Origin: Dehalococcoidia bacterium
GTDB lineage: Bacteria > Chloroflexota > Dehalococcoidia > Lucifugimonadales > UBA2962
Direction of reading: 5' to 3'
Assembly: GCA_034421295.1 (NCBI GenBank)
Contig: DAOUKM010000003.1
Span: 130,709 to 194,708, forward strand
Length of the DNA: 64,000 bases
Part shown: one piece after another, positions 1-64,000 of the stretch
Numbering within the stretch: the first letter of the stretch is position 1
Layout of the letters: every line of letters starts with the position of its first letter
Made by a program: the position numbers and the translations under genes
The notes under the pieces: generated by a model
Databases searched by the model: none
Told to the model about the DNA's origin: nothing
The model's input: only the letters and a program-made list of their open reading frames with translations

Positions 1-2
1 AG

Positions 3-230
3 CAGATAAAAGCGCTGGAGGCTCTGCCAGACGACCAGATCGACACGACCGACGCCAGGCGCGGGGTTTTCTACATGCCCGTGAAAAAGCAGATTACGCT
101 GAGGCGGGACGCTGACATCATGGCCTGGTTCAAGGCCCATGCTCGCGACGGCCGCGGCTACCAGACGAACATCAATAGAGCACTTCGAGAGCACGTCCGG
201 AGGACGGCTCGTTCCAGAAGATTGCGTTGA
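3..230 (+). CDS. BrnA/DUF4415-like antitoxin, C-terminal part (5' end outside window)
   Basis: Not in the ORF track because no start lies in the window. Frame 3 is open from the window edge: QIKALEALPDDQIDTTDARRGVFYMPVKKQITLRRDADIMAWFKAHARDGRGYQTNINRALREHVRR..., stop TGA 228-230. The K-x-ITLRxDxD-x3-WFK-x(4-6)-GYQTxIN pattern is the typical C-terminus of BrnA-type antitoxins. Confidence 0.5.
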   Translation, partial: QIKALEALPDDQIDTTDARRGVFYMPVKKQITLRRDADIMAWFKAHARDGRGYQTNINRALREHVRRTARSRRLR

Positions 231-343
231 TTGACCGGGCCGGGTAACCGCGTGGCAAAGAGCTTGATGGGTACACTCCCAAGACGGGTGTCCAATGCTA
301 TCCGTCTTTGCGGAGACAAACGTAACCCAACTGTTGGGAGTGC

Positions 344-2617
344 ATGACCACATGTGGGGTGTTCAAAATGATGGTTGACCGCAGCCTTCGCGCGATGCTA
401 GTCGTGGCGGCGCTCGTCGTGCTCGCGGGCTTGCTCGCACATGAAGTGGACGCCCAGGCAGCCGATGGCGAACTTGAGGTGCGGGTGGCTGCCCAGCGCC
501 TCGCAGATGGGCGCACGGAATTCGCCCTGCAGGAACGCAACGCTGACGGATCCTGGGCCGAGCGTCGGCTGCCCCGGGCTCGCTTCTTCCCGGCGAACCC
601 GCAGATCGGCCGATGGCTGTCGAGCTCACCGCTCGCAATCGAATTCGCCCCGGACAGCATGGCCACTGATGACGACGAGCCCGACCTTGAGGTCCGTGTT
701 GCCGCGCAACTGCTCGCCGATGGGCGTACTGAGTTCGCCCTTCAGGAACGAAATGCTGACGGATCCTGGGCCGAGCGTCGGCTGCCCCGGGCTCGCTTCT
801 TCCCGGCGAACCCGCAGATCGGCCGATGGCTGTCGAGCTCACCGCTGGTGGTGAGAGCGATGCCAATAGTGCAGCTGTCGGCGGCCGAAGTGTACGCCCT
901 AGTTTCTCCTTCGGTGGCATTCATCGAGACAACCGCCGCCACGGGGAGCGGAATCCTGATTGACGGCGGTTACGTCATCACCAATTACCACGTGGTATGG
1001 CCTTACGAATCGGTCTGGGTTGTATTCCCCGACGGAACGGAGTTGACGAATGTGCCGGTGGTGGGTTGGGATCCAATGGCGGACCTCGCGGTATTGGGAC
1101 CAGTTGGCGTGTCGGCCCAGCCCTTGAGTCTCGCAGACGGGGAAGGCGCGGCCTTGGGCAGCGAACTGCTCTTGGTTGGTTACCCCGCAGAGGTGGAACT
1201 TTTCCCGCAGCCTACAGTCACCCGCGGCATACTCTCCCGCTTTAGAGAGTGGGAGCGTCTGGGCATGACATACCTCCAGACCGACGCCGCCATCGAGGGC
1301 GGTCAGAGCGGCGGAGCTTTGGTAAATGACTCGGGCGATGTGGTCGGGATCTCCACTTATACATACGGTGAAGCTGGCTTCGGATTGGCAGCGTCCTCGG
1401 TCGACATCATGCCCATAGTGGAGAAGCTCATCGAGGGCCGGTTCACATCCGGCCTGGGTGACCGCCGTCTGCCCGCCGGGCGTGGCAGCTTAGATATCGA
1501 CCTCGATCTGAGCAATTACTGGGACGCACGCTCGTTCGTTTTGGACGCAGCGGCAGGAGTCATTCTGGAAGTCGCGGTTGAAGGATCAGGCGATGGATGG
1601 TTCCACGTGTCAAACGCATTTGGCCCATTGCTGGAAGTGGATGATAACTATACGGGCGTCGAGTACGGGGCCGTGGAACTGTTGACGAGCGGACCCCACT
1701 TCCTGCAGGTCGAGATGGCCTCGGGAGATTCATCCGGCTTTGAGTTGTCCAGCAATGTTCGGCTCAAGCCTTTGAATGATCCCGACGACGGTCGGGCTAT
1801 GACGGTTGGCGAAACCGTCGCCGGGAGTCTCGACCACCTCTCAGATTGGGACTGGTATTCGATTCACCTGATGGAAGGAGAGACAGTAAGGATCTCTACC
1901 GATTCCTTAAATGTAGACACCTTCATCTACGTTGACTTCCCTGGCTCCCGGAACAATCAGGTGGTATATGACGACGACAGCGGAGGCGGGCTGGGCGGCA
2001 GAAACTCCGAGCTCGTCTATCGGGCGCCTCACACTGGAGAGTTCTTCATCGCCGTCGTCGAGGCGCTTGGAGATAGCTCCGGAGGCTACTACCTGTCGGT
2101 GGAGCCAGCGCGGGCTGGTACGGAAACGGTAAGTGTGCAAACGAGCCCCGAAACGGTGGCCAGTCCCTATGGAAACATGGTGGTTTTCGAAGATCCCCTG
2201 GGCTATTTCTCAGTCCAGATTCCAGAAGCTTGGACTGAATTGCAGGCGGATGAATCGAACGGCGAAATATTCAGCGCCTACGATCTTGTGTCAGAAGGTG
2301 CTGCGCTTGCCGTCTGGGAAGACGTTCTTGCCCTAGGATTGGGAAGGTTGACTCTAAGCGAGTATGCGGACGTAATAGAGTCGATAGTCTTCGTGCCTGA
2401 TGGTGCAGTCAACATCACGAGGGAAGCAGTGAGAACGGTTCAGGGACTCCCTGCCATCGAATTGCAAGGGTCATTCTTCGGGGCTCGGACGATCAGGTTT
2501 ATCTATTTGTCCGATGACAGTATTGCTTTCAATCTCACCTACGCATTTACCCTCGATCAATGGGACGTAGGCAAACAGTTGGCTGATTATTCATTCAATA
2601 GCTTCCAGGTCAACTGA
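344..2617 (+). CDS. secreted trypsin-like serine protease with two N-terminal 71-aa repeats and a PPC (pre-peptidase C-terminal)-like domain
   Basis: 757-aa ORF with a hydrophobic signal-like N-terminus (LVVAALVVLAGLLA..AQA). Chymotrypsin-fold catalytic motifs are present: TNYHVV (His), DLAVL (Asp), GGQSGGALVN (Ser). A DWDWYSIHL...GGYYLSVE block is typical of PPC domains. GGGAG lies just upstream of ATG 344; ATG 368 is an alternative start. Confidence 0.85.
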   Translation: MTTCGVFKMMVDRSLRAMLVVAALVVLAGLLAHEVDAQAADGELEVRVAAQRLADGRTEFALQERNADGSWAERRLPRARFFPANPQIGRWLSSSPLAIEFAPDSMATDDDEPDLEVRVAAQLLADGRTEFALQERNADGSWAERRLPRARFFPANPQIGRWLSSSPLVVRAMPIVQLSAAEVYALVSPSVAFIETTAATGSGILIDGGYVITNYHVVWPYESVWVVFPDGTELTNVPVVGWDPMADLAVLGPVGVSAQPLSLADGEGAALGSELLLVGYPAEVELFPQPTVTRGILSRFREWERLGMTYLQTDAAIEGGQSGGALVNDSGDVVGISTYTYGEAGFGLAASSVDIMPIVEKLIEGRFTSGLGDRRLPAGRGSLDIDLDLSNYWDARSFVLDAAAGVILEVAVEGSGDGWFHVSNAFGPLLEVDDNYTGVEYGAVELLTSGPHFLQVEMASGDSSGFELSSNVRLKPLNDPDDGRAMTVGETVAGSLDHLSDWDWYSIHLMEGETVRISTDSLNVDTFIYVDFPGSRNNQVVYDDDSGGGLGGRNSELVYRAPHTGEFFIAVVEALGDSSGGYYLSVEPARAGTETVSVQTSPETVASPYGNMVVFEDPLGYFSVQIPEAWTELQADESNGEIFSAYDLVSEGAALAVWEDVLALGLGRLTLSEYADVIESIVFVPDGAVNITREAVRTVQGLPAIELQGSFFGARTIRFIYLSDDSIAFNLTYAFTLDQWDVGKQLADYSFNSFQVN
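470..850 (+). repeat. 213-bp (71-codon) tandem duplication inside the protease gene
   Basis: Copy 1 starts at 470 (ELEVRVAAQRLADGRTEF...) and copy 2 at 683 (DLEVRVAAQLLADGRTEF...). The 3' part of the unit is identical base-for-base over about 93 bp (542-634 vs 755-847). The 5' part carries scattered substitutions. Confidence 0.9.
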
Positions 2618-3347
2618 ATCGCCCGCCAGGACTGTGACCACTACGGTGAAGATGCCTTCCTGATCGTCGGCGACGCATACGCGCCAACATGTCCATGCTG
2701 CGAACGACATGCGAATGAATCTCTAAAACCCGGGTAGTGGAAAAACAGCCAACGGCGTGGGCCGGTAGGACGCATTTGATGTCCCGTCACTCCAGCTAGT
2801 ATGCCACTGTGCGAGACCTCAAAGGGAACCTTGACCCCTGCTCTGCCGATCTCCCTTTCTACTACACGCAGTAAGTGGTTCGCTTCAAGCTCCTCGTCGA
2901 AGACCATCGGGACTGACGGAATCGTGCCATGATCGTCTCCGGGCCACCTAGTGGAAAAATGCGAGGATACGGCGGGAGCCGTGCAGCCATGGTCACCGGC
3001 CTAACGGCCCGCCGCCCCCACTCAAGGAAGAATGGACGGGTCCTTCCATATTAGCTTGGCACCCCAAAGGCACCTGGGCGGATCGAGCGGAGCCTGCCGC
3101 CAATTCTGAAGTACCGGGACGCCCTCCGGGGCGGGTCGAGCTGGACCACCTTCCATGACCCCACGCGGGCCTGCCGTGCAAGCGCTGCAGCGAACCAGTG
3201 AACGGCATCCGTATGCTCGATGTGCCGAAGGAGCTGCCTGCAGCCAGAGCCGGAGATGCAAGCACAAGGTCAGGGGGAAGCCGGGATCTGCGGGCTCGGC
3301 GCTCCACCGCCTCCTGGCCCTGACGGCGGATCCCCGCAGGCAGCACG

Positions 3348-3620
3348 GTGGAGCTGTGGCTCGGGATATCCACCGACGAGTTCAGCCGCACGCGGACATC
3401 GCGCGACCGGTGGATTCGCAACCGCTACCCGCTGATAGAAGCCGGCATGTCTAGGCGGGATTGCCTGGGATGGTGGGCGGCGCGCTACGACAGGCCGCTT
3501 GAGCGATCGGCCTGCGTGGGCTGCCCCTACCAGTCACGACGACGGTGGGTCGAGACCATGCGCAGGTGGCCAGAACTGTTCGCCGAGGCCGTGCGGCTTG
3601 ATCAGCTTGATCTCAAGCTC
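3348..3620 (+). pseudogene. remnant of a PAPS-reductase/phage-type adenine-nucleotide alpha-hydrolase gene (C-terminal part only)
   Basis: The translation GISTDEFSRTR...NRYPLIEAGMSRRDCLGWWAARYDRPLERSACVGCPYQSRRRWVETMRRWPELFAEAVRLD matches the C-terminal YPL(I/L)-x-G-x-R-x-DC...SAC-x-x-CP...W signature of PAPS-reductase-like proteins from phages and mobile elements. No N-terminal SGGKDS P-loop is found in frame upstream. The rest of the 341-aa ORF is low-complexity P/R/S-rich sequence. Confidence 0.35.
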
Positions 3621-4593
3621 CCGCATGCGCTCCTCGGCTATGTCCCGCTCCACCCGGTCTTCCTCCTCTACGCCGCCTCCGGGACGCACGCTGTGAAGGA
3701 CCATCTCAACCCCAGAAAATTCCATGAGCGCGCCTCCGCAATGCGGTATCGCAGTCCCTCTCCTCGATCCTCACTCGTGATCATTCCGACCGTGAGACTT
3801 GAACCCTGCCCCCTCGAAGAGCCTCATTCGGCCCCCGCACGACCTCCCGACATGACGCGTCAACGTCCGGCCGGAATTGCCCCACCGTGCGCCGCTGACC
3901 TCGCTCCGCTCACCTCGACTGCACCGTCCGATAGGACCATCAGGACCGAGAGCTTGGGGTCCTGTCTGACTTCCCTTTTGGGAACTCTCGACTGGAACGG
4001 GGGGGGCGAAAACTCGTTCGCCGATCCGGATGCCACTTCCCTTTTGTCCGCCTATATGCCGCCGCCCGCAGGCAAAAGTACAAGTGGAAATCAATCTCCC
4101 AATACCTGTACAGCCGCCCGACAGCGAAACGGTCCCAAACGGAGGGCCTGCGGCAGGGAGGCGACTACGCCGACAGTTCTGGGAAAGCACTCCAGGCCCG
4201 TCGGCAGAGACCGCATTCGATCCCACGAATCCGCGATGCCCAAAGGTGCTGAGAGATGCCGGCGCGGCCCCTGTCGACGCCCGTACCCGTGGAGTTCTTC
4301 TCTCATCCGGCGACTATCCGTCTGGCCACGGGTGATGATCACAGGGTCGACAGATCAGCAACAGCCGCACTGACTGCGCGCCCTTCAGCCTCGCCGTAAC
4401 CTCGATAGCCGGTCCCGTCACCCCATCCGGCCCTAGGCTCGGGCCATGCTCCAATGTCTCACGAACCCCGGCCTTTGGGACACATTGGCCTGCGACAGCA
4501 GGTGGCCGCTTTTGAGCGCCTTCTGCACATGGGCCAAGTTTGCCGATTTGTCAAACGCGGGCGTACCAGCACCAGGCCTCCCGTAATTCAGGG

Positions 4594-7173
4594 TCAGGGC
4601 GTAACCTCGTACTCCACCTCCGCGACTTTGCGGTCACCCGAGTACACGTATACGACGTAGCGCCCGGGTGCCCATTTACCCGACGGAGATTGCCCCACGG
4701 AAAACCACGATGTCCCACCTATATACCTGCCCTCCGCAACAATGGAGTAGCTCCTGCGCCTGAACTCAAAGCCGTCCTCGAAGTACTCCACGATCTCCAT
4801 CGGTACTTCTTGCGTCCCACTCGACAGAGAGTATGAGTATTTGAGCGTAAGGTACACCCAGTCACTTACGTCCTCCGCCGAGAAGACGGAAACGGTCGAA
4901 CCATCAATGCGCGTACTGACGTAAGCCTCGTCGATACGCCCGTTGATGCTGTTCAGGTAAGGATCGACAGGGCTGGGATCAAGTCCGGACAGGTCGTGGG
5001 GTTCCGTACCGTCATACCAGCGGGAGATGACTGTGTTCGCCCTACCGTCGTCCGAGAGAAAAGCCCTCCTTACATCGTTGATGCTGACCGACGTACCCAA
5101 GAGGTTGTCTGCACCGTCTTCGATCTCCGACATCAGATAAAGCGAACGTAGCCCTTTCCGAAAACTCTGGTCTCCTAGCGTTCGATGCAGGTCGGCGAAC
5201 AGGCGCTCCCCCAGCGAATAGTTACATCCGAATTCACGGTCGCCTCTGAAAGCTTCTAGGGTCTCCAACTCAGCGATGTTTCGGGCATATCCGCAGGGAA
5301 GGTTGGTGACGCCTACCGGCTTTCCGGTCCGCATACCCTCGATAGCGGACGCCACGAAATCCGCCGCGCCCTCGTCCACCCAATCGGCGTTGCCATTCCA
5401 GTAATAGTGCGCAACCTCGTGTGCGTTGCTGTGGCCTGCGAACGACGCTTCGTGGCTACCGTCGTCGACGTCGTATTCGGGACGGACAGCGATATGGGTG
5501 CCGAAGTAAGTCCCCACAAAGGAGCCGGATACCGCATTCTCGTATAGGAGGGCCACATACCTGGTCGGGAAGGGCGTACCCATGAACTCCTCCACACCGC
5601 GGACAGAGTGCTCCAGCAAGTCCATCGATCTCTCAGCGCCGGGTGCCGTGCGGATGATGTCAAGGATGACATCGCCGGAGAGCGGCAACGTAATGACGCG
5701 GCGCTCCAGCAGCACTCTTGAACGGTCAAGCAGTACTTCGATCAATTCGGGGTTCGTCTGGGCCACGCCATAGAGCGTTGCCACGACTGGCACTATATCG
5801 TCGGTGATACCACCTCGAATCGCCGGGTGGGACATCACAAGGTTGAACGCCTCCGGTCTGAAGGAGGAGAGGTCGGAGAGGGAGTCTACAGCCGACAAAT
5901 CGGGCGGCTCCACTGATTCAAGGAACTGCATACCGACGACCTTCATACCCTGCTCCGGGTGTCCGTTAGAGAGGTAGGAGAGTTCCTGGATCAACTGGAC
6001 CTCCAGGCCAGTGATCGCGTCGCCCACCCAGTTGAGGCCGACGACAGACGCGGCGACATGTGGACTGACGAAATTGCTTACCCAGCTAATGGCGTCCGAC
6101 TCCTGCGGGTCGATTGCATCCTGAATCCAGTCCATGGATATGAGGTTAAGAGCAGTGGCAGAATCCTCGTTGGCGATGTAGGAGAGGTATTCGATGGCCT
6201 TGACCTCTCCGTCATCGATCTCGTCTCCAATCCAGTCCAGGGAGACGACCGAGGATGCGACCTCCGCGCTGCTGAAGTTGTTTAGCCACCTGATCGCCTG
6301 ACCCTCGATGGGTTCGACACCGTCTTGTACCCATCTGAAGGAGACGACTGAAGAAGCGACGGACCGGCTAGTTACCGCAATGTAGAGAAAATCCTGGATC
6401 GCCTCGGACTCCGCATCGTCAACGCCGTCCTGTATCCAACCCAGCTCCTTGATCGAGGATGCCAACCTCCAGTCCTGCTGCTCCAGCCAGCGGCCGTTCG
6501 TAAACTGGCCGAGGGAGAATGAGGACACAATTTCTGTGGCCTGGGGTGTGGGCCCAGGCGTGTTGGTCGGCGTGGGCACGGGGGTGGCCGAGGGTGTGGG
6601 CCCAGGCGTGTTGGTCGGCGTGGGCACGGGGGTGGCCGGAGGTGTGGGTACAGGCGTGTTGTTCCGCACAGGTGTATGGGTGGGCGACGGCATAATCGTC
6701 GGCGTTGCCGAATCCAGTGGCAGGATTGTTTCCGTTGGTTCGTCGATCGGAGGGGCTGTAGGGATAGGAGTGACAGTGGGAAGTGGTGTGGAGGTAGGGG
6801 TATGTGCTACGGCGACGAGTGCTTCAGGCGGGTCTTGTCCACCAGTTTGAAGGAAGATGATTAGGGAGACCGCAGCCGCTATCCCTATGGCGGCTACAAG
6901 GCCAACCAGAGCGGAAATCTTCCTCCCCGGCTTTGCTGTGGCGGACTGGCCTGAAGCCTGTCCCCTCTCCTGGCGCCATGCGTGTACGAAGGCAGCCGAA
7001 CAATACTGGCAGAGCCTGCCGCCATCGGGTACCAGCCCGCCGAGCTCGAGAAAGAGCGGCGCAACGTCTCTTTTTCGCCACCTTCCGATGCCCTTGGGAA
7101 CTTTTGGAAGACCGCACAGGGTGGAATCAGAGCGGGCGAGTGCATAATGGTAGGTGACTTGATGTGGATTCAA
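4594..7173 (-). CDS. membrane-anchored gluzincin (M1-like) zinc metallopeptidase with Pro/Thr linker and internal repeat array
   Basis: 859-aa ORF. The cytoplasmic N-terminus has two Cys pairs (C-x..C, CQYC). One TM helix (ISALVGLVAAIGIAAAVSLIIFL) follows, then a P/T-rich linker. Next come about five roughly 45-aa W(I/V)(Q/G)D...E..AI repeats. The zinc site is HEVAHYYW...WVDEGAADF (HExxH plus a downstream W-x-(N/D)-EG-x-A as in M1 peptidases). Confidence 0.8.
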   Translation of the reverse strand: MNPHQVTYHYALARSDSTLCGLPKVPKGIGRWRKRDVAPLFLELGGLVPDGGRLCQYCSAAFVHAWRQERGQASGQSATAKPGRKISALVGLVAAIGIAAAVSLIIFLQTGGQDPPEALVAVAHTPTSTPLPTVTPIPTAPPIDEPTETILPLDSATPTIMPSPTHTPVRNNTPVPTPPATPVPTPTNTPGPTPSATPVPTPTNTPGPTPQATEIVSSFSLGQFTNGRWLEQQDWRLASSIKELGWIQDGVDDAESEAIQDFLYIAVTSRSVASSVVSFRWVQDGVEPIEGQAIRWLNNFSSAEVASSVVSLDWIGDEIDDGEVKAIEYLSYIANEDSATALNLISMDWIQDAIDPQESDAISWVSNFVSPHVAASVVGLNWVGDAITGLEVQLIQELSYLSNGHPEQGMKVVGMQFLESVEPPDLSAVDSLSDLSSFRPEAFNLVMSHPAIRGGITDDIVPVVATLYGVAQTNPELIEVLLDRSRVLLERRVITLPLSGDVILDIIRTAPGAERSMDLLEHSVRGVEEFMGTPFPTRYVALLYENAVSGSFVGTYFGTHIAVRPEYDVDDGSHEASFAGHSNAHEVAHYYWNGNADWVDEGAADFVASAIEGMRTGKPVGVTNLPCGYARNIAELETLEAFRGDREFGCNYSLGERLFADLHRTLGDQSFRKGLRSLYLMSEIEDGADNLLGTSVSINDVRRAFLSDDGRANTVISRWYDGTEPHDLSGLDPSPVDPYLNSINGRIDEAYVSTRIDGSTVSVFSAEDVSDWVYLTLKYSYSLSSGTQEVPMEIVEYFEDGFEFRRRSYSIVAEGRYIGGTSWFSVGQSPSGKWAPGRYVVYVYSGDRKVAEVEYEVTP
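6545..6660 (-). repeat. 48-bp tandem repeat (about 2.4 copies) encoding ATPVPTPTNTPGPTP(S/Q)
   Basis: The plus-strand unit ggtgtgggcccaggcgtgttggtcggcgtgggcacgggggtggccgag is repeated head-to-tail (6545-6592, 6593-6640, partial third copy). It lies in the Pro/Thr linker of the metallopeptidase. Confidence 0.85.
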
Positions 7174-7610
7174 CTGGCTGCGCTCTGATGTTCGTTCAGA
7201 CGATTTTCAGCGGCCATATGCGACCGCCAATTGGCGCGGCAGACGGAAATTTGCATTGATAGCCAAGACTGCCATTGCCCGGCAGAGCATAGCGGGTCGA
7301 TACCGTCATGATCCCAGACTCGTTGGGGAGGAACTGCCGATATGATCCGACGTTTTACCCGATGTGTGAGGCTTGGTTTCCGGCTCACATACCTCCGCTT
7401 AGTTGGCCGCTTGGTTACAGACAGCCTGTACGGAGACTCGTCCCCGCACAGATAGGAACGGCCGCCAGAGGCTCTCTTCTGATCGGGTAAGTAGTCTTGT
7501 CAGATACCGAGCTTTCGTCCGCACCTCGGCCGAACGGGCACTCTATCAGCTAGCTGCCAAGAATGACGAGAAGGGTGGAGGGCCAATCACCAATAGCGAG
7601 AAGTGCGCTT

Positions 7611-8054
7611 ATGGAATACATAGGAGTAGACGGCTGTCGCTTTGGCTGGGTAAGCGTGGGACTCAGTCAGTGCGGAGTCTACGAAATTGAGAAGTTCACA
7701 GAATTTCGACAATTGCTGAAGCACTATCCACATGCAAGGCTCGTCCTAGTCGACATCCCCATTTGTCTGCCACAAGGACCAGGTGGACGTGATTGTGATC
7801 GAGAGGCCAGACGAAAGCTAGGGGCTCGTGGGCCAACCGTGTTTCCGACCCCGACCCGCCAGACAGTGCAGCAGGCGGCACGGTCCACCGGCGACTACAA
7901 GGCCTCCGCCGACCTCGAACAAGGCATAACCGGCAAACGAGTCAACCGGCCTGGCCGCCCGAACCGCTTTGCCGCTTCTCCATGGCCCGAGCGGTGGCCG
8001 TCAGATGCCCGGATGTCTCCACAGGGTAAGTGTCGGGCTCATCGAGTTTCCTGA
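7611..8054 (+). CDS. DUF429 (RNase H-like fold) family protein, apparently 3'-truncated
   Basis: MEYIGVDGCRFGWV...LVLVDIPICLP...RDCDREARRKLGARGPTVFPTPTR matches the DUF429 N-terminal signatures (GVDG-x-x-x-GW; D-I-P-I-G-L-P; C-D-x-x-AR-x-x-LG). Similarity stops near 7935, where the ORF runs antisense into the 3' end of pncB. The probable start is ATG 7611 rather than 7563. Confidence 0.5.
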   Translation: MEYIGVDGCRFGWVSVGLSQCGVYEIEKFTEFRQLLKHYPHARLVLVDIPICLPQGPGGRDCDREARRKLGARGPTVFPTPTRQTVQQAARSTGDYKASADLEQGITGKRVNRPGRPNRFAASPWPERWPSDARMSPQGKCRAHRVS

Positions 8055-9285
8055 GGCCCTCGGGGAGTCGTCCCATCTCCTCAAGTACTCGCCGCCGCAG
8101 ACCCTCCAAGGAGGCCGGGTCCTCCGTCCGGCGCCCTGCGCACATCACATCTTCGAGAAGGGCGCGCCATTGGCCCGGCGGGGCGGGCTCGGCAAGGCCC
8201 TGGATGCGGTCGCGGAGGTACTGGCCGCCCTCGGCAAGACGGTAGACTTGCTTTGGCCCCGGCGCATTTCTCTTCCCGGAGCTGAGCTTGATCACCGGCC
8301 TGCCGTCGTACTCGACCATCTTGTAAACGCAGTCGGTCGTTGGCGCGTCGGCCGAGACGGCCACCCTCGTTCCGACGCCGTACACGTCGATCGGGGCACC
8401 ACTGCGGGCAAGTCGACCGATCGAGTATTCGTCCAGGCCGCCGCTCGCGACGATCCTTACGTCCTTGAGCCCGGCGTGATCGAGCATTCGACGCGACCGG
8501 CGGGCCAGTGCCTCAAGGTCTCCGGAGTCGAGCCGGATCGCTGCGATCCGGCCCCCGAACTCGTCCGCTTCCCGCGCCACTCTGACCGCCGCGTCAACGC
8601 CCTCGAGCGTGTCGTACGTGTCTACCAGCAGGGTGGCCGACCGGGGAAAGGCCCGGACGAAGGCCCTGAAGGCCTCGGTATCTCCCTGGAAGGTCGTCAC
8701 AAAGGAGTGGGCCATCGTTCCCGCCGCCGGAATGTCGTATCGGTCGGCCGCCTCGACGTTGCTCGTCCCGGAAAAGCCGGCCATGTAGCCCGCCCGCGCC
8801 ATCTTCAGTGCCGCGTCCCTGCCCTGCGCCCTGCGGGCCCCGAAGTCGACCACCGAGGCAGGGTGCGCCGCGGCCACCACCCGGCATGCCTTTGTGGCCA
8901 GGGTCGTTTGCAGGTTGACCTGGTTCAGCAGGTAGGTCTCGACGAGTTGCGCCTCGATGACCGGTCCGGTCACTTCAAGAACCGGCTCCTGCGCAAAACA
9001 CGGAGTCCCCTCCGGCATCGCCCTGACCGAGCCAGTGAAACCGACTTCGCACAGGAACTGCAGGAAAGCGGGATCGAAATCGCCGCGACGCTCAAGGTAG
9101 GCAAGGTCGGCCGATTCGATCGCGAAGCCATCGAGGAAATCGAGCACATCCTCCAGGCCGGCGAAGATCTGGAATCCGCGGCAGGACGGAAGCGTCCGAA
9201 AGTAGAGGCTGAAGGTGGCCTGTGAGGTGTGGCCGCTTCGCCAATAGGCCTGCGCCATGGTCAGCTGGTACAGGTCAACGAGCAA
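7942..9285 (-). CDS. pncB: nicotinate phosphoribosyltransferase
   Basis: 447 aa. The N-terminus MLVDLYQLTMAQAYW and the internal DFGARRAQG...GTSNV...GTMAHSF motifs are characteristic of the NAPRTase family. Confidence 0.9.
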   Translation of the reverse strand: MLVDLYQLTMAQAYWRSGHTSQATFSLYFRTLPSCRGFQIFAGLEDVLDFLDGFAIESADLAYLERRGDFDPAFLQFLCEVGFTGSVRAMPEGTPCFAQEPVLEVTGPVIEAQLVETYLLNQVNLQTTLATKACRVVAAAHPASVVDFGARRAQGRDAALKMARAGYMAGFSGTSNVEAADRYDIPAAGTMAHSFVTTFQGDTEAFRAFVRAFPRSATLLVDTYDTLEGVDAAVRVAREADEFGGRIAAIRLDSGDLEALARRSRRMLDHAGLKDVRIVASGGLDEYSIGRLARSGAPIDVYGVGTRVAVSADAPTTDCVYKMVEYDGRPVIKLSSGKRNAPGPKQVYRLAEGGQYLRDRIQGLAEPAPPGQWRALLEDVMCAGRRTEDPASLEGLRRRVLEEMGRLPEGLRKLDEPDTYPVETSGHLTATARAMEKRQSGSGGQAG

Positions 9286-9310
9286 CCGTCGGTTCCCTGT
9301 GGAGCGCGTG

Positions 9311-9970
9311 CTAGCTGCGGGCGGACCTGACCTTATCGAGCATGGGAGGAGGCAGGGGGAAGACCCATCCGCGGTTGCCTATGATCTCGGTCGCAAGTGA
9401 CCGGGGTATGGCTACTATCATCTCCGGCTCGATCGAAAAGCGTCCGTCGAAGCCGCCCATCGCGCTCCTGGCGTGCACGCCGGCAAAGCCGCCGCCGTCG
9501 ATTCCGTCGCTTGCGTAAGATCCCATGCCGCCGCCGAACACCGATTGCCACCGGAAGGAGTATCCATTGGTTACCTGCGGGGCGCCTGCGAACGCACCTC
9601 CCCCGGGCGAGACGACCATGCCCAGTGCCTTGACCGTATACAGGACGTCGTTGAGGTCGCCCTCTCCGGCGCAGCTAAGCGTCCAGTGAAGGGCTCTTAT
9701 GTGAACGTCTGCGGCCAGCTGCCCGCCCTCGTAGCCGTGCCTGAGGCGGTCCGCATCGTCGTTCATCGGGTAATCGCCGCCGATCGTGCCCGACAGGTAG
9801 ACCAGCCCGCTTTCCTGTACTACCGCCTTGGCGATGCCGGCTCCCGCCAGCGAAACGACGTCCTCCTCAAAGGACCCGAGATCGATCCCCAGTTCGTCTA
9901 TGCGTTCGTACACGTCGTAGCCGCGTCTCAGCTCCGCTGGTATGGACGATCGTTCGTAGTGCTGCCCCAT
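9311..9970 (-). CDS. RidA/YjgF-like superfamily protein (divergent, extended)
   Basis: 219-aa ORF co-directional with pncB. LVYLSGTIG and the later DLNDVLYTVKALGMV resemble the RidA/endoribonuclease L-PSP core. The assignment is weak. Confidence 0.35.
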   Translation of the reverse strand: MGQHYERSSIPAELRRGYDVYERIDELGIDLGSFEEDVVSLAGAGIAKAVVQESGLVYLSGTIGGDYPMNDDADRLRHGYEGGQLAADVHIRALHWTLSCAGEGDLNDVLYTVKALGMVVSPGGGAFAGAPQVTNGYSFRWQSVFGGGMGSYASDGIDGGGFAGVHARSAMGGFDGRFSIEPEMIVAIPRSLATEIIGNRGWVFPLPPPMLDKVRSARS

Positions 9971-10065
9971 ATTCTGTTCCCTCGCTGTGGCTGCGGCGGC
10001 GGTGCCGCCGCCCCGGATCGTACCAGAATAGCGATGGCACGGGGCGCGCCGCGGACTCCTGACCC

Positions 10066-10362
10066 CTAGCCCAGAAAGATGCTGATCCCGGCGTGGGTAA
10101 AGGAGACCTCCAGGACGGCCTTCCTCTCTCTCTGCAGGGTGTACGAGTACTCCTCCCGGCCCGGGTCGTCATCGTCGAGCAGGTGAGGGCAGGGTAGCCT
10201 CCGCTCGGTCTGCGGGCACAGGTGAAGGTCGTTGGTGCGGTCCCAGAAGCCGCACAGGCGCATGGGGAAATACAGCGTCTCGGCCGCGGTGCGCAGGTCG
10301 GCCACTATCTCGCTGGCCCTGAAGTCGCCGCCGCCTTCGAAGCTGACCTCGACGGTCTTCAC
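10066..10362 (-). CDS. hypothetical protein, translationally coupled to thiL
   Basis: 98-aa ORF whose start overlaps the thiL stop by 4 bp (10359-10362). I recognise no family. Confidence 0.4.
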   Translation of the reverse strand: MKTVEVSFEGGGDFRASEIVADLRTAAETLYFPMRLCGFWDRTNDLHLCPQTERRLPCPHLLDDDDPGREEYSYTLQRERKAVLEVSFTHAGISIFLG

Positions 10363-11378
10363 GGGGCGAAATGATCGAAGCCGCTTCGGCCCTCTATCCT
10401 TGAGCCGTCTTCGGCCACCACGCTCACACCACGCCGGTCGCTGAGCACCTCGCCGATCGAGACTATATCCGGGTCGACCTCGCGCGCCGCGTCGATAAGC
10501 CCCTGCGGCGCGGTAAACAGCAGCTGGTAGCCTTCCCCTCCGGAGAGGGCCATCTCTCTCCAGTCGTCCGGGAAGACCGTCTTGAGCTCCGGCTGGACCG
10601 GCAGATCGGCCATCCTTACCACCGCGCCCTTCCCGCTCGACCCGCAGACCCGCATCAGGTCGGCAAGCAGGCCGTCGCTGATGTCAACCGCACAGCGCAC
10701 TCCGGCCCCCGCAAGTCGAATGGCCGTCGAGACCCTCGGCCGTGGCCGCAGGTGTTCCCGGATAAGCGCCTCCGCCTCAGACCCCGCCACGTCCACTCGC
10801 TCCTTCAGGATCCTGAGCCCCCCGGCGGAGCCTCCCACCGGGCCTGTTACCGCTATCACGTCGCTTACCCGCGCCGCAGAGCGCGTCATGGGCCGCGTCG
10901 GCCGCCCGGTGGAGGCGGCCGGGTCGGTCCCTACCATGGCGACGGAGAGGAATATTCCGGCCGCCCTGACCACGTCGCCCCCGACGATTCTCCCTCCGTA
11001 ACGCGAGCAGGCCTGTGCCATGCCGACGTATAGACGCTCTATCGTCTCGACCTCTTCCGTGCCGGTAAGCCCTATCGTGACCGTCGAATATGCGGGGACG
11101 AATCCCATAGCGGCGATGTCGCTCTGACAGCTGACCATCGCCCTCCAGCCCACGTCCTCGGGACTCGAGTAGGCAAGATCAAAATGAGTCCCGGCGACCA
11201 TCGCATCGCAGGTAAGGACGGTTGTGCCGGCAGGGCCATCCCATGCCGCGGCATCGTCGCCGTTCTCGACAAGCAGCCGAAAAGGGTCATCCCGCTCGCC
11301 CCGGCGCGAGTAATTGGTCTCGAACACGCGTCTAAGCCTGTCTATGAGGCCGAATTCGCCGAGTTCCCGGACACTCAC
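10359..11378 (-). CDS. thiL: thiamine-monophosphate kinase
   Basis: 339 aa. ELGEFGLIDRL...GDDAAAW...LTCDAMVAGTHF and the AIR-synthase-like C-terminal domain are typical ThiL features. Confidence 0.9.
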   Translation of the reverse strand: MSVRELGEFGLIDRLRRVFETNYSRRGERDDPFRLLVENGDDAAAWDGPAGTTVLTCDAMVAGTHFDLAYSSPEDVGWRAMVSCQSDIAAMGFVPAYSTVTIGLTGTEEVETIERLYVGMAQACSRYGGRIVGGDVVRAAGIFLSVAMVGTDPAASTGRPTRPMTRSAARVSDVIAVTGPVGGSAGGLRILKERVDVAGSEAEALIREHLRPRPRVSTAIRLAGAGVRCAVDISDGLLADLMRVCGSSGKGAVVRMADLPVQPELKTVFPDDWREMALSGGEGYQLLFTAPQGLIDAAREVDPDIVSIGEVLSDRRGVSVVAEDGSRIEGRSGFDHFAP

Positions 11379-11656
11379 CCTGGACCTCTTGCGGCTACCA
11401 GAAGATCGGGGTTTTTCAGGCTCATCCAGTCCATAATCTGTGTGGCTCTTGCCGGCACCTACAGTGGCCCATCAACAGTTGCCCTCTCCGTCGGGGATCG
11501 ACTCGGCAGTAGAAGGCAGGTTTTCGGGTGAAAGCCTCGGGTAGGTGCCACCGGCGCAGAGAGGAGGGAATGTGCACTTTAGGCCCGAGTGATGCATCAT
11601 GTAAGGCATCATAAGGGATGGTGCATTCTCGCCCATTCCTGTTGAGGGAGGTAAGA

Positions 11657-12730
11657 ATGGATCTTTTCAGGCGTTTGATCCCCGTCATCGCGGTGGCGGC
11701 AGTCGCGCTAATGGCGGTTGCCGCGTGCGGCGGAGACGATGAGGGTGCTCAGGAGAGCACCCTGGACGTGATTCTCGATCGCGGGGTCATGATCTGCGGC
11801 ATCAAGGCCGACACGCCCGGCTTCGGGGTGCTGAACCCCGACGGCACTGCCGAGGGCAACGACGTTGAATTCTGTCACGCCCTTGCAGCGGCGATATTCG
11901 GTGACAGGGACAAGGTCGAATTCAAGGAGGCCACGTCGGCCAACAGGTTTGAGCTGCTCGCCGCAGAGGAGATCGACGTGCTGATTCGCACGACGACCTG
12001 GACGGCCAGCCGAGATGCAGACCTGAATGTGGCGTTCGCGCCGACGACCTTCTATGACGGCGCCGGAATCATGGTCAAGGCGGCAGCCGGGATCAGCAGC
12101 GTCACCGACCTCGGGGGGTCCACGATCTGCATACTGGACGGCACCAGCACCCAGGGCGCGGTCTCTGACTTCTTTGCAGAGCAGGGACTCACGTACGAGG
12201 AGTTGACCTTCCAGGCCAATCCCGAGCTTCGTGCCGCTTTTATAGCCGACCAGTGCGACGCATGGTCCTCTGACAAGTCGCAGCTCGGCGGTCACCAGTT
12301 CACCCTGAAGGCGGATGACGGCATCGACGCGGTTGTACTGCCCGAGACCCTGTCCAAGGAGCCCCTTGGCCCCAGCGTCAGGGACTGGGACTCGGAGTGG
12401 GAAGACGTGGTGCGCTGGGTGGTCAACGGCATGATCATCGCTGAAGAGCAGGGCGTGACCCAGGCGAACGTAAAGCAGATGGCGGCCAACCCGCCGAACA
12501 ACACCGTGGCACGTCTGCTGGGTGTTGGCTTCGATGGCGGAGCGCCGAGCAACCTTGGGATCGGGCATGGCAAGATACCCAGCACGTTCATGCAGGCCGT
12601 GATCGAGCAGGTAGGCAACTACGGCGAGACGTACGAGCGTACGCTGGCCCGCGTGGGGCTTACCAGGGCAGGTTCTCCGAACGCGTCTTACCTTGACGGC
12701 GGTCTGATCTACGCACCGCCGATGCGCTAG
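11657..12730 (+). CDS. amino-acid ABC transporter substrate-binding lipoprotein (AapJ/general L-amino-acid type)
   Basis: The ORF 11618-12730 has an internal ATG 11657 preceded by GGGAGG. It gives MDLFRRLIPVIAVAAVALMAVAACGG (lipobox). The family-3 SBP body has the long AapJ-like C-terminus. Confidence 0.85.
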   Translation: MDLFRRLIPVIAVAAVALMAVAACGGDDEGAQESTLDVILDRGVMICGIKADTPGFGVLNPDGTAEGNDVEFCHALAAAIFGDRDKVEFKEATSANRFELLAAEEIDVLIRTTTWTASRDADLNVAFAPTTFYDGAGIMVKAAAGISSVTDLGGSTICILDGTSTQGAVSDFFAEQGLTYEELTFQANPELRAAFIADQCDAWSSDKSQLGGHQFTLKADDGIDAVVLPETLSKEPLGPSVRDWDSEWEDVVRWVVNGMIIAEEQGVTQANVKQMAANPPNNTVARLLGVGFDGGAPSNLGIGHGKIPSTFMQAVIEQVGNYGETYERTLARVGLTRAGSPNASYLDGGLIYAPPMR

Positions 12731-12738
12731 GCGTTCCT

Positions 12739-12797
12739 CACAAATCGCAGGGCTATCCGTAGGGGCGGGACGAACTCCCGCCCCTGCGGAATTTGTG
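12739..12797 (+). terminator. intercistronic GC-rich stem-loop between the SBP and permease genes
   Basis: The inner perfect 9-bp stem is aggggcggg (12761-12769) paired with cccgcccct (12777-12785), with a 7-nt loop. It is nested in an outer stem cacaaat (12739-12745) paired with atttgtg (12791-12797). No U-tract follows, so this is an attenuator or mRNA-stabilising hairpin rather than a canonical terminator. Confidence 0.45.
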
Positions 12798-12826
12798 CCA
12801 TGCGTGCAATGCGAAATTGATCCGCG

Positions 12827-13993
12827 ATGAAGCAGATCCTAAAGAACATCTGGTTTAGGAATCGCTCCCGCAGTCTCGCGGTCAACCTGATCGTCGGGGG
12901 GCTAGCCGGAATAATCGCCGGCTACTTCATCTACTCGATAGCGGTCAACCTATTCGACTTCGATTTCCTGTTCGGGCCTTACGGGAGCCCGGACAGGAGC
13001 TCCATATTCGTCCAGCTCGATGTCGAGGCGAGCGACGCGAGATGGGTGGGCATCCTCAAGGGCGCCGGGAACACCATATCGGTGGTGTTCTTCGCCATTA
13101 TCCTGTCCTCCCTGCTGGGCCTGGCCGTCGGCGTGGCCCGCCTGTCCTCCAACCCCATGATCACAAGGCTTGGCGGGGTCTACGTCGAGCTGTTCAGGAA
13201 CCTGCCGCTACTGCTGATCATGTTCTTTTTCGCCTTCGCCGTCTTCAGGTCGCTGCCGAGGATAGAGGAGAAGGCGGGATTGGACGGAGTAATTCACATA
13301 AGCAACCGTGGCATGGCCATCCCGTGGCCCGAGACGGCCCACTCCCTATGGTGGCTGTGGCTCGTTCTGGTGGTGGTGGCCGCAGCCGCCGCGCTGCTGG
13401 TCCGGAGAATGCGCCTGCGCAGGGAGGATCTGACCGGCGAGACGCTGCGGCCTAACACGTGGGCCGTCGCGATATTCCTGGTGATTGGGGTCGGGTCATA
13501 CGCCGCGCTGCTGGCGCCGGTGCGCGTTAGCCTCCCGGAGGTGACCCAGTCGGCGTCCGGTTTCTACGGTTACACGGGTGGCAATCTGCTCGGGCTCGGC
13601 TACCTGAGCGCCCTGGTGTCCCTGACGCTGTATTTCAGCGCGTTCATAGCCGAGATCGTTCGCGGGTCCATACAGTCCGTCCCCCGGGGACAGACGGAGG
13701 CCGCTGCATCCATGGGGCTGACTGCCTACCAGCAGTTCACCCTGATCATACTGCCCCAGGCCCTGCGCACGATGATCCCCTCGCTGAACAACGAGTACCA
13801 GAATGCCAACAAGGACTCGACGCTGGCGCATGCGATCGCCTACGGCGAGATAGTGTTGATCTCCAACAGGATCGTCAACAATTCCGGCAACCTGCTGCAG
13901 ACCTACCTGTTCATATTCTTCGTGTTCATCGTTACAAACCTGGTGATCTCGCTGATCATGAACACGATCAACCGTAACGTCCAGATCAAATGA
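12827..13993 (+). CDS. amino-acid ABC transporter permease (AapQ-like)
   Basis: 388-aa polytopic ORF with the EAA-type loop (TEAAASMGLTAYQQFTLIILPQAL) of polar amino-acid permeases. Confidence 0.9.
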   Translation: MKQILKNIWFRNRSRSLAVNLIVGGLAGIIAGYFIYSIAVNLFDFDFLFGPYGSPDRSSIFVQLDVEASDARWVGILKGAGNTISVVFFAIILSSLLGLAVGVARLSSNPMITRLGGVYVELFRNLPLLLIMFFFAFAVFRSLPRIEEKAGLDGVIHISNRGMAIPWPETAHSLWWLWLVLVVVAAAAALLVRRMRLRREDLTGETLRPNTWAVAIFLVIGVGSYAALLAPVRVSLPEVTQSASGFYGYTGGNLLGLGYLSALVSLTLYFSAFIAEIVRGSIQSVPRGQTEAAASMGLTAYQQFTLIILPQALRTMIPSLNNEYQNANKDSTLAHAIAYGEIVLISNRIVNNSGNLLQTYLFIFFVFIVTNLVISLIMNTINRNVQIK

Positions 13994-15339
13994 TGGCGTC
14001 CGCCGCTTACCGCATGACCGTATCCAGGCACGTGGACTGGGCGCGGGAGAACCTGTTCAACTCGTGGCGGAATTCCGTCCTGAGCCTGCTGGCCATCGTG
14101 ATCGGTATCGCCATCGCGTACGCGCTGGTCAGGTTCGTCATGTTCCAGGCCAACTGGGACCTGGTGGCGATCAACCGAAAGCTGTTTTTCATCGGCTCTT
14201 ACCCCGCAGGGGAGACCTTCCGCATATGGATCTCGGTCTATGTCACCGCGGCCCTGATCGCCCTGACGTACGGCATCTGGGTCGGGAGGCTGAGGCCGTT
14301 CCTGGTGGTCATAGGCGTGGTGGCGGTGCTGATCCTCACCCTCGGCCTGGGGGCCGAGCACTCGATCGTCGAGCGGGATTACACAGAGGAGATCATATCT
14401 GCGGACGGCGAGGTCTCCGTGATCACCGGCGTCCAGAGGGAGCTGGTGGCGGACCGTGGCTGGGCGCCGTCCTGGCTCTACTCCCTCTCGCTGGGGCTGG
14501 CCGTGCCGTTCGGCGGGTCGTGGATACTGCTGGCCGCGCTGTTCGCGTTCATGGGGGGAGCCGCCTGGGCGGCCAAGCAGTACCTGTCCCGGTGGAAAAC
14601 CAATCCGATAACGCTCCAGGCGATCGGCGCCGCCTGGGTGCTGCTTATCCCGTTCGTCTTCCTTCTGCAGATCGGTGTCTCGAGCGGCCACTGGGAAAGC
14701 TCGTTCCTTGATCTGCTGGTCTTTACGGTGGGCGGCTTTTTCTCGTTCTTCATCGGTATCGGGCTCGCGCTGGGAAGGGTCTCTCCGTTCAGGGCCATAC
14801 GCTACGCCGCCGTCGGCTACATAGAGGTCGTGCGCGCTGCCCCGCTGCTGGTGTGGCTGCTGTTCGCCACGTTCCTGGACGACGAGTTGGGGCCCGTAGG
14901 GGCGGCGTTCAGCAGCATCGATCTGGCCTACCGGGTCATGATAGTCTTCGCCCTGTTTGGCGGGGCATACATCGCCGAGGTGGTGCGAGGCGGCCTGCAG
15001 TCCATACCCCGGGGCCAGCATGAGGCGGCAGATGCCATAGGACTGTCGGCGGCTCAAAAGTATGTCTACATCATCCTTCCGCAGGCGATCAAGGCGGTCA
15101 TCCCGGCCATCATCGGTCGGTTCATAGCCCTGTGGAAGGACACGGCGCTGCTCGCCGCGATATCGCTGGTCAACACGCTCGAAAAGGCCAAGAAGATACT
15201 CGGAGGTCAGACGGACATAGCGGATGGCGCCTTCTTCGAGATCTACCTTGTCGTCGCGCTCATATACTGGCTGGTGTCGTACGTGCTCTCGCGTCTCGGG
15301 GGAGCAGCAGAGGCCCGACTGGGTGTAGGCAGGAGATAG
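13990..15339 (+). CDS. amino-acid ABC transporter permease (AapM-like)
   Basis: 449-aa polytopic ORF with a 4-bp ATGA overlap with the upstream permease. The EAA loop is HEAADAIGLSAAQKYVYIILPQAI. Confidence 0.9.
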   Translation: MMASAAYRMTVSRHVDWARENLFNSWRNSVLSLLAIVIGIAIAYALVRFVMFQANWDLVAINRKLFFIGSYPAGETFRIWISVYVTAALIALTYGIWVGRLRPFLVVIGVVAVLILTLGLGAEHSIVERDYTEEIISADGEVSVITGVQRELVADRGWAPSWLYSLSLGLAVPFGGSWILLAALFAFMGGAAWAAKQYLSRWKTNPITLQAIGAAWVLLIPFVFLLQIGVSSGHWESSFLDLLVFTVGGFFSFFIGIGLALGRVSPFRAIRYAAVGYIEVVRAAPLLVWLLFATFLDDELGPVGAAFSSIDLAYRVMIVFALFGGAYIAEVVRGGLQSIPRGQHEAADAIGLSAAQKYVYIILPQAIKAVIPAIIGRFIALWKDTALLAAISLVNTLEKAKKILGGQTDIADGAFFEIYLVVALIYWLVSYVLSRLGGAAEARLGVGRR

Positions 15340-15366
15340 CGATCCCTTCGCTGGGAGGATTGGCAC

Positions 15367-16119
15367 ATGAAGGTTAAGAACGGCAAAGAGATCGTCCGCC
15401 TGGAAAAGGTGGTCAAGCGGTTCGGCGATTTCACCGCGCTAAACGGGGTCGACGTTTCGATTTCTGAGGGTGAGGTTGTGGTCATCATCGGGCCCTCGGG
15501 ATCCGGCAAATCAACGATGCTCAGGACGATAAACCAGCTCGAACGGCACGATGCTGGCCGGATCGTTGTGGACGGTATTGAGCTCACAGACGACTCGCGG
15601 AGCCTGGCCATGATAAGGGCGGAGACCGGGATGGTCTTTCAGTCGTTCAACCTGTTCCCGCACCTGACCGTCCTGCGCAACATATCGCTCGCCCCGCAGA
15701 AAGTGCGCCACATGCCGCAGAGGGAAGCGGAAGAGCTTGCGCTGCGTCTCCTGGAACGCGTTGGGATACCCGAGCAGGCCGAGAAGTACCCCGGCCAGCT
15801 ATCGGGTGGTCAGCAGCAGCGCGTCGCCATAGCGCGCTCTATGGCCAAGAACCCCAAGGTGATGATGTTCGACGAGCCCACCTCGGCGCTCGATCCGGAG
15901 ATGATCAACGAGGTCCTGAATGTCATGGGCGAACTGGCTGCGGACGGCATGACGATGATATGCGTCACGCACGAAATGGGCTTTGCCAGGAACGTGGCGG
16001 ACAGGGTTATCTTCATGGACGAGGGGGAGATAGTTGAGGTCGCCACGCCGGACGAGTTCTTCAGCAATCCCAAAGAGCCCCGCACCAGACTGTTCCTCGA
16101 CCAGATCCTCACACACTAG
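15367..16119 (+). CDS. amino-acid ABC transporter ATP-binding protein
   Basis: Walker [11 protein letters not shown]-loop, signature [13 protein letters not shown] and Walker [12 protein letters not shown] are all present. GlnQ/AapP type. Confidence 0.95.
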
Positions 16120-16329
16120 CCCGCCGCAAGAGCGGCGAACGAACTCATTCGGCACGCCGCGTCCCGGCCGCCCAAAATTCCGGAGTCGCCCCGGTCAGCT
16201 GGAATCGTGCATCACACCTGAGGCCGTTCTGCTGACTCCCCCATAGTGCCCGGGGGGAGGGCGGGAACTCAGCGTGCCGTCAGTTGGTGCCTTCGGCGCA
16301 GGAGAGAATCCCGGGAATGACCTTTCGAT

Positions 16330-17502
16330 CTACCACCTTGAGGATTCCTCTGCGTACACGTGATCGGGCAGCCTGTAGCTGATACCCGCCTCATCGAACA
16401 TCGATGCCTCCAGAAGGGAGGTGAACTGGGTGAAGTTGTTGCTGCTGGAGAGTCTTGGGAGCAGCCTGCCCAGGGTGCGCTGGTAACGCTCCTGCATGCG
16501 GAACCAGGCCAGCACACCCAGCGTCAGGCTGGAGGGATAGTTGAGCTCGTTGGCAAGGGGATTTCCGATTAGTGCCCGGGAGACGGTGAAAACGTACTTT
16601 GCCAGCGTGCGGCGCTCTATGGGATCGTCTATTCCGACGACCAGCGGTGCGGAGTTGATCAGCGAGTTGGCCATGGCAATGGACTCCAGCTGACCGGCCG
16701 GTTCGCACATCTTGCCTATGTCGAACAGCCTCAGGGCGTCCTCCTCATTTTCATAGAGAATCGTCTCCGGGATGCCCATCAGGTAGCCCGAATACCGCCA
16801 GATGGCCATGAAGCTCCGTCTTTCGTCTTCGTCGAACACGGCGCCAAGGCTCTTAAGGTGCATCAGCAGCCTGGCCGAGAAGGCGGTGATGGCAAAGCCG
16901 ACGTGGGCCGCGCTTATCGGCACGCCCCACGCCTCGTGGTCCCACTCACCTGACTCGTTCAGGAGGTGCCTGACCTGAGCGTGGATGAGCCGAACCCGGA
17001 CCGACAGCTTCCATCCGTCGGCCTCCCTCCTCAACCCTCCGGGCATGAATATCTCGATCATGTGGCGGTTGTTCTGCTTCAGGCGCCTGACCCCCTGGTC
17101 GCGAAGCCTGCCGGTCGTAAAGAAGGACTTGCTGATATTGGTAGAGAAGCCCTCAACGAGGACGCCGCCTACGAAGGCGCCAAGGACCAGCCTCGAGTTC
17201 CTGTGGAACATCCTGATGCCCGGGATGAAGGAAGGGAAATCGACCCAGTCTGGCGGAGACTCGATGCTCTCAAAAAAGTCGAGCAGCGCCGGCGGCGCTC
17301 CGGCCAGCGTCTCCTCGTCGCCGTCCATGGCGGCCTGGATGAAGCGCCCGGACTGTCCCGGATCAAGCTTGAGGAGCTCATGTACCACGGCGTCGGCCTC
17401 ATCGTCTCCTACATTTGTGTGGGCTACGTAGTTTGAGGCGATCTCCGGCTCGAGCGCACTTGCCCTTTCATAGCCCGGCTCGTAGTCGGTAGGGATATTC
17501 AT
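16330..17502 (-). CDS. DUF2236 / MpaB-family oxygenase (rubber-oxygenase/Lcp-related fold)
   Basis: 390 aa. PDWVD...FHRN...VLVEGFST...RRL-x-T-x-x-F...VRLIHAQVR...GVPISAAHV is the conserved core of the ER-bound oxygenase mpaB/DUF2236 family. The start abuts the stop of the upstream MMPL gene. Confidence 0.8.
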   Translation of the reverse strand: MNIPTDYEPGYERASALEPEIASNYVAHTNVGDDEADAVVHELLKLDPGQSGRFIQAAMDGDEETLAGAPPALLDFFESIESPPDWVDFPSFIPGIRMFHRNSRLVLGAFVGGVLVEGFSTNISKSFFTTGRLRDQGVRRLKQNNRHMIEIFMPGGLRREADGWKLSVRVRLIHAQVRHLLNESGEWDHEAWGVPISAAHVGFAITAFSARLLMHLKSLGAVFDEDERRSFMAIWRYSGYLMGIPETILYENEEDALRLFDIGKMCEPAGQLESIAMANSLINSAPLVVGIDDPIERRTLAKYVFTVSRALIGNPLANELNYPSSLTLGVLAWFRMQERYQRTLGRLLPRLSSSNNFTQFTSLLEASMFDEAGISYRLPDHVYAEESSRW

Positions 17503-19698
17503 CTAGGGAGGGCCTTCTTCGGCTGGCTCAACGCGCAGGTCTGGAAGCCAGCTGAGCGCCGACGGCAGGTACCAGTTTCGCCTGCCCAGCACCTCCATGC
17601 TGGCCGGAACCAGGACCGAGCGCACCAGCGTGGCGTCAAGGAGAATGGCGACGGCGAGCCCGAATCCCACCTGCTGGTTAAGGATGTAGTCGCCTGCGGC
17701 GAATCCCCCGAACACCGCGACCATGATAAGGGCCGCCCCTGTGATGATTCCGGCGGTCGACCGCAGCCCGTAGGCCACGGCACCGGCGTTGTCGCCGGTC
17801 TGGTCGTAGCGCTCGCGGATGCGGCTCAGCAAAAACACGTGATAGTCCATCGATAGCCCGAACAGGACCGTGAACAGGAAGAGCGGTATCCAGGCGTCTA
17901 TGACCTCCGAATGGCTGAAGCCAAACAGGTCCGTGCCCAGTCCCTTCTGGAAGACAAGCACCAGCAGCCCGTACGAGGCGCCGACGGAAAGAAGGTTCAT
18001 GATCACGGCCTTGATCGGGATGACGATCGATCTGAAGACCAGCATCAGGATCAGAAAGCTAAAGCCCAGCACGAACGCAAATACGATCGGCGTGTACCTG
18101 TCGACGATGCCGAACAGGTCCGTCGCCACCGCGCTCACGCCGCCAACGTGTACCTCGGCGGGAACCCCGTCGAATGCTGCGGGAATGTACTGCTCGCGGA
18201 GCGCGGCGATCCTGTCCACGGCCGCCGGGCTCCTGGGCTCTCCGGAGATCTCAACTGTGATTATCGCCAGGTCTTGCTCCGGGTGCTGTTCGTACAGGGC
18301 CGGTATGCGCCGAATCGACTCGTCGGAATCGAGCGATGTCTGAAGGGCCAGTATCGCCTCCTGCACCCGGGGATCTTCGGGGTCCGCGTCGATGACCACG
18401 GTTGTGGGGTTGACGAGACCGAAGGAGAACTCATCCTCGATTGCGAAGAAGGCCTCCCTGGTCTTGGCTGACTCCGGCAGGGTGTCCACCCCGTTCAGGC
18501 CCGTCTGGATGTCGAAGTAGAAGTACGTGGCCAGGACCATGGGGGCGCCTATGGCGACTATGCTGATCAAGGGGAACCTGGTCACCGCGCGCGTGATCCA
18601 CTCCCAGACCCCCTCCTGGCCTTCCTCGAATCCCTGCGACCTGGTCCTGCCTATGAGCGGGATCCGCAGGCGGTTTACGCCAGAGCCGATCAGTGCCAGC
18701 ACCGCAGGAACCAGGGTGAGCGTGGCCGCAAGGGTCACGGCGACCACGAGAATTGCTCCTATGCCGATCGACTGGAAGAACGAGGAGGGAATCAGAAGCA
18801 TCCCGCACAGGGCGATGATCACGGTCACGCCGCTGAACAGCACTGTGCGCCCCGCCGCCGCCCCGGCCCTCTCCACCGCCTCGAGCTTGCTCAGGCCCCT
18901 GGCAAGCTCCTCCCTGAAGCGCGAGATTATAAAGAGCGCATAGTCTATGCCGACGGCGAGACCGATCATGGTGATCATCATCTGGACGAAGAACACCAGC
19001 TCGAATGCCTGGCCTATCGCTGAGGCAAGACCCAGTGCCACGATGATCGCAAGAACGGCAAGGATTATCGGCACCAGGGCGGCTATCAGCGTTCCAAACA
19101 GGACGAGAAGGATCGCCAGCGCGACGACGACCCCGAATCGTTCTCCCTGCTCAAGATCGCTCTGAGCGATCTCGTTGGCCTCTGAGGCGATGCTGGCCGT
19201 CCCTGCAATCAGAACGCGAAAGTCGTCGGACGCGTCCTCCTCCTCGACTATGTGGACAACCTCCTCGACGTACTCGGTGGCCTCCTTGATGCTGCCGGAG
19301 AGTCTCACGGGGATGATGGTGGTCTTGCGATCTGCAGACACCAGAGACGGGTCGGGAAGCCGATAGAAGTTAAACGCCTGGGAGACTTTTTCCTGCCCGA
19401 GAGCGACGATGCGGTCGAACACGCCTTCGACCTTGGTCCGGAACCGTGGATCGTCCACAGTCAGGGAATCGGAGCCTACGACGATTATCTCGATCACCGG
19501 TTCAGTCCGGTCCAGCCGCTCCTCCACCAGGTTGGCGGCCTTCTGTGACTCGGCGCCGCCCGTTAGCTTCAGCTCTGTGGTGGTCGCGCTGTCCAGGAGA
19601 TTGAGGATCAGCGCGATCCCCGCCGCCGCCAGAACGATCCAGACGCCGATCGTCACCAGCGGCCTTTGCCCGCATATCCGAGCGAGGTACTCGGTCAA
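17503..19698 (-). CDS. MMPL-family RND-superfamily exporter
   Basis: 731 aa with two 6-TM bundles, each preceded by a large extracytoplasmic loop. Conserved GIDYALF / GLSMDYHVFLLSRIRE motifs are present. Confidence 0.9.
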   Translation of the reverse strand: MTEYLARICGQRPLVTIGVWIVLAAAGIALILNLLDSATTTELKLTGGAESQKAANLVEERLDRTEPVIEIIVVGSDSLTVDDPRFRTKVEGVFDRIVALGQEKVSQAFNFYRLPDPSLVSADRKTTIIPVRLSGSIKEATEYVEEVVHIVEEEDASDDFRVLIAGTASIASEANEIAQSDLEQGERFGVVVALAILLVLFGTLIAALVPIILAVLAIIVALGLASAIGQAFELVFFVQMMITMIGLAVGIDYALFIISRFREELARGLSKLEAVERAGAAAGRTVLFSGVTVIIALCGMLLIPSSFFQSIGIGAILVVAVTLAATLTLVPAVLALIGSGVNRLRIPLIGRTRSQGFEEGQEGVWEWITRAVTRFPLISIVAIGAPMVLATYFYFDIQTGLNGVDTLPESAKTREAFFAIEDEFSFGLVNPTTVVIDADPEDPRVQEAILALQTSLDSDESIRRIPALYEQHPEQDLAIITVEISGEPRSPAAVDRIAALREQYIPAAFDGVPAEVHVGGVSAVATDLFGIVDRYTPIVFAFVLGFSFLILMLVFRSIVIPIKAVIMNLLSVGASYGLLVLVFQKGLGTDLFGFSHSEVIDAWIPLFLFTVLFGLSMDYHVFLLSRIRERYDQTGDNAGAVAYGLRSTAGIITGAALIMVAVFGGFAAGDYILNQQVGFGLAVAILLDATLVRSVLVPASMEVLGRRNWYLPSALSWLPDLRVEPAEEGPP

Positions 19699-20266
19699 CA
19701 GCTAACTCCTTTCATACCGGCGCCGGCGTCCCGCAACTTGAGCTTGCCCTGATCCACGATTCTTGCAATCAAGGTCCCCGGCAGTCTTCTCAAAGCGGTA
19801 AGGGCTCTGGGCCAAGCATGATACTCCCAAGAGATTACCGCTCCCTAGCGCTGGCCGGTCGCCATCGTGATTCTCCCATGGTCGGCAAATGACTTAACGA
19901 TACTCCCTCTGGATAGCCGACCTGACACCCGAACGAACCGGCCGCGGGCTCTGAAACGCCACGCTGCGTTGCATGGAGTGTAGGGGAGGGTCCCGCCAGC
20001 GGCCGATGAGATGAGGTAGCCGCAGCCGTGGTTCGTCCCGTTCTCCGGGCTAACAGGCGAACGCCCGCGCATGGCGTCGGACTGTCTCACGGATGTCGGG
20101 ATGCGGGATCCGGGGAATGGGAGAGCCCACTTCTCGCGGCAAGAGCTTGGTCCCTGCATACTGGCGCCAGCGCGTTCACGGTGACCGCCCGGCCACCAAT
20201 CGGTCAGGCGGAAACGTGACCGCGAGAAGCCAGACCCTCCCGCAGCCCGGATCGCCTGCGATGAAC

Positions 20267-21253
20267 TCAGCGAGTCGGCAGGTCTTCCACCGGGTAGTCG
20301 AAGTATGTATTTGTAACCAGATCGTGTAGGTCTCTGCAGTAGATGTTCACCTGCCTTAGCAGGTCGGAACTGTCGTCGTGATCCGGCCAGTCATAATGAG
20401 TCAGGGAGGTCAGCCGGCCGGCCAGCCGGCTGGCGGCCGCGCTCGAGTGCCTGTCCGGTCCCGGTCCGATCGCGGCCAGTTCGCCGGCCACGTTGTCAAG
20501 CGACCTGCAGAGCGAGCCGGGAAGCAGTGGATCGGTGGCCAGGAGGTCTAGCACCTGGCCTGGCTCGACCTCGACGCTATAGCGCCGGCTGTAGGCCTCG
20601 AACGCGTGGTAAAGGCGCAGAAGGCTGGTCCAATCCGCCTCCGAGGACTCCTCGCTCATCTTGTCGATCGCGATCTGCGAGAGCAGGAGGGTCGCGGTCA
20701 GCTGGGCGCGCTCGACGGCGCGCCCGAGCTGCATGAAGCGCCAGCCTTCGTCGCGATACATGGTGGCGGCGGCCACGCCGGCGACTGTGTCCATCTCGGT
20801 CGCGGTCTCCGCGTAGAAGCTCTCGGGAGAGACCTTCCAAATCTGCTTCATGTCCAGTTTCTGGATGCGCAGGTAGGTGAGGTTCAGGCGGGTCCACATC
20901 TCGGCGCTGATGCACTGGCGCATCTGGCGCGCGTTCTCGCGGCCGAGGGCGAAACAGCTCCAGACCGAGGCCGGGTTAGATCGCTCGAAGGTCAGGTCGT
21001 CGGCCAGCGCATACGAGTCCGCCAGGGCGTAGGAATCCGCAAGCGAATAGTCGCCGTCTTCAAGCAGCTCGATGTCGCCCGAAGGGGGCTGGCGGCCGAC
21101 GCTTCCGTAGATTCGAATCCATCCGAAGTGGATCTCCCTGAGCGGTCGGTCCACCAGGATTTCCGTCTGCATCCGCAGCATGCGGCACAGGTGCTCCGCC
21201 CGCTCCAGGTAGCGGCTCATCCAGTAGAGACCCTGGGCGCTGCGTGCAAGCAT
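20267..21253 (-). CDS. alpha-E domain protein (DUF403)
   Basis: The real product starts at MLARSAQGLYWMSRYLERAEH (ATG ending at 21253), which is the hallmark N-terminus of alpha-E proteins. The 622-aa track ORF 20267-22135 is an artefactual upstream extension across amt. Confidence 0.85.
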   Translation of the reverse strand: MLARSAQGLYWMSRYLERAEHLCRMLRMQTEILVDRPLREIHFGWIRIYGSVGRQPPSGDIELLEDGDYSLADSYALADSYALADDLTFERSNPASVWSCFALGRENARQMRQCISAEMWTRLNLTYLRIQKLDMKQIWKVSPESFYAETATEMDTVAGVAAATMYRDEGWRFMQLGRAVERAQLTATLLLSQIAIDKMSEESSEADWTSLLRLYHAFEAYSRRYSVEVEPGQVLDLLATDPLLPGSLCRSLDNVAGELAAIGPGPDRHSSAAASRLAGRLTSLTHYDWPDHDDSSDLLRQVNIYCRDLHDLVTNTYFDYPVEDLPTR

Positions 21254-21258
21254 CGGCT

Positions 21259-22668
21259 TCAGTTCTCCTCCTCGTCTTCGTCGTCGAACACCTCCGGCAT
21301 CAGGACGAATTCCGGATACGACTCCATGCCCAGTTCGGCGGCGTCCTGGCCGAGTTCCTCGGCGCTGCGTGATACGCGTACCTTCATAGTCATCTCCAGG
21401 GCCTTCCACAGCAGCAAGGAGACCGCGAAAACGAACGCCCCGATCGCCAGAATTCCGACGAGCTGGACGTGGAACCGGCCCCCGGCGGCTATGCAAACCG
21501 CCAGGGTCCCCCATATGCCGGCGAACAGGTGGGCGGGCACCGCACCCACGACGTCGTCGAGCTTTATCCTCTCCATCAGCCTGAGCCCGGCCACGCACAG
21601 TGCGCCGCCTATTGCGCCGATCACCATGGCCCAGTAATGGTCGACTATATCGGGGCCGGCGGTTATCGATACCAGCCCTGCTATGGCTCCGTTGAGTCCG
21701 GCGAACAGGTCGATGCGTCCGAGAATGGGACGCGAGACGAGCAGGGCGGCCATCACTCCCGCGGCGGCCGCGAGATTCGTATTGACCAGCACGTGACTCA
21801 TCGCCACGGCGTCCCCCGCGCTCCCCAGGGCCAGCTGAGACCCCCCGTTGAAGCCGAACCAGCCTAACCAGAGGATGAACACGCCCAGGGTCACCACGAG
21901 GATGTTCGAGGGGGGCGTGGCTCTGGCCGAGCCGTCTCGGCGAAACTTTCCGAGCCTCGGGCCGACCACGATCACTCCTGCGAGCGCGGCCCACCCCCCC
22001 GTGCTGTGCACTATGGTGGAGCCGGCGAAGTCCTGAAAGCCCATCTCGTAGAGCCATCCGCCGCCCCACGTCCATGCGCCTACGATCGGGTATATGATCG
22101 CTGTGAGCGCAAGAGTGAACACGAAGAACGACCACATCTTGACCCGCTCGGCAAGGGCCCCGGAGACAATCGAGGCGGCGGTCGCCACAAAGACCATCTG
22201 GAAGAACCAGTCCGACATCGTCGAATAGCTGGCTTCATCTAGCAGAGCCGCTGTGGCGCCCTCCTGTCCATCCAGCAGGGCGAGCTCGGCGTCAGAGGGC
22301 CCGTACAGGAACCCGTTCCAGCCTATGAAGCCCCCTGCGATGTCCCCGTACATCAGGTTGTAGCCGATGATGAAGTAGGCGAGGCCGGCTATCGAATAGA
22401 GGCCGATGTTCTTGAGGCAGATCATGGAGGCATTCTTGGTTCGCACCGAGCCCGATTCGAGCATGGTGAAACCTGCACACATCCACATGACCAGAACGCC
22501 CCAGATCAGGAACGAGAAGGTGTTAAAGACGAACAGAGATTCGTCGTCGACGCCCGCCGCGTGCGCCGCCGCAGGCCGGAAGAAAAGGAACAATAGCGTC
22601 ACTATCCCCGTCGCCGCGAGGATGGCGGCGAGCCGGCGGTTTAGCAGTACACTCGTTAAGGCCTTCAA
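21259..22668 (-). CDS. amt: ammonium transporter (Amt family) with acidic C-terminal tail
   Basis: 469 aa and about 11 TM helices. Amt signatures are FAGSTIVHSTGGWAALAG, GFNGGS and VPAHLFAGIWGT. Confidence 0.95.
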   Translation of the reverse strand: MKALTSVLLNRRLAAILAATGIVTLLFLFFRPAAAHAAGVDDESLFVFNTFSFLIWGVLVMWMCAGFTMLESGSVRTKNASMICLKNIGLYSIAGLAYFIIGYNLMYGDIAGGFIGWNGFLYGPSDAELALLDGQEGATAALLDEASYSTMSDWFFQMVFVATAASIVSGALAERVKMWSFFVFTLALTAIIYPIVGAWTWGGGWLYEMGFQDFAGSTIVHSTGGWAALAGVIVVGPRLGKFRRDGSARATPPSNILVVTLGVFILWLGWFGFNGGSQLALGSAGDAVAMSHVLVNTNLAAAAGVMAALLVSRPILGRIDLFAGLNGAIAGLVSITAGPDIVDHYWAMVIGAIGGALCVAGLRLMERIKLDDVVGAVPAHLFAGIWGTLAVCIAAGGRFHVQLVGILAIGAFVFAVSLLLWKALEMTMKVRVSRSAEELGQDAAELGMESYPEFVLMPEVFDDEDEEEN

Positions 22669-22721
22669 ATCCGTTCTCCTTTATGCATGAACTGACCTGC
22701 CTGTCGTCGTCGGCCTGCTGA

Positions 22722-24191
22722 TCACTCGTCTAAGACCCACAGGTCCTTTCCTCCTCCACCCTGGCTGGAGTTGACGACCAGGCTCCCGCGCCTGAGCGCC
22801 ACCCTGCAGAAGGCCCCCGGCACAAGGCGCGTTTTGCTTCCGTGCAGTACGAAGGGCCGCAGGTCCACATGCCGCGGCTCGAAGCGGCCCTCAATCAGGC
22901 AGGGTGAACGCGAAAGGGCCAGGGTTGGCTGGGAGACGAAGTCGGCCGGATCGGCCCGCACCTCATCGGCGTACCTATCGCGTTCCTCGGGCGTCGAGTG
23001 AGGCCCTACCAGCATGCCGTAGCCACCCGAACCTCCAACCCTTTTGACCACGAGCTTGTCCAGGTTGTCCAGTGTGTACTCCAGATCCTCCGGCCTGCGG
23101 CACAGGTAGGTCTCCACATTGGACAGCACGGGCTCCTCTGCCAGGTAGTACCGGATCATGTCGGGGACGTAGGCATATACGCTCTTGTCGTCGGCGACGC
23201 CCGTGCCGGGAGCGTTGACCAGGGTAACGTTGCCGAGCTTGTAGGCGTGCATGAGTCCCGGCACCCCGAGCAGGGAGTCCGGGCGAAAGACCAGCGGATC
23301 GATGAAGTCATCGTCTACGCGGCGGTAGATCACATCGATGCGCCGCAGTCCCGCCGTGGTGCGTATGTAGACGAAGCCATCGTCCACCAGCAGGTCCCGT
23401 CCCTCCACCAGCTCCGCCCCGATCTCGCTGGCCAGGAAGATGTGCTCGTAGAACGCGGAGTTGTAGACCCCTGGGGTGAGAAGCGCGATCGTAGGGTTGA
23501 GCCGTCCCTTGGGCGCCAGATCGCAGAGGGTCTGTCTGAGCAGGCTCCCGTACTGCTCGATCTCTCGCACGCGGTAGCTCCGATAAAGGCGTCTCAGGCT
23601 CGCCTTGACCGCCTTGCGGTTCGCGACCATGTAGGAGACGCCCGACGGGACCCTCAGATTGTCTTCGAGCACGCGGAAGCCGTCGTTGGTCCGCACAAGG
23701 TCGGTTCCGCAGATGGCCACCCAGGTGCCGTGAGGAGGCGAAAAGCCTCGCATCTCGACCCTGTACTGGGGACATCCGCGCACCACATCGGCGGGGATGA
23801 CGCCGTCAGAAATGATGCGGCCCTCTCCGTACACATCGCTCAGGAACAGGTTGATCGCCTTCAGTCGCTGCTCGAGACCCGTCTCAAGGTGGCGCCAATC
23901 CGCCCCTGACAGGATCCGTGGGAGGCAGTCGACAGGTATTATCCGCTCCTCGGCCTCTTCGTCCCCGTAGACCGTAAAGGTGATGCCCTCGTTTGAGAAC
24001 GAGCGCGTGACCCGCTCCTGGATGCCCGCAAGTTCCTCACCGGAGAGCCGGCTGAGCGTATCGTGCAGTGGCACGCAGTGATCTCGTGGCGAGCCGTCCG
24101 GTCCGAACACCTCGTCGTAGACTGACGGATCCAGCTCGTAGGCATCAAATTCCACGGTGGCTTCCTCCATCACGACTTGCGGCTGGCGCAC
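22722..24191 (-). CDS. circularly permuted type-2 ATP-grasp protein (DUF404/DUF407)
   Basis: 489 aa. The conserved core VLEDNLRVPSGVSYM...RRVDDDFIDP...NAPGTGVADDK and the C-terminus VVNSSQGGGGKD are typical of this family. Confidence 0.9.
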   Translation of the reverse strand: MRQPQVVMEEATVEFDAYELDPSVYDEVFGPDGSPRDHCVPLHDTLSRLSGEELAGIQERVTRSFSNEGITFTVYGDEEAEERIIPVDCLPRILSGADWRHLETGLEQRLKAINLFLSDVYGEGRIISDGVIPADVVRGCPQYRVEMRGFSPPHGTWVAICGTDLVRTNDGFRVLEDNLRVPSGVSYMVANRKAVKASLRRLYRSYRVREIEQYGSLLRQTLCDLAPKGRLNPTIALLTPGVYNSAFYEHIFLASEIGAELVEGRDLLVDDGFVYIRTTAGLRRIDVIYRRVDDDFIDPLVFRPDSLLGVPGLMHAYKLGNVTLVNAPGTGVADDKSVYAYVPDMIRYYLAEEPVLSNVETYLCRRPEDLEYTLDNLDKLVVKRVGGSGGYGMLVGPHSTPEERDRYADEVRADPADFVSQPTLALSRSPCLIEGRFEPRHVDLRPFVLHGSKTRLVPGAFCRVALRRGSLVVNSSQGGGGKDLWVLDE

Positions 24192-24242
24192 TGAATAGGG
24201 GTGGCACAGTGGGCCCGATTCCCCGTGCCTGGCGCGGGATGA

Positions 24243-26432
24243 TCATGCTGTCTCTTCTCCTGCCGATGTCCCGTCACCGTTGTCTCCGTCTATCCCCCTG
24301 GCGGGCGCCACCAGCGGAAGGTCGATGATCATCTCCGTGAATTCGCCTTGCTCGGTTTCGACCCTGATGCTTCCGCCGTGCTCGCGAATGATGTCGCTGG
24401 ACATCGCGAGTCCAAGGCCTGTGCCCTGACCGGTGGGCTTGGTCGTGAAGAACGGATTGAATATCTTCTCAACGACCTCCGGAGGCATGCCGCTGCCGTT
24501 GTCTCGGATCCTGACCTCGAGCTTGTCCTCGTGACGCTTGGTTGCCAGCCGGACGGCCGGCATGTATCGCTCGCCCGCCTCGGCAGAGGCTTTCCGCCTC
24601 TCGTCGGTCGCATAGCAGGCGTTGCCCACCATGTTCAAAAATACGCGACCCAGGTCCTGGGGTATCACCTCGAGTTCGCCGGCCTCGGGGTCAAGGTCCT
24701 GCTGCAGGTCGAGCTGGAATTCCGAATCGGTTGCCCGGGCGCTGTGGTATGCAAGCCGGGCGTATTCGTCGAGCAGCATGTTTATCTCGGTGGCCTGCCA
24801 AACCGCCGAGCCTCGCCCCATCATCAGCATGTCGTGCACGATACGGTTGGCGCGTTCACCGTGGGACCTGATGCGCTCCAGGTTGCTTGACAGGTCCCCG
24901 GAGATCTCCTGAATAAGGTCCTGCTGGTCGTCGCTGATGTTCTCGCCACCCTCTTCAAGGACCTCGCGCAGTTCGACTATGAGCTCTTCGGAGACTTCGG
25001 AGAAGTTCTTGACGAAGTTCAGGGGATTTCTGATCTCGTGGGCCACGCCTGCGGTCAATTCGCCCAGAGCCGCGAGTTTCTCGCGCATTACGATCTGGTC
25101 CTGGGCGCGGTTGAGGGCGTTGAGAGTGCTCTCCAACTCCTCATTCTTTCCCTGAAGCTCCTCGGCCAGCTTCTCAACCAGGTTGAGGCGCTGGACTTCC
25201 AGCGCGTGCCGTCGGAAGACCTCCAGGGCCGCCGCCATGTCCGCCACCTCGTCCCGGCCGCCGATCGACACCTTTGCCTCAAGGTCTCCACCCGCCATCC
25301 TCCTCATCCACTCCGAGAGCATCTGAAGACGTCTCAGCAGTACCCGACCCACGAAGAGCCAGGCAATCATTAGGGCGCCTCCGACGCTGATCCCGCTGAT
25401 CGCCAGAAGTAGCGTACGGCCTGTGAAGACCGCCTGGGTGGAGGCGCGAGTGGCCTCCTGCGCGTTCGCGTTCGCCGTGCTCACCAGCCCGTCCACCTCG
25501 GCCACCAGGTCGACGGCGATATTGCGATTGAGCGCAAGCAGCACGCCCTGTCGCTCGATCAGGTTCAGCTCCCTGTCGAGCAGGTAGAATCCGCCTTCCT
25601 CACCGATCCCGACTTCTATCAGCCTCTCCAGGATTGGGGCTACCTCGTCTCGCAGCTCGGATTCTTCGAGCGCGGCCAGGGTGCGCTCGATGCGGCCGGC
25701 AGACGACTCGAATCTCTCCTTCAGCGGCTCGAGCAAGGGAGCCTGCGATACGCTGAAGGCGCTTTCGAGCAGATGGACCGCAATGCTGGCATCGGCCTCC
25801 AGGTCCGCCAGGTGCCGATACTGGCCCAGCTGGGCCTCTGAGAAGTATTCCTGCCTGCTGGCCGGGGACTCTCCAAGCTGGCGGTAGCCGGTCATCGTGT
25901 AAAACAGCTGGTCGTCGACGGCAGGGGCCATGATGTCGGAAAGCCGTTCGCGCAGGTGCCCGAGCTCGATCCTCAGCTCGCCGCTGCGCTCCTTTAGCGA
26001 GAAGATCTCGGACCGCTCGCTCTCGATGGACTTGACGTTTGACAGTAGAGAGGCGGCGTCGTCCTGGATTCCGACGAAGTGCGCTCCTCCGCCTCCGTCC
26101 CCGCCGAGGACAGCGAGTTGCTCTTCAAGCGCAGCGTGGGCCGCCGTGATCTCGCCGGCCACCACGTTCAGTTCCTCGGGAGTTGCGGCGGTCGTCAGGC
26201 GGGGAGCTGCGACCACGAGTGTCCCGCTGTGCTGGGCGACCCCGAAGGCTGCGACCAGCTCGGGCACACTGCCCTCATTGACCCGGTTCTGGACCTCGCC
26301 CACGCAGTTGAAGGAGAACCAGCCAACAAGGCTAGCGGCGACCGTGAGAAGGACGGCTCCGCCGATACCCACGTAGAGCTGGGTCGAGATACGGTAGCGG
26401 GCCTCAAGGACCCTCTTCAGTCGGGCGTTCAT
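24243..26432 (-). CDS. HAMP-domain sensor histidine kinase with large extracytoplasmic sensor
   Basis: 729 aa with TM1, a helical sensor of about 300 aa, TM2, HAMP and a coiled coil. The H-box is AHEIRNPLNF. The HATPase N/G boxes are DNGSGMP and GTGLGL. Confidence 0.9.
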   Translation of the reverse strand: MNARLKRVLEARYRISTQLYVGIGGAVLLTVAASLVGWFSFNCVGEVQNRVNEGSVPELVAAFGVAQHSGTLVVAAPRLTTAATPEELNVVAGEITAAHAALEEQLAVLGGDGGGGAHFVGIQDDAASLLSNVKSIESERSEIFSLKERSGELRIELGHLRERLSDIMAPAVDDQLFYTMTGYRQLGESPASRQEYFSEAQLGQYRHLADLEADASIAVHLLESAFSVSQAPLLEPLKERFESSAGRIERTLAALEESELRDEVAPILERLIEVGIGEEGGFYLLDRELNLIERQGVLLALNRNIAVDLVAEVDGLVSTANANAQEATRASTQAVFTGRTLLLAISGISVGGALMIAWLFVGRVLLRRLQMLSEWMRRMAGGDLEAKVSIGGRDEVADMAAALEVFRRHALEVQRLNLVEKLAEELQGKNEELESTLNALNRAQDQIVMREKLAALGELTAGVAHEIRNPLNFVKNFSEVSEELIVELREVLEEGGENISDDQQDLIQEISGDLSSNLERIRSHGERANRIVHDMLMMGRGSAVWQATEINMLLDEYARLAYHSARATDSEFQLDLQQDLDPEAGELEVIPQDLGRVFLNMVGNACYATDERRKASAEAGERYMPAVRLATKRHEDKLEVRIRDNGSGMPPEVVEKIFNPFFTTKPTGQGTGLGLAMSSDIIREHGGSIRVETEQGEFTEMIIDLPLVAPARGIDGDNGDGTSAGEETA

Positions 26433-27715
26433 GGAACCGTGTCGCGCAGCGTTTCGACCGGATAGTAATTCCCGTCCGAGCCTATCCTGGTCAGGAAGAC
26501 CTTGTCGGAGCCCTGGTTGTCGCCCTTGCCGTATCGCAGTTCGAAGCCGCCTATTTCGACCGCCGCGGCGCTGCGGAGACTGTTCAGGAAACAGCTACGG
26601 TCCACATCGCGACCGCAGCCCTCCAGCCCGGCTATTGCAAGGCGGCCCGCCAGATAACCCTCGAAGGACACAAAGCCCGGGACGGCATCGGGCGCGTACG
26701 CCGCCAGGGCCTCAAGGTACTGGGCCGTGATGGGAAGCGAGTCATCTGTCGGGAAGGGGACTACCTGCGTGACATACACGCCGGCTCCGTATGGCCCCAG
26801 TTCCTGGGCCAGAGCGTTGCTTCCCACGAACGAGACGGTCATGAAGATTGGGTCCAGCCCCGTGTGCCGCGCCCATGCGATCAGGGCTGCCACCGGCTGG
26901 TAGGCCCCGATCATTATCACCGCCTCGGGCTCCCCCCGGCGAAGGTCCAGCAGCGCGGTCTTGACGGCGGTGGTGTTGCGCGGGTACAGGCCAATCGACA
27001 CCGGCTCCATACTCCGGTAGTCAAGGGCCAGGCGCACGCCCCGGTATCCGGCACGGCCGAACGAGTCGTCCTGGTACATGATGGCGATGCGGTCGATTCC
27101 AAGGTCTTCGGTGAGACGGGCGACCATCTCTTCGGTCTCCTGATAGTAGGAGGAACGAAGATTGAGGATGTTGTCCCATTCCGGGTCGCGGAGAAACTCG
27201 GCGCCGGTGAACGGTGCGATGTAGGGAACTCCCGAGGCCGCGGCGACCGGAGTTGCCGAGCGAGAGGTCGGGGTGCCCACGGCACCGATCAAGGCGAAGA
27301 CGTTCTCCTCCTCAATCAGGTTAATCGTGTTTGTTATCGCCGCCTCCGGCTCGTAGGCGTCGTCTCGGGAAGTCAGCTCCAGGCGCCTGCCGTAAACACC
27401 ACCGCGCTGCCTGTTGATTTCGTGGAACGCCGCTTCGATGCCCAGTCGCATGTTCAGGCCCAACTCTTGGGCCGGGCCGCTGAATGCGGCCGACTGCCCG
27501 AACAGGATGCGATCGTCTGAGACTCCGGGGTGGGAATCGGGCCCGGTGGCGCCTGCCCCTCCGTCGCCGGTTAGGTCCGGTGTTGGGTCCGGGGGATCAT
27601 CCCCTAGCGAACATGCCAGTCCAATTGACAGACCGGCGGACAAGATGAGGGCTGAGGCCAACCCCCGCCAAGCCTGCGGTGGCCGATCCAGCGGCGCAGG
27701 CGGCTCCTGCTTCAT
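26429..27715 (-). CDS. periplasmic solute-binding lipoprotein (Peripla_BP_6 / LivK-like)
   Basis: 428 aa with lipobox LSIGLAC and a type-1 PBP fold (FGQSAAFSGPA...GAVGTP). 4-bp overlaps occur with both neighbours (27712-27715, 26429-26432). Confidence 0.85.
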   Translation of the reverse strand: MKQEPPAPLDRPPQAWRGLASALILSAGLSIGLACSLGDDPPDPTPDLTGDGGAGATGPDSHPGVSDDRILFGQSAAFSGPAQELGLNMRLGIEAAFHEINRQRGGVYGRRLELTSRDDAYEPEAAITNTINLIEEENVFALIGAVGTPTSRSATPVAAASGVPYIAPFTGAEFLRDPEWDNILNLRSSYYQETEEMVARLTEDLGIDRIAIMYQDDSFGRAGYRGVRLALDYRSMEPVSIGLYPRNTTAVKTALLDLRRGEPEAVIMIGAYQPVAALIAWARHTGLDPIFMTVSFVGSNALAQELGPYGAGVYVTQVVPFPTDDSLPITAQYLEALAAYAPDAVPGFVSFEGYLAGRLAIAGLEGCGRDVDRSCFLNSLRSAAAVEIGGFELRYGKGDNQGSDKVFLTRIGSDGNYYPVETLRDTVP

Positions 27716-28140
27716 TCAGCCCTGTGCGTGACCAGCGTCAGGCGGTTCTTGCCCTTCTCTCGCCGATAGTGCATCTCGTCCATCAGGGTCTTCACCAGGT
27801 GCACTCCAAGGCCGCCGATGGGCCGGTCTTCCATGGTCGCCCCGGTGTCAGGTATGGGTGCTTCGCTTAGCGGGTCAAACGGTCGCCCGTCATCAACTAT
27901 GTCTATGGTCAGAGAGTCCGGGACCGATGTCAGGGTGATCTCGATCTGGTGGCCGTCCCTGTCGCCGTCCTCGTACCCGTAGTTCATGATGTTCAGACCC
28001 AGTTCCTCGAGCACCAGGTGGACGCGATAGGTCATCGCCTCGGGCCATCCCTCCCGCTCGCCCAGGTCGTTAACCTCGGAGGCGATGCGGTCCAGCTCGT
28101 CCGGCCTACAATCGATCTTTAGTGACAGTGTCTCGCTCAC
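27712..28140 (-). CDS. RsbW/SpoIIAB-like anti-sigma-type serine kinase (HATPase_c_2)
   Basis: 142 aa. EELGLNIMNYGY...IDIVDDGRPFDP...GGLGVHLVKTLMD is the GHKL ATP-binding core of partner-switching kinases. Confidence 0.8.
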   Translation of the reverse strand: MSETLSLKIDCRPDELDRIASEVNDLGEREGWPEAMTYRVHLVLEELGLNIMNYGYEDGDRDGHQIEITLTSVPDSLTIDIVDDGRPFDPLSEAPIPDTGATMEDRPIGGLGVHLVKTLMDEMHYRREKGKNRLTLVTHRAE

Positions 28141-28191
28141 GTATCAAGCTCGCGGCGCAGGAATTCAGGGGCTCTCAGGCAGCCCTGGCCA

Positions 28192-29358
28192 TCACGTCTC
28201 CGAGCCTTCACGGCGCAGGGCCAGGCAGGTGATATCGTCGGATTGCGGGGTGTCTCCGGCAAAGTCGCCAACCGCCTGGAAAACGGCCTCGTTGGCGTCC
28301 TTGCACCCTTTGGGCGGCCTATCCGAGAAGATCTCAAGGAGTCTTTCGTTTCCAAACTCGTTGTCCTCGCTGTCCATCGCCTCGGTGACTCCGTCCGTGT
28401 ACAGAACAACAGTGTCGCCGGGGGAGAGCGTAACGGTGTTCTCCAGGTACTCGAGATCGGGCATAAGGCCGAGCGCCACCCCATCGGTGAGGGGCAGGAG
28501 TTCCGAGGTTCCGTCGGAATGGACCACCAGGGGCGAATTGTGTCCGCCGTTGGCGTAGGTGAACTCTCCGTTTTCGGGGTCGTACACGCCGTAGAGCACC
28601 GTGACGAACATCGAGGCGTCATTGTCCTCGTTAAGTAGGTTATTGACCTCACGCAGCACGGCGCCGGGTTGGATCCTACCGATGGATGCCCCCTTGAGAA
28701 GTGTTCTGGTGGACATCATGAACAGTGAGGCGGGAACGCCCTTGTCGGAGACGTCCGCGATCGCAAGGCCAATCTTTTCGTTTTCCAGCCGGTAAACATC
28801 GTAAAAGTCCCCGCCCACGCTCCGTGCGGGCTCCATGTTCCCAAAGACCTGGTAGTCGGAGCCCCGGGGGAATTGGGTCGGAAGGATCGACTGCTGTATG
28901 TTGCTGGCCACGTTGAGCTCGTTCTCCAGTGCGACGAGCTTGTCTCTCGATTGCAGGGCCTCGCGCCACTCGGCCATGTGCTTTAGCGTGCGGTCGATGG
29001 TCACCTGCAGGTCTCCAAAATCGAGTGGCTTGGTGACGAAGTCGAACGCGCCACGGTTCATCGCCGTGCGTATGTTTTCCATGTCACCGTATGCGGACAC
29101 GATGACGGCTCGAATGTTGGGATCTACCTTGGGAATCTGTTCAAGTAGGGTGAGACCGTCCATGAGAGGCATGTTGATGTCGGAGAGCACCATGTCTATC
29201 TCACGGTCTTCCTGCAGCTTTTCCAGGGCCTCTACACCGTTGTGTGCGAAGACAAACGTGTACGTTCCTGATCGAATCTTGCGCCGCATGCGCTGCAGCA
29301 TCAGCGGCTCGAGGTCAATTTCGTCGTCAACGACGAGGATCTTGTAGGGCTCCTTCAT
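28192..29358 (-). CDS. response-regulator receiver fused to PP2C (SpoIIE/RsbU-type) phosphatase
   Basis: 388 aa. The N-terminal REC domain has ILVVDDE...DMVLSDINMP. The C-terminal PP2C has GGDFYD...ADVSDKG...LYTDGVTEA. Confidence 0.9.
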   Translation of the reverse strand: MKEPYKILVVDDEIDLEPLMLQRMRRKIRSGTYTFVFAHNGVEALEKLQEDREIDMVLSDINMPLMDGLTLLEQIPKVDPNIRAVIVSAYGDMENIRTAMNRGAFDFVTKPLDFGDLQVTIDRTLKHMAEWREALQSRDKLVALENELNVASNIQQSILPTQFPRGSDYQVFGNMEPARSVGGDFYDVYRLENEKIGLAIADVSDKGVPASLFMMSTRTLLKGASIGRIQPGAVLREVNNLLNEDNDASMFVTVLYGVYDPENGEFTYANGGHNSPLVVHSDGTSELLPLTDGVALGLMPDLEYLENTVTLSPGDTVVLYTDGVTEAMDSEDNEFGNERLLEIFSDRPPKGCKDANEAVFQAVGDFAGDTPQSDDITCLALRREGSET

Positions 29359-29421
29359 TCCGAGCTTGTCTCCGTTTCGAAGTCGTTTGGTGCCGCTCCC
29401 GAAGACGAACCGGTCGGTCCG

Positions 29422-29760
29422 CTAGCTACTGGCGGCGGCAACGGCCTCGGCCTGGGAAGCGTGGATGGGGATAATCTTGTCAAAGCCGCTGATCTCAAAG
29501 ACCTGCCTGATCGGCTCTGAAAGCGAGCAGACTGACAGACTTGCATTCTGCTTTCGGAGGGTCTTTGCAGTCAGCAGGATCACGCGCAGGCCGGCACTGC
29601 TGATGTAAGACAGGTTCTCAAGGTCCAGGATCACCGCGCGATCGGCCGGGTCGATCGCCTCCTCCAGGGCGTCCTGGAACTCGCGGGCGTTGGCGCCGTC
29701 AACGCGACCCTCGGTCTTCGCAATCAGGGTCACGCCCTCTCTCTCGGTGCTAATTCCCAT
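29422..29760 (-). CDS. STAS-domain anti-sigma-factor antagonist (RsbV/SpoIIAA-like)
   Basis: 112 aa. The phosphorylatable-serine motif is LSYISSAGLRVIL. Confidence 0.9.
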   Translation of the reverse strand: MGISTEREGVTLIAKTEGRVDGANAREFQDALEEAIDPADRAVILDLENLSYISSAGLRVILLTAKTLRKQNASLSVCSLSEPIRQVFEISGFDKIIPIHASQAEAVAAASS

Positions 29761-30696
29761 TGGTCCGATCTCCTTTCCCGATCTCCTCCGAAGAGACTTG
29801 GCTGGTGCGTGCTCCTTCAGGACGGCCTCGGGTGCCGATGCCAGTCCTGTCAGGTGCTGCGTGCTCCGGGTCCAATGTCTCGTTGATTGTCGCTTCTGCT
29901 AGGTTTGGCGATTTCATAATCGATCGGCTGCCCGATGGGCCCCATTCCCGGATCCGCCAGGGCTCCCGGCGACGTTCCCGGGGTTCGGCTCCGAGCAGTT
30001 AACGGGTCCCTATAGGCCATCCCCCACAGGAGAACTGCAGTCGGTCGTTGACACTGGTTCGACTAATGCTCCATGTCTCGATCAGATGCCCGGCTGGCTC
30101 CGTATTGGAATCCGACGCCAGACGCGTACGTTTTCCCTGTCGTATCCGAACCTCACTGTTTTCGGCCCGGCTTACGTACAGCCTTCGCGGAACCTATAGG
30201 TTAACGCCACGCGCCGACCACGATCCACCATTTTGGACCGGGAACTATTTTGGTACAACGGTTAAGGATAACGGAACCGAGCCACAAACAAAGATAATAC
30301 GCCACAACGCGCGATAAACAAGGTGGCACGGGTCGACTTTAGCTATCAATGCCTGCTCATCTGAGTATGCGGGGTTTGAGGGCGGCAGCGGTAGAAACCG
30401 GCCGCGAGGCACCCTCTCTGATCGGAGGGTCTCAGCCGGTCGGCGTCTCGGGCAGGCGGGGTTACGGAATCTAGCCGCCTGAAAGCGCATTCCGCCCGCC
30501 TGCGCGCGAGCCAGTCCCTTGTCGTGGGCAGGAGGCAGGGGCCCCGGGAATTCCCTTGCTCTGATCAGCCCTGGCAGATGGGAGGCGGGCTCAATGCCGA
30601 CCTGGGCTAAAATAGACCCTGTTTCGGTATCGTTCGCGGACGAGCCGGTTGTTTCCGCCTAGGGTTTTTTTGTGACCGAAGTGTAGAGTGAGCGCC

Positions 30697-31344
30697 ATGC
30701 TGAGATTCGCCGAAGAGATCGTACTGCTTTTGATCGACGACGAGGGCAGGTTTGCCAGCGTGCCCGATTGGTCCGTCAACCATGCTCTGGCCGGTGGCGT
30801 TCTGATGGATCTGGCGCTTGAGAACCGTATCGACACCGATCTGGAGAGTCTGATTCTGGTGGACCCTACGCCCGTCGGAGACAGTCTGCTCGACCGGACA
30901 TTGGCGGAGATTTCCGAAGGCGAAAAGCGCGACGCCCGATTCTGGGTGGAGCAAACGGCGGGACGGGCCGATGAGATCCGCGAGGAGGCACTGTCTCGCC
31001 TGATCTCTCAGGGAATCCTGGAGTGCAGGGACGACCGCTTCCTGTGGGTGTTTCGCTCCAAGCGCTACCCGGCGGTCGACCGCAAGGCAGAGAGGGATGT
31101 CAAGCTCCGGGTCATGGGGGTCCTGTTCAGCGATGAGATCCCTCACCCACGCGACGTGGTGATAATCTGCCTCGCCGACGCGTGCGGCATCTTCGGACGG
31201 CTACTGTCTAAGAGTGAGCTGGCGAAGGCCACTGCCAGGATCGAGCAGGTGCGAAAGCTGGATCTCATTGGGCAGGCCATGTCCCAGGCGATCGAGGATA
31301 TAGAGCTCTCGGTCGCCGCCTCAGTGCATCCGTACATGTATTGA
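30697..31344 (+). CDS. GPP34/GOLPH3-like family protein (stand-alone)
   Basis: MLRFAEEIVLLLIDDEG...RIDTD...EIPHPRDVVIICLADACGIF...KLDLIG is collinear with the N-terminal 225 aa of the two P450 fusions at 47.9-52.7 kb. The track start is GTG 30688. ATG 30697 is preferred because a TAGAGT -10-like box sits 7 nt upstream. Confidence 0.8.
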   Translation: MLRFAEEIVLLLIDDEGRFASVPDWSVNHALAGGVLMDLALENRIDTDLESLILVDPTPVGDSLLDRTLAEISEGEKRDARFWVEQTAGRADEIREEALSRLISQGILECRDDRFLWVFRSKRYPAVDRKAERDVKLRVMGVLFSDEIPHPRDVVIICLADACGIFGRLLSKSELAKATARIEQVRKLDLIGQAMSQAIEDIELSVAASVHPYMY

Positions 31345-31440
31345 GGCGGGCGGGCGGGTCACTTCGGCGGGCGTCGCGGCCGGTCTGGGCGCCGGGCAGG
31401 GCGATGCGGCGCGCGGACGGACCTCCGGTTCGAAGATCGA

Positions 31441-33951
31441 CTACCTGAGGGACCCGACAGCCTCTTCAACCACAGCGGTGGCGTCCTGATAGTCGCTGCC
31501 GGGCGAAAAGTGCAGAGGCTTCCCGAACTGGACCTCGACGCTACCTCTCCTTAGCAGGGGGAATCGGCTGGGAAAACCCGGCCTGCGGATGTGCAGGCGC
31601 AGGGGCACTACCGGGATGCGTCCCTCCACCGCAACCAGGCCGGTGCCGGTCATGAATGGCTTCATGGGTCCCCCGAAGGTGAGTTCTCCCTCCGGGAATA
31701 TGAGGACCGACCATCCGTTGTCCATGATCCTGCCCATGTTCTCCAGGCTGGGGCGGACGGCGCCGTCCCTTGCCAGGGGAAAGCCGTTCCCCAGAAGGGG
31801 GTTCAATAGCCAGCGGACCGGGTTCCTCCACAGTCTTGCCGCGGCGGCTATCGCCATTCGCCGGCGCCACTTCAGCGGCACGGCCTTGGTGATAAGGAGA
31901 TGATCCATGCCCAGGTGGTGATTGGATGCCAGCAGCACGGGGCCAGTGAGCCCCTCCAGGTTCTCGCTGCCTACGACCCTGAGGCTGTAGGTGAGGTTGA
32001 GCAGTGGGAATACCAGAGCTCTCTGGAGCATGCCGCGGAGCATGCGGCACCACCACCGCATTCCCCAGTCCGGGAAGACGACCATTGGGGGGCTCTTGGA
32101 ACCCTCCTCAACGAGCATCGCCAGACCTTCGACGGTCGTCTCTGGCCCCAGCTGACCCTCGTCTATGTAAACGCCCAGTTCCGCTTCAATCGCCGAGAGA
32201 AGCTCCACCCTGCCCAGAGAGTCCAGGTCGAGGTCGTCTCCGAGCCTCAGGTCTTCGAGTATCTGCCCGGGGTCCATTCTGGCTACCTCGCCCAGGATCT
32301 GAGCAAGTCCCCGCGGGCCGCCTCCCCGCCCCGCGCCGGGCCCGGCGGTCACCTGGGCCGCTGGCTCAGAGCCCTGGAGGACAGCGTCGATAACCAACTG
32401 CTTTTTCACCTTCAGTGTGTGTGTTCGAGGAAAATCCTCGCCCCGCCACATGGTCCAGCCTCTGATCTTCTGGTGTTCGGCCAACTGGCCGTTGGTCCAG
32501 GAGACCACCTGCTGCGCTGCGTCCGCGTCACCCAGGATCAGCGCGGCGTGGACCTCGACGGAAGAGCCCCTGCCCACTCCAACCACGGTGGCGTCATTGA
32601 CCTGGGGGTGCCTGACCAGCACCGCTTCGACATCCTCGGGAAAGACGTTCTGGCCGCTTGGCAGAACGATCATGTCCTTCAGTCGCCCCTGAATATGCAG
32701 GAACCCCTCTTCATCCAGGTACCCCAGGTCGCCCGTCTTGTACCAGTCGCCTTCGAAGGCCGCAGCCGTCTGCTCGGAATCGCGCCAGTAGCCCGGCGTA
32801 ACGTTCTCCCCCCGGACCCAGATCTCGCCCGCGCCGCTGATCTCTACCTCCACGTTCGGCAGCGGGCGACCGGCCGATTCAAGCCGTCTTTCGCCGAGGG
32901 CATGGTTACTGATCACGGGAGAGGCCTCGGTGGCTCCGTAGCCCTGGAGGATCTTTACCCCGATGAGCTCCCACTTCCGTCCAGTGTCGAGGTCCAGTGC
33001 CGCCCCGCCCGACACTATGAAGTCAAGCTCACCTCCAAACTGCCTGTGCACCCGGCGGAACAGGTGCCGTCGCAGCCGGAAGGGCGTCCACGCGGCGATT
33101 GTCAGGAGCAGGTTCCAGAGCGCCCGTTTGCCCTGCCGCTCGACCTCGCGTTCTATGCCGTTCATAAGGAGCTCCAGACCCTGGGGAACGAGGAGCATTA
33201 TCGTGATCCGGCGCTCGCGCATAGTTCTCGCTAGCACCGTGGGCTGGCGGCTGGTCGGGTAGGTGATGCTGGCCCCAGATGCCATGGCCATGAACAGACC
33301 GCCCATCTGCTCGTACATGTGGCTCAGGGGCAGGATGGAAAGCAGTCGGCTGGAGGGCCCGCAGGAGATGTACCGGGAGATGCCCTCGATGTTCGCCTTG
33401 AGGTTCCGGTGGGTGAGCATGACGCCCTTCGGGTCCCCCGTCGTGCCGGACGTGAACATGATCTCGGCAAGGTCATGCGGACCTACGTTGACTTCCGTGG
33501 GACCGGGCAGGCCGGCTATCGCCGCTTCGAGATCCTCGAACGCGATCTCCGGAACGTCCATGTCAAGCTCGCCTTTTGGAGTAAAGCGCGAAGTGAAAGC
33601 CAGCCGGGGCTCGGTCTTCGATAGCACGCGGGATACGTAGTCGGGCTCGCTGCGGACATCGAGTGGAACGACGGCGACACCGGCCCTCAGGCAGCCGATG
33701 AAGATGATCACCCAGTGCGGAGAGTTGGGTCCCCAGAGAATGACCCGGTCCCCCTTGGCCAGGCCCCTGCGCTGGAGCAGGGTGGCGACCTGGCCGGACT
33801 GTGTCCAGACCTGCGAGTAGGTCCAGCGCATGTACCTGAACCCGGGCTTTATGAGTAGGGCATCGAGCGGGCCGAATCTTTCGGTCGCCGTGCGAATGAA
33901 GTCGATGACGGTTTCGCCCGCCGGGTGATCGGATGTTCCGCTAGGGGGCAT
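31441..33951 (-). CDS. tri-domain fatty acyl-AMP/CoA ligase - acyl carrier - lysophospholipid acyltransferase (PlsC-type) fusion
   Basis: 836 aa. The adenylation domain has MFTSGTTGDPKGV, GYGATE and TGDLG. The carrier domain has LGDDLDLDSLGRVEL (Ser attachment site). The acyltransferase has NHHLGMD (HX4D) and FPEGELT. Confidence 0.85.
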   Translation of the reverse strand: MPPSGTSDHPAGETVIDFIRTATERFGPLDALLIKPGFRYMRWTYSQVWTQSGQVATLLQRRGLAKGDRVILWGPNSPHWVIIFIGCLRAGVAVVPLDVRSEPDYVSRVLSKTEPRLAFTSRFTPKGELDMDVPEIAFEDLEAAIAGLPGPTEVNVGPHDLAEIMFTSGTTGDPKGVMLTHRNLKANIEGISRYISCGPSSRLLSILPLSHMYEQMGGLFMAMASGASITYPTSRQPTVLARTMRERRITIMLLVPQGLELLMNGIEREVERQGKRALWNLLLTIAAWTPFRLRRHLFRRVHRQFGGELDFIVSGGAALDLDTGRKWELIGVKILQGYGATEASPVISNHALGERRLESAGRPLPNVEVEISGAGEIWVRGENVTPGYWRDSEQTAAAFEGDWYKTGDLGYLDEEGFLHIQGRLKDMIVLPSGQNVFPEDVEAVLVRHPQVNDATVVGVGRGSSVEVHAALILGDADAAQQVVSWTNGQLAEHQKIRGWTMWRGEDFPRTHTLKVKKQLVIDAVLQGSEPAAQVTAGPGAGRGGGPRGLAQILGEVARMDPGQILEDLRLGDDLDLDSLGRVELLSAIEAELGVYIDEGQLGPETTVEGLAMLVEEGSKSPPMVVFPDWGMRWWCRMLRGMLQRALVFPLLNLTYSLRVVGSENLEGLTGPVLLASNHHLGMDHLLITKAVPLKWRRRMAIAAAARLWRNPVRWLLNPLLGNGFPLARDGAVRPSLENMGRIMDNGWSVLIFPEGELTFGGPMKPFMTGTGLVAVEGRIPVVPLRLHIRRPGFPSRFPLLRRGSVEVQFGKPLHFSPGSDYQDATAVVEEAVGSLR

Positions 33952-34046
33952 GGCCTACTCCTGCATAGCTGTCATCCTTCAAACGATACGAGATCCTTGG
34001 CGGGCCCGCTCGATAAGTGCCTTGTCGGTGGCGACTGAGGTCGACG

Positions 34047-34781
34047 TCAGTTGGGTGGCGGTCGGGTAGGGTTTTCATCGATCAGCCTCCGTATGGCTTC
34101 GTGGGGATCCTCGCGCAGGGGTGGGAAGTGGCTGAAGCATATGACATCGAAGTCCAGCTTCAGGAATTTTTCGAGGGAGCGCAGTGCCACCTCCGGCCTC
34201 CTGGTCACCCACCTCGCCGGGGGTCCCAGCCTGCGGGCGAATCTGTACTGCAGGGCATCCCCGACGATCACCGCACGTTTTGCAGGCACATAGAGTGCGA
34301 TGCTGCCGTCGGTATGCCCGGGAAGGTGGACCACTCGGACCTCTGTCCCGAAATCAACTGAGTCGCCGTCCTCTAGCCTGTCGTGGACGGGGACTGGCCT
34401 GCCCATGAGCGCCGTATACACCGGGCGGGTCAACCTGCCAAGGATCGTGTTCTGCACCGGGCTTGGGAGAGGGGTCGTGCCCTCTATGACGCCGGCATCC
34501 AGGGCATGTGCCGCGACAGCGATCGCCCTTCCTTTGATCAACCCGCTTAGCCCTCCGCAGTGGTCGGGGTGGGCATGGGTAACGACGACGCGCCCGACCT
34601 GACCGGCAGAAAGGCCCAGGGCCCTTATGCCCTGTTCGATGAGGCACCGACTCCCGGGCGAGCCTGCGTCCACAAGCAGGATCTCATCATGTTCCACCAG
34701 GACGGTTACCCGGGCTCCAATTGCCCGCACCTGGAACAGGCCATCGGCGATCCGGATCGGCTTAAGAAAAGTCACGGGCAT
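34047..34781 (-). CDS. MBL-fold metallo-hydrolase
   Basis: 244 aa. Motifs are VVVTHAHPDHCGG, a later HLPGHTDG and a C-terminal CFSH. Confidence 0.85.
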   Translation of the reverse strand: MPVTFLKPIRIADGLFQVRAIGARVTVLVEHDEILLVDAGSPGSRCLIEQGIRALGLSAGQVGRVVVTHAHPDHCGGLSGLIKGRAIAVAAHALDAGVIEGTTPLPSPVQNTILGRLTRPVYTALMGRPVPVHDRLEDGDSVDFGTEVRVVHLPGHTDGSIALYVPAKRAVIVGDALQYRFARRLGPPARWVTRRPEVALRSLEKFLKLDFDVICFSHFPPLREDPHEAIRRLIDENPTRPPPN

Positions 34782-35114
34782 CGACCTTTAAGGGGCGGGC
34801 GCCGCCCGGCGAAGCGGACCGCGTCGCCCGGGGAAAGGCCCTCTGCAGGCAAAGTAGCCGCGGAGCCCCGGGGGATGAGCCTCGGGGGCCACCGAGCAGC
34901 GGATACGGGCTGTTCCAGGACGACCGGATCACTCGCGTCGCTTCACCAGGCGCACTGCTGGAGTCCGGTGACCCGCCTGGAACCGTATGGTGCCCGGCAG
35001 GGCCCCGCCGAAGGGAGCGCCGCCGCGCCGTGATAACCTCGGCGTGGCGAGGGGGAGGCGGAAGGTAAGGCGAGTCGACCGCGCCGACCAGGTTGCAGGC
35101 CCGGGGAGGCGGAT

Positions 35115-35560
35115 ATGGCATCAGAACCGGTGGATTCTTATCCATTTACCTACGATGCGGAATACCCGGAACCAGGGAGTCGGCCGGGTGAGCACTCTTT
35201 TTCGACTCTTTCTGATAATACCCAGTCGGATCGTTGATGGGCTGCTGGCGGGAATGACCACACTGCCGTTGGTGTCCCTTTTGAGGAAAAAGTATCCGCG
35301 CTGGTGGTTCGACTTCAACCTTGAGCGGCCGAGATTCTCTGCTCGAGTCGGCGCTTACTCGGCGCTGGTGACGGACCAGTACCAGTCGACCGACGAAGCG
35401 CACGGCGTTTCGCGATTGAGTGGTTTTCGATCATCCTTACCGGCAAGTACCCTCGCGCCCTGTTCGGCCCGGTGGTCGGCACCCGGCGTTGGTCCTGGCG
35501 CGTGACCGCATACACCGCGCCTTTTATCACGGATCGCTATCCCCCCGTTCAGGATGAGCT
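35115..35560 (+). pseudogene. DUF4389-family membrane protein gene disrupted by frame changes
   Basis: Three collinear homologous pieces lie in alternating frames. MASEPVDSYPFTYDAEYPEPGSR is in frame 0, from ATG 35115. RVSTLFRLFLIIPSRIV...KKYPRWWFDF...RVGAYSALVTDQY is in frame 1. AIEWFSIILTGKYPRALFGPVVGTRRWSWRVTAYTAPFITDRYPP is back in frame 0. Frame 0 hits TGA shortly after the first piece. Confidence 0.4.
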
Positions 35561-35769
35561 AGTTCGGGGGCAGGCAGCGGGGTTAACGGCCGCCGGGTCA
35601 ACGAGGATCCCTCTGTCCGCTCCGCATTCGGACAGGAGAGCAGGGAGTCCACTCTTGCCAATTGGAGTCCGTGGCGGCAGGGCTGTCGTCCGCCGGATGG
35701 CCTTCCGTGCAACAACCGTGGCCGATTCGGGCATCACCCGCTGAGACGGCAGGATGCGCGTCCTCTTCG

Positions 35770-36138
35770 ATGCCCGCTCGTCCGCCGCCGGCCGGAGCTG
35801 CCTTGATCCTCTATTATGACGGCGATTGCCGGTTCTGCACCGCATGCGTCAGATGCCTGAGCCGGCTCGACTGGCGGAACCGGATCTCCTGGGAGCCCTG
35901 GCAGAATATGGCGTCACTACCGCGGGGATTGACGTGCGATGACCTGGAGAGAGCGGCATATCTGGAGGATGACCGCGGAGACATCCATGAGGGCTTCTTC
36001 GCTTTTCGAAGGCTGCTGGTGGAGCTGCCTGTTCTCGTCCCACTGGGCCTCCTGATGTGGCTGCCCGGGCTCCACCTCATCGGAGTCCCGCTCTACAGAC
36101 TGGTCGCCAGAAATCGGCGCACGATATCGGGCTGCTAG
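35770..36138 (+). CDS. DCC1-like thiol-disulfide oxidoreductase family protein (DUF393)
   Basis: LILYYDGDCRFCTACVRCLSRLDWRNRI is the DUF393 CxxC signature. The probable start is ATG 35770, within track ORF 35662-36138. Confidence 0.75.
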   Translation: MPARPPPAGAALILYYDGDCRFCTACVRCLSRLDWRNRISWEPWQNMASLPRGLTCDDLERAAYLEDDRGDIHEGFFAFRRLLVELPVLVPLGLLMWLPGLHLIGVPLYRLVARNRRTISGC

Positions 36139-36505
36139 GGCAGGGCCACCTTGTGGCCGAGGCCGTCCTCAAGGAGAGAGCCGGACCGCCCCGGGGTGAG
36201 TCCGGGCTGATCCCGCCGCCGGACCACGGGAGGACGTCGCCCTCCGGTCTCGAACTGGTAGCCGCCCATCACAGGTATCGAAACGTTGGAAGATGACCGT
36301 TCACATCGCAAAAGAGTGCGCCCGGAGTCACCTGCAGTTCGGTGGCCGGTCGCCCCACACAGCAGGCCGATGTCGGCCATCGCCTGAGTGCAAACTTGTC
36401 TGCGACCGGCCGACAATGTCACAATTTGGCGCTCAACCCGGTCCGCGTGCTGTGGCTCCGGGCAATGTGGGCAGTTCGCGCGCAGCGTCACCAAGGAGGG
36501 TCCTT

Positions 36506-37000
36506 ATGTCCGTCATCGATGAGCTGGTTGGCAACAACGCTCGCTATGCCGAGTCATTCAGCAAGGGGAATCTACCCTTGCCGCCGGGCCGAAACCTGGC
36601 GGTTGTGGCCTGCATGGATGCACGCCTAGATACTCACGCGCTGCTCGGCCTCGAGGAAGGCGACGCGCACGTCATCAGAAATGCGGGAGGAGTGGTCACC
36701 GACGACGCGATCCGATCTTTGACGATCTCCCAGCGCCTGCTGGGGACCCAGTCGATCATGCTCATCCACCACACGGATTGCGGGATGTTGACCTTTCGGG
36801 ACGATGACGTAAAGGACTCGATCCAGGCCGATACGGGCCTTCGGCCGCCCTTCGCCCTGGAGGCGTTCGGCGATCTGGATGACGACATACGCCACTCGAT
36901 TGCTCGAATAAAGGCAAGTCCGTTCATTCCAAGAAAGAGCGATATCCGCGGCTTCGTCTACGACTGTGCCGAGGGTAGCCTCAAGGAAGTGTCCGACTAG
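36506..37000 (+). CDS. beta-class carbonic anhydrase
   Basis: ATG 36506 is preceded by AAGGAGG. The zinc ligand motifs are VVACMDAR and HHTDCG. About 164 aa, similar to small mycobacterial-type beta-CAs. Confidence 0.9.
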   Translation: MSVIDELVGNNARYAESFSKGNLPLPPGRNLAVVACMDARLDTHALLGLEEGDAHVIRNAGGVVTDDAIRSLTISQRLLGTQSIMLIHHTDCGMLTFRDDDVKDSIQADTGLRPPFALEAFGDLDDDIRHSIARIKASPFIPRKSDIRGFVYDCAEGSLKEVSD

Positions 37001-37190
37001 GAACCGGCGGCCGGACTCACCTCATTGGGGCCACGCAATACCGGGCGCGTCAACGGGGCGAATGGTCTGAGGCGTGTAACGAGACGGCACTGCCCAGTTG
37101 GGTCAGAGCAGGTGACGAACGGCCCGGCTCGGTCGACCGGCTCAAGCTAGCCGCAGGGTTGCCGGATGCTGGATCTTCTGGCGGTTTCCG

Positions 37191-38525
37191 TCACATCGAG
37201 CAGAGGACGTCTCTGGCGGCGGCTATGGTCTCGTCGATGTCCTCATCGGTGTGAGTGGAGGCCATGTGCCACCGGCCATTAGGGGACAGGCGGACTCCTC
37301 GATCGAGCATTGCAACCCGGAATCGCTGGTATTTCCCCTCATCGCAGTAGAGGGCGTGCTCTCGGTAGTCGTCGATCTCCGCACGGGTCGTGAACGATGT
37401 GGAAAAGACTGAGCCGAGTCCATGCACTCTCAGATCCGACTCGGTCTCTCTGGCCGCATCCCTCAGGCCGTCGATAAGCCGTTTGCCCCGCCGGTTGAGG
37501 CTCTCGTAGAACCGATCGCTGTCCTCCGTGATGTGACGGAGCGAGGCATGTGCGGCCTCGATTGATACGACGTTCGAGTTGAAACTCCCGCCGTGCTGGA
37601 CCGTACCGTCGCCCAGGACCTGCATCACCTCTGGACGCCCGACCAGCATGGCCAGCGGGAAACCTCCGGCCATGGACTTCGCGTAGGTAGCCAGGTCGGG
37701 CAGGACGCCCGTCAGCTCCTGCGCCCCGCCCAGCGCGATTCGAAAGCCCGTTATCACCTCGTCAAATATCAGCAGCGCCCCATGGGCTGTGCACAGGTCC
37801 CTTACCCCCTCCAGGTACCCTTCCCTGGGCGCAATGAAGTTGGTGTTGATGAGAATCGGCTCCATGATGACGCCCGAGATCTGGCCGCGGTGCCGCTCGA
37901 AGGCCCGCGAAAGTGCGTCGATGTCGTTCCAGCGACAGACGACGATGTTCTCACCGCTGGCCGGGTCCATGCCCGCGGACTCGCCGACGGGCAGGGGAGC
38001 GTCGTCAGGTCCCGCCCGGTCCAGTGGTGGATGAACGCTGTAGTTCACCGAGTCCGTCCAGCCGTGGTAGTGCCCTTCGAACTTGATGAACTTCTCGCGA
38101 CCGGTGTATCCGCGAGCAAGGCGGATGACGAGTTGATCGATCTCGGTACCCGAGCTGGCGAAACGCACGGTGCCCTTTAGCGGTATCGCTTGCCGCACCA
38201 TGCGGGCCACATCCAGCTCGCGACCGAATTGCCCGGTGTAGACAAGGCCGTTCCCCATCGCCTGCGCTACCGCTTCTGTCAGGAAGTCGGGGGAGTGGCC
38301 AAATATGTTGGGGCCCATGCCCTGCACGTAGTCGACGTATTCATTGCCGTCCACGTCCCACATGCGACCGTGTTTCGCCCGGGCGAAGAAAAGTGGCACC
38401 GGCCGCTCGCTTCGCCTTAGCTGGCTGGAGACACCGCCAGCGATCAGGCCCTGGGCCTCTTCAAACAACTGTCGGGAACGGGTGTAACGGTCTTTAGTCA
38501 TCTCTGGAAGGCTACCTCGGTTCAT
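37191..38525 (-). CDS. class-III (GSA-aminomutase-like) PLP-dependent aminotransferase
   Basis: 444 aa. Motifs are GGVSSQLR, DVDGNEYVDY, LIFDEVITGFR and the YAKSMAGG lysine region. Confidence 0.9.
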   Translation of the reverse strand: MNRGSLPEMTKDRYTRSRQLFEEAQGLIAGGVSSQLRRSERPVPLFFARAKHGRMWDVDGNEYVDYVQGMGPNIFGHSPDFLTEAVAQAMGNGLVYTGQFGRELDVARMVRQAIPLKGTVRFASSGTEIDQLVIRLARGYTGREKFIKFEGHYHGWTDSVNYSVHPPLDRAGPDDAPLPVGESAGMDPASGENIVVCRWNDIDALSRAFERHRGQISGVIMEPILINTNFIAPREGYLEGVRDLCTAHGALLIFDEVITGFRIALGGAQELTGVLPDLATYAKSMAGGFPLAMLVGRPEVMQVLGDGTVQHGGSFNSNVVSIEAAHASLRHITEDSDRFYESLNRRGKRLIDGLRDAARETESDLRVHGLGSVFSTSFTTRAEIDDYREHALYCDEGKYQRFRVAMLDRGVRLSPNGRWHMASTHTDEDIDETIAAARDVLCSM

Positions 38526-39021
38526 AGGGCGAGACTTGGTCCGGATGATAACCGACCGCCCGGGGTATGGCGGCGCCGCAGGCGCAGCCCGGGACCCAAA
38601 GTCCAGATCGGCGGCTCATCGGTGGCCGCCCGCTGCGGGGGCAGGCTCATACCTGGTCGTGCCTCCATTGGAGGATCCGGCCCCCGGTTGCGACGGTGCA
38701 CGCACTGAAATCGTCCATCCATCCGGGGATGGACAGGCAGGCACCGCGGCCGTTCGACCTGTCGTCCCGCGTACCGCGGGACTGAGGGGCGAGGCCCGTG
38801 AGCGGGGTCTGGCTTCACCGTGCATTCCAGTGAAGCCACCTGTAGGGGAAAGCTACTCTGGCGCGCTCTGGTACTTTAGTTGTGGGGACCGATTTCCGCG
38901 GTCCTGCCTTCAGGGGACCGTCCCAGGTCGCGGCGGCCGAGGCCATATCCTTCGTGGCCGCCATAATTCGCTGAAGGGGAAAGACGATTAGGTGGAGGGT
39001 TCCGGTTTGGATGAAGAGCGC

Positions 39022-39585
39022 ATGACGATACTGGCGATACCCGGCAGCCTAAGGAGGCATTCGTACAACAGGTCACTTCTCGAGGCCGCGAAGGGACTGG
39101 CCCCCGGGCGAGTGAAAGTCGACATCTACGAGGATGGGCCGAGCGTACCGCTGTTTAACCAGGACTTCGAGGGCGATCTGACACCTCTGTCGGTGCTGAA
39201 GCTGCGAAGGAGAATTCGCGCGGCCGATGCCATACTCATCGCATCCCCCGAGTACAACAGCAGTATCCCGGGCGTGCTCAAGAACCTGATCGACTGGGCG
39301 TCTCGCCCCTATGGCCATTCTGCATTCTCAGGCAAGCCAGTGGCGGTAGTCGGCGCAAGTCCCTCCCGGTTCGGCGCCAAGTGGGCCCAGGAAACCGCCA
39401 TCACCGTGCTCAGCAGTGCGGAGGCCAGTGTGATAGGCGGCCCGCACCCGGTTTGCGAGGTGGCCGAGTTGGTGGACTCGGAGGGCAACATCGGCGATGA
39501 GGAGACCCTGCGGATGCTCTCCGGGGTGCTGGCAGAACTGGCCGAGGCCTCTAGACAGGCGACCGCTCCGGACGGTCCCGTTTGA
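39022..39585 (+). CDS. NADPH-dependent FMN reductase
   Basis: MTILAIPGSLRRHSYNRSLL and SPEYNSSIPGVLKNLIDWASR are the family signatures. ATG 39022 lies within track ORF 38992-39585. Confidence 0.85.
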   Translation: MTILAIPGSLRRHSYNRSLLEAAKGLAPGRVKVDIYEDGPSVPLFNQDFEGDLTPLSVLKLRRRIRAADAILIASPEYNSSIPGVLKNLIDWASRPYGHSAFSGKPVAVVGASPSRFGAKWAQETAITVLSSAEASVIGGPHPVCEVAELVDSEGNIGDEETLRMLSGVLAELAEASRQATAPDGPV

Positions 39586-39694
39586 CCCTGGGCGGGAATG
39601 TTCGGGCCGGGTATGAGAACGGTCGCCCGGCCCCGGTTTTCGCCCGGAGCCCCCGCGGGCGTGGGCGCCCGGGGTAACCGAACTTTGCCGGTCC

Positions 39695-40144
39695 CTAATG
39701 CATCCCGGCCAGCTCCCGCTCGACGTTCGCTGCCAGCATCGCCAGGATCCGTCTGTATTGGCCGGCAAACAGCTCCATGACTCCGTGATAAAAGCCCATC
39801 CCGATCTCAGGCTCCTGATGAAACAGGGCCGTCAGGTCGTCGATGGGAATGTCCAGGACCTCCATGTCTATCCTGGCCCTGCAGTTCGTAACCAGGTTGC
39901 CGGTCCTGCCGAGCCCCGCCCAGGGGAAAGTATCGCCCGGGCCGGCCAGCCGGACCGCCATCTCCCACGACTGCGACCCGTAGGACAGCTCGGCTTGCCC
40001 GCTGAGTATGATGTAAAAGGAGGTCACCGGCTCGTCTGTGTGCCCGAGGAGGGTTCCCGCCGACACCATCCGGCGCTCGCCCAAGCCGAGGATGCGGTCC
40101 ACCTGATCGGCTCGAAGGTGCGAGAATGCGTCAACATTGATCAT
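39695..40144 (-). CDS. stand-alone cyclic-nucleotide-binding (CAP-effector) domain protein
   Basis: 149 aa. The beta-roll pattern is FYIILSGQAELS...GPGDTFPWAGL. No HTH domain follows. Confidence 0.7.
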   Translation of the reverse strand: MINVDAFSHLRADQVDRILGLGERRMVSAGTLLGHTDEPVTSFYIILSGQAELSYGSQSWEMAVRLAGPGDTFPWAGLGRTGNLVTNCRARIDMEVLDIPIDDLTALFHQEPEIGMGFYHGVMELFAGQYRRILAMLAANVERELAGMH

Positions 40145-40159
40145 TACGGACCTCGCTTT

Positions 40160-40642
40160 CTAGAGAGTGGTTTCCTCGATCCACTGGCCGACGGTCTTAG
40201 CCCCATATTCGGTCAGCTCCCAGATTCCCCTCGTCGGGCCCCTCTTGATGAGTCCGCGCTCGGTCAGCCGGTGCCTCGTCCACTGGGCGGTGCTGCGCCA
40301 ACGGGCGACTCCCGTCGAGGGGAGGCGCTCGTAGTCCACGTCCTTAAGGATCGGACGCATCTTCTCCTCAACTACGGGCAGGACCTCGTACATCACGCCC
40401 GTGCCGCCGAGCTCGAACAGCGCTTCAAGCAGCGGCCTCTCGAACTCTCGCTCAGCGGTCTTTCTTCCTCTGGGTAGGCGAGTGGATACAGCCTGCTTGG
40501 TGGTCCCTTTGCCGGGGGAATCCGGGTCCCTGTCGACCTGGTCGAGCAGCTTGCCTATGGTCGAATCCGGGGTGTCTTCGAGAGGTGATGCCCAACGTTT
40601 CAGTCGCTGCCAGGTATCTTCGCTTATACGTATTACAGGCAT
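40160..40642 (-). CDS. Mrr_N-like winged-helix protein (no nuclease domain)
   Basis: 160 aa. The C-terminal part PLLEALFELGGTG...RWRSTAQWTRHRLTERGLI...GIWELTEYG follows the Mrr N-terminal wHTH pattern. Confidence 0.55.
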   Translation of the reverse strand: MPVIRISEDTWQRLKRWASPLEDTPDSTIGKLLDQVDRDPDSPGKGTTKQAVSTRLPRGRKTAEREFERPLLEALFELGGTGVMYEVLPVVEEKMRPILKDVDYERLPSTGVARWRSTAQWTRHRLTERGLIKRGPTRGIWELTEYGAKTVGQWIEETTL

Positions 40643-40672
40643 CTCAACCTCTACGTATGATGGGATAAGTCA

Positions 40673-40689
40673 ATGTAACAAAGTTACAT
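40673..40689. promoter_or_regulatory. perfect palindrome ATGTAAC-AAA-GTTACAT upstream of the wHTH gene
   Basis: The 7-bp arms and 3-bp spacer lie 31 bp upstream of the 40642 start. A second inverted repeat, GTCAACG-N7-CGTTGAC, lies at 40696-40716. Confidence 0.3.
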
Positions 40690-40816
40690 AGGTCAGTCAA
40701 CGCGGCGGACGTTGACAGACCTGCTCTCCTTACCAAAGCCGACTAGTCTATAAGCCAATTAGCGGGAAATGCAAGGTCAGCTTGAGGGTCAGCTCATTGT
40801 GACTCTTTTTACTAAG

Positions 40817-40846
40817 TTGACAACAAAAAAAACTTGCCTTTAGATT
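40817..40846 (+). promoter_or_regulatory. sigma70-like promoter for the RR/GAF-kinase/RR operon
   Basis: TTGACA (40817-40822), an 18-nt A-rich spacer and TAGATT (40841-40846) sit in an AT-rich island about 58 bp upstream of ATG 40904. Confidence 0.4.
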
Positions 40847-40903
40847 GTTCGGCGGGGGAATGCGCTTGACCCCGGACGGTCCCCCGGAAGGAGTTGGATT
40901 GCA

Positions 40904-41401
40904 ATGGAGGAACAAGAGGGAACGGTCGAGGTGCTTCTTGTCGAGGACAACCCTGGTGATGCCCGACTTACCCAGGAAGCGCTAAAGGACTCCAAGTATG
41001 AGGTCAACGTCAGCGTCGCCGAGGACGGCGAGATCGCCCTGTCGCGACTTCGCAAGGAGGGCGAGTTCGCCGACACGCTCTCTCCCGAGCTGATTCTTCT
41101 CGACCTGCAGCTGCCCAAGCGATCCGGCCTTGAGGTCCTGGCCGAGATCAACAAGGACGAGGGACTGCGTCACATACCCGTCGTAGTGCTGACCGGGACC
41201 TCCGCCGAGGGCAGCATGCTCCAGTCGTATGGGATTTCGCCTTCGCGTTTCATGAGGAAGCCGGTCAACGTCGCACGCTTTGACGTGACGATGACGACCA
41301 TGCGGTCGTATTCGCAGAGGGAAGCCGACCAGTCCCCTGAGGATTCAGCTGCCGAATCGCCCGCCGCTCCCACAAGGCGCTGGTGGTGGCCATTCGGATA
41401 G
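40904..41401 (+). CDS. single-domain response regulator (Rcp1-like)
   Basis: VEVLLVEDNPGDARLT...LILLDLQLPKRSG...PVVVLTGS. The receiver domain is followed by an acidic/Pro tail. Confidence 0.9.
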   Translation: MEEQEGTVEVLLVEDNPGDARLTQEALKDSKYEVNVSVAEDGEIALSRLRKEGEFADTLSPELILLDLQLPKRSGLEVLAEINKDEGLRHIPVVVLTGTSAEGSMLQSYGISPSRFMRKPVNVARFDVTMTTMRSYSQREADQSPEDSAAESPAAPTRRWWWPFG

Positions 41402-41417
41402 GCATGGTCCACTAGCC

Positions 41418-43238
41418 ATGGCCCAAGCTCCAGGGCCGAACGAGAATCCGGGTTCTGACCGCCCGAGCCCCGGTCAGCCGAGTTCCCGAGTCGCATACGC
41501 CGAACTTGCCAAGATCGGCCAGATAGTCACGTCGACGCCTGACATCGGCGACGTCTATCAGCAGTTCGACGCCACGGTGGCCCGGCTCATCCCGTTCGAC
41601 AGGATAAGCATTTCCACTCTGGACCTCGAGACCAACGAAGTGATCAACTCCCACGTGGCCGGCGCGGGGCCTCAGGCGCTGGATGGGGCCGCCATCAGAC
41701 GTCTGGAAGATACGACCGCGCTCCTCGTAGCGAGATCTCTGAGCGGGCTGGTCGCATGCGGAGACGAATACGAAAGGCTGGCAGGTCAGTACAGCGTCGA
41801 GGCTCTGCACTACCAGGCCGGATTCAGGTCAAAGGTCTCGGTTCCCCTCCTGTACAGGGGAGAGGTCATAGGAGTTCTCACGCTGCGGTCGAGGTCTCCA
41901 GATGCATACAACGAGGACCATCTTCAGTCAGCCGCGGAGGTGGGCAACCAGATCTCGGGCGCTCTCTACAACTCGGCGATGGTCTCTCAGCTCGGCGAGA
42001 TGGTGAGAGAAAGGGACCTGCTGGCCCGCATCGGCAGAATCGTGACCTCTACCTCCGACATGGACGATGTCTACAGGCAGTTCGCGGCCGCGGTGGCCGA
42101 GAGGGTTGCGATCGACAGGATCAACGTCACCGTCCTTGGAGGTTCCAAGGACACTATCCGTGTTGCTTACCTGAGCGGAGAGGACATACCGGGGAGCTGG
42201 GGTTCGTGGCAGGACATGCCCATGAGGGGCACCACCGAGGAGCAGGCCCTGCTCGGCGGGGCCGGCATCTGGAACCTGACCGATGAGATCGTGGAGTCCG
42301 GCATCCTGCCCGGAGAGATGGAGAGCATGGAGGCCGGGTTCCGGTCCATCGTCACCGTTCCCCTTCTGTCCATGCACGAGACGGTGGCGTTCCTGACGGT
42401 GGCGTCCAAGGTTAAAAACGCATACTCGGAGGAGGACCTGCAGTTCCTGTGCCTCGTCGGAGACCAGGTTGCCGGGGCGGTTGCTACCAGCCTGCTGGTG
42501 AGCGAGCTGCACAGGACCCATGATGAGCTGAGGCGCTCTAATGCCGACCTCGAGCAGTTCGCCTACGTAGCCTCGCACGACCTGCAGGAGCCGCTGAGGA
42601 TGGTCTCCAGCTACGTGACGTTGCTTGAGCGCAGGTACCGTGGCCGCCTTGACGCCGATGCTGACGACTTCATCCATTTTGCCGTCGACGGAGCCGAGAG
42701 GATGAGGCAGCTCATCCAGGACCTGCTGGCCTTTTCCCGCGTCGGCACCCGGGGCGGCGAACTTGTTCCCACCGACAGTCGAGCCGCGTTGACGAGAGCG
42801 CTCGAGAATCTTCAGGTCCTGATCGATGAGACCGACGCCCGCATCATCTTCGATGAGATGCCCCAGGTAAACGCCGATCCGGGGCAGCTTGAGCTGGTCT
42901 TTCAGAACCTGATCGGAAATGCCATCAAGTACCGCGGAGAGGATCGCCCGAAGGTGACGGTGTCGGCGGTGGCCCAGGAAGGGGACTGGCTCTTCGGGGT
43001 AAGGGACAATGGAATCGGCTTTGAGCAGAAGTTTGCCGACAGGATATTCGGAGTGTTCCAGCGGCTTCAGACGAGGAGCGAGTACCCGGGGACGGGGATA
43101 GGCCTTGCGATCGTGAAAAAGATCGTCGAGAGGCACGGGGGAAGGATCTGGGCCGATTCGGAGCCTGGCGCCGGCTCCACGTTCTGGTTCACGATGCCCG
43201 CCTCGGCCAACGGTTACGGGGGACTGCAGATTGAGTGA
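41418..43238 (+). CDS. multi-GAF sensor histidine kinase (phytochrome-type transmitter)
   Basis: 606 aa with repeated GAF modules. The H-box is [16 protein letters not shown]. The HATPase boxes are [15 protein letters not shown] and GTGIGLAI. Confidence 0.9.
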
Positions 43239-43674
43239 TTCCCGGTTCGGTAGACCCATCCACATACTGATGGTAGAGGACAATCCGGGCGACGTCCGCC
43301 TTGCCAAGGAGGCGCTTCGCGATGCCAAGGTCCGCAACGACATGGTGGTGGCGCCCGACGGGGAGCGGGCGATGGAGATATTGACCGGTGCCGAAAGGCT
43401 GCCCGACCTGGTTCTGCTGGATCTCAATCTGCCCAAAAGGCACGGAAGGGAAGTCCTTGCCCAGATGAAGAGCGACGATGGCCTCAAGCGCATACCCGTG
43501 GTTGTCCTCACGAGTTCGCAGGCAGAGGAGGATGTGCTCGGCACCTACGACCTGCACGCCAACTGCTACATCACAAAGCCACTGGACCTTGACCAGTTCG
43601 TCAAGGTGGTTAATTCGATCGAGGATTTCTGGCTGACCATCGTCACCCTTCCGCCGACGTCCCCGGCCCGGTGA
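43231..43674 (+). CDS. single-domain response regulator (Rcp1-like)
   Basis: [16 protein letters not shown]...[13 protein letters not shown]...PVVVLTSS...ANCYITKP. 8-bp overlap with the kinase gene. Confidence 0.9.
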
Positions 43675-44268
43675 GAGACATCAAAATCTCGCCGGGCGCA
43701 AGCAACCAGGTACGAGTGACGCGTCCACCTCGGCCGAGAGGATAGATCCCTGTCCATTCGGGCCCGGGGAACATCTCCCGGTCGGGCCATCAGGCGTTAC
43801 AGGTTAGCTGACCGTGTCCGCCCCATCCGCATCGTCCGCAGACCGTCTCCGGGGACTCTAGTGCGGATCAATTGGTGGTTGCCCCGGGGCACTCCGGTAC
43901 CTTGGCCCCGGATTGGCGGCTGCAGGCCGTCAGAGACAGTGGAAATGCGCCCGCCAGAAACCCTGTAGAGCCGAGGGCGCCCTGGCGAGACTCATTCGTG
44001 ACGACAGGATAGCCAGCGATCGTGCGACGTATAGCCCTCTGGGCCAGTCCGGACACCGCTCGCCGATCCATGGGGACGTGGAGCCCGTGAATCGGACTCT
44101 GCGGGGCGAATCTTCGGCGTCGCATCGTGGCCTACTCGGGCTGCCCCCGGGGATGGCAAAGGCTATCGTGACCAACTGAGCCTCGCAGAAGATGTGGAGG
44201 GCAGATCGCGGTCGCCTGAGCTGAGGCTTAGCCGCCGGTAAGCCCACCCCGTATGCCCGCGTCACCGT

Positions 44269-44300
44269 TTGCTGGCTGCCGTGCATTGCTCATATAGAAT
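44269..44300 (+). promoter_or_regulatory. possible promoter giving a leaderless or near-leaderless RND transcript
   Basis: TAGAAT (44295-44300) ends 8 nt before ATG 44309 and there is no SD in between. TTGCTG (44269-44274) is a weak -35 at non-ideal spacing. Confidence 0.3.
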
Positions 44301-44308
44301 AGTTCGCC

Positions 44309-46792
44309 ATGAACCAGGTGCTCGACAGGCTGAGCTGGCTGGTAACGGCCCGCCCGTACATCACGATAGTAGTTCTCATCTTGGTCACCTTGGTCTTGGC
44401 CGCCGGGGCTTCGCTGAGGCTCCCGCCGACGGAGGGGGCGGACGTAGCCTTCCTCCCGCCAGGGCATCCCGTCGCCGATGCTACCCGCGAGGTCAGCGAG
44501 TTCTTCAGCGACTCAGGCGATGTCAGGGTCGCAACCCTCATCTTCCGAGGCGAGGCGCTGACGCCCAGCGGCCTGTCTCAAATGGACTACCTGATCGATG
44601 CCGTCGCTGGCGACCCTAGCGTGAGCGGGCTTCTGGCTCCTCCCAACCCCATTACCGCGCCCGCGCCCATTATCGCAGCCGCGCTCGAGGTGGACGGCTT
44701 CGAGTCCGTCACCCAGGCGCAGATCGACTCCGTCCGCAGCGTGCCGGAGATCCGGACGGCTCTCTCGGCGATGACAGGGACCGACACGGACGGCACGCCG
44801 GTCGCAATCGCCAACTTCCGCCTGACCAACACGGGCGACGAGAAGATCCGGGACGCCGAGCGGCGGATCGGCGAGCTTGCCGCCGCAGATGAAGGTCCGC
44901 TGCACGTGAGCAGCCTGTCGCCTGTGATCATCGAGGACGAGTACAAGCAGGCCACGGAGTTGGGAATGGCGCCGTTTATAGGGCTGGCCCTGCTGCTGAT
45001 CGTAGTGCTGATCCTTCTCTTCACACGCACCGTCTCCGACATGCTGTTGACGCTGACGGGGCTTATCTTGTCGATCGCCGGGGTTATCGGGGCTGAGGGC
45101 TGGCTTGGGCCGGATGGGCTGGGCCTGATAGGCCCTCCAAGCTCGCTCACGGCAATGGTGCCCGTCATCCTGATCAGCCTGACGGTGGACTATGCCATTC
45201 AGACGGTCTCCCACTACCGCGAGCAGCGTATCGAAGGCGAGCCGGTCGCGGCCGCCACGCGGATTGGACTGCGACACGTCACGATTCCGCTGACGCTGGC
45301 AGCCGTAACCACGATCGTCAGCCTGCTGGCTACCCTCTTCTCGCCGATCGGGGTGATCGGCGACTTCGGCATCGTCGCGGGGCTGGGCGTGGCCATTAGC
45401 CTGGTGGTGATGCTGGCGCTTATCCCCGCCGGCCGGACAATCATCGACCGGCGGCGCGAGGTGCGAGGCACCCTGAAGCCCGCCCGGCCGATCTCGAACG
45501 CACTGCCAGGCATCCCCAAGGCGGCTGAGCTGCTCGGCAAATGGGTTACGCGCAGGCCAGCGCCCCACCTCATCGCAGTGCTCCTGATTACGATAGGCCT
45601 AGGGTATGCCGCCACCGGGCTGGAGTCCGAATTCAGTATCAAGGACCTCCTGCCCCGGGGCGGGGGCGTCCTGGAGGACATGAACACTCTGGAAGCTGCC
45701 GTAGGCGGATCGACGGAGATAGCCAGCCTTCTGATCAAGTCCGAGGCAACTGAGAGCCGCACGCTATTGAATCTCCACGATCTCACCAACGCCTTCGACG
45801 ACGAGCAGAACCGCCCGCGGGGCGCCGCGGGGCCCATCCAGGGATCATACGAAAGGTTCGTGTACGACTGGACCAACGACTCCGGTGAGCCCGGCGACAA
45901 GTACGACCCGGAGTTGGCAGCGCTCTTCCGCGAGGCTTCGCCCGGAGTGGAGCTCAATCCGGCGCTGATGCAGGAGTTCGTCGACAGGCTCTTCGAGAAA
46001 GAGCCGGAGCTGGCGCATTTCATGGTCAACGACCCGGATGGCCCCGATACGATGCTCCTCCAGTTCCCGATCCTCCCGGGCGATCCAGGGGGAACGAGGA
46101 CGCTCAATGACGACATAGACGAGCTGTGGCTCGGCGACGACAGCGCCGTTGCGGCGACTTCCGGCAGCATCGTCGCCGTTGCGGTCACCGACCAGATCAC
46201 CGAGGGACAGACAGAGTCGATCACCACGACCATCGCCGTCGCCCTAGGCATCCTCGCCATCTTCTTCTGGTTGACGCTTCGTCAACCCGCTTTGGCAGTA
46301 ATCGCCGTGGGGCCGATCGTCCTCGTCCTCTTCAGCGTGCTGGGCACGATGGCGCTGCTGAGCATCCCCTACACCCTGATAACCTCGATCATTACGGCCC
46401 TGTCGATCGGTATTGGAGTCGACTACACAATCCACGTGATCCATCGCTACCGAGAGGAATTCAACCGCGTCCGCAACCCGGAGAAAGCGGCGGTCCGCAC
46501 CCTTGCGACCACCGGTTCCGCCCTGTTGGGATCGGCGCTGACCACGGCGTTCGGATTCGGAGTCCTGATCGCATCGCCGCTGCTTGCGTTCCAGCAGTTC
46601 GGCATCACAGCCACCATCACGATCATCTACTCCCTGATAGTCTCGGTCTTTGTGGTGCTGCCCGCGATGGTGGTCTGGGGCGCGTACCAGAACATGCGAA
46701 TGCGCTCGATGGTCGAGCGTATGTGGGAGGATCTGGACGTGGCCATCGAGGACATCGCCCAGCTTCACCAGCAGGGTCGGGGCTCGTCCTAG
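44309..46792 (+). CDS. RND-superfamily exporter of the MMPL/HpnN-like branch
   Basis: 827 aa with a 1+5 TM, large loop, 1+5 TM topology. Conserved TVDYAIQ and GVDYTIHVIHRYREE motifs are present. Its stop lies 12 nt before the methyltransferase start, with GAGAGGGA as the RBS. Confidence 0.9.
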   Translation: MNQVLDRLSWLVTARPYITIVVLILVTLVLAAGASLRLPPTEGADVAFLPPGHPVADATREVSEFFSDSGDVRVATLIFRGEALTPSGLSQMDYLIDAVAGDPSVSGLLAPPNPITAPAPIIAAALEVDGFESVTQAQIDSVRSVPEIRTALSAMTGTDTDGTPVAIANFRLTNTGDEKIRDAERRIGELAAADEGPLHVSSLSPVIIEDEYKQATELGMAPFIGLALLLIVVLILLFTRTVSDMLLTLTGLILSIAGVIGAEGWLGPDGLGLIGPPSSLTAMVPVILISLTVDYAIQTVSHYREQRIEGEPVAAATRIGLRHVTIPLTLAAVTTIVSLLATLFSPIGVIGDFGIVAGLGVAISLVVMLALIPAGRTIIDRRREVRGTLKPARPISNALPGIPKAAELLGKWVTRRPAPHLIAVLLITIGLGYAATGLESEFSIKDLLPRGGGVLEDMNTLEAAVGGSTEIASLLIKSEATESRTLLNLHDLTNAFDDEQNRPRGAAGPIQGSYERFVYDWTNDSGEPGDKYDPELAALFREASPGVELNPALMQEFVDRLFEKEPELAHFMVNDPDGPDTMLLQFPILPGDPGGTRTLNDDIDELWLGDDSAVAATSGSIVAVAVTDQITEGQTESITTTIAVALGILAIFFWLTLRQPALAVIAVGPIVLVLFSVLGTMALLSIPYTLITSIITALSIGIGVDYTIHVIHRYREEFNRVRNPEKAAVRTLATTGSALLGSALTTAFGFGVLIASPLLAFQQFGITATITIIYSLIVSVFVVLPAMVVWGAYQNMRMRSMVERMWEDLDVAIEDIAQLHQQGRGSS

Positions 46793-46804
46793 GAGAGGGA
46801 ACCT

Positions 46805-47842
46805 ATGCAGCTTCGTGATCTATCCAACGGGCTGAAGGCCGCATACCGTGGGGCGGACGTCCGCAGTCGCGTGAAGCGCTTCGATGGGTGGATGGACAGG
46901 GCGCACGTGGATGGAGCCGGCACGGCGGACTACGACCACACCCAGACCGTCAAGGAATACTACGACCTATGCAGCGAGTTCATGGTGTTCGGTTGGGGTG
47001 AATCACTCCACTTCGCGCCGCTGTCGCCAAGGGAGAGTCTGGAGGAATCCAAGATCCGGCACCAGCGGCTGATGATCGCCAAGCTGGAGATGCGCGAGGG
47101 CATGACGGTGATCGACGTCGGCTGCGGGATCGGCGGTCCGATGCGCCGGGTCGCCCGCGAAGCCGGTGTCAGCGTGGTCGGGATCAACACCAATGAAATC
47201 CAGCTGGAGAGGGCAAGATCATTAGGCGCTCAGGCGGGGCTCGACCATTCGGTCGACTACTTGGCGTGCAGCTTCATGGACATGGGCGCCATCGCGGACG
47301 ACACGTTCGACCGGGGGTACGCGATCGAATCTACCTGTCATGCGCCGGACAAGGCGGGAGCGTTCGCCGAGATCTACCGCGTGTTGAAACCCGGAGCACT
47401 GTTCTGGGGTCAGGAAATGTGCATGACGGACAAGTTCGACCCCGGCGACAATCGGCACCTGGCCATCAAGAAGGACCTGATGCACGGTATCGCGCTCAAG
47501 GATATCGCGACCACCGGCGAGGTGAACCGCGACCTGGAAGCGGCGGGATTCCAGGTCATCGAGGCGAAGGACCGGGCGGTCGATGAGAACGGTTCCATCA
47601 CACCGTGGTACCAGCCCATGGAGGCCCGGGGCAATACGCTGGGCAACGCCCTGCGCAGGACTCCTCTGGGCCGCAAGGCGATCATCGGGACATCCAGACT
47701 GGCCGAAGCGGTGGGGATTTTCCCGAAAGGATCGGCGGACGTTGTCGGGTTGATGGATCGCACGGCCAAAGCCTACCTCGCGGGCGGCCGGGCAGGTGTT
47801 TTCACGCCCCTGTACTGCTTCCTGGCTCGAAAGCCCCTTTAG
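46805..47842 (+). CDS. sterol 24-C-methyltransferase (SMT/ERG6) family SAM-dependent methyltransferase
   Basis: 345 aa, collinear with ERG6-type SMTs. YYDLCSEFMVFGWGESLHF matches SMT region I (YEYGWGxSFHF). VIDVGCGIGGPMRRVA is the SAM motif. YAIESTCHAP matches the AIEATCHAP motif. The C-terminal Sterol_MT_C-like end GVFTPLYCFLARKP matches FTPMxxFxARKP. Confidence 0.85.
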   Translation: MQLRDLSNGLKAAYRGADVRSRVKRFDGWMDRAHVDGAGTADYDHTQTVKEYYDLCSEFMVFGWGESLHFAPLSPRESLEESKIRHQRLMIAKLEMREGMTVIDVGCGIGGPMRRVAREAGVSVVGINTNEIQLERARSLGAQAGLDHSVDYLACSFMDMGAIADDTFDRGYAIESTCHAPDKAGAFAEIYRVLKPGALFWGQEMCMTDKFDPGDNRHLAIKKDLMHGIALKDIATTGEVNRDLEAAGFQVIEAKDRAVDENGSITPWYQPMEARGNTLGNALRRTPLGRKAIIGTSRLAEAVGIFPKGSADVVGLMDRTAKAYLAGGRAGVFTPLYCFLARKPL

Positions 47843-47885
47843 ACGCTTTCCTCCCCAGTATCTCGAGCCCGATCTCTATGGTGGG

Positions 47886-49913
47886 CTAGACTTCTATCTC
47901 GTGCCGCTGCTCTGCGATGCGGAACTTCAGCTTCTTGCTTGGTTTCATCGACGGTATGGGGTTGAACCGGAACTTGAAGTTCGCAGGTGAGACCTCGAGC
48001 GTGAAGTAATGGGCAATCATCAGCACGGTGACGGCAAGGTGCAATTCCACCCACCGAGAGCCGAGACACCTATGCGTGCCCAGCCCGTACGGTGCGTAGC
48101 CGGGGCTGAGATGTTCGTTGCGCGGAGGCAGGTAGCGGTCGATGTCGAACTTGAACGGGTCTGGGAAGACGTCGCTCATGTAATGTGAGGCTGTCGTGGC
48201 GATGTAGAGGCGTGACCCGACCGGCAGCTCATAGTTCTCGACCACACACGAATTCATCACGGTCCGAAGTGACATGGGAATGATCGGGTACATCCGCAGG
48301 CATTCCATAAGGAAGCGGTGCGTGACGTCAATGGCCTCCCGGGTGAAGTCCCCGGCTTTTGGGTCGCCGTTGTCAAAGAGGGCATCTGCTTCACGCTGGA
48401 TCTGGCGGTAGAGCGCAGGCTGCGACGCCATAGCGTACACCGCTAAGCTCAGTGCATCGCCAAGGTACATGCTGGCCAGCAGTGGCGCCGTAAGTGTGAA
48501 CCGCATATTCGATTCCGGGAAAAACTGCGGATCGCTCCCGTGCAGGCTGAGCAGGTCATCCACAAGGTCCCGAGCGGCTCCAGCCCGCTGGGCCGATGTA
48601 TGTTTATCCTGGATCCGACGCAGCACCGTGTCGATGGCTTTCCCGCGACGCCTCATGTTCGGGGTATTCAGCATGAATTTGGGCAAGACCTTCAGTACGT
48701 GAACCGCAAGCGCCCTTTCCTTGTACATGATCAGATCGTCGACGATATCTTGCGAGTTAAGGCTTACAACGAGCGGCGAGAGCTGTGCATTAATCATTCG
48801 CCGGCTCATGCTAGTAGCCGGTAAGATGCCTCCAACCTTCCAATCTGCCATTTGCTTCCGGCCTTGATGAAACAGTTGGTCTATCTGGCCCGCAAGCCTC
48901 TCGCGGGAATAACCCGGCTGCATGGCCTTGCGAAGGCGGAAATGGTCGGCGCCATCGAGGGAAGGTATCAGCCCTGAGGCGCCAAAGGCCTCCTCCATGC
49001 TGGTGAAGTAATCTCTGGCTCTCAGGTGCATGCGTCCGCGCTTGTTCACCCAGTTGTTTGTCTCAGGCCCGGCCAGGAAGACCATGGGCTCTGCGAACGG
49101 TCGGCGGATCTCGAACACCGGGCCATACTCGTGCGCAAGGTCCGCGAATAACGCCGGGATGTTGCCGGTGCGGACGTGCGGATTCAATAGCAGCTTGCGT
49201 AGTGATATTGAGGGAATGTCCTTGGTGAGTGCGGAACGTCGAAGCAGCGGTCCGGCTAGGTTCTGGGAGACCGCATCAGCTATGGACCGGGCGATAAGAT
49301 CCAACTTACAGATGGCCTGGATGCGCTCATCTATCACTTCATCGAGTTGAAACATGAAGCGAAAGACGTCGCAGGTATCGATCAGGGCGATGATGATGAT
49401 GTCTCTCGGATCGGGAATCTCATTATTGAAGATGACTTTGCTGATGCGAGTCCTGACGAAGTGCGCCGCATTGCCGTCCGACGAAGCGCTGGCCACTTCC
49501 GCGCGTAAGGCGGCGCGGGAAAGCGTCCAGAATTCGCCGTCATGGTGTTCCAGGATCTTCAGTTCAACCAAATGATCCAGAGCCATATCAATTATGGACT
49601 CTGCACGTGGGGCGAGCCGTTCGATCCAGTACTGGGCGTTCCGCCGTGCCGATTCCCCCGCGATCTCGTTGAGTATGGGGTCCAGCGTAGGGTCACCTGT
49701 TTCTGTCCTGTCCAAAAGGAACAGGGAATCCATGTCAGTGTCGATGCGTGACATGAGAGAAAGTTCCGCGAGCGCGGCGCCGGCAACGGTGCAGTTCAGA
49801 TCCCAGCCTGGTACTTGGTGGAAGTAACCGCTCTCCTCATTGAGGAGCATCAGTATGAGTTCTTCCGGCAGGCTTAACTGTTTGGCCGCTTCACCGTCCG
49901 TGGTGAGAGTCAT
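47886..49913 (-). CDS. GPP34(GOLPH3-like) - cytochrome P450 fusion protein, paralog A
   Basis: 675 aa. Residues 1 to about 225 are collinear with the stand-alone GPP34 protein (EELILMLLNEE, RIDTD, EIPDPRDIIIIALIDTCDVF, KLDLIA). The C-terminal roughly 450 aa is a P450: ExxR is ECLRMYP, the PERF-like motif is FDIDRYL and the Cys-ligand loop is YGLGTHRCLGSRW. Confidence 0.9.
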   Translation of the reverse strand: MTLTTDGEAAKQLSLPEELILMLLNEESGYFHQVPGWDLNCTVAGAALAELSLMSRIDTDMDSLFLLDRTETGDPTLDPILNEIAGESARRNAQYWIERLAPRAESIIDMALDHLVELKILEHHDGEFWTLSRAALRAEVASASSDGNAAHFVRTRISKVIFNNEIPDPRDIIIIALIDTCDVFRFMFQLDEVIDERIQAICKLDLIARSIADAVSQNLAGPLLRRSALTKDIPSISLRKLLLNPHVRTGNIPALFADLAHEYGPVFEIRRPFAEPMVFLAGPETNNWVNKRGRMHLRARDYFTSMEEAFGASGLIPSLDGADHFRLRKAMQPGYSRERLAGQIDQLFHQGRKQMADWKVGGILPATSMSRRMINAQLSPLVVSLNSQDIVDDLIMYKERALAVHVLKVLPKFMLNTPNMRRRGKAIDTVLRRIQDKHTSAQRAGAARDLVDDLLSLHGSDPQFFPESNMRFTLTAPLLASMYLGDALSLAVYAMASQPALYRQIQREADALFDNGDPKAGDFTREAIDVTHRFLMECLRMYPIIPMSLRTVMNSCVVENYELPVGSRLYIATTASHYMSDVFPDPFKFDIDRYLPPRNEHLSPGYAPYGLGTHRCLGSRWVELHLAVTVLMIAHYFTLEVSPANFKFRFNPIPSMKPSKKLKFRIAEQRHEIEV

Positions 49914-50085
49914 CCGTCTTGCTCCCGTGGACCATGCCGATGTTCTAGGCTGCCCGGTACCGTCCGTATGAGGGACAGTTTATCCTACCGACGAGGTAGC
50001 GATGCAGCCTTTTGGCGGCTCTATAATGCGCAACGCGTCGGGGCTGTACAGGTCGTTCCTGGGCCCTGCACGGGCTACCCTGGCC
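49914..50085 (-). promoter_or_regulatory. conserved 5' region of P450 paralog A
   Basis: About 130 bp directly upstream of the start is alignable almost base-for-base with 52732 to about 52865. It includes GGGAG about 8 nt before ATG and TAGAAC (plus strand gttcta, 49942-49947). Confidence 0.5.
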
Positions 50086-50590
50086 GAGGTGATCGAGACC
50101 CGCACATTTCTGAATCTTGAGGATCTCACAACCGCCTTTGAGGACGAGTCGCCTTGTCCGCCGCAGGATGCAGGACCGATCCAGGCTCCGTGCCACCCGG
50201 CACTGAGCGACCGGGATGAAGACACTGTGGAGTCAGGAGACAGCTACGCCCCCGAGCTTGCGTCTCTCTACTGGGAAGCTTCCGTTGGCCTGGCCCCCGA
50301 CGAGGTTGCATCAAGGGGTGTGTAAAAACGATCAGGCGGCGACCCTCTCTATCTGTTCCTCGATGGGGATTCCCCCGACCGAGAGCTGATGCGACAGGCC
50401 GTCGAAAGGCTTGTCGACAATAACCGCACCTGACGTGCCTTCCATTGAACGATCCGGAAGGCATCGATACGCTGCCACCTCAGTTCCCGGTCTACCTGGG
50501 CGATCCCACGGGAACTGGGATGATCCAAGAGGAATTGGAATCGCTCTGGTCGGGCGACGACAGCGCCATCAAGGCGACTCTGGTGAGGAG
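50086..50590 (+). pseudogene. decayed internal fragment of an RND exporter gene paralogous to 44309-46792
   Basis: EVIETRTFLNLEDLTTAFEDES..AGPIQ...YAPELASLYWEAS aligns to ESRTLLNLHDLTNAFDDEQ..AGPIQ...YDPELAALFREAS of the intact gene. LNDPEGIDTLPPQFPVYLGDPTGT...LESLWSGDDSAIKAT aligns to VNDPDGPDTMLLQFPILPGDPGGT...IDELWLGDDSAVAAT. In-frame stops lie at 50323-50325 and 50431-50433, and the frame changes after the second. The TM domains and both gene ends are missing. Confidence 0.7.
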
Positions 50591-50703
50591 GCCGGCTTGG
50601 CAGCTCGAGTAAACGCCTGCCGCGTTTGGCCCCTCGTCGCCGCTCGTTACCGGCAATACGCTAGCCGGCTGGCTGCGCGGAGAGACGAATGCCCGGCGGA
50701 CGG

Positions 50704-52731
50704 TCAGGCGCGTATCTCATGCCTCTGCTCGGCCACCCTAAGCTTCACCTTCTTGCCCAGAGACAGTGACGGAAGTGGACTGATCTTTGGCCAATCACCC
50801 ACGGGGGAAACCTCAAGCGTGAAGTAGTGAGCGATCATGAGTGCATTGACGGCCAGCTGCAGTTCCATCCAGCGGGAGCCGAGACAGGTATGCGTGCCCA
50901 GGCCGAAAGGGGCGTACCCGGGACTGAGGTGCTCATTGCGTGGAGGCGTATAGCGGTCGATGTCGAATGTGAAGGGGTCGGGGAAGACGCCCTTCATAAA
51001 GTGCGTGGCCGTTGTGGCGATGAATATTCGTGATCCAATCGGGAGTTCATAATCCTCGACAACGCACGTATTCATCACGTTCCGAATAGACATCGGGACG
51101 ATGGGGTACATGCGCAGGGTCTCCATGAGGAAGCGGTGAGTAACGTCTATTGCTGACGGCGTGAAATCCCCGCCCTTCGGATCGCCGTCGCCGAACAGGG
51201 CATCAGCTTCGCTCTGGATCTTGCTGTAGAGCTCAGGTTGGGACGCCATTGCATAGAGCGCGAAGCTGAGTGCATCGCCGAGGTAGACGCTGGCGATCAG
51301 CGCTGCTGCGAGCTGGAAGCGTAGAGTCGTCTCCGGGACGAACTGCGGATCGCTTGCATGCAGGCTGAGCCAGTCGTCCGCAAGGTCCCGGGGAGAACCG
51401 GCCCGCTGGGCGGGCGTGTGGACGCCTTGGACCCGCTTCAGCAACGTGTCCACTGCCTTCGCCCTGTGTCTCATGTCAGGAGTGTTGAGCATGAATTTGG
51501 GCAGGACCTTAATGATGTGAGTCAGGAGCGCCCGTTCTTTGTACTTGGCCAGATCGTCAAAGACATCCTGAGATTCCACGCTGATAAAGAGCGGCGAGAG
51601 TTGCGCGTTGATCAGCAGGCGGCTCATGCCCGTTGCGGGCATGGAGTCGCCGACCTTCCAATCCGCCATGTGCTTTCGGGCATGGCGGTAGAGAATATCC
51701 AGCTGTTCTGCGAGCCTGCCGCGGGAATACGCCGGGGACATGGCCTTGCGAAGCCGGAAATGCTCTGCCCCGTCCATAGAAGGCATCACTCCGGACGCGC
51801 CGTAGACCATCTCGAAGTCGGAGAAATAGTCTTTAGCCCTCAGGTACATGCGTCCGCTTCGATGCACCCAGCGGTTCGTCTCTGTCCCGGCAAGGAAGAT
51901 CATGGGTTTCTGAAGCGGCGGGTGGATCTTGAATACCGGGCCATACTCTTCTGCCAGGTCCGCAAAGAGCGCGGCAATGTTGCCGCTGCGGACGTGCGGA
52001 TTCAGCAGCAGCCTGCGCAGTGAGACTGTGGGTATATCCTTGGTGAGCGCGGAACGCCTAAGCAACGGACCGGCCATGTTCTCGGAGACGGCGTCGGCTA
52101 TGGATCGGGCGATAAGGTCCATCCTGCAGATGGCCTGGATGCGCTCTTCTATCTCGTCATCGAGCTGAAACATAAAACGAAAGACATCGCAGGTATCGAT
52201 CAGGGCGATGATGATGACATCTCTCGGATCGGGAATCTCATTGTTGAATATGACCTTGCTGATGCGAGTCCTGACGAAGTGCGCCGCATTACCCTCTGAC
52301 GACGCGCTGGACATCTCCGCCTGCAGGGCGGCACGGGAAAGCGTCCAGAATTCACCTTCATGGTGCTCCAGGATCTTCAGTTCAACCAGACGGTCCAGAG
52401 CCAGGTCGATTACGGACTCTGCCCGGGGGGCGAGCCGTTCGATCCAGTACTGGGCGTTCCGCTTTGCCGGCTCCCCCGCGATCTCCTTGAGTATGGGGTC
52501 CAGCGCGGGGTCACCCGTCTCGGTCCTGTCCACAAGGAAAAGGGAATCTACGTCAGTGTCGATGCGCGAGATGAGGGAAAGTTCCGCGAGCACAGCGCCG
52601 GCAACGGTGCAGTTCAGGTCCCAGCCGGGTACCTGGTGGAAGTAGCCGCTTTCCTCATTGAGGAGCATCAAGATGAGCTCTTCCGGCAAACTTAGCCGTT
52701 TGGTCTCTACACCGTCTGTAGTGAGAGTCAT
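50704..52731 (-). CDS. GPP34(GOLPH3-like) - cytochrome P450 fusion protein, paralog B
   Basis: Same architecture and length (675 aa) as paralog A when started at MTLTTDGVETKRLSLPEEL (ATG 52731). The track ORF start 52821 adds 30 non-homologous residues. The Cys loop is FGLGTHTCLGSRW and ExxR is ETLRMYP. Confidence 0.9.
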   Translation of the reverse strand: MTLTTDGVETKRLSLPEELILMLLNEESGYFHQVPGWDLNCTVAGAVLAELSLISRIDTDVDSLFLVDRTETGDPALDPILKEIAGEPAKRNAQYWIERLAPRAESVIDLALDRLVELKILEHHEGEFWTLSRAALQAEMSSASSEGNAAHFVRTRISKVIFNNEIPDPRDVIIIALIDTCDVFRFMFQLDDEIEERIQAICRMDLIARSIADAVSENMAGPLLRRSALTKDIPTVSLRRLLLNPHVRSGNIAALFADLAEEYGPVFKIHPPLQKPMIFLAGTETNRWVHRSGRMYLRAKDYFSDFEMVYGASGVMPSMDGAEHFRLRKAMSPAYSRGRLAEQLDILYRHARKHMADWKVGDSMPATGMSRLLINAQLSPLFISVESQDVFDDLAKYKERALLTHIIKVLPKFMLNTPDMRHRAKAVDTLLKRVQGVHTPAQRAGSPRDLADDWLSLHASDPQFVPETTLRFQLAAALIASVYLGDALSFALYAMASQPELYSKIQSEADALFGDGDPKGGDFTPSAIDVTHRFLMETLRMYPIVPMSIRNVMNTCVVEDYELPIGSRIFIATTATHFMKGVFPDPFTFDIDRYTPPRNEHLSPGYAPFGLGTHTCLGSRWMELQLAVNALMIAHYFTLEVSPVGDWPKISPLPSLSLGKKVKLRVAEQRHEIRA

Positions 52732-52935
52732 CCGTCTTGCTCCCCGTGGACCATGCCGATATTCTAGGCCGCTCAGTACCGTCGGTAGGATGGACATTTT
52801 ATCCCACCGGTGAGGCAGCACTGCTGCATCCTGGTGGCCCTATGATGCGGGATGCGTCCGGGAGGCGCGCGTCCGGGGCTGGACGGATCGCTTCTGGGTC
52901 CCGCGGGTCGGGCGCGATTTACCCTGGCCGGATCC
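52732..52935 (-). promoter_or_regulatory. conserved 5' region of P450 paralog B (shared divergent region with the Rieske gene)
   Basis: Homologous to 49914-50085. TAGAAT (plus strand attcta, 52761-52766) lies about 30 nt upstream of the ATG and a GGGGAG RBS is present. Confidence 0.5.
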
Positions 52936-53086
52936 AGGCATACAGATCGAAAACTCATGAGAGGAGCGTTGAGCGATAGCAACTCGATTTAAGGCGCCCG
53001 CGGACGCCCCGCTGGCTTCCCCGTTTCCAGAGGGCTGGTATTTCGTCGCAAGCCGTCGCACCATCTTAAAGGCGAAGCTCATCCAG

Positions 53087-54028
53087 ATGACCTGGATGAG
53101 CGAGAGCATCGTAGTCTGGTGCGACGAGAGCGGGCGGGTCTGCGTATCCGAGGCCTATTGCCCCCACCTCGGCGCCGATCTGGGGCCTGAGGCCGGGGGG
53201 AGAGTATGCGATGGTCGGCTCGTATGTCCCTTCCATGGCTATGAGTTCGATGCAACGGGCCAGTGCGTCGCCACCCCTTTCTCCCCTCCGCCGAAATTTG
53301 CGAGGCTGCGGGTCTTCGAGACGCGAGAGATAGCCGGGATGATCTTCGCGTGGTGGGGAATCCGGGGACGGGCGCCCCAGTGGCACCTGCCCTCAGAATC
53401 GCCTGACCAGACTGGTTGGAGCGATATTGATGTCAGGACCATCCGTTTTCCCGGGCATCCTCAGGAGACCACGGAGAACTCGGTGGACCTGGCGCACCTT
53501 CGGTACGTGCACGGTTACGACGGCGTAAACCGCGTCGGCCCCGTGTCCGTGGACGGTCCCCTTCTGGAAAGCAATTTCGACTTCACGAGAACCCGGACGA
53601 TCGCCGGTATAGCTAGCTTCACGTTCGATGTTTCAGCCAGGACCCGTATCTATGGACTGGGATACTCGTACGTGGAGATCCGCGAGCATTCCATCGGCAT
53701 GGACTTACGCCTGTGGATACTGGCGACTCCTGTCGACGGGAATCTAATAGACCTGTCTCTGGCAGGGCAGGTGCGGGAGATCAGTAACCCCAGGCGATGG
53801 ATATTGGGTCTCGGATTTCTCCCGGTGAGGCTGCGTGCGCCCATAATGAACAAGTTCATGGCCTCCCAGCAAGAAAAGGACGTGCGACAGGACGTGGTCA
53901 TCTGGAGCCGCAAGCAGTATAGGTCCCGCCCCCGCCTGTGCCGCTCCGATGGCGAGCTCATGCCATTTCGAGCCTACTGTGCCCAGTTCTATCCCGACCC
54001 CGGCGATTCTGACATCTCGGCTGTCTAG
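53087..54028 (+). CDS. Rieske [2Fe-2S] non-heme-iron oxygenase, alpha-subunit-like (true start probably upstream)
   Basis: The Rieske motif is CPHLGADL-x16-CPFHGYEF. The mononuclear iron motif is ENSVDLAHLRYVH (E-x3-D-x2-H-x4-H). The frame is open back to 52973 and encodes FPEGWYFVASRRTILKAK, the canonical first strands of the Rieske domain, but no ATG, GTG or TTG is present there. Confidence 0.85.
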   Translation: MTWMSESIVVWCDESGRVCVSEAYCPHLGADLGPEAGGRVCDGRLVCPFHGYEFDATGQCVATPFSPPPKFARLRVFETREIAGMIFAWWGIRGRAPQWHLPSESPDQTGWSDIDVRTIRFPGHPQETTENSVDLAHLRYVHGYDGVNRVGPVSVDGPLLESNFDFTRTRTIAGIASFTFDVSARTRIYGLGYSYVEIREHSIGMDLRLWILATPVDGNLIDLSLAGQVREISNPRRWILGLGFLPVRLRAPIMNKFMASQQEKDVRQDVVIWSRKQYRSRPRLCRSDGELMPFRAYCAQFYPDPGDSDISAV

Positions 54029-54274
54029 AGATGGTCCCTGGCTGCGGGGGACCGGCATTACGAGGGGATGAAAGGGCCTGACTTACACATTCGGTCCTCA
54101 GCATCCTGGTGCCAAGACCCTGCGCCGTGTCAGGGTTCAGTGATGCGTGCGGCGAGTCGCAAAGCCCGTCCGGAGTGAACGATTCGTGGCGTGCGGCAAG
54201 TCTAAACGCTGACTCCTTGGGACGCGGGAAATGGCCCGCGGGCTCGCCCTGACCAAGGATGCGGCACGTGGGTA

Positions 54275-54925
54275 TTAGGAATCTAGCAGGGCCTCAAAAA
54301 GCTCTCGCCAGTCCTCTTCGCTCTCACTCCCGTACTTGACGCTGGACAATACGACGCCGTCGGAATCGACGGTCACGTAGGCGGCCTGGCGGGTGACGTT
54401 GTAGCTCCTAACCACCTGGATATCGGCCACGGTCATTGGCCACAGGAATCCCTCGGACTGCTTATAGGCGAGGATCTGTTCGGTGGTCTCCAGCGGGTCA
54501 ATGTTCACCGCAAGAATCCCCACGCGGTCAGCGTATTCGGGCTGAACTTCCTTAAGGTGCCTCAACGAGGCACGGCAGGTTGGTCACCATGTGGTGTAGA
54601 AGTAGAGAAGAAGGGGGCGGCCGCTAAAGCTGGCCAGGCTGACCTGCTGACCTTCGACGGTGGCCAGCATGAAGTCCGGGGCCCTCTGGCCCACCTTATG
54701 TCCAACCTCCAGGGCCATCTGGGTAGGCGGAGTGGTGGGAATGGCCGTTGCCGCCGGCTGCTGAGGTTCCTCGGCGGGGGCAGTGACCGTCGACGTTGAT
54801 ATCTGCCGGGTCGTAGGGCTGTCCGCCCCGGACGTCTCTCCACTACAGCCGGCAAGCACAGCGGCCAGGGAAAGGCCCATGACCAGGGGAAGTAATGCCG
54901 GTCTGCCAGTCAGGGTGCGCAACAC
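54275..54925 (-). CDS. TlpA/redoxin-like thiol:disulfide oxidoreductase lipoprotein with in-frame TGA at the active site (candidate selenoprotein, UxxC)
   Basis: Track ORFs 54584-54925 and 54275-54565 are in the same frame and separated only by TGA (54584-54586). The joined reading is ...RPLLLYFYTTW-[TGA]-PTCRASLRHLKEV..., with the TGA replacing the first Cys of WCPTC. The N-terminus has lipobox LAGC. The downstream part has the thioredoxin fold (YNVTRQAAYVTVDSDGVV). Confidence 0.6.
54557..54573 (-). other. SECIS-like hairpin downstream of the in-frame UGA
   Basis: The mRNA reads UGA-CCAACCUGCC-GUGCCUC-GUU-GAGGCAC. This is a perfect 7-bp stem starting 10 nt after UGA, with an apical GUU loop 17 nt after the UGA. 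Confidence 0.5.
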
Positions 54926-55175
54926 GACTCTTGTGTGTCCTTCACTATGCCCTCAGTCGCAAATCGAGGGTAACAGGTGACATCGCTAGTTTCCATACCG
55001 GGCGAGGACCAGGTGTTGACGTCACTGTCGGTGACTCGGCGGAAGGTCGTCGATGTTGAGAGTGACCTGTCCATGTCCTCCCCGCGCTCGCGGCGCCTGC
55101 GGATTCAGCCGACCGGTCTTCGCCGCAAACTGCCGACCCGTGCCGCCCATGCAGGATGACTCTGCGGAACGACCC

Positions 55176-55556
55176 TCACCGGGCGACGGTGCACTCGTCG
55201 AAGACGACTATCCGGTCTGCGCGAACGAGCTTCCCGAAGAGAGTTACGTACTGACCCGTATCCAATCGCGAAACGGACTCCGGGTCATCGAACCGGCACT
55301 CAATGTATCGGTCCCGTTGCGATAGCCGATCGTCAAGGTGGAACTGAACCCTCGGGCCGTCAATATCCGTTATGTGGCCCGAAAACCTGCGCATTTCTTC
55401 GGCCGCTATCCGCCCGGCCAATCGGATGGGATTGGACTCTCTTTCGTGTTGATAAAGGTCATACAGGCTCTGAGGGCGAGATTCCTCTGTTCCGCACGCC
55501 GCTATCGCCAGAACGGCTAGCCCCGCCGCCATCAAAGAAAAAACCGTGATCTTCAT
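55176..55556 (-). CDS. hypothetical lipoprotein
   Basis: 126 aa. The signal peptide has a lipobox (MKITVFSLMAAGLAVLAIAACG). I recognise no family. Confidence 0.55.
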   Translation of the reverse strand: MKITVFSLMAAGLAVLAIAACGTEESRPQSLYDLYQHERESNPIRLAGRIAAEEMRRFSGHITDIDGPRVQFHLDDRLSQRDRYIECRFDDPESVSRLDTGQYVTLFGKLVRADRIVVFDECTVAR

Positions 55557-55777
55557 CTCCCACCTCTAGAGTACTCATACTCCAAGCCAGGCATATGGTC
55601 CGCATTCTCTCACGCGGGGATCTACTTCCGCGGAACATCCAACCGCATGTATTCCCCGAGCAGCGACGAGGGAACCTGTGCACCGGCGGTGGCCTTGCCT
55701 GCTAAACCGCCTGTATCGCCTCCGCCACAGGTTGCTCATGGTCGTCCATCCGTCGCCGTCTTAACGCTTTACGGGAC

Positions 55778-56332
55778 TCATGGACAATCCCTGTCACTGA
55801 TGGAGCCATCAGCGGTCTTGGTACGGCAGTAGATGACCCCATCCAATATCGCATCCTCAAGGTCGGCGTTCTCGAGATCTGCGCCTGTGAAGTCGGATCC
55901 GGACAGGTCGGCCTGGTAGAAGGAGGCTCCCCTGAGGTTGGCATCCTGGAAGCTCACGCCCCGCACGTTCGCTCCCTCGAAAAACACCCCTTCGAGGTTG
56001 GACCCTACGAAGCTGGCCCCCTCGAGGATCGCCTCAGAGAAATCGGCCGCTTCTCGGCCTCTGGAGCCCCCGCCCTGGACAGACGGGATCTCGCTGAAGT
56101 CCTGACCGTCGAAGCTGGCGCCCGGGCATTCGGCCTCTGGGCCTACAGCGCACCCCTGAACATCTTTGGGGACGGTGGGGACCGGGGTGATCGAAGGGAC
56201 CATAGTCAGCTGTGTCGAGAAACTGCCCGGCTCGCTGGTACAGGACAGGGCAAAGACAATGGTCACGGCCACCAGCGGGAACAGTACCTTCCCGGGGATG
56301 CCTAAGCGGTAGCCGCAATCGCCGCGCACCAC
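55778..56332 (-). CDS. pentapeptide-repeat lipoprotein
   Basis: 184 aa with lipobox FALSC. The C-terminal half is A(D/N)LxG pentapeptide repeats (ANVRGVSFQDANLRGASFYQADLSGSDFTGADLENADLEDA). Confidence 0.8.
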   Translation of the reverse strand: MVRGDCGYRLGIPGKVLFPLVAVTIVFALSCTSEPGSFSTQLTMVPSITPVPTVPKDVQGCAVGPEAECPGASFDGQDFSEIPSVQGGGSRGREAADFSEAILEGASFVGSNLEGVFFEGANVRGVSFQDANLRGASFYQADLSGSDFTGADLENADLEDAILDGVIYCRTKTADGSISDRDCP

Positions 56333-56975
56333 CGATCATACCTCCGCACACTAGCGAGTCCGAGACGACCCGCGCTGCCCTTGAGCACTTCGTAATTCGA
56401 CCTTTCGGAGAGAGTATCCTCCTAATCAGCCTGCATCAGGGTAGCATCCAAGAGGCGGGTGCACCGAGAAGCCGACTCCTGCGGGAAGGAGCCGACAGTG
56501 AAGGCCCTGCGTACATTCGTACCGATGGAGTCGATCTCCCTCGGCCTGGCGTTCGGGAAGATCGCCTTTCGGCCGGTGTTCCCTGTGCCCGCGTGGGGGG
56601 GTGAGCATCCCCGAATCGGCGGCTGCATCGTAGACCCGCCGACATGCCGGCAAGGTCGAGCGACTCTGCCAGGCCAATCCCGTATTGCATCCGGATGGTC
56701 CTGGGTGTCGAACTGAGGGGTTGTCGTTCGAGTCGCAGACCCCGAATGGCCGACCCACTCTTGAGTATCCTGCGTCTCGCTCCTGCGCCCGGTACAGGCC
56801 TCGGTCACTGACGGCGGGCCACAGGTGATCGCGCAAGGAACTTTTCAGCGCCTGATCTCAATTTGGTATCGGAGCTCATGGCGCCGGTAGCAGACCGGCG
56901 GAGAGGAAGAATTCCACGGGGCGGGGGCTGACTATCGTCCGGCACAGGAACGCGGGGGACGGCCTCTGGGATCGG

Positions 56976-57635
56976 CTAGAAGGTCGTGGCGTCCTTGCCC
57001 ACCCACTTGAGAATCAGGTCGTTCAGAAAGCCGTCCGCCTTCATCGCCGCGAGGGCCGCGTTGAGCTTATCCCGCAGGTCCCCGCTACTCTCGCGCACAC
57101 CCATGCCGATGCCTTCATCCAGCGGCACCGATGGCCCGACGATGGCCAGGAGCCCCTCGTATTGGGCGAGCTTTTCCACTGCGTAGGCGTGGTCGACCAG
57201 GCTCGCGTCAATCTCGCCGTTCAGAAGCGCTTCCAGGCGGTCGTCTTCGCTGTCGAACTCGACGTAAGGGATGCCCTGTTCCGTGAAGTAGTCCGAGTAG
57301 ATCGTGTTGGCGTAGGCACCGAGACGCCCCAGAATGGCCTCGTCGCCCGCGCCGGCCAGAGCGAGATAGACGGAGGGCGTGGGCGGGTAGTACGGCTCGG
57401 TGAAGTCAATGGTCTCGTCGCGCCCGGCTGTGATGCTCATCCCGGCGATGATGACGTCGAACTCATCGGCCACCAGGTTAGGGATCAAGCTCTCCCAGTC
57501 GTTGAGTACCCACTCGCAGTCGAGCTCAGCCCGGCGGCAGATCTCGTCGCCGATCTCCCGCTCCAGGCCGTCGATCTCGCCGTCGTCGTTGACGAAATTG
57601 AAGGGATGGTAGCTGCCCTCCGTGGCCAGCAGCAC
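56976..57635 (-). CDS. polar amino-acid ABC transporter substrate-binding protein (family 3); N-terminus probably extends to about 57731
   Basis: The SBP_bac_3 body has EGSYHPFNF, DVIIAGMSIT and DFTEPYY. The frame stays open upstream and encodes a lipoprotein signal (RPALAATTLALAAAAFACGGG). Only CTG (57731) or ATC is available there after a GAGGAGG SD. Confidence 0.8.
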   Translation of the reverse strand: MLLATEGSYHPFNFVNDDGEIDGLEREIGDEICRRAELDCEWVLNDWESLIPNLVADEFDVIIAGMSITAGRDETIDFTEPYYPPTPSVYLALAGAGDEAILGRLGAYANTIYSDYFTEQGIPYVEFDSEDDRLEALLNGEIDASLVDHAYAVEKLAQYEGLLAIVGPSVPLDEGIGMGVRESSGDLRDKLNAALAAMKADGFLNDLILKWVGKDATTF

Positions 57636-57972
57636 CGACTCCGGTCCGCCGCCGCACGCAAAGGCGGCTGCCGCCAGAGCCAGGGTGGTGGCTGCAAGTG
57701 CCGGGCGCAGCGGCCACGTGAAGATCCTCAGGGAAGGTGCCTCCTCGTCACAGCTTCTATCAGATCATTCAAACCCATATCGCGCGTTGGCGGCAACCTT
57801 GCGTTGGAACAGTGGACCAGTTGCCGCGACGGGGCGGACGCAACTTGTCAGATCGAGGTTGGTGGTGCAGGTGCCCACCCTTTCAGCGCCTTGTTCAGGG
57901 CGACCCCGGCTCCCTGGGTCTCGATGTCATGGTCCCTGAGGATCCTTGAAATCCTGTCATCGTCGGCCGGCA

Positions 57973-59085
57973 TCAAGGCCCGGAAGAATGGCCGAGCTGC
58001 TCCATCTCCATGAGGGCCTCCTTGCGTGACAGCCCCCAGCGGTAGCCGCCTAGGCCACCGTCCTTACGTACGGCGCGGTGACAAGGGACGATGAGGGCCA
58101 ACGGGTTGGCGGCGCAGGCCTGGCCCACCGCGCGACTGGCTGTGGGCCGGCCCAGTTCCTCGGCCAGTTGCTGATAGGTGCGTGTCTCGCCGGCAGGAAT
58201 GGCCTGCAGTTTTCGCCAGACCTTCCACTGGAAGATGGTGGCACGCACGTCCACGGGTAGGTCAACGTCCAGTCGATCACCATCTAGGTATTCCATAATT
58301 GCGCTGGCCCAGCCCCATAATTTGTCGCATTCGCTGTCGTGGCCCTTGGCCCCATTGGGCCGAATGTCTGCCGCCGGAAACTCGCCGCTCAATTCAGCCG
58401 TCAACATTTCGGCATCGTCTCCAAGTTTGACAGTGCATACTCCGCTGGCGGTTCCTGCGACCAGCACCTTGCCTAACGCCGATCCGGCGACAACGTATCT
58501 GATGACGGCGCCTGCGCCACCCTTGCTGTAACTGGCCGGGGTCATGCCGAGCCGCTCCAAGGCGCTTTCGTAAGCACGGCTGGAGGAGCTGTAGCCTGCG
58601 TCATAGAGTGAATCAGTCACGTTCGCCCTGTCACGAAGCATGAGCTTGAACCGATTCAGCCTCTGTCCGCGGGCGTACTGCACAGGAGTTAGGCCAGTCT
58701 CCTTCTTGAAGGTGCGGCGCAGCGGACGAGTGCCAACTCCCGAAGCCTTGACGATATCTGCCAGTGAAGGCAATGCGCCGTGGGATTCGATATGTCCGTC
58801 AATGTACTCGCACACCCTCCAGACCAACTCCGCGGCTTCGCCGGGTCGATCAGGGCGACATCGCTTGCAGGCTCGGTAACCTGCCCTCAGGGCTTGTTCC
58901 GGCTTCGAGAAGAAAACCGCCTGAGATTGTCGGGGATTGCGGCTGGGGCAACTGGGTAAGCAGTAGACGCCGGTTGAGCGTACAGCGTAGACGAAGTGCC
59001 CGTCGAAGCTGGCGTCCCGTGTCAGCACCGCCTCCCACCTGTGCTGCGCATCCGTCCTCATTCGTTCCCTGTTCAGAGTGGTCAT
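57973..59085 (-). CDS. ada: bifunctional Ada: methylphosphotriester-DNA methyltransferase/AraC-type activator plus O6-methylguanine-DNA methyltransferase
   Basis: 370 aa. The N-terminal Ada zinc domain has FVYAVRSTGVYCLPSCPSR...CKRCRP. An AraC HTH lies in the middle. The C-terminal MGMT active site is IVPCHRAV. Confidence 0.9.
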   Translation of the reverse strand: MTTLNRERMRTDAQHRWEAVLTRDASFDGHFVYAVRSTGVYCLPSCPSRNPRQSQAVFFSKPEQALRAGYRACKRCRPDRPGEAAELVWRVCEYIDGHIESHGALPSLADIVKASGVGTRPLRRTFKKETGLTPVQYARGQRLNRFKLMLRDRANVTDSLYDAGYSSSSRAYESALERLGMTPASYSKGGAGAVIRYVVAGSALGKVLVAGTASGVCTVKLGDDAEMLTAELSGEFPAADIRPNGAKGHDSECDKLWGWASAIMEYLDGDRLDVDLPVDVRATIFQWKVWRKLQAIPAGETRTYQQLAEELGRPTASRAVGQACAANPLALIVPCHRAVRKDGGLGGYRWGLSRKEALMEMEQLGHSSGP

Positions 59086-59674
59086 TCGAGAGTAATCGAG
59101 TCAGGGGCCAGGTAGGGTAAGTGGCGAGTTTGCATACCGCCCAAAGCTTAGACGCTGCCCAGGTGCGAATCTATCCGGTTTCTGCATTCAAACCTTCGCT
59201 GCGTGCCCACTCGAACACCAGGAGTGATGCGGATCCTGGACTTTACCTCGGCCGGGGAGAGCAGCGACCAGCGCGATCCGGGGCTCTTGAATTCAGAACA
59301 TCATGGCCGCGAAAAGCGGGCCATTGGCGGCCGCAGGCAAAATTTACAAGTACTTCGTGACACCTTGTCCTCGGCCCCATGGAGCGGGTGGTGAACTGAC
59401 GGAAAGAGGTTCGCTGGCAGGCGCGTGATTGAGGGCCGTACACTTAACGCCCGAGTTGTGTGTTCTGGCGGATTGCCCTGCCAGCAGATACGTCGTCCAG
59501 CGCACTGGCCTTCCGGGCGGACGGGAGTTTGGCGAGCAGACCGATGCCCGGAGCGACAGACCCGACGACCGGTACGCAGCAGCAGGGAAGTCAGTTGACT
59601 CGCTGTAAAATCCAGTTATACGTTGAGACTCCGGAAGATAGTCAATACACCCGTACCCCAGGAGATGCCAGACA

Positions 59675-60430
59675 ATGGGAAACCCGGTAGTGCACTTTGA
59701 AATCGCCGGCCCGGATGGGCCTGCCCTGCGGCAGTTCTATCGCGATCTGTTCGGATGGAAGATTGAAGTGCAGGGCGAAGAAATGCACAACTACGGTCTG
59801 GTCTCCGCAAACGAGGGAGGCATCGGTGGCGGCCTGTTTCCCACGGCTGAGGGTACGCCGGTGCGCAGCTATGTCACCTTCTATGTGCAGGTTGACGACA
59901 TTCAGGTGGCGCTGGATAAGGCGGCCGGTATGGGCGGTAAGGCCGTCGTGTCACCTATGGAGATAGCGCCCGGCATGGGCTCGATCGCCATGTTCGAGGA
60001 CCCCGCTGGAAACACCATAGGCCTGTATTCGCTGCCGCCGGAGTGGGACGGACAGATGCCGCCCAAGGGGAATGGTCCGCCGGTGGTGCACTTCGAGTTG
60101 GGAGGCAGCGATGCGGCGAAGCTTGTCGAGTTCTATGCCGGATTGTTCGACTGGCAGGTCCATCTTCACCAGGAGACCAACTACCGCCTTGTCCAGCAGG
60201 AGCCCGGGGGGATTGGCGGGGGTATCTTCGAGCACGCAGAGGGCATGCCGCCCAACACTCCCTCCGTCGCCGTAATGGTCAGTGATCTGCAGGCCCACCT
60301 TGACAGGGCCGTGAGTCTGGGCGGCAGCGCGCTGATGCCTCCCACCGAGATTCCCGGCGGCTTCGGCTCGATGGCCATATTCTTTGACATCGCCGGCAAC
60401 CGCATTTCACTCTTCAGGTCTCCCGAGTAG
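59675..60430 (+). CDS. two-domain VOC (glyoxalase/bleomycin-resistance) family protein
   Basis: 251 aa with an internal duplication: VVHFEIAGPDGPALRQFYRDLFGW... and VVHFELGGSDAAKLVEFYAGLFDW..., each ending in G-x-x-A-x-F-x-D-x-x-GN-x-I-x-L. Confidence 0.85.
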   Translation: MGNPVVHFEIAGPDGPALRQFYRDLFGWKIEVQGEEMHNYGLVSANEGGIGGGLFPTAEGTPVRSYVTFYVQVDDIQVALDKAAGMGGKAVVSPMEIAPGMGSIAMFEDPAGNTIGLYSLPPEWDGQMPPKGNGPPVVHFELGGSDAAKLVEFYAGLFDWQVHLHQETNYRLVQQEPGGIGGGIFEHAEGMPPNTPSVAVMVSDLQAHLDRAVSLGGSALMPPTEIPGGFGSMAIFFDIAGNRISLFRSPE

Positions 60431-61027
60431 AGGCCGCGACGCCGGCCGGCCTGACACGCTAGACGGCGCATCGGGGTTCTCACAGGGTGGGTGGGCGGCC
60501 ATGCAGCGGCCCCACTTGCCATGACGGGCTGAAATTCGACCATAAGGCTCTCAATTTCTGCCCGGCCGGTCGGAGGTAAGTGGCACCGGTCCCGCTCACC
60601 TGGCGCTGAACGGACCTGCCCTATCGTCTACCTTCAGGCACTCATGTCACCGGGATGCCAATTACTACCGCGCCTGGTGAGACATAGAACGCTGGCGTTG
60701 AGGGTCAAATGGGGTGTGCAGGCAGCAGCTTTCTTTGGAAGTCAGAGGGAATGGACAGGGACCTGCTGTGAGCGGATTTCGTCGGTACACGTCTCGGAGA
60801 GGAAGGAGGGATAACGGTCATGGTTATGCCGACGCCAGCTTCGCTGGCGCGCTCTTCGGCGACGGGTAGTCGACGCGCGGCTCGCCAAAGAGATTAACTC
60901 CTGACAGATCCAAGAGCGGTGATCACGGTTCCGGCGCTTGCGTATCATGTGCTTTAACCCCACTCCCTAGAGGATTGTCAACTGTACGGCGAGCTGAGGA
61001 AAGTCTACGAGCATGAGGAGATAGAAG

Positions 61028-61267
61028 ATGACATTTAGGCACCGTATACGCTACTACCTGATGATCTATGTGCCGCTTCTCTTTGCCGGTATGGGGGTGT
61101 CGCTGTACCACCTATTCTCCGGTGGTATCGGCGGGCGCGAGTCGCTAGTGACCTACTATTTGTTCTTCTCCATGATGGCCTATGTGGCAGTGGGCTCGAT
61201 GGGGATTGCTGTAGCGATATTTGAAGTGGCTAATTTCCTGCTGAAGATCGGATCGAGAGAGCATTGA
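61028..61267 (+). CDS. small hypothetical membrane protein
   Basis: 79 aa with two clear hydrophobic helices. It lies in a lower-GC island, with GAGGAG upstream of the ATG. No family is recognised. Confidence 0.35.
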   Translation: MTFRHRIRYYLMIYVPLLFAGMGVSLYHLFSGGIGGRESLVTYYLFFSMMAYVAVGSMGIAVAIFEVANFLLKIGSREH

Positions 61268-62140
61268 GCGACGAAGTTGTCCATGAAAGGAGTTCCGGTT
61301 TTCGATAGACGATTACCTGGCTATGCGTGTAGGGAGGGGCGAAGAGCCCTATAAGACCTTCTCTGGGGAAATAGCTCTCAGGACGAGTCCCGAGTTCACC
61401 GGGCGGCCGCAACGAACGCACAGGCTGAGGGTAAGAGCCTAAACGCATGGCTGTCCGACACCACAGAACCATCAGCTGGCCGGGCTACCCGAAGGTAACG
61501 GATCCCCGCCTGCCGACCACTCTTTCGAACCGGAGGGTAGTCATCTTCCAGGGTGCAAATGGTGAAATGTCCTCAAAAGCCGAGTTCCCTATCGGACCCC
61601 ATGGCGTTGCCATTCCAGGGACCGCGGACTGTTCCAGCATTCCGGCGGTGTCCGCCGTAAACGCCGTCACTGGCGGACACGGGAGGAGAAACGCAAAAGG
61701 CGTCCACACATGGATGCTTGGCCCTGCCATCCAATCCAGTCACCTGACAGACCAGAGTTGATCTCCCTCGAAAGCGTGTCGGCGAGCCGACAGTAGGTCT
61801 CCTCCTCATCCGTCGTTCCTTCGGCCGCCAGTTCAGCACTGCGCATCCTGGCAAAATGGATTGCCTGTCTCTTGCAGCGGTTGCACACCGCCGGGAGCGA
61901 CAGATCGCGCTTCCTGCGCTCCGGGTAGTCCTGCACCGTAGTCAGGGCGAGGGCGGACGCGTCGGCTCATCAGAGGGCCTTATCCATCGGTGATGGTTAG
62001 ACCTCCGTGGCAGTGTGAACTAGCATGGGTTCGGGTGGATCCATTGATGGCCCCAAAAGCGTCGCCAATGGTCCGATTCTCCGGTCATGCATTCACCTCT
62101 CAGAGAGTCATCGAGGTCGTGATCGTTCAGGAACGGGTAG

Positions 62141-63568
62141 TTGGATAAGCAGGAGATCATTCAACTTTCCGCGATCGAACTGGGTGGACTCCTCCGCCGG
62201 CGCGAGGTCTCGTCGGTCGAGGTGACGAGAGCTCACCTGGACCGCATCGAGAGCGTGGAACCCAGGCTGAATGCCTTTGTCACCGTGCTTGACCATCAGG
62301 CACTGGAGTGGTCACGACGTGCGGACAGGGAACTCGGCAGCGGCACAATTCGATCACCTCTTCACGGCGTCCCCGTGGCGATCAAGGACCAGATTTACAT
62401 GTCGGGCGTCCGGACCACGGGTGGTTCTGCCCTCTGGGCGGATTTTGTCCCGGCCGAGGATGCCACGGTGGTTCGCAACCTCAAACGGGCGGGCGCGATC
62501 ATAGTCGGCAAGACCTCCATGTCCGAACTCGCCTTCGGTAACCTAGCGACATCGTCATCCGGGTTGACGCGCAACCCCTGGGATCTCACGCGCACGCCGG
62601 GGGTCTCCAGTGCGGGATCCGGAGCAGCTACGGCCGCTCTGATGTGTCCCACTTCGCTCGGTGCCGATACCGGCGGATCAATCAGGAATCCTTCGGCCAA
62701 CTGCGGACTCACCGGCCTTCGTCCATCGTGGGGCAGGGTAAGCAGATATGGTCTCATCGGCGCATCCAGATTCATGGACACCATTGGCCCAATTGCCCGT
62801 ACTGCCGCGGACTGTGCGGCGACCATTGGCGTGCTCGCCGGTCACGATCCCCGGGACCCCCACTCGTGGAATGCTCCCGTCCCGGACTACCCTGCGTCGC
62901 TGACTGGAGACATAGCGGGGGTGAGGATTGGCCTGGTGCGAGAAATGCTGGAGCCTGAAGGGTCGGGCGCCGGTGCTGAAGTGCTGGACGGCATTGTCGC
63001 GGCGACAAGGGTGTTCTCAGACCTTGGCGCAGAGATAAGTGAGATCTCCCTCCCTCTGGCAAAGTACGCTGGATTCGCAAGTCACGTGATCATCGCCGTG
63101 GAATGCGCCGGCCTGGTGTCAAGCTGGCTACGTGATCGGGCAGGCGACTTTGATCCATATAACAGGGTGCAACTTCTGGCGGCTGAACTGACGCCCGCGA
63201 GCGTCTACTGTACTGCGCAGAAGCTGCAGTCAATGATCCGGGCACAGACGCTGGATGCCCTTAGGGAGGTCGACGTGCTGTTGACGCCGGTGATGGCGAC
63301 TGCCGCCGCCAAACTGGAACCCAGGCCATCGTTCGACGGTGAACGGGAGGCGGCCGCAGAGCTGATGAGCGACAACTTCAGGGCGCTGTTCAGCCTGGTG
63401 GGCGGCCCGGCGCTGTCGGTCTGCTGCGGTTTCGGGAACCATGGAGGGGTGGATTTGCCACTGGCCATGCAGATTGCAGGTAGGCCGGGCGATGAGTCGA
63501 TGGTCCTGAGGGTGGCGGACGCCTACCAGCGGTCTACCCCGTGGCACCTTCGGAGACCGCCCATTTAG
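62141..63568 (+). CDS. amidase-signature (GatA/AtzE-like) amidase
   Basis: 475 aa with a TTG start. The catalytic Lys is in AIKDQ. The amidase-signature (AS) stretch is GVSSAGSGAATAA...GADTGGSIRNPSANCGLTGLRPS. Confidence 0.9.
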   Translation: MDKQEIIQLSAIELGGLLRRREVSSVEVTRAHLDRIESVEPRLNAFVTVLDHQALEWSRRADRELGSGTIRSPLHGVPVAIKDQIYMSGVRTTGGSALWADFVPAEDATVVRNLKRAGAIIVGKTSMSELAFGNLATSSSGLTRNPWDLTRTPGVSSAGSGAATAALMCPTSLGADTGGSIRNPSANCGLTGLRPSWGRVSRYGLIGASRFMDTIGPIARTAADCAATIGVLAGHDPRDPHSWNAPVPDYPASLTGDIAGVRIGLVREMLEPEGSGAGAEVLDGIVAATRVFSDLGAEISEISLPLAKYAGFASHVIIAVECAGLVSSWLRDRAGDFDPYNRVQLLAAELTPASVYCTAQKLQSMIRAQTLDALREVDVLLTPVMATAAAKLEPRPSFDGEREAAAELMSDNFRALFSLVGGPALSVCCGFGNHGGVDLPLAMQIAGRPGDESMVLRVADAYQRSTPWHLRRPPI

Positions 63569-63624
63569 GAAGGGAGCATCCTGGCCGTTGACGGTTATCC
63601 AAAAGCGTAGGGTTTTGGCTGGAG

Positions 63625-63849
63625 GTGGAGAGTTGCCAGTTGAATAGGCTGACAAAGAGAGAGTTCGTATCCATCGTCGACGCAGCCAACCTGAACATCC
63701 CTGAACCGGAATTGACTCAGGTCTGGTACAGCCTCAACGCCGTTCTGGCGGCGGCCGAAGATATCGATTCTCTTGAGTTGGACACGCCTCAATTTCCTCT
63801 GCTGTCCGAAAACGCAAGAAATACCACAGATGCGGATTCGGGCGGTTGA
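63625..63849 (+). CDS. small GatC/AtzG-like protein downstream of the amidase
   Basis: 74 aa with a GTG start. LTKREFVSIVDAANLNIPEPELTQVWYSLNAVLAAAEDIDSLELD follows the GatC/DUF4089 helical pattern. The assignment is weak. Confidence 0.35.
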   Translation: MESCQLNRLTKREFVSIVDAANLNIPEPELTQVWYSLNAVLAAAEDIDSLELDTPQFPLLSENARNTTDADSGG

Positions 63850-63876
63850 GGATGCTGTCATGAGGCATCCTCAACC
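63844..63876. terminator. hairpin between convergent genes (possible bidirectional terminator)
   Basis: A perfect 12-bp stem pairs ggttgaggatgc (63844-63855) with gcatcctcaacc (63865-63876), with a 9-nt loop. It overlaps the TGA of the small ORF. No U-tract is present. Confidence 0.4.
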
Positions 63877-63888
63877 GCGTGTTGAGTC

Positions 63889-64000
63889 CTAGCCCACCGC
63901 TCCGTCCAACTTCGCCGTTCGCTCTTGCTCAGGAGTCAGCGCCCACTCGAACAGCGGCGCCGTCTGGAGCGGCTGTGCCAGATGGTAGAGACGACGGATC
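63889..64000 (-). CDS. 3' end of an unidentified gene (start outside window)
   Basis: The minus-strand frame is open from the window edge: IRRLYHLAQPLQTAPLFEWALTPEQERTAKLDGAVG*, stop at 63889-63891. Confidence 0.35.
   Translation of the reverse strand, partial: IRRLYHLAQPLQTAPLFEWALTPEQERTAKLDGAVG

Follow-up and report, generated by a model that had tools for sequence, protein, structure and literature searches.

A putative sterol-tailoring and lipid-transport gene cassette with GPP34-P450 fusions in a Dehalococcoidia bacterium

The fusion of an N-terminal GPP34 domain (PF05719) to a C-terminal cytochrome P450 (PF00067), about 675 aa in length, has been published as GPP34_L (Microbiome 2025, PMC11706023). 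GPP34_L was reported solely from sponge symbionts of many phyla, where it is expressed in situ (PMC11706023), and its genes are transcribed in A. aerophoba. Eukaryotic GPP34/GOLPH3 binds phosphatidylinositol-4-phosphate (PI4P), and GPP34_L was proposed as a PI4P-binding effector of phagocytosis evasion; the study mentions neither sterols nor methyltransferases and reports no linkage to SMT, Rieske, amine oxidase, RND, or sterol operons (PMC11706023). Bacterial de novo sterol clusters of sponge symbionts have also been described (PMC10070321, PMC9531527). Functional sterol methyltransferases (SMTs) have T78, Y/F81, F89, and L341; position 249 is occupied by G in the propylating SMTs and by D in Erg6. 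F89 and T78 are kept in every SMT functional on desmosterol or 24-methylenecholesterol, and residues 81 and 249 flank the docked sterol side chain in the model of Brown and Welander.

Here we analysed a 64-kb stretch of DNA from a Dehalococcoidia bacterium (the window), for which a preliminary description had claimed five linked elements. All of them were found by Pfam/tblastn:

44309..46792, plus strand: HAE3/MMPL-type RND lipid transporter, 827 aa, member of the xenologous cassette (Pfam)
46805..47842, plus strand: sterol-methyltransferase-family enzyme of the M81/L89/I249 clade, 345 aa (Pfam)
47886..49913, minus strand: GPP34-P450 fusion A, 675 aa, which came with the xenologous cassette (Pfam)
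about 49224-49913, minus strand: GPP34 domain of fusion A (Pfam, residues 15-216)
about 47886-49223, minus strand: P450 domain of fusion A (Pfam)
50002..50579, plus strand: RND relic, a pseudogene fragment of the resident RND, two pieces in two frames (tblastn, blastn)
50704..52731, minus strand: GPP34-P450 fusion B, 675 aa, the resident copy (Pfam, gene call)
52976..54028, plus strand: KshA-type Rieske non-haem iron oxygenase, 350 aa if begun at ATA (Pfam)

The two P450 genes, previously called convergent, are both on the minus strand and thus in tandem; fusion A is convergent with the methyltransferase gene, and fusion B and the Rieske gene diverge, as had been described. The proposed translational linkage of the RND and methyltransferase genes is roughly right: the TAG of the RND gene overlaps a GGAGAGG Shine-Dalgarno sequence, 6 nt before the ATG.

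The neighbourhood of the methyltransferase gene (up to 10 kb away) was compared among the 80 closest species genomes, all of which are Dehalococcoidia/SAR202/Chloroflexota. RND and P450 genes were each present in this neighbourhood in 67 of the 80 genomes, a GPP34 domain in 66, a Rieske gene in 57, and an amine-oxidase flavoprotein gene in 43. The flanks of the cassette vary among these genomes, and several gene orders occur. Because the gene set recurs in most of the 80 species-level genomes with varied flanks and gene orders, its linkage is far above chance; a lack of synteny in all other genomes, named beforehand as a refuting result, is clearly contradicted. Since many of the compared genomes are related, part of the synteny is inherited and not independently maintained. 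The same linkage was found on sponge metagenome contigs, as the suggested survey of other metagenomes revealed, and all metagenome matches with an identifiable source came from sponge. These observations support the view that the cassette genes form a conserved functional unit. An MFS transporter (23 loci) and an LprG/LppX-like lipoprotein (14 loci) are recurrent neighbours. The amine-oxidase flavoprotein, the fifth conserved enzyme of the gene set, is absent from the window, and the Rieske gene has no canonical start; the window copy may therefore be partly degraded.

In two independent Nitrospirota-type assemblies (L020/L021 and L155/L157), cassette orthologs (methyltransferase, 72-73% identical; GPP34-P450, 70-72%) are physically contiguous with a full de novo sterol operon, sdmB-sdmA-ERG24-CYP51-SMO::OSC-classical SMT. 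L155/L157, a circular 2.26-Mb contig, adds the Rieske (58%) and amine oxidase (76%) genes and also bears an MMPL/SSD RND from a different lineage, while L020/L021 has a Rieske fragment only. Classical SMTs adjoin the cassette in the Dehalococcoidia loci L125, L137, and L144, and the A. aerophoba sterol cluster of Brown et al. includes the clade methyltransferase as 'SMT 2 of 2' (PMC10070321). The adjacency to a complete sterol operon ties the cassette to sterols, and, judged from gene context, its lipid is very probably a sterol. The de novo sterol clusters of sponge symbionts share with the cassette the habitat and, very probably, the lipid class. Unlike them, the window cassette lacks a cyclase, epoxidase, CYP51, ERG24, and SdmAB, adds a transporter, and has a P450 that is not CYP51. 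In Dehalococcoidia the cassette also appears far commoner than cyclase clusters, with GPP34_L in 80% of sponge Dehalococcoidia (PMC11706023) versus CSGs in 115 of 537 MAGs (Kelly et al. 2022, PMC9531527). As previously stated for the window, neither its long ORFs nor a motif scan of it revealed a cyclase or squalene epoxidase, and the ca. 9.6 kb downstream had none either. Across the 80 Dehalococcoidia loci, searches up to 10 kb from the SMT gene yielded no OSC, SHC, or squalene epoxidase, and no Dehalococcoidia chromosome with a known cassette was represented among the best 120 OSC matches listed. The scores of the window cassette proteins all fall short of the curated cut-offs of characterised sterol enzymes and transporters. 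The earlier proposal that these genes tailor a sterol- or triterpenoid-like lipid thus holds for the conserved unit and, very probably, for a sterol as the lipid, but not for canonical enzyme identities. On balance, we favour reading the region as a single copy of a sterol-tailoring and lipid-transport cassette that sponge symbionts carry and have exchanged horizontally; the carrier here is most likely a Dehalococcoidia/SAR202 symbiont. The cassette would bear on which organisms make the odd "sponge" sterols used as fossil biomarkers.

The methyltransferase has class-I methyltransferase domains and Sterol_MT_C (residues 283-344, 1.2e-14), and the SAM-binding and catalytic residues are retained (DxGxGxxGP, H90, and E195). 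It had been said to carry all SMT signatures, which is true of the Sterol_MT_C C-terminus, but S78, M81, L89, I249, and M341 deviate. M81 and L89 occur in all of 242 distinct clade members and I249 in 98%, and residue 78 is S/N/G where SMTs have T. In a library of 1.84 billion representatives, the M81/L89/I249 signature is almost confined to members at least 50% identical, and an identity gap separates the clade (at least 50% within it) from others (at most 43%). ERG6, SMT1, SMT2, and the functional bacterial SMTs have the same fold and domains, and ERG6-type SMTs share regions II-IV, H90, and E195 with the clade, which is 33-37% identical to Erg6 (33% for the window enzyme). They differ in that M81, L89, and I249 are near-invariant only in the clade, where T78 and F89 are replaced. 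By identity and signature residues, the enzyme is in the SMT family, but in a discrete clade with altered side-chain pocket residues, and its identity as a canonical C-24 SMT was rejected.

The clade member of L020 (73% identical to the window enzyme) is 35.159% identical to Erg6; the published value for the tested 'A. aerophoba JGIcombinedJ30088_10000835 2 of 2' is 35.16%, and its gene order also agrees with L020. On these two agreements, the L020 protein is taken to be the SMT tested by Brown et al. (PMC10070321). [quoted passage not shown] The cassette might then tailor or export a non-sterol lipid, such as squalene-type triterpenes, carotenoid-like polyenes, hopanoids, a polyketide lipid, or another isoprenoid. 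Botryococcus has SMT-family enzymes that methylate squalene, and polyene desaturation is known from enzymes of the amine-oxidase fold. This reading is also in line with the lack of a cyclase near the cassette in Dehalococcoidia, with the best solved relative of the amine oxidase, LkcE of lankacidin biosynthesis (3e-24), and with the nearest NCBIfam models of the P450, terpene oxygenases at low scores. Furthermore, the closest solved relatives of the methyltransferase by sequence are non-sterol methyltransferases, and no ERG6-type sterol C-24 methyltransferase is among its PDB matches. However, the contiguity with a complete sterol operon in two assemblies, the canonical SMTs adjoining elsewhere, and the steroid-type affinities of the cassette (Sterol_MT_C, KshA_C, CYP51s as the nearest P450 structures, and the SSD-like RND), which suggest steroid-shaped substrates, make a non-sterol lipid unlikely.

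Each P450 gene is fused to an N-terminal GPP34 domain, as claimed (fusion A: GPP34 3e-28, p450 2e-32; fusion B: GPP34 9e-30, p450 9e-38), and both are members of GPP34_L, whose relatives span several phyla of sponge symbionts. The fusions are 76% identical overall, 88% in the GPP34 domain and 70% in the P450 domain. A 705-aa ORF starting at GTG was rejected for fusion B; the gene call gives 675 aa from ATG 52731, with an N-terminus that fits paralog A. The closest solved structures to the P450 are CYP51s at 19-20% identity, and a CYP51 identity was therefore rejected. A stand-alone GPP34 gene is also present in the window (30688-31344).

The fusions could alternatively be secreted effectors that bind host PI4P and block phagosome maturation, with neighbours that are unrelated or loosely related. 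The distribution and in situ expression of GPP34_L, PI4P binding by the eukaryotic domain, and the stand-alone GPP34 gene suit such a role. On the other hand, the fusion N-terminus (MTLTTDGEAAKQLSLPEE...) has no hydrophobic signal-like stretch, and sequence searches with the GPP34 domain yielded no solved GOLPH3/Vps74 structure. The haem-ligand Cys, EXXR, and other P450 core residues do not vary across 60 homologs, which implies a working monooxygenase dependent on cytoplasmic redox partners. In addition, the fusion is linked to the methyltransferase, Rieske, and lipid pump genes in most genomes and to the OSC operon in others, a linkage outside the scope of the effector study. An effector role of this kind is thus improbable, and the genomic context argues for a putative membrane-tethered lipid monooxygenase; the two roles are not strictly exclusive.

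The Rieske protein matches KshA_C (4.9e-24) and Rieske (1.5e-14) in Pfam and KshA in the PDB (1.5e-21). Its CPH...CPFH and E-x3-D-x2-H-x4-H motifs (ENSVDLAHLRYVH) are intact, the latter as reported before. With KshA, Neverland, DAF-36, and SdmA it shares the Rieske [2Fe-2S] motif, a D/E-x3-D-x2-H-x4-H-type iron motif, and the KshA_C catalytic domain, but its phmmer similarity to KshA is limited to the first ca. 140 residues. SdmA is of the VanA_C type and 20-24% identical, and the suggested SdmA identity was rejected (39 bits against a cut-off of 600). The reading frame is open from 52973, and the family N-terminus FPEGWYFV is encoded upstream of the first ATG (53087). ATA 52976 aligns with the ATG of 48 homologs, and this ATA recurs, along with the conserved upstream coding segment, in the relative L158, which is 91% identical in the flanks. 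Gene calls of 313 aa were made on four contigs; the window protein is 68% identical over its full length to a 350-aa homolog in L002.

A KshA-like protein, together with a P450, a lipid transporter, and life in sterol-rich tissue, would suit the general scheme in which host steroids are taken up and broken down or detoxified, analogous to KshA/CYP125/Mce4-type degradation in actinobacteria. However, the window has no KshB-type reductase or catabolic genes nearby, and KshB, KstD, Hsa, and side-chain beta-oxidation genes were not found in the window or among the recurrent neighbours. SAM-dependent C-methylation belongs to anabolism or tailoring, and the genes are co-located with sterol biosynthesis genes. 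Steroid catabolism is accordingly very improbable.

The RND protein has MMPL (4e-39), Sterol-sensing (1e-9), and Patched (2e-8) domains, the last two above Pfam cut-offs (38.9 bits against 22.3 for Sterol-sensing; 34.5 bits for Patched), and its C-terminal membrane bundle is sterol-sensing-domain-like. The best PDB matches are MmpL5 (5e-14) and HpnN (2e-10), and the best NCBIfam model is HAE3 at 200 bits, under its cut-off of 352. HpnN, BstA, and MmpL transporters resemble it in RND/MMPL architecture, SSD-like helices, and genetic linkage to lipid-modifying enzymes, but it is far under the curated cut-offs of HpnN, BstA, and MmpL3. The proposed HpnN/BstA type was not upheld: orthology to HpnN (100 bits against 752) and to BstA (29 against 1400) was rejected, and no BstB/BstC partners were seen beside the cassette RND. 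LprG-Rv1410 is a mycobacterial lipid system, and the recurrent MFS and LprG/LppX-like neighbours of the cassette resemble its make-up.

For the favoured sterol-tailoring cassette, we infer the substrate, reactions, transport direction, and GPP34 role as follows. Sterols would arrive at the cytoplasmic membrane; some symbionts make their own de novo via the OSC operon, and for the many carriers with no known cyclase the host or adjacent cells are the probable source. The P450 would be tethered to the membrane by its GPP34 domain; together with the KshA-type Rieske oxygenase, and in most genomes the amine-oxidase-type flavoprotein, it may oxidise or desaturate the sterol. The M81/L89/I249 methyltransferase would methylate a side-chain olefin that is neither Delta24 of desmosterol nor Delta24(28) of 24-methylenecholesterol, probably once a classical SMT or the oxygenases have acted. 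The SSD-like HAE3/MMPL pump, often accompanied by the MFS transporter and LprG/LppX-like lipoprotein, may move the lipid out of, or between, membranes.

The relic of a second RND gene was recovered as described, and lies in two frames: tblastn aligns 50002-50292 with RND residues 447-547 (42% identity, E 8e-16) and 50424-50579 with residues 566-617 (48%, E 3e-12). By blastn, the intact L158 RND gene matches 50082-50288 and 50381-50578 at 80-82% identity. Although the flanks of the window and L158 are 91% identical at the nucleotide level, the RND, SMT, and fusion A proteins are merely 72-79% identical (RND, 72%); fusion A is 77% identical to the single L158 fusion, and fusion B 94%. A second, divergent (xenologous) RND-SMT-fusion cassette therefore sits in the window, and its insertion accounts for the relic and the two P450 genes. 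The resident RND and SMT genes were subsequently lost by deletion, which left the relic and both fusions.

Pfam recovered every gene that the preliminary description had listed for the cassette at 44309-54028, with the following layout.

Features of the window cassette (Pfam)
44309-46792, plus strand: RND/MMPL protein with sterol-sensing-domain-like helices
46805-47842, plus strand: methyltransferase with a Sterol_MT_C domain
47886-49913, minus strand: GPP34-P450 fusion A, 675 aa, GPP34 N-terminal and P450 C-terminal
50002-50292 and 50424-50579: RND gene remnant in two frame-shifted pieces between the fusions, 42-48% identical to RND residues 447-617
50704-52731, minus strand: GPP34-P450 fusion B, 675 aa, GPP34 N-terminal and P450 C-terminal
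ATA at 52976, end at 54028, plus strand: Rieske/KshA_C oxygenase

The suspected relic of a second RND gene was thus real. The P450 genes, which had been described as convergent, lie in tandem on the minus strand. The proposed translational link between the RND and methyltransferase genes holds in a looser form: the RND stop codon shares bases with the methyltransferase ribosome-binding site, a GGAGAGG located 6 nt ahead of the ATG. No squalene/oxidosqualene cyclase or epoxidase was found among the long ORFs of the 64-kb window, and a cyclase-motif scan (DCTAE/DxDDTA) of the window gave none; amine oxidase, MFS, and LppX genes were also absent from it. The window belongs to a 280,588-bp metagenome scaffold, scaffold_121 of NGUY21-1_SAMN17524325 (ENA ERZ23495174). 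The ca. 9.6 kb past its right end on this scaffold contained nothing sterol-related; a large serine recombinase (Resolvase, Recombinase, Zn_ribbon_recom) is encoded ca. 6-8 kb past that end (16990-19313 of L156). Directly upstream of the cassette, 40904-43674 (plus strand) encodes a GAF histidine kinase with one response regulator on each side. This block was kept in the close relative L158 and absent from other cassette loci, and a regulatory link to the cassette is possible for the window/L158 lineage only.

Among one-genome-per-species GTDB contigs, 515 stretches matched the methyltransferase, and the best 80 of them (76-85% identity) all belonged to Dehalococcoidia/SAR202/Chloroflexota MAGs. 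In these 80 species loci, tblastn placed an RND gene within 10 kb of the methyltransferase gene in 67, P450 in 67, GPP34 in 66, Rieske in 57, and amine oxidase in 43, in several arrangements with variable gene order. Precomputed Pfam annotation showed the same set (amine-oxidase flavoprotein of ca. 452 aa, Rieske/KshA_C protein of ca. 350 aa, MMPL/SSD RND, methyltransferase, and GPP34-P450) in three unrelated flanking contexts. Sponge metagenome contigs gave a like pattern, some of them in divergent form, with fusions at 40-47% identity and RNDs from other lineages, and all 67 related metagenome loci with an identifiable source came from Aplysina aerophoba, Petrosia ficiformis, or Sarcotragus foetidus metagenomes. 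Since the gene set recurs in both species loci and sponge metagenome contigs, chance juxtaposition was ruled out. When neighboring ORFs of 147 loci were clustered without supervision, the five cassette families were the top clusters, followed by an MFS transporter (23/147 loci) and an LprG/LppX-like lipoprotein (14/147); examples are found at L002 15940-18145, L127 4818-6299, and L113 3975-4778. These two resemble the mycobacterial LprG-Rv1410 lipid-transport pair. We consider the genes to be, with somewhat better than even probability, a mobile cassette of sponge symbionts for sterol tailoring and transport. Such a cassette would act downstream of, or parallel to, canonical sterol synthesis, with the P450 tethered to the membrane by its GPP34 domain and the variant methyltransferase acting on a side chain that differs from the ones assayed to date.

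The history of this copy was examined by comparison with L158, a 363-kb contig whose flanks are 91% identical to the window at the nucleotide level and which carries a single cassette of RND, methyltransferase, fusion, and Rieske genes. Fusion B (94% aa identity) and the Rieske protein (96%) are the resident orthologs, whereas the window RND, methyltransferase, and fusion A share only 72%, 79%, and 77% aa identity with the L158 proteins. The RND relic matched the middle of the L158 RND gene with 80-82% nucleotide identity. Because the flanks, fusion B, and Rieske gene are near L158 but RND, methyltransferase, and fusion A are divergent and the relic is resident-like, the comparison indicates that a divergent RND-methyltransferase-fusion cassette was inserted and that the resident RND and methyltransferase genes were then largely deleted. 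These events account for both the RND relic and the two P450s, and show cassette-wise exchange. A recent tandem duplication of the P450 was ruled out, since fusions A and B are only 79% identical in nucleotide sequence and the ortholog of the relative's one fusion gene is B rather than A.

The window oxygenase has the Rieske cluster ligands CPH...CPFH and the mononuclear iron motif ENSVDLAHLRYVH, and its KshA_C domain scored 86 bits (cut-off, 23.3; Pfam). It was rejected as SdmA (39 bits against a cut-off of 600; NCBIfam NF052579), and shares 24% identity with the sdmA homolog of L020, a locus with a sterol operon; the Rieske protein of L002 shares 20-21% with the sdmA homologs of L020, L155, and L157. 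Steroid catabolism was rejected because its pathway genes are absent from the window and from the recurrent neighbors, and we rate it as very improbable. The Rieske reading frame is open from 52973, and the family N-terminus (FPEGWYFV...) is encoded upstream of the first ATG at 53087; ATA at 52976 aligns exactly with the ATG start of 48 homologs. An identical ATA is present at the Rieske start in L158 (9659-9790, minus strand), which rules out a sequencing error, and the mutation is real and shared. Of the differences between the window and L158 in the 37 codons upstream of the ATG, three are synonymous and one is non-synonymous, and 313-aa Rieske gene calls were found on four contigs. Translation probably still starts upstream at a non-canonical codon; the shared ATA and the conserved upstream codons suggest that this start is genuine, though probably weak, and that the assembly is not at fault.

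The RND protein satisfied the Pfam MMPL family. Among the curated NCBIfam models HAE3 was best, with 200 bits against a cut-off of 352. The earlier HpnN-like assignment did not hold at the equivalog level (75 bits against 1100 and 100 against 752), nor did a relation to the bacterial sterol transporter BstA (29 against 1400); MmpL3 gave 30 bits against 1400. No cassette protein reached a curated NCBIfam cut-off. The best solved relative of the amine oxidase was LkcE.

Both window fusions are single ORFs with N-terminal PF05719 and C-terminal PF00067 (Pfam), the architecture published as GPP34_L, and both domains were present in all of the best 120 of 2132 relatives. The heme-ligand motif F/YGxGxHxCxG is represented by YGLGTHRCLG in fusion A and FGLGTHTCLG in fusion B, and C616 and the EXXR residues E537 and R540 were invariant in 60 homologs of the P450 domain. 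The I-helix (ca. residues 480-489; domains at 47886-49223 and 50704-52041) reads A-S-x-Y-L-G-D-A-x-S with G485 and D486 invariant. The usual oxygen-activating threonine was missing in all 60 aligned homologs (LGDALS), which hints at substrate-assisted or atypical chemistry. An AF2 model of mediocre quality (pLDDT 64.5) gave a CYP51-like P450 fold in Foldseek, and the closest solved relatives were CYP51s at only 19-20% identity, including that of M. capsulatus; the genuine CYP51 of L020 shared 32% over only 110 residues. P450s of one family share more than about 40% identity by nomenclature, and the I-helix signature of CYP51 is His-Thr-Ser. Membership of the CYP51 family was ruled out by the 19-20% identity and the LGDALS I-helix.

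The GPP34 domain matched its Pfam model over the full length and gave no phmmer match to solved GOLPH3/Vps74 chains. GPP34_L has been reported as 656 monophyletic proteins exclusive to sponge symbionts, transcribed in A. aerophoba, with a proposed role in binding host PI4P and keeping phagosomes from maturing; sterols and methyltransferases are nowhere mentioned in that paper (PMC11706023). That the fusion is a secreted PI4P effector appears quite unlikely to us, with its gene recurring beside the methyltransferase, Rieske, and RND genes, though such a role is not fully exclusive of the cassette reading. The cassette sets a biochemical explanation against the effector model and joins two separate literatures, on bacterial sterol methyltransferases (SMTs) and on GPP34-P450 "eukaryote-like" symbiosis proteins. 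Our literature search found no paper combining GPP34 and sterol in a sponge-symbiont context.

The window methyltransferase matched Sterol_MT_C with 54.6 bits (cut-off, 21.7; residues 283-344) and Methyltransf_11 at 3e-17 (Pfam). The yeast Erg6 sequence used for alignment was validated via published motif numbering and one published identity value. Region II for SAM binding (125-DxGxGxxGP-133), H90, E195, and G217 were retained both by the window protein and by 99% or more of 242 distinct sequences of its clade; the C-terminal residues were also kept in the window enzyme. However, the protein does not carry all ERG6/SMT signatures, as had been stated: Region I reads GWGESLHF (L89), and the protein has S78, M81, F83, I249, and M341. 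Within the clade, M81 and L89 were found in 242/242 sequences and I249 in 98%, with S, N, or G at residue 78. When 1.84 billion cluster representatives were searched exhaustively with HMMER, 269 of them matched as SMT-family members at E <= 1e-30. Of the best 150, 115 had a length of at least 300 aa; in these, the M81/L89 signature was nearly limited to proteins sharing at least 50% identity with the window protein, whereas nearly all of the others, at 43% identity or less, had Y81/F89, in most cases together with N or D at 249.

Brown and Welander (bioRxiv 2025) reported that 84-GWGxxFHF-91 and T78 are kept in every SMT active on desmosterol or 24-methylenecholesterol, that 25 residues are common to all SMTs functional on these substrates, that the side chain of the docked sterol is bordered by residues 81 and 249, and that propylation needs G249. 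The window protein lacks GWGxxFHF and the full set of 25 residues. The clade SMT of L020 is 35.159% identical to Erg6, matching the 35.16% given for JGIcombinedJ30088_100008359, the tested "A. aerophoba 2 of 2", and the L020 gene order is that of the published A. aerophoba contig, genes 16 down to 9. This counterpart is 73% identical to the window SMT and carries L89 and S78 where functional SMTs keep F89 and T78, so we infer that "2 of 2" is not among the enzymes functional on the two substrates. Because the clade SMTs are under strong purifying selection and keep their catalytic residues, the simplest reading is that they are active enzymes with a different acceptor. The cassette defines a large SMT clade, apparently only in sponge symbionts, with a remodeled side-chain pocket and dedicated oxygenase partners.

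In the motif scan of the window and 154 loci, oxidosqualene cyclase (OSC) signatures were found only in L020/L021 from A. aerophoba metagenomes. By Pfam, L020 encodes in order an sdmB-like 3beta-HSD, an sdmA-like Rieske protein (VanA_C type), ERG24, CYP51, squalene epoxidase::OSC, and a classical SMT, followed by a Rieske fragment, a window-type SMT (73% identity), and a GPP34-P450 (70%). L155/L157, an independent circular 2.26-Mb contig, has one continuous island: GPP34-P450, window-type SMT, KshA-type Rieske, outer-membrane protein, and amine oxidase; then classical SMT, sdmB, sdmA, ERG24, CYP51, and squalene epoxidase::OSC; and last MMPL/SSD RND and MFS. Its SMT, fusion, Rieske, and amine oxidase share 72%, 72%, 58%, and 76% identity with the Dehalococcoidia proteins. 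A classical SMT also adjoins the cassette in three Dehalococcoidia loci (L125, L137, and L144) and in L032, a metagenome contig of an apparently diderm organism. The cassette shows that the unit is exchanged as a whole, moving and being replaced across symbiont lineages and phyla. The substrate could instead be a non-sterol isoprenoid or lipid, given that the window itself has no cyclase; with sterol genes adjoining the cassette in these loci, we consider this unlikely.

OSC and the fusion shared a contig in two cases (763,155 and 2,258,192 bp), both apparently Nitrospirota-type, and no Dehalococcoidia chromosome with both OSC and the cassette was found among the best 120 of 1595 matches to the L020 OSC. 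Squalene epoxidase and OSC are fused in one protein of ca. 1130 aa at L020 4360-8022, and Brown et al. give a single gene for ERG1 and ERG7 (PMC10070321). Most of the best 120 clusters of the 1595 matches (E <= 1e-30) had this fusion, and came from several phyla of apparent sponge symbionts (Nitrospira, Acidimicrobiia, Alphaproteobacteria, and Rhodospirillales). ERG24-CYP51-LSS clusters were reported in 115/537 Ircinia MAGs, Dehalococcoidia included (Kelly et al., PMC9531527), and GPP34_L in 80% of sponge Dehalococcoidia (PMC11706023). Should these data sets be comparable, a cyclase would be missing from many carriers of the cassette, which would depend on exogenous sterols. Sponge-symbiont bacterial SMTs and their OSC clusters are already known (PMC10070321, PMC9531527); as far as we searched, the five-gene cassette as a unit, its dominance in Dehalococcoidia, and the cassette-tied SMT signature are undescribed.

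Side-chain-alkylated sterols (24-isopropyl, 26-methyl, and C31) serve as fossil evidence for the first animals. Whether the responsible methyltransferases belong to the sponge, bacteria, or both was still not established in 2025 (PNAS, PMC12541326), and the clade supplies concrete enzymes and substrates for testing. A speculative and rather improbable specific role is that of a second-stage sterol side-chain methyltransferase of sponge holobionts, whose substrates would be Delta25 or other olefins from classical SMTs and whose target could be, for instance, C-26 or C-27. It is viable because the clade enzyme adjoins a propylating classical SMT with Delta25 products, has been assayed only with desmosterol and 24-methylenecholesterol, and occurs in hosts including Aplysina and Petrosia, with which aplysterol and petrosterol, respectively, are associated. 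The products would be aplysterol-, strongylosterol-, or xestosterol-type skeletons or C31 sterols, their side chains prepared or finished by the GPP34-P450, Rieske, and flavoprotein enzymes. On this reading, bacteria would make the precursors of 26-methylstigmastane-type "sponge" biomarkers, and GPP34_L would be a sterol enzyme, not a phagocytosis effector.

Two further gene groups were noted outside the cassette. A stand-alone GPP34 gene (30688-31344, plus strand; 218 aa, 39% identical to the GPP34 domain of the fusion) lies beside a gene (31441-33951, minus strand) whose 836-aa product combines AMP-ligase, carrier-protein, and acyltransferase domains, which points to another lipid-related GPP34 context. 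At 16330-19698 (minus strand), a second, far more typical MMPL transporter (731 aa; MMPL, 6e-91; no SSD match) is seemingly co-transcribed with a 390-aa MpaB/Lcp-type oxygenase, and the two may form another lipid-modification/export pair.

Follow-up and report, generated by a model that had tools for sequence, protein, structure and literature searches.

Two 675-amino-acid (aa) proteins that join a GPP34 domain to a cytochrome P450 are encoded in the 64,000-nucleotide stretch of Dehalococcoidia DNA analyzed here (the window). We think it reasonably likely that these fusions are sterol-tailoring P450s belonging to a horizontally spread gene cassette with an MMPL/Patched-like transporter, a sterol C-24 methyltransferase-like gene (SMT), and a KshA-like Rieske oxygenase; an FAD amine-oxidase-like enzyme is often part of the proposed cassette too, and an ERG4/24 sterol reductase is so at times. 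At least eight taxon labels share this conserved cassette, which in several lineages borders genes for de novo sterol synthesis. Given this company of an SMT, a Patched-like transporter, and a Rieske oxygenase of the steroid type, the fusions are probably sterol-modifying enzymes and not secreted PI4P-binding effectors. Their gene context appears to be unreported within the literature searched, no paper of which describes the sterol-cassette context, the I-helix state, or the apparent loss of the basic pocket residues.

Architecture and divergence of the two fusion genes

Paralog B (50704..52731, − strand) and paralog A (47886..49913, − strand) are uninterrupted open reading frames (ORFs), each with GPP34 (PF05719; aa 15-217; E values of 3e-28 and 8e-30) and p450 (PF00067; aa 247-659; E values of 2e-32 and 8e-38) matches above the Pfam gathering thresholds; the second value of each pair is that of B, in which a linker separates the GPP34 (52081..52689, −) and P450 (50755..51993, −) domains. 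An upstream GTG at 52821 would make paralog B 705 aa, but since its homologs are 672 to 680 aa long, we took the ATG at 52731 as the start. The same two-domain architecture occurs in all of the best 120 of 2,100 homologs (E ≤ 1e-5; 73 to 94% identity, with the closest relatives of B at 94%), and GPP34-P450 proteins are encoded in at least 596 stretches of GTDB species-representative genomes. This recurrence, together with the uninterrupted ORFs, argues that the fusion is genuine, as the original prediction held, and not an assembly or missed-stop artifact.

The P450 domain is complete: besides the Cys616 loop, it has E537-x-x-R540 and a PERF-like motif, FDIDRY. The N-terminal GPP34 fold comes immediately before the proline-containing hinge of the P450, the position at which microsomal P450s carry their membrane anchor; no signal peptide or transmembrane segment is present. 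Paralog B was modeled with AF2 (pLDDT, 90.1; pTM, 0.86). In Foldseek searches, the P450 domain matched CYP184A1, CYP51, and BM3 with TM-scores of 0.79 to 0.83, CYP184A1 being the top structural neighbor (0.83); CYP51 (0.81 to 0.82) and CYP46A1 (0.80) are also among the neighbors. The window also encodes a stand-alone GPP34 protein (GPP34_S; 30697..31344, +; 215 aa; PF05719 E value, 3e-42), whose cluster mates carry the name Dehalococcoidia GPP34 family phosphoprotein. Its predicted collinearity with the fusion domain was borne out by alignment to fusion GPP34 domains of other genomes (33 to 43% identity).

Although the original prediction regarded the architecture as undescribed, it has already been published as GPP34_L: Ferreira et al. 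2025 (Microbiome 13:4; PMC11706023) reported 656 GPP34_L proteins in sponge symbionts and found the GPP34 family strongly enriched in such symbionts from many phyla, while free-living relatives lack it. The window's fusions almost certainly belong to this set, judging by their 73 to 94% identity to hundreds of database members; they share its PF05719 and PF00067 domains, its length of about 675 aa, and its ecological source. Ferreira et al. proposed a secreted PI4P-binding effector but looked at neither P450 motifs nor PI4P residues; the word "sterol" occurs nowhere in their paper, and flanking genes were analyzed for GPP34_S only.

Paralogs A and B are 76% identical with zero gaps. We counted 28 differences in positions 1 to 225, close to the roughly 29 first estimated, and the P450 halves are indeed more diverged (residues 226 to 675, 70% identical). 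This difference had been ascribed to stronger constraint on the GPP34 domain, an explanation that fails: the GPP34 half also shows 2.4-fold less synonymous divergence (dS, 0.49 versus 1.13), the omega values are alike (0.125 versus 0.168), and among 48 orthologs the mean pairwise identity of GPP34 (74.8%) is slightly below that of P450 (78.3%). The 130 bp upstream of A and B are 80% identical; moreover, in its GPP34 half A is most like the B lineage (B at rank 3 of 187), whereas in its P450 half it stands apart as an outlier (B at rank 139 of 187). Paralog A is thus a mosaic of a B-like GPP34 half and a divergent P450 half, and these comparisons together point to gene conversion, or to recombination where the two domains join.

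The I-helix and heme loop

The original prediction placed the counterpart of (A/G)Gx(D/E)T(T/S) at LGDALS. That sequence is present at aa 484 to 489, with G485 131 residues before Cys616, but the register is about four residues off and LGDALS does not correspond to the motif. In an alignment with 88 divergent relatives bearing canonical AG[LI]DT[AV], AGxDT falls on A480-S481-V482-Y483-L484, with a one-residue deletion, and HMMER comparison with P450s in the PDB gives the same register. It is further backed by the distance from Y483 to P499, 16 residues, since the Thr-to-Pro spacing of P450 BM3 and P450cam is also 16. Thus, the Gly is replaced by Ser481, and the acid and Thr correspond to Y483 and L484, or to the deletion and Y483, and not to A487 and L488. 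The segment, one residue shorter than its canonical counterpart, reads ASVYLGD in B (aa 480-486; 51274..51294, −) and ASMYLGD in A (48456..48476, −).

The underlying claim nevertheless stands: there is no acid-alcohol pair in any register along the entire I-helix, and this is the conserved state across 48 homologs, in which Y483, G485, and D486 are invariant and S481 occurs in 48 of 48. In these alignments, the pair is lost via a one-residue deletion, with an invariant Tyr483 in its place. Among divergent GPP34-P450 relatives, 33 of 44 clusters keep the pair, and some sister clades have Asn at the column aligned with Tyr483. The heme-thiolate loop is canonical, P-[FY]-G-L-G-T-H-x-C-L-G (PFGLGTHTCLG in B, 50878..50910, −; PYGLGTHRCLG in A, 48060..48092, −), and C616 is invariant in 91 divergent sequences. 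If the enzyme activates O2, protons might be delivered via Tyr483 or, as in P450eryF, via a substrate hydroxyl; alternatively, the fusion P450 might catalyze a desaturation or rearrangement.

Neighboring genes and the cassette across genomes

Convergent with paralog A, across a 43-bp gap, lies the SMT (46805..47842, +), which matches Pfam Sterol_MT_C (E value, 1e-14; 54.6 bits versus a cutoff of 21.7) as well as CMAS and Methyltransf models and contains a Region-I-like FGWGESLHF. The MMPL/Patched-type RND transporter gene (44309..46792, +; Pfam MMPL, 4e-39; Sterol-sensing, 1e-9; Patched, 2e-8; NCBIfam matches, HAE3/HpnN-like) has the same orientation as the SMT and lies 12 bp upstream of it. 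Divergent from paralog B is the KshA-like Rieske gene (52976..54028, +; Pfam Rieske and KshA_C; best PDB match, KshA, 1.5e-21), whose frame can be read without a stop from an ATA codon at 52976 onward, with the first ATG at 53087 and a visible N-terminal extension. Between the paralogs are degraded MMPL gene fragments (50002..50579, +): segments 50002-50292 and 50424-50579 match aa 447-547 and 566-617 of the MMPL protein by blastx (42 to 48% identity). The window probably holds two cassettes side by side. The SMT and most of the MMPL gene would have been lost from one of them, with later gene conversion homogenizing the 5′ halves of the fusion genes.

We examined synteny at 80 loci from GTDB species-representative genomes with at least eight taxon labels, considering neighbors within 10 kb of the fusion. 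A cassette-type SMT was found at 57 loci, adjoining the fusion at 55 and convergent with it at 51; the KshA-like Rieske gene was present at 67 and the MMPL/Patched transporter at 54. All three occurred together at 44 loci and at least one at 71, with an FAD amine oxidase gene at 37 to 41 and ERG4/24 at 12 or 13. Five loci had no partner gene, as did one 2.8-kb contig without flanks, and two divergent fusions lie in non-sterol contexts, one (P0169) beside a sulfotransferase and the other (P0161) with nothing relevant nearby. No conserved ferredoxin or reductase gene was found within 10 kb at the 80 loci. Since the cassette genes are convergent or divergent, most are not cotranscribed with the fusion.

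The sterol biosynthesis gene sdmA lies within 10 kb of the fusion at 6 of the 80 loci, joined by sdmB at 4, beside ERG4/24; loci with sdmA, sdmB, and ERG24 in this range come from Nitrospirales, Thermodesulfobacteriota, Opitutales, and Binatia. At one locus (L087), two fusions that are 36 to 43% identical sit within an SMT/3beta-HSD/Rieske/ERG4_24/P450 cluster, in which the 3beta-HSD is SdmB (303 bits) and the Rieske protein is SdmA (413 bits); the SMT-adjacent fusion has the same deletion and Tyr in its I-helix. The layout also matches that of the unannotated genes between the two SMTs of the Nitrospira MAG in Brown et al. 2023 (Suppl. Data 1).

Proposed function and comparison with known systems

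From this neighborhood, the substrate would be a sterol, either self-made or host derived and moved by the transporter. Several observations count against sterol tailoring: the Rieske partner resembles KshA, whose family is catabolic in actinobacteria; no gene for a redox partner lies nearby; and there are partner-less loci, the P0169 and P0161 contexts, and few cotranscribed genes. KshA proteins being the best solved relatives of the Rieske partner, the P450 could instead act in sterol catabolism, with Cyp125-like side-chain oxidation, KshA-like ring B opening, and import of host sterol as a carbon source, in keeping with the transporter and with sterol-rich sponge tissue. We regard this as quite unlikely: the tightest-linked neighbor (adjoining at 55 of 80 loci) is the SMT, an anabolic enzyme that alkylates the side chain, ERG4/24 reductases and biosynthetic sdmA/sdmB co-occur, and KstD, KshB, FadD3/HsaA-type, and beta-oxidation genes were not found among recurrent neighbor clusters. 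The lowest probability goes to a non-sterol lipid such as a hopanoid or other triterpenoid, an unsaturated fatty acid, or a carotenoid, with the "SMT" a CMAS-type lipid methyltransferase. The CMAS/cyclopropane synthase matches, the transporter's resemblance to HpnN hopanoid transporters, fatty acid binding by CYP184A1, and the FAD amine-oxidase genes, classic neighbors of CFA-synthase-like genes, would fit, but the above-threshold Sterol_MT_C match, the Region-I-like motif, and contiguity, in several phyla, with sdmA, sdmB, ERG24, and a second SMT of the ERG6 type argue for sterols.

The conserved lack of the pair in all registers, with no ferredoxin or reductase conserved nearby, could also mean that the P450 no longer activates O2 and works without a redox partner, as a CYP74/CYP8A/CYP5A-like isomerase or dehydratase of lipid (hydro)peroxides or a CYP152-like peroxygenase; the Asn in sister clades is reminiscent of the Asn that is catalytic in CYP74 and PGIS. 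This, too, seems unlikely. CYP74 heme loops typically carry insertions, unlike the canonical P-[FY]-G-x-G-x-H-x-C-x-G loop of the fusions; bacterial P450s usually rely on redox partners encoded elsewhere; Tyr483 or a substrate hydroxyl could stand in for Thr; and the sterol P450s of CYP7/CYP8B, which lack the pair, are still monooxygenases. There is a similarly slim chance that the fusions are, as Ferreira et al. 2025 (PMC11706023) suggested, secreted effectors that attach to PI4P of the host phagosome and keep the phagosome from maturing, with the P450 an accessory. The enrichment across sponge symbionts fits this, the GPP34 fold and Trp are conserved, and type III/IV/VI effectors need no signal peptide; however, that study offers no secretion or binding data, a fused heme enzyme requires cytoplasmic cofactors and electron donors, and the cassette has an RND transporter of the inner membrane alongside a sterol methyltransferase. 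In addition, the three basic PI4P-binding residues (roles from PMC2806290) appear to be missing: in an hhalign alignment to human GOLPH3 (probability, 76%), W81 is kept as W37, but R90, R171, and R174 are replaced by A44, E105, and I108, the last two in a region made uncertain by an adjacent 10-residue gap. The domain is also strongly acidic (pI 4.5; net charge, −19).

For the sterol-tailoring fusions that we favor, the GPP34 domain might thus be a peripheral membrane/lipid or partner-docking adaptor, not a PI4P reader. Like eukaryotic GOLPH3/Vps74, it has the Pfam GPP34 fold, the conserved Trp, and a beta-hairpin after a long helix (AF2 strands 121-124 and 128-131); it differs in the Ala, Glu, and Ile at the three Arg positions, in its pI (4.5 versus about 7.8), and in lacking a 10-residue segment ahead of the pocket helix. 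The Methylococcus capsulatus CYP51-ferredoxin fusion and P450 BM3 likewise combine a sterol-pathway or lipid P450 with a helper domain (TM-scores, 0.79 to 0.82), but the helper domain here is N terminal, has no cofactor, and does not serve as a redox partner. The fusions share just 18 to 22% sequence identity with CYP51, and the CYP51 I-helix signature, AGQHTS, is absent from them. P450eryF, CYP74, CYP8A1/CYP5A1, CYP152, and CYP7/CYP8B also lack a (D/E)-(T/S) pair where the I-helix kinks to bind O2; the fusions differ in their one-residue deletion and invariant Tyr (A-S-x-Y-L-G-D), a combination that, to our knowledge, is not seen in any characterized P450.

The closest genomic parallels are the sterol clusters of Brown et al. 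2023 (PMC10070321) and Kelly et al. 2022 (PMC9531527), the latter describing clusters with horizontal gene transfer (HGT) in sponge-symbiont Dehalococcoidia. They come from the same organisms as the cassette and comprise SMT, sdmA/sdmB, ERG24, CYP51, and OSC genes spread across phyla by HGT; by position, the cassette SMT corresponds to their second SMT, about 35% identical to ERG6. Both studies limited their searches to homologs of ERG genes from yeast and sdm genes from Methylococcus, and the main text of Brown et al. and the supplements examined mention no P450, GPP34, or Rieske protein. Relative to these clusters, the fusion, the KshA-like Rieske oxygenase, the amine oxidase, and the MMPL transporter are additional, undescribed members.

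The GPP34-P450 fusion genes and their relatives

Paralog A (47886-49913, minus strand) and paralog B (50704-52731, minus strand) are uninterrupted ORFs of 675 codons each, and their products are 76% identical without gaps. Pfam places a GPP34 domain (PF05719) at residues 15-217 of both proteins (99.6 and 104.8 bits versus a cut-off of 29.1; profile positions 1-200/201) and a P450 domain (PF00067) at residues 247-659 (112.8 and 130.8 bits versus 22.8). With a GTG at 52821 as its start, B would be 705 aa long; we retained the ATG at 52731 because all close homologs are 672-680 aa long and begin with MTLTT. The best 120 of 2,100 homologs (E ≤ 1e-5) all contain both domains and are 73-94% identical. 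In a scan of GTDB species representatives, the fusion was encoded in at least 596 stretches, and dozens more full-length fusion clusters, with 26-56% identity, were found among 50%-identity cluster representatives. Because the same two domains occur together across so many homologs and genomes, the fusion is not an artifact of one assembly; with intact ORFs, domain scores above the cut-offs, and homologs of the same architecture, the read-through fusion originally predicted for both paralogs is confirmed.

The nearest relatives are encoded in Dehalococcoidia MAGs, many of them from sponges (SB066x, APA_bin, RHO1_bin). By architecture, an N-terminal GPP34 and a C-terminal P450 domain in one polypeptide, the window proteins almost certainly belong to GPP34_L, the long form described by Ferreira et al. 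(2025, Microbiome 13:4, PMC11706023); the architecture, which the original prediction took to be undescribed, is thus already published. That study reported 656 GPP34_L proteins from many phyla, only in genomes of sponge symbionts, and proposed a role for GPP34 proteins as secreted effectors that bind PI4P and prevent phagosomes from maturing. Its authors analyzed flanking genes for the short form only and did not examine the P450 motifs or PI4P-pocket residues; the word "sterol" does not occur in their paper. One genome in our sample that carries the fusion in its gene cassette (L018; JAAXIB010000027.1, isolate Plut_88904) looks coral-derived (Porites lutea) from its isolate name and, going by names only, could correspond to the MAG that Brown et al. 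(2023) call "Nitrospira sp., coral reef." A coral origin would mean that sponge symbionts are not quite the only carriers of the long form.

The short form, GPP34_S, is also present in the window (30697-31344, plus strand; 145 bits in Pfam), as originally predicted; we used its catalogued ATG at 30697 as the start, not the GTG. It is convergent with a gene (31441-33951, minus strand) for an 836-aa fusion of AMP-binding, PP-binding, and PlsC-type acyltransferase domains that resembles acyl-ACP-phospholipid O-acyltransferase/ligase; a STAS/SpoIIE/HATPase partner-switching module lies on the other side of GPP34_S. The arrangement recurs in close relatives (L089-L093), but their high similarity means that the recurrence is no proof of a functional link.

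The original prediction counted about 29 differences between the GPP34 halves of A and B and took this domain to be under the stronger constraint. The count is accurate: there are 28 differences in residues 1-225, versus 70% identity in residues 226-675. Stronger purifying selection on GPP34 would account for such an asymmetry, but it does not fit the silent sites: dS is 0.49 in the first half and 1.13 in the second, a 2.4-fold difference, while ω hardly differs (0.125 versus 0.168), and conservation among 48 orthologs is slightly lower for GPP34 than for P450 (mean, 74.8% versus 78.3%). The switch in divergence between A and B falls within codons 200-250. Upstream of the two genes, 130 bp are 80% identical (49914-50043 versus 52732-52862). 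In a comparison of 187 family members, the B lineage was nearest to the GPP34 half of A (rank 3), but no member exceeded 75% identity to its P450 half, for which B ranked 139th. Together, the dS values, switch, upstream identity, rankings, and ortholog conservation show that A is a mosaic whose 5' half, with the 130 bp upstream, was homogenized with B by gene conversion or recombination at the linker.

In the 790-bp spacer between A and B lie two pieces of a decayed MMPL transporter gene (50002-50292 and 50424-50579, plus strand). Compared with the product of the intact gene (44309-46792), they match residues 447-547 and 566-617 with 42-48% identity. Such remnants between the paralogs suggest that the locus consists of two adjoining cassettes, one of which has lost its sterol methyltransferase (SMT) gene and most of its transporter gene.

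The P450 and GPP34 domains

By sequence, the P450 machinery outside the I-helix is intact. Both paralogs have a canonical heme-thiolate loop, P-[FY]-G-L-G-T-H-x-C616-L-G, whose cysteine is invariant among 91 divergent sequences; E537 and R540 of the K-helix ExxR are invariant among 48 close homologs. In the 91 divergent relatives, P608, G610, G612, H614, E537, R540, F589, D590, and R593 are ≥90% conserved, so that ExxR and PERF-type motifs are both present. A first AF2 model from the 48 close homologs (pLDDT, 65.8; Foldseek rmsd, 8-10 Å) was replaced by one from 91 diverse sequences (pLDDT, 90.1; pTM, 0.86), in which an unbroken I-helix spans residues 467-497 and a β-hairpin (121-131) lies within the GPP34 domain. 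Its Foldseek neighbors are CYP184A1 (TM score, 0.83), CYP51 from Methylococcus and human (0.81-0.82), and CYP46A1 (0.80), and they also include BM3, CYP3A4, and CYP97. The predicted fold is that of a lipid, sterol, or terpenoid-type P450, with no specific family indicated. We rejected CYP51 as the identity of the domain: the match (18-22% identity, E ~1e-21) is no better than those to CYP102, CYP184, CYP3A, and CYP97, the CYP51 signature motifs are missing, and the I-helix differs. NCBIfam has no equivalog for the fusion, and neither a transmembrane segment nor a signal peptide is predicted in it.

To define the I-helix register, we aligned A and B with 88 divergent relatives from the cluster-representative search. 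In most of these, a canonical motif (for example, FIAGLDTVASTCAFMLYALFKHP) lines up with LIASV-YLGDALSFALYAMASQP, making A480-S481-V482-gap-Y483, with a gap of one residue, the counterpart of A-G-x-D-T. The original prediction had instead read LGDALS (residues 484-489) as (A/G)Gx(D/E)T(T/S); a CYP51 (7jj1) alignment that gives this register requires a 5-residue gap. HMMER alignment with a CYP102-like P450 of solved structure (7f3w) gave the same register as the relatives, with the gap after D486 and with Y483 opposite Glu and L484 opposite Thr. This second placement is favored by relatives with AGH-YTGS (P0161 and P0199), and placement before Y483 is favored by the 16-residue spacing from Y483 to P499; the Thr-to-Pro spacing in P450 BM3 and P450cam is likewise 16. 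In every register the Gly becomes Ser481, the acid-alcohol pair is absent, and the oxygen-activation motif is missing. The original observation was largely right, its register and two of its interpretations were wrong, and the architecture was not new.

All 48 homologs have S481, Y483, G485, and D486, and 47 have L484. Relative to the wider family, the window I-helix is in a derived state: of the 44 full-length fusion clusters whose heme loop is intact, 33 retain Thr preceded by an acid or His (DT, 23; ET, 5; HT, 5), and 21 of 25 stand-alone relatives have DT. The deletion occurs in just 7 of the 44 clusters, with Tyr in five and Asn in two. Very divergent fusions also occur as tandem pairs in some genomes (L038, 7773-9797; L087, 8001-12143), with 29-43% identity to each other or to the window proteins. 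Their I-helix states differ (ALDP, AST-N, ASL-Y), which points to old paralogy inside the fusion family. The L087 copy that adjoins an SMT gene again has the deletion and Tyr (ASL-YMGN).

The PI4P pocket of GOLPH3 comprises W81, R90, R171, and R174 (Wood et al. 2009, PMC2806290). We aligned the GPP34 domain with a GOLPH3 sequence that agrees with the PDB alignment across their overlap. W81 matches the invariant W37 and R90 matches A44 in both phmmer and hhalign; the matches of R171 with E105 and of R174 with I108 occur in hhalign only, beside a 10-residue deletion and with a probability of 76%, so these two are less certain. The pocket thus keeps its Trp and has R90 replaced, and it appears to have been lost in the fusion. 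The GPP34 domain is acidic (pI 4.5; 21 K+R versus 40 D+E), the P450 domain basic (pI 9-9.5), and the GOLPH3 core has a pI of ~7.8. An acidic domain that lacks a basic pocket is a poor candidate for phosphoinositide binding, and the pI of 4.5 itself would argue against binding of an anionic headgroup. The domain directly precedes a conserved IP...G.P.LGN hinge; in microsomal P450s, the membrane anchor occupies the position just before that hinge. By analogy, we conjecture that GPP34 may serve in membrane, lipid, or partner docking.

The sterol-type cassette in the window and across genomes

The fusion genes lie in a cassette whose other members were identified with Pfam: an MMPL/Patched/sterol-sensing transporter (44309-46792, plus strand), an SMT with a Sterol_MT_C domain (46805-47842, plus strand), and, on the 5' side of B, a Rieske oxygenase with a KshA_C domain (52976-54028, plus strand). 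The order is transporter, SMT, A, MMPL remnant, B, and Rieske gene, with only A and B on the minus strand. A PDB sequence search with the SMT returned generic methyltransferases only. The Rieske gene is not sdmA: it scored 26 bits against an NCBIfam cut-off of 600. Its called ATG at 53087 yields 313 aa and a truncated Rieske domain. Upstream of this ATG, GAGGAG (52961-52966) is followed by an ATA at 52976, from which the frame is open and aligns with the MxTR... N termini of orthologs of 345-358 aa; it appears that the ATG has mutated to ATA or that ATA serves as the start. A 93%-related locus (L004) has the same short ORF. A promoter and terminator scan of 44000-54300 found nothing above the shuffled expectation. 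Elsewhere in the window, a second MMPL transporter gene (17503-19698, minus strand) abuts an MPAB_Lcp_cat gene (16330-17502, minus strand) for a latex-clearing-protein/MpaB-type oxygenase; by sequence, 16330-19698 probably encodes another lipid or isoprenoid oxygenase-transporter pair.

We examined 80 species-representative loci from Dehalococcoidia/Chloroflexota, Nitrospirales, Latescibacterota, Binatia, Thermodesulfobacteriota, Opitutales, Rhodothermaceae, and Palauibacter, counting partners ≤10 kb from the fusion. A cassette-type SMT (≥60% identity) was found in 57 loci; it was directly adjacent to the fusion in 55 and convergent and immediately downstream in 51. A KshA-like Rieske gene was present in 67 loci and an MMPL/Patched transporter in 54; 44 loci had all three partners and 71 had at least one. 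Also near the fusion were genes for an ERG4/ERG24 sterol reductase (12-13 of 80 loci), an LppX/LprAFG lipid-carrier lipoprotein (16 of 80), and an MFS transporter (15 of 80). An FAD amine-oxidase-like gene recurred beside the cassette in 37-41 of the 80 loci; its FAD amine-oxidase/NAD_binding_8 product of ~450 aa is 75-95% identical among cassette genomes (for example, L030, 7389-8744), and the window has none. Neither a redox partner gene near the fusion nor ferredoxins or conserved small ORFs near the cassette were found in the 80 loci; the redox partners of bacterial P450s are commonly encoded elsewhere.

Six loci (L014, L018, L076, L038, L062, and L063, at ~12-22 kb in each; Nitrospirales, Thermodesulfobacteriota, Opitutales, and Binatia) have sdmA within 10 kb of the fusion together with ERG4/24, and four of the six also have sdmB. 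All six lack the transporter, and a second ERG6-type SMT gene lies within 10 kb of the fusion in sdmA-linked loci of these four taxa. In Dehalococcoidia, the MMPL/Patched transporter accompanies the fusion in place of sdmA, sdmB, and ERG24. The cassette therefore comes in two flavors, tied in one case to de novo synthesis and in the other to the transporter. In L087, a separate fusion pair (36-43% identical) lies within a full sterol cluster that encodes an SMT, a hydrolase, 3β-HSD/SdmB (303 bits), Rieske/SdmA (413 bits), ERG4_24, and another P450. The linkage to sterol genes expected of a bacterial sterol gene cluster (Sterol_MT_C SMT, sdmA/sdmB, ERG4/24) is thus present.

The cassette context is not common to all fusion subfamilies. 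One divergent fusion with a canonical AGIDT (P0169; L084, 8001-12080; 36-37% identity) has Sulfotransfer_1 and then Acyl_transf_3 genes downstream on its own strand, which hints at lipid hydroxylation followed by sulfation or acylation in another subfamily. The fusion P0157 has a KshA-like Rieske gene and the gene for an RND pump in its vicinity, and P0161 had no informative neighbors.

Proposed function and comparison with known systems

Our analysis shows a P450 whose heme-thiolate machinery is intact and whose I-helix is derived, joined to a GPP34 fold, in a sterol-type cassette that moves between sponge-symbiont phyla. In such a cassette, the P450 may oxidize or desaturate a sterol before its alkylation by the adjacent SMT, or the two enzymes may act in the reverse order; the Rieske enzyme would modify the sterol ring (KshA-type chemistry is 9α-hydroxylation, Neverland-type is 7-desaturation), and the transporter would supply or export the sterol. 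In loci with neighboring de novo genes, the substrate may be self-made. Proton delivery could involve the Tyr483 hydroxyl or a substrate hydroxyl, as in EryF. No redox partner is encoded nearby, and the chemistry may be independent of one.

A more specific proposal, which we consider improbable, is that the deletion-plus-Tyr clade is a dedicated SMT partner that creates side-chain unsaturation for further methylation by the SMT, or rearranges sterol peroxides without a redox partner, and that its GPP34 domain is an unrecognized bacterial sterol- or membrane-handling module, not a PI4P reader. The unsaturation variant would provide routes to 24-isopropyl or 26-methyl sponge sterols. If the proposal is true, bacterial symbionts are an active source of "sponge biomarker" sterols and the GPP34 fold has a new biochemical function.

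The synteny joins two literatures on sponge symbionts, one on GPP34 proteins as symbiosis factors and one on bacterial SMTs that complicate use of 24-isopropylcholestane as the "oldest animal" biomarker. Among GPP34 fusions, the most abundant one adjoins a symbiont SMT in most genomes that carry it (55/80 loci), and it adjoins de novo sterol genes in several phyla. The orphan GPP34_L gains a testable substrate class, and the PI4P-effector model is weakened for the long form. At least three uncharacterized enzymes (the P450, the KshA-like Rieske oxygenase, and the FAD oxidase), along with a Patched-like transporter, may shape sponge sterol profiles. What appears to be new is the tight link to the SMT cassette, the exact I-helix change limited to a subclade, the mosaic origin of paralog A, and a PI4P pocket that seems to have been lost; we found no GPP34-sterol link in symbionts in the literature searched.

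Horizontally transferred steroid gene clusters have been described in sponge-symbiont Dehalococcoidia and nine other phyla (Kelly et al. 2022). The Nitrospira MAG of Brown et al. (2023) has three unannotated genes between two SMTs, and their paper does not mention P450, GPP34, or Rieske. Our Nitrospirales layout (fusion, SMT, Rieske, one further gene, amine oxidase, SMT2, sdmB, sdmA, ERG24) matches the gene numbering of that MAG. As for the P450 itself, the fusion shares loss of the acid-alcohol pair with CYP74/CYP8A-type enzymes but differs from them in its heme loop, which is canonical, not atypical; its I-helix variant, a one-residue deletion with an invariant Tyr, is a clean target for mechanistic study of P450s.

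Follow-up and report, generated by a model that had tools for sequence, protein, structure and literature searches.

The minus strand of the 64-kb stretch of DNA analysed here (hereafter the window) carries a gene frame that opens with GTG at 54923-54925 and contains a single in-frame TGA among its 216 codons (Table 1), in the context YFYTTW-TGA-PTC-RASLRHLKEV (peptide ...RPLLLYFYTTW-[TGA]-PTCRASLRHLKEV...). A sequence-only reading of this DNA had described two open reading frames sharing one frame, with one TGA as the sole break between them, and this arrangement was confirmed at 54584-54586. The N-terminus, MLRTLTGRPALLPLVMGLSLAAVLAG-C, was recognised as a putative lipoprotein signal peptide by motif reading. 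Of the 17 distinct N-termini among the orthologs, 15 contain a [LVF]-x-[GA]-C lipobox; a variant, L-P-A-C, occurs in the ortholog L011. The region that follows the lipobox (residues 28-76) is the part of lowest conservation in the ortholog alignment.

Table 1. Features of the UGA-containing gene and their positions in the window.
Feature	Position	Strand	Description
Probable selenoprotein gene	54275..54925	(-)	216 codons + stop; GTG start, TAA stop, UGA read through
Putative lipoprotein signal peptide, residues 1-26	54848..54925	(-)	Arg-containing start, hydrophobic core, lipobox L-A-G; motif reading
Lipobox Cys27, mature residue 1	54845..54847	(-)	Predicted lipid-attachment site; sequence motif
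Pro/Thr/Ala-rich linker, residues 28-76	54698..54844	(-)	Between lipid anchor and redoxin domain; from the translation
Thioredoxin-fold redoxin domain, residues 77-202	54320..54697	(-)	Active site W-U-P-T-C; Pfam, NCBIfam and PDB matches
In-frame UGA, proposed Sec114	54584..54586	(-)	Site of the first (nucleophilic) Cys of CxxC
TGC, Cys117	54575..54577	(-)	Resolving Cys of UxxC; codon invariant in orthologs
SECIS-type hairpin	54557..54573	(-)	Codons R-A-S-L-R-H; 7-bp stem GUGCCUC/GAGGCAC, loop GUU
True stop TAA	54275..54277	(-)	Same end position in the orthologs, as TAA, TAG or TGA

Domain assignment of the translated frame

The translated protein, with Cys replacing U, was compared with Pfam, NCBIfam and the PDB. 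Two Pfam families were matched above their gathering cut-offs, namely Redoxin PF08534 (9e-19, 68.2 bits against a cut-off of 26.6) and AhpC-TSA PF00578 (2e-18, 66.8 bits against 26). The top NCBIfam match was the ResA subfamily (2.7e-18), whose score of 66.5 bits lies below the cut-off of 170, and the TlpA score of 39.1 lies below 230 (ResA/TlpA models NF002854 and NF047696). The best sequence matches in the PDB were 2ls5 (8e-15) and ResA 4nmu (4e-14), and TlpA 1jfu was matched as well. In the alignments with the ResA-type solved structures (2ls5 and ResA 4nmu), the TGA falls on the first Cys of WCxxC, so that W-U-P-T-C takes the place of the WCxxC of ResA/TlpA-type redoxins and the position proposed from the sequence alone, the catalytic Cys of a redoxin, is borne out. 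The accompanying label 'TlpA-like' is fair as a description, although the protein stays below the NCBIfam cut-offs for ResA and TlpA and has its best scores with Pfam Redoxin and AhpC-TSA. The models NF041054 (WAxxUGC, 22.8 against a cut-off of 300), NF053656 (TUGYCR, 22.2 against 100), NF041057 (Rcas_1661, 16.2 against 190) and NF040769 (SelL-related, 23.3 against 120) were not reached.

A conserved cis-Pro loop opposite the CxxC motif is a feature of the thioredoxin fold. The P-L-P-T loop of ResA 4nmu aligns with R-Q-A-A in the HMMER alignment, an alignment of sequence alone, and Q111 and A112 of this stretch are invariant in the family. Unlike ResA with its P-L-P-T, the whole family displays Q-A-A/G, with no Pro, at the position aligned with this loop (again by sequence alignment). 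The top Pfam matches are peroxiredoxin-type families and the P-L-P-T loop position is without Pro, and for these two reasons a peroxiredoxin-like (Prx-like) chemistry is possible. ResA/TlpA-like denotes a working mode, family membership being not established. With Cys oxidoreductases of the ResA/TlpA/CcmG type the protein shares the T-W-C/U-x-x-C context and a membrane anchor N-terminal to the domain, but its scores are far under the curated cut-offs and the nucleophilic Cys of those enzymes would be replaced by Sec.

The TGA codon and the downstream frame in orthologous loci

A first protein search returned two close relatives ending in ...YFYTTW and one beginning just past the hairpin, and the DNA of three loci (L001-L003) contains the TGA at the site together with an identical hairpin. 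Ten more loci (L004-L013), all in Dehalococcoidia MAGs and with 43-94% protein identity, came from scanning a single genome for each GTDB species; the TGA was present in 10/10 of these, each in a different species-representative genome, and also in the DNA of four more divergent members (L106-L109). Overall, the TGA occupies the site in 19 of the 19 orthologous loci read as DNA, which represent 14 distinct sequences around the site and belong to Dehalococcoidia MAGs or metagenome contigs (43-94% identity where measured). The stop is universal in the orthologous group, and every ortholog with a named genome comes from a Dehalococcoidia MAG. Neighbouring genes are shared with the closest relatives only, and amount to two small lipoprotein genes.

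Profile searching yielded approximately 45 clusters of C-terminal fragments (96 residues) and approximately 45 clusters of N-terminal fragments, and all of the N-terminal clusters end with [YF]F[YF][TA][TR]W, i.e. at the Trp preceding the TGA. Across the approximately 45 clusters, this search gave neither a Cys ortholog nor a full-length relative with more than 33% identity. Ordinary Cys proteins with a WCPPC motif, such as a TlpA-family protein of Calderihabitans (31%), come closest among the full-length relatives. Distant homologs from Rickettsiales, retrieved by the peptide pattern of the genome scan, carry TGC at the site, and other distant homologs carry WCPPC or WCSTC. A metagenome scan with a U-to-C query, which is biased to Cys proteins, returned no orthologs; the relatives that it did return do not exceed about 31% identity across the larger part of the domain, with higher values on short segments only. 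The expectation that homologs would display Cys or TGA here rather than unrelated truncations is in line with these data, given TGA in the 19 loci and TGC in remote homologs.

The possibility that reads would show TGC or TGT instead of TGA had also been raised. The window locus was located in ENA ERZ23495174 scaffold_121 (280,588 bp), and an independent Logan assembly contains the same gene. The TGA is agreed upon by independent assemblies from ENA, NCBI and Logan, all of which read TGA, and these derive from short-read as well as long-read data and from many samples.

Exactly 103 codons follow the TGA, without indels, in all orthologs except L003, where a late frameshift occurs in a long-read assembly. 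Within clades, dN/dS downstream of the TGA is 0.04-0.22, in the same range as upstream (0.07-0.14), and the six codons from the TGA to the TTG are conserved as protein (P-x-C-R-A-S), the resolving Cys included. Judged by these substitution patterns, purifying selection acts in frame on the part behind the TGA. The window alone shows just a stop-interrupted gene, with a hairpin of a kind that follows 6% of TGAs by chance, as might be expected of a pseudogene, of a sequencing or assembly error or of a chance nonsense mutation. However, the TGA recurs in independent short- and long-read assemblies and in 10 species-level genomes, the part behind it is under purifying selection, and the hairpin has undergone compensatory changes (see below); conservation and selection together rule out such an origin.

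The public gene calls split the gene in two, with the downstream 96-codon ORF started at a TTG inside the hairpin. Taken at face value, these calls would mean that translation terminates at the UGA to give a 113-residue lipoprotein fragment, that the 96-codon ORF is expressed separately, and that the hairpin serves translational coupling or RNA stability. Consistent with this, exactly two pieces are called, and a TTG is indeed available 7 codons past the TGA. The cut would nevertheless sever strand beta-1 of the fold from its CxxC helix, with W on one side and PTC on the other, leaving neither piece as a complete domain; the second piece has no signal peptide, and the frame relation of both parts is constant in the 19 loci. 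Moreover, the conservation of P-x-C-R-A-S as protein would be unexplained if these codons were untranslated. With a break in the active-site turn and no export signal on the second piece, two separate polypeptides are very unlikely.

A sense reading of UGA throughout the genome, as in code 4 or code 25, is a further alternative, and nothing but the in-frame TGA speaks for it. TGA is the stop codon of 8 of the 17 confident genes in the window and terminates the orthologs L002, L005 and L007, and this use as a stop excludes genome-wide reassignment. In addition, the TGA at 54584-54586 has the highest two-sided coding score among the in-frame TGAs of the window and is alone among them in having a good coding signal on both sides.

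The hairpin downstream of the UGA

The UGA is separated by 10 nt (CCAACCUGCC) from the 5' arm of the hairpin (GUGCCUC, 54567-54573), which is followed by the loop GUU (54564-54566) and the 3' arm GAGGCAC (54557-54563), so that the spacing from the UGA to the loop amounts to 17 nt. All coordinates of the perfect 7-bp stem and of the GUU loop noticed in the sequence-only reading were confirmed. Folded in isolation, the hairpin has an energy of -11.2 kcal/mol; the 45 nt from the UGA have -15.4 kcal/mol, and a 71-nt fold gave z = -2.6. As set out in the legend to Fig. 2 of PMC13188914, the bacterial SECIS model comprises a loop of 3-9 nt with G within the first two positions, a stem of 4-16 bp, a distance of 16-37 nt from the UGA and an energy of at most -7.5 kcal/mol. 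The hairpin lies within these limits with its GUU loop, 7-bp stem, 17-nt distance and -11.2 kcal/mol, in agreement with the earlier suggestion that the spacing and the G/U-containing loop fit bacterial SECIS models. With the SECIS of the bSECISearch model (Zhang & Gladyshev 2005, as relayed in PMC13188914) it shares the 3-nt loop beginning with G-U, an upper stem of 5-7 bp and the distance of 17 nt; compared to that model, the hairpin here is very small and plain and has no bulge, and its binding by SelB is presumed.

The model itself is permissive: of the 1872 TGA triplets in the window, 65% have a matching stem of 4 bp or more behind them, and 113 (6%) have one of 7 bp or more. The 45-nt folding energy places the site in the top 10% only among the TGAs of the window. 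The hairpin in a single sequence is weak evidence, not much beyond chance; it is the location of the TGA on the catalytic Cys and the conservation in orthologs that take the observation far beyond chance. A search of 54400-54750 against Rfam at a permissive E-value returned only noise, with no resemblance to any Rfam family, and no second copy of the hairpin was found.

Selection on the RNA was apparent in the ortholog comparison. The stem codons for R-A-S-L-R in 14 distinct sequences are CGU (CGC once) followed by invariant GCC, UCG, UUG and AGG, of which UUG accounts for 8% of the Leu codons in the genome, and the GUU loop is invariant in 14 distinct sequences. Among columns with an invariant amino acid and codons of at least four-fold degeneracy, synonymous variation was absent from 4/5 hairpin columns and from 0/24 elsewhere in the gene (Fisher p = 2e-4). 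RNAalifold detected no covariation in the first nine sequences, and covariation emerged after divergent orthologs were added. In the divergent ortholog L108 (GCGCUGC-GUU-GCAGCGC), three base pairs have been exchanged by compensatory double changes (U-A to C-G, C-G to U-A and U-A to G-C); all 7 bp of the stem remain paired, the GUU loop is retained, and the peptide is CRAALQR in place of CRASLRH. L106 and L107 each have an A to G change that turns a U-A pair into U-G.

In the 14-sequence alignment, 91.8% of the cells are paired and three pairs are changed on both sides, values that were reached by 0 of 500 column shuffles; all three compensatory pairs come from the one sequence L108, on a contig labelled 4x (apparently of low coverage). 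When the 3' arm was slid by 1-3 columns, 28-50% of the cells were paired and no compensatory pairs were observed. Clade B lacks the G-C pair at the base of the stem, which leaves 5-6 bp and -8.2 kcal/mol, and L009, with -7.3 kcal/mol for its isolated hairpin, is the sole ortholog weaker than -7.5. Taken as a comparative pattern, these data indicate that the hairpin is held by selection as RNA.

Proposed selenocysteine insertion and the predicted product

The conserved TGA, the purifying selection downstream and the RNA-level selection on the hairpin support the earlier proposal of a UxxC selenoprotein, and the locus is very probably one gene for a Sec-containing, membrane-anchored redoxin of a Dehalococcoidia bacterium. 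The same comparative data show that the UGA is read through and that the hairpin is selected, but do not identify the inserted residue chemically, and the codon might instead be recoded to something other than Sec, either to Cys via a tRNA-Sec-like tRNA or to Trp or Cys through near-cognate read-through stimulated by the hairpin. Natural UGA-to-Cys recoding via tRNA-Sec-like tRNAs is said to have been described by Mukai and colleagues in 2016. In keeping with such recoding, the Sec machinery genes selA, selB, selD and tRNA-Sec were all absent from the 64-kb window and from the flanks of the retrieved loci, with tRNA-Sec searched by both ARAGORN and Rfam. However, the site is that of the nucleophilic Cys of CxxC, the classic position of Sec/Cys exchange, and if Cys were the inserted residue TGC would do, yet no TGC or TGT ortholog occurs in the approximately 45 clusters. 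The loop sequence and the spacing furthermore fit a SelB-type SECIS model (PMC13188914), and heavy Sec use is documented for the class Dehalococcoidia (PMC13326102). Recoding to a residue other than Sec is accordingly considered improbable.

A weak SelD match at 10359-11378, obtained by tblastn with E. coli SelA, SelB and SelD, was assigned to ThiL (246 bits in NCBIfam against 52 for SelD). A protein search with Aquifex aeolicus SelA as query gave, among the matches listed, nearly all Aquificota-type proteins. Pfam analysis of the other large ORFs revealed no sel genes, no CcdA and no cytochrome c maturation genes, and no copper-protein genes were present nearby. Counting against the Sec reading, no second selenoprotein candidate emerged when the in-frame TGAs of the window and of 11 loci (L001-L013 flanks) were scored for coding signal on both sides.

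Based on the established bacterial pathway, a ribosome meeting the UGA at 54584-54586 would insert Sec instead of terminating, with the hairpin 10 nt downstream recruiting SelB-GTP-Sec-tRNA(Sec). The sequence of the 216-residue product suggests that it may then be exported and lipidated on Cys27, and that the Pro/Thr-rich linker may tether it to the cytoplasmic membrane on the outer side. By analogy with homologous ResA/TlpA-type redoxins, the selenolate of Sec114 would carry out the nucleophilic attack, Cys117 would be the resolving Cys, and disulfides or other oxidised sulfur species in exported substrates would be reduced. The protein is therefore named here, by homology, as a putative extracytoplasmic, membrane-tethered thiol-disulfide oxidoreductase.

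Selenoproteins of the UxxC redoxin, TlpA-like and Prx-like groups have been known since 2004-2005, and the gene is almost certainly a genuine selenoprotein gene of this already known kind. It shares with these groups the Pfam domains, a UxxC motif with Sec at the first Cys and a SECIS directly 3' of the UGA, a likeness drawn by domain and motif criteria; the groups are represented by WP_010940744.1 (Prx-like), MGB1650493.1 (thiol-disulfide isomerase-like) and HEU0032618.1 (redoxin family). A great excess of Sec over Cys forms, as in the orthologs described here, is known for the Prx-like family, which has 22 Sec and 4 Cys forms in the Sargasso data (PMC1088965 Table 2). Unlike these groups, the clade described here has a lipoprotein signal and a long Pro/Thr linker. 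Rcas_1661 (NF041057; termed 'DsbG-like protein' in PMC13188914) is likewise a UxxC thioredoxin-like selenoprotein with a lipoprotein signal, but this family, named 'thioredoxin-like (seleno)lipoprotein' in NCBIfam, is a different one (16 bits against the cut-off of 190). A more far-reaching and tentative reading, which we hold to be somewhat doubtful, is that the orthologs may form a distinct and so far Dehalococcoidia-only subfamily of obligate-Sec redoxin lipoproteins, with Ala in place of the cis-Pro and a minimal SECIS encoded in the nearly invariant peptide C-R-A-[SA]-L; it builds on the lack of a Cys ortholog in approximately 45 clusters, the lack of a matching curated selenoprotein model and the systematic splitting by gene calling.

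Our understanding of Sec decoding and of redoxin function is unchanged by this gene. In all public assemblies examined, gene calling splits it into two 'hypothetical' fragments, and its recognition as a selenoprotein corrects the annotation of approximately 45 sequence clusters. The selenoproteome of Dehalococcoidia would gain an exported, lipid-anchored UxxC redoxin. Recognition of SECIS elements by SelB in Chloroflexota could conveniently be studied on the tiny hairpin, of which nature supplies compensatory variants. Dehalococcoidia are already known as a selenoprotein-rich class: BSepDB places two of their MAGs, one with 49 and the other with 46 selenoprotein genes, among its ten bacteria richest in selenoproteins (PMC13326102, Table 2). 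The isolate-naming scheme of one of these MAGs, as given in the same table, matches that of several genomes found in the present study.

Annotation of the probable selenoprotein gene and alignment of its thioredoxin fold

In public gene calls the redoxin gene is everywhere presented as two ORFs, an N-terminal one ending at Trp113 and a second one of 96 residues, the start of which is placed at a TTG (Leu) codon within the SECIS hairpin. This split is exemplified by L024, a locus carrying the redoxin gene, where the gene was called as 3453-3749 and 3768-4058, and approximately 90 protein database clusters (P0130-P0218) consist of such N-terminal or 96-residue fragments. In L003 (~9500-10490; a long-read contig, ENA ERZ25074053), the gene seems to be frameshifted near its N-terminus as well as its C-terminus when compared with the near-identical relative L008, and these shifts are probably indel errors of the assembly.

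Sequence alignment (window 54320-54697, residues ~109-113) placed the cis-Pro loop P-L-P-T of the thioredoxin-fold relative ResA (4nmu) against R-Q-A-A of the redoxin. Gln111 and Ala112 are invariant in the redoxin family, and no member of the family appears, on this alignment, to carry a Pro at the position of the ResA loop.

Redox and Sec-machinery leads in the window

A tblastn search gave a weak SelD match (27% identity over 258 residues) to an AIR-synthase-family gene on the minus strand (10359-11378). SelD identity was ruled out, given that this gene scored 246 bits as the thiamine-phosphate kinase ThiL versus 52 bits as SelD, and it is a false lead for the Sec machinery. Besides the redoxin, a DCC1-like gene was the sole further thiol-redox gene noticed in the window.

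Genes surrounding the redoxin

The redoxin is closely preceded, in the same orientation, by two predicted lipoprotein genes, one of which encodes a 126-residue protein (lipobox AIAAC) without family match, and the other a pentapeptide-repeat protein (lipobox FALSC). The order of these two genes and the redoxin is conserved in the loci L002, L024 and L025, and in L001 the pentapeptide gene alone of the two was seen. The gaps of 220-250 bp between these genes argue against a tight operon.

Directly adjoining the redoxin is a gene run (44309-54028) that resembles a cluster for sterol or steroid modification. Its members are an MMPL transporter carrying a sterol-sensing domain, a Sterol_MT_C methyltransferase, two P450 genes and an oxygenase of the Rieske/KshA type. 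In L107, an ortholog locus, an ERG4/ERG24-family gene comes after the redoxin. A sterol methyltransferase from a bacterium, here a Dehalococcoidia MAG, may be worth separate attention. GPP34 (Golgi phosphoprotein 3) domains occur in three genes of the window, of which two are fused N-terminally to cytochrome P450, an arrangement that is to our knowledge unusual in a bacterium, and the third is standalone.

Features of the window
Feature	Position	Strand
GPP34 domain gene	30688-31344	
DCC1-like thiol-disulfide oxidoreductase gene	35662-36138	
MMPL transporter with sterol-sensing domain	44309-46792	
Methyltransferase with Sterol_MT_C domain	46805-47842	
Two P450 genes	within 44309-54028	
GPP34 domain gene	47886-49913	
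GPP34 domain gene	50704-52821	
Rieske/KshA-type oxygenase	53087-54028	
Predicted lipoprotein gene	55176-55556	minus
Predicted lipoprotein gene	55778-56332	minus
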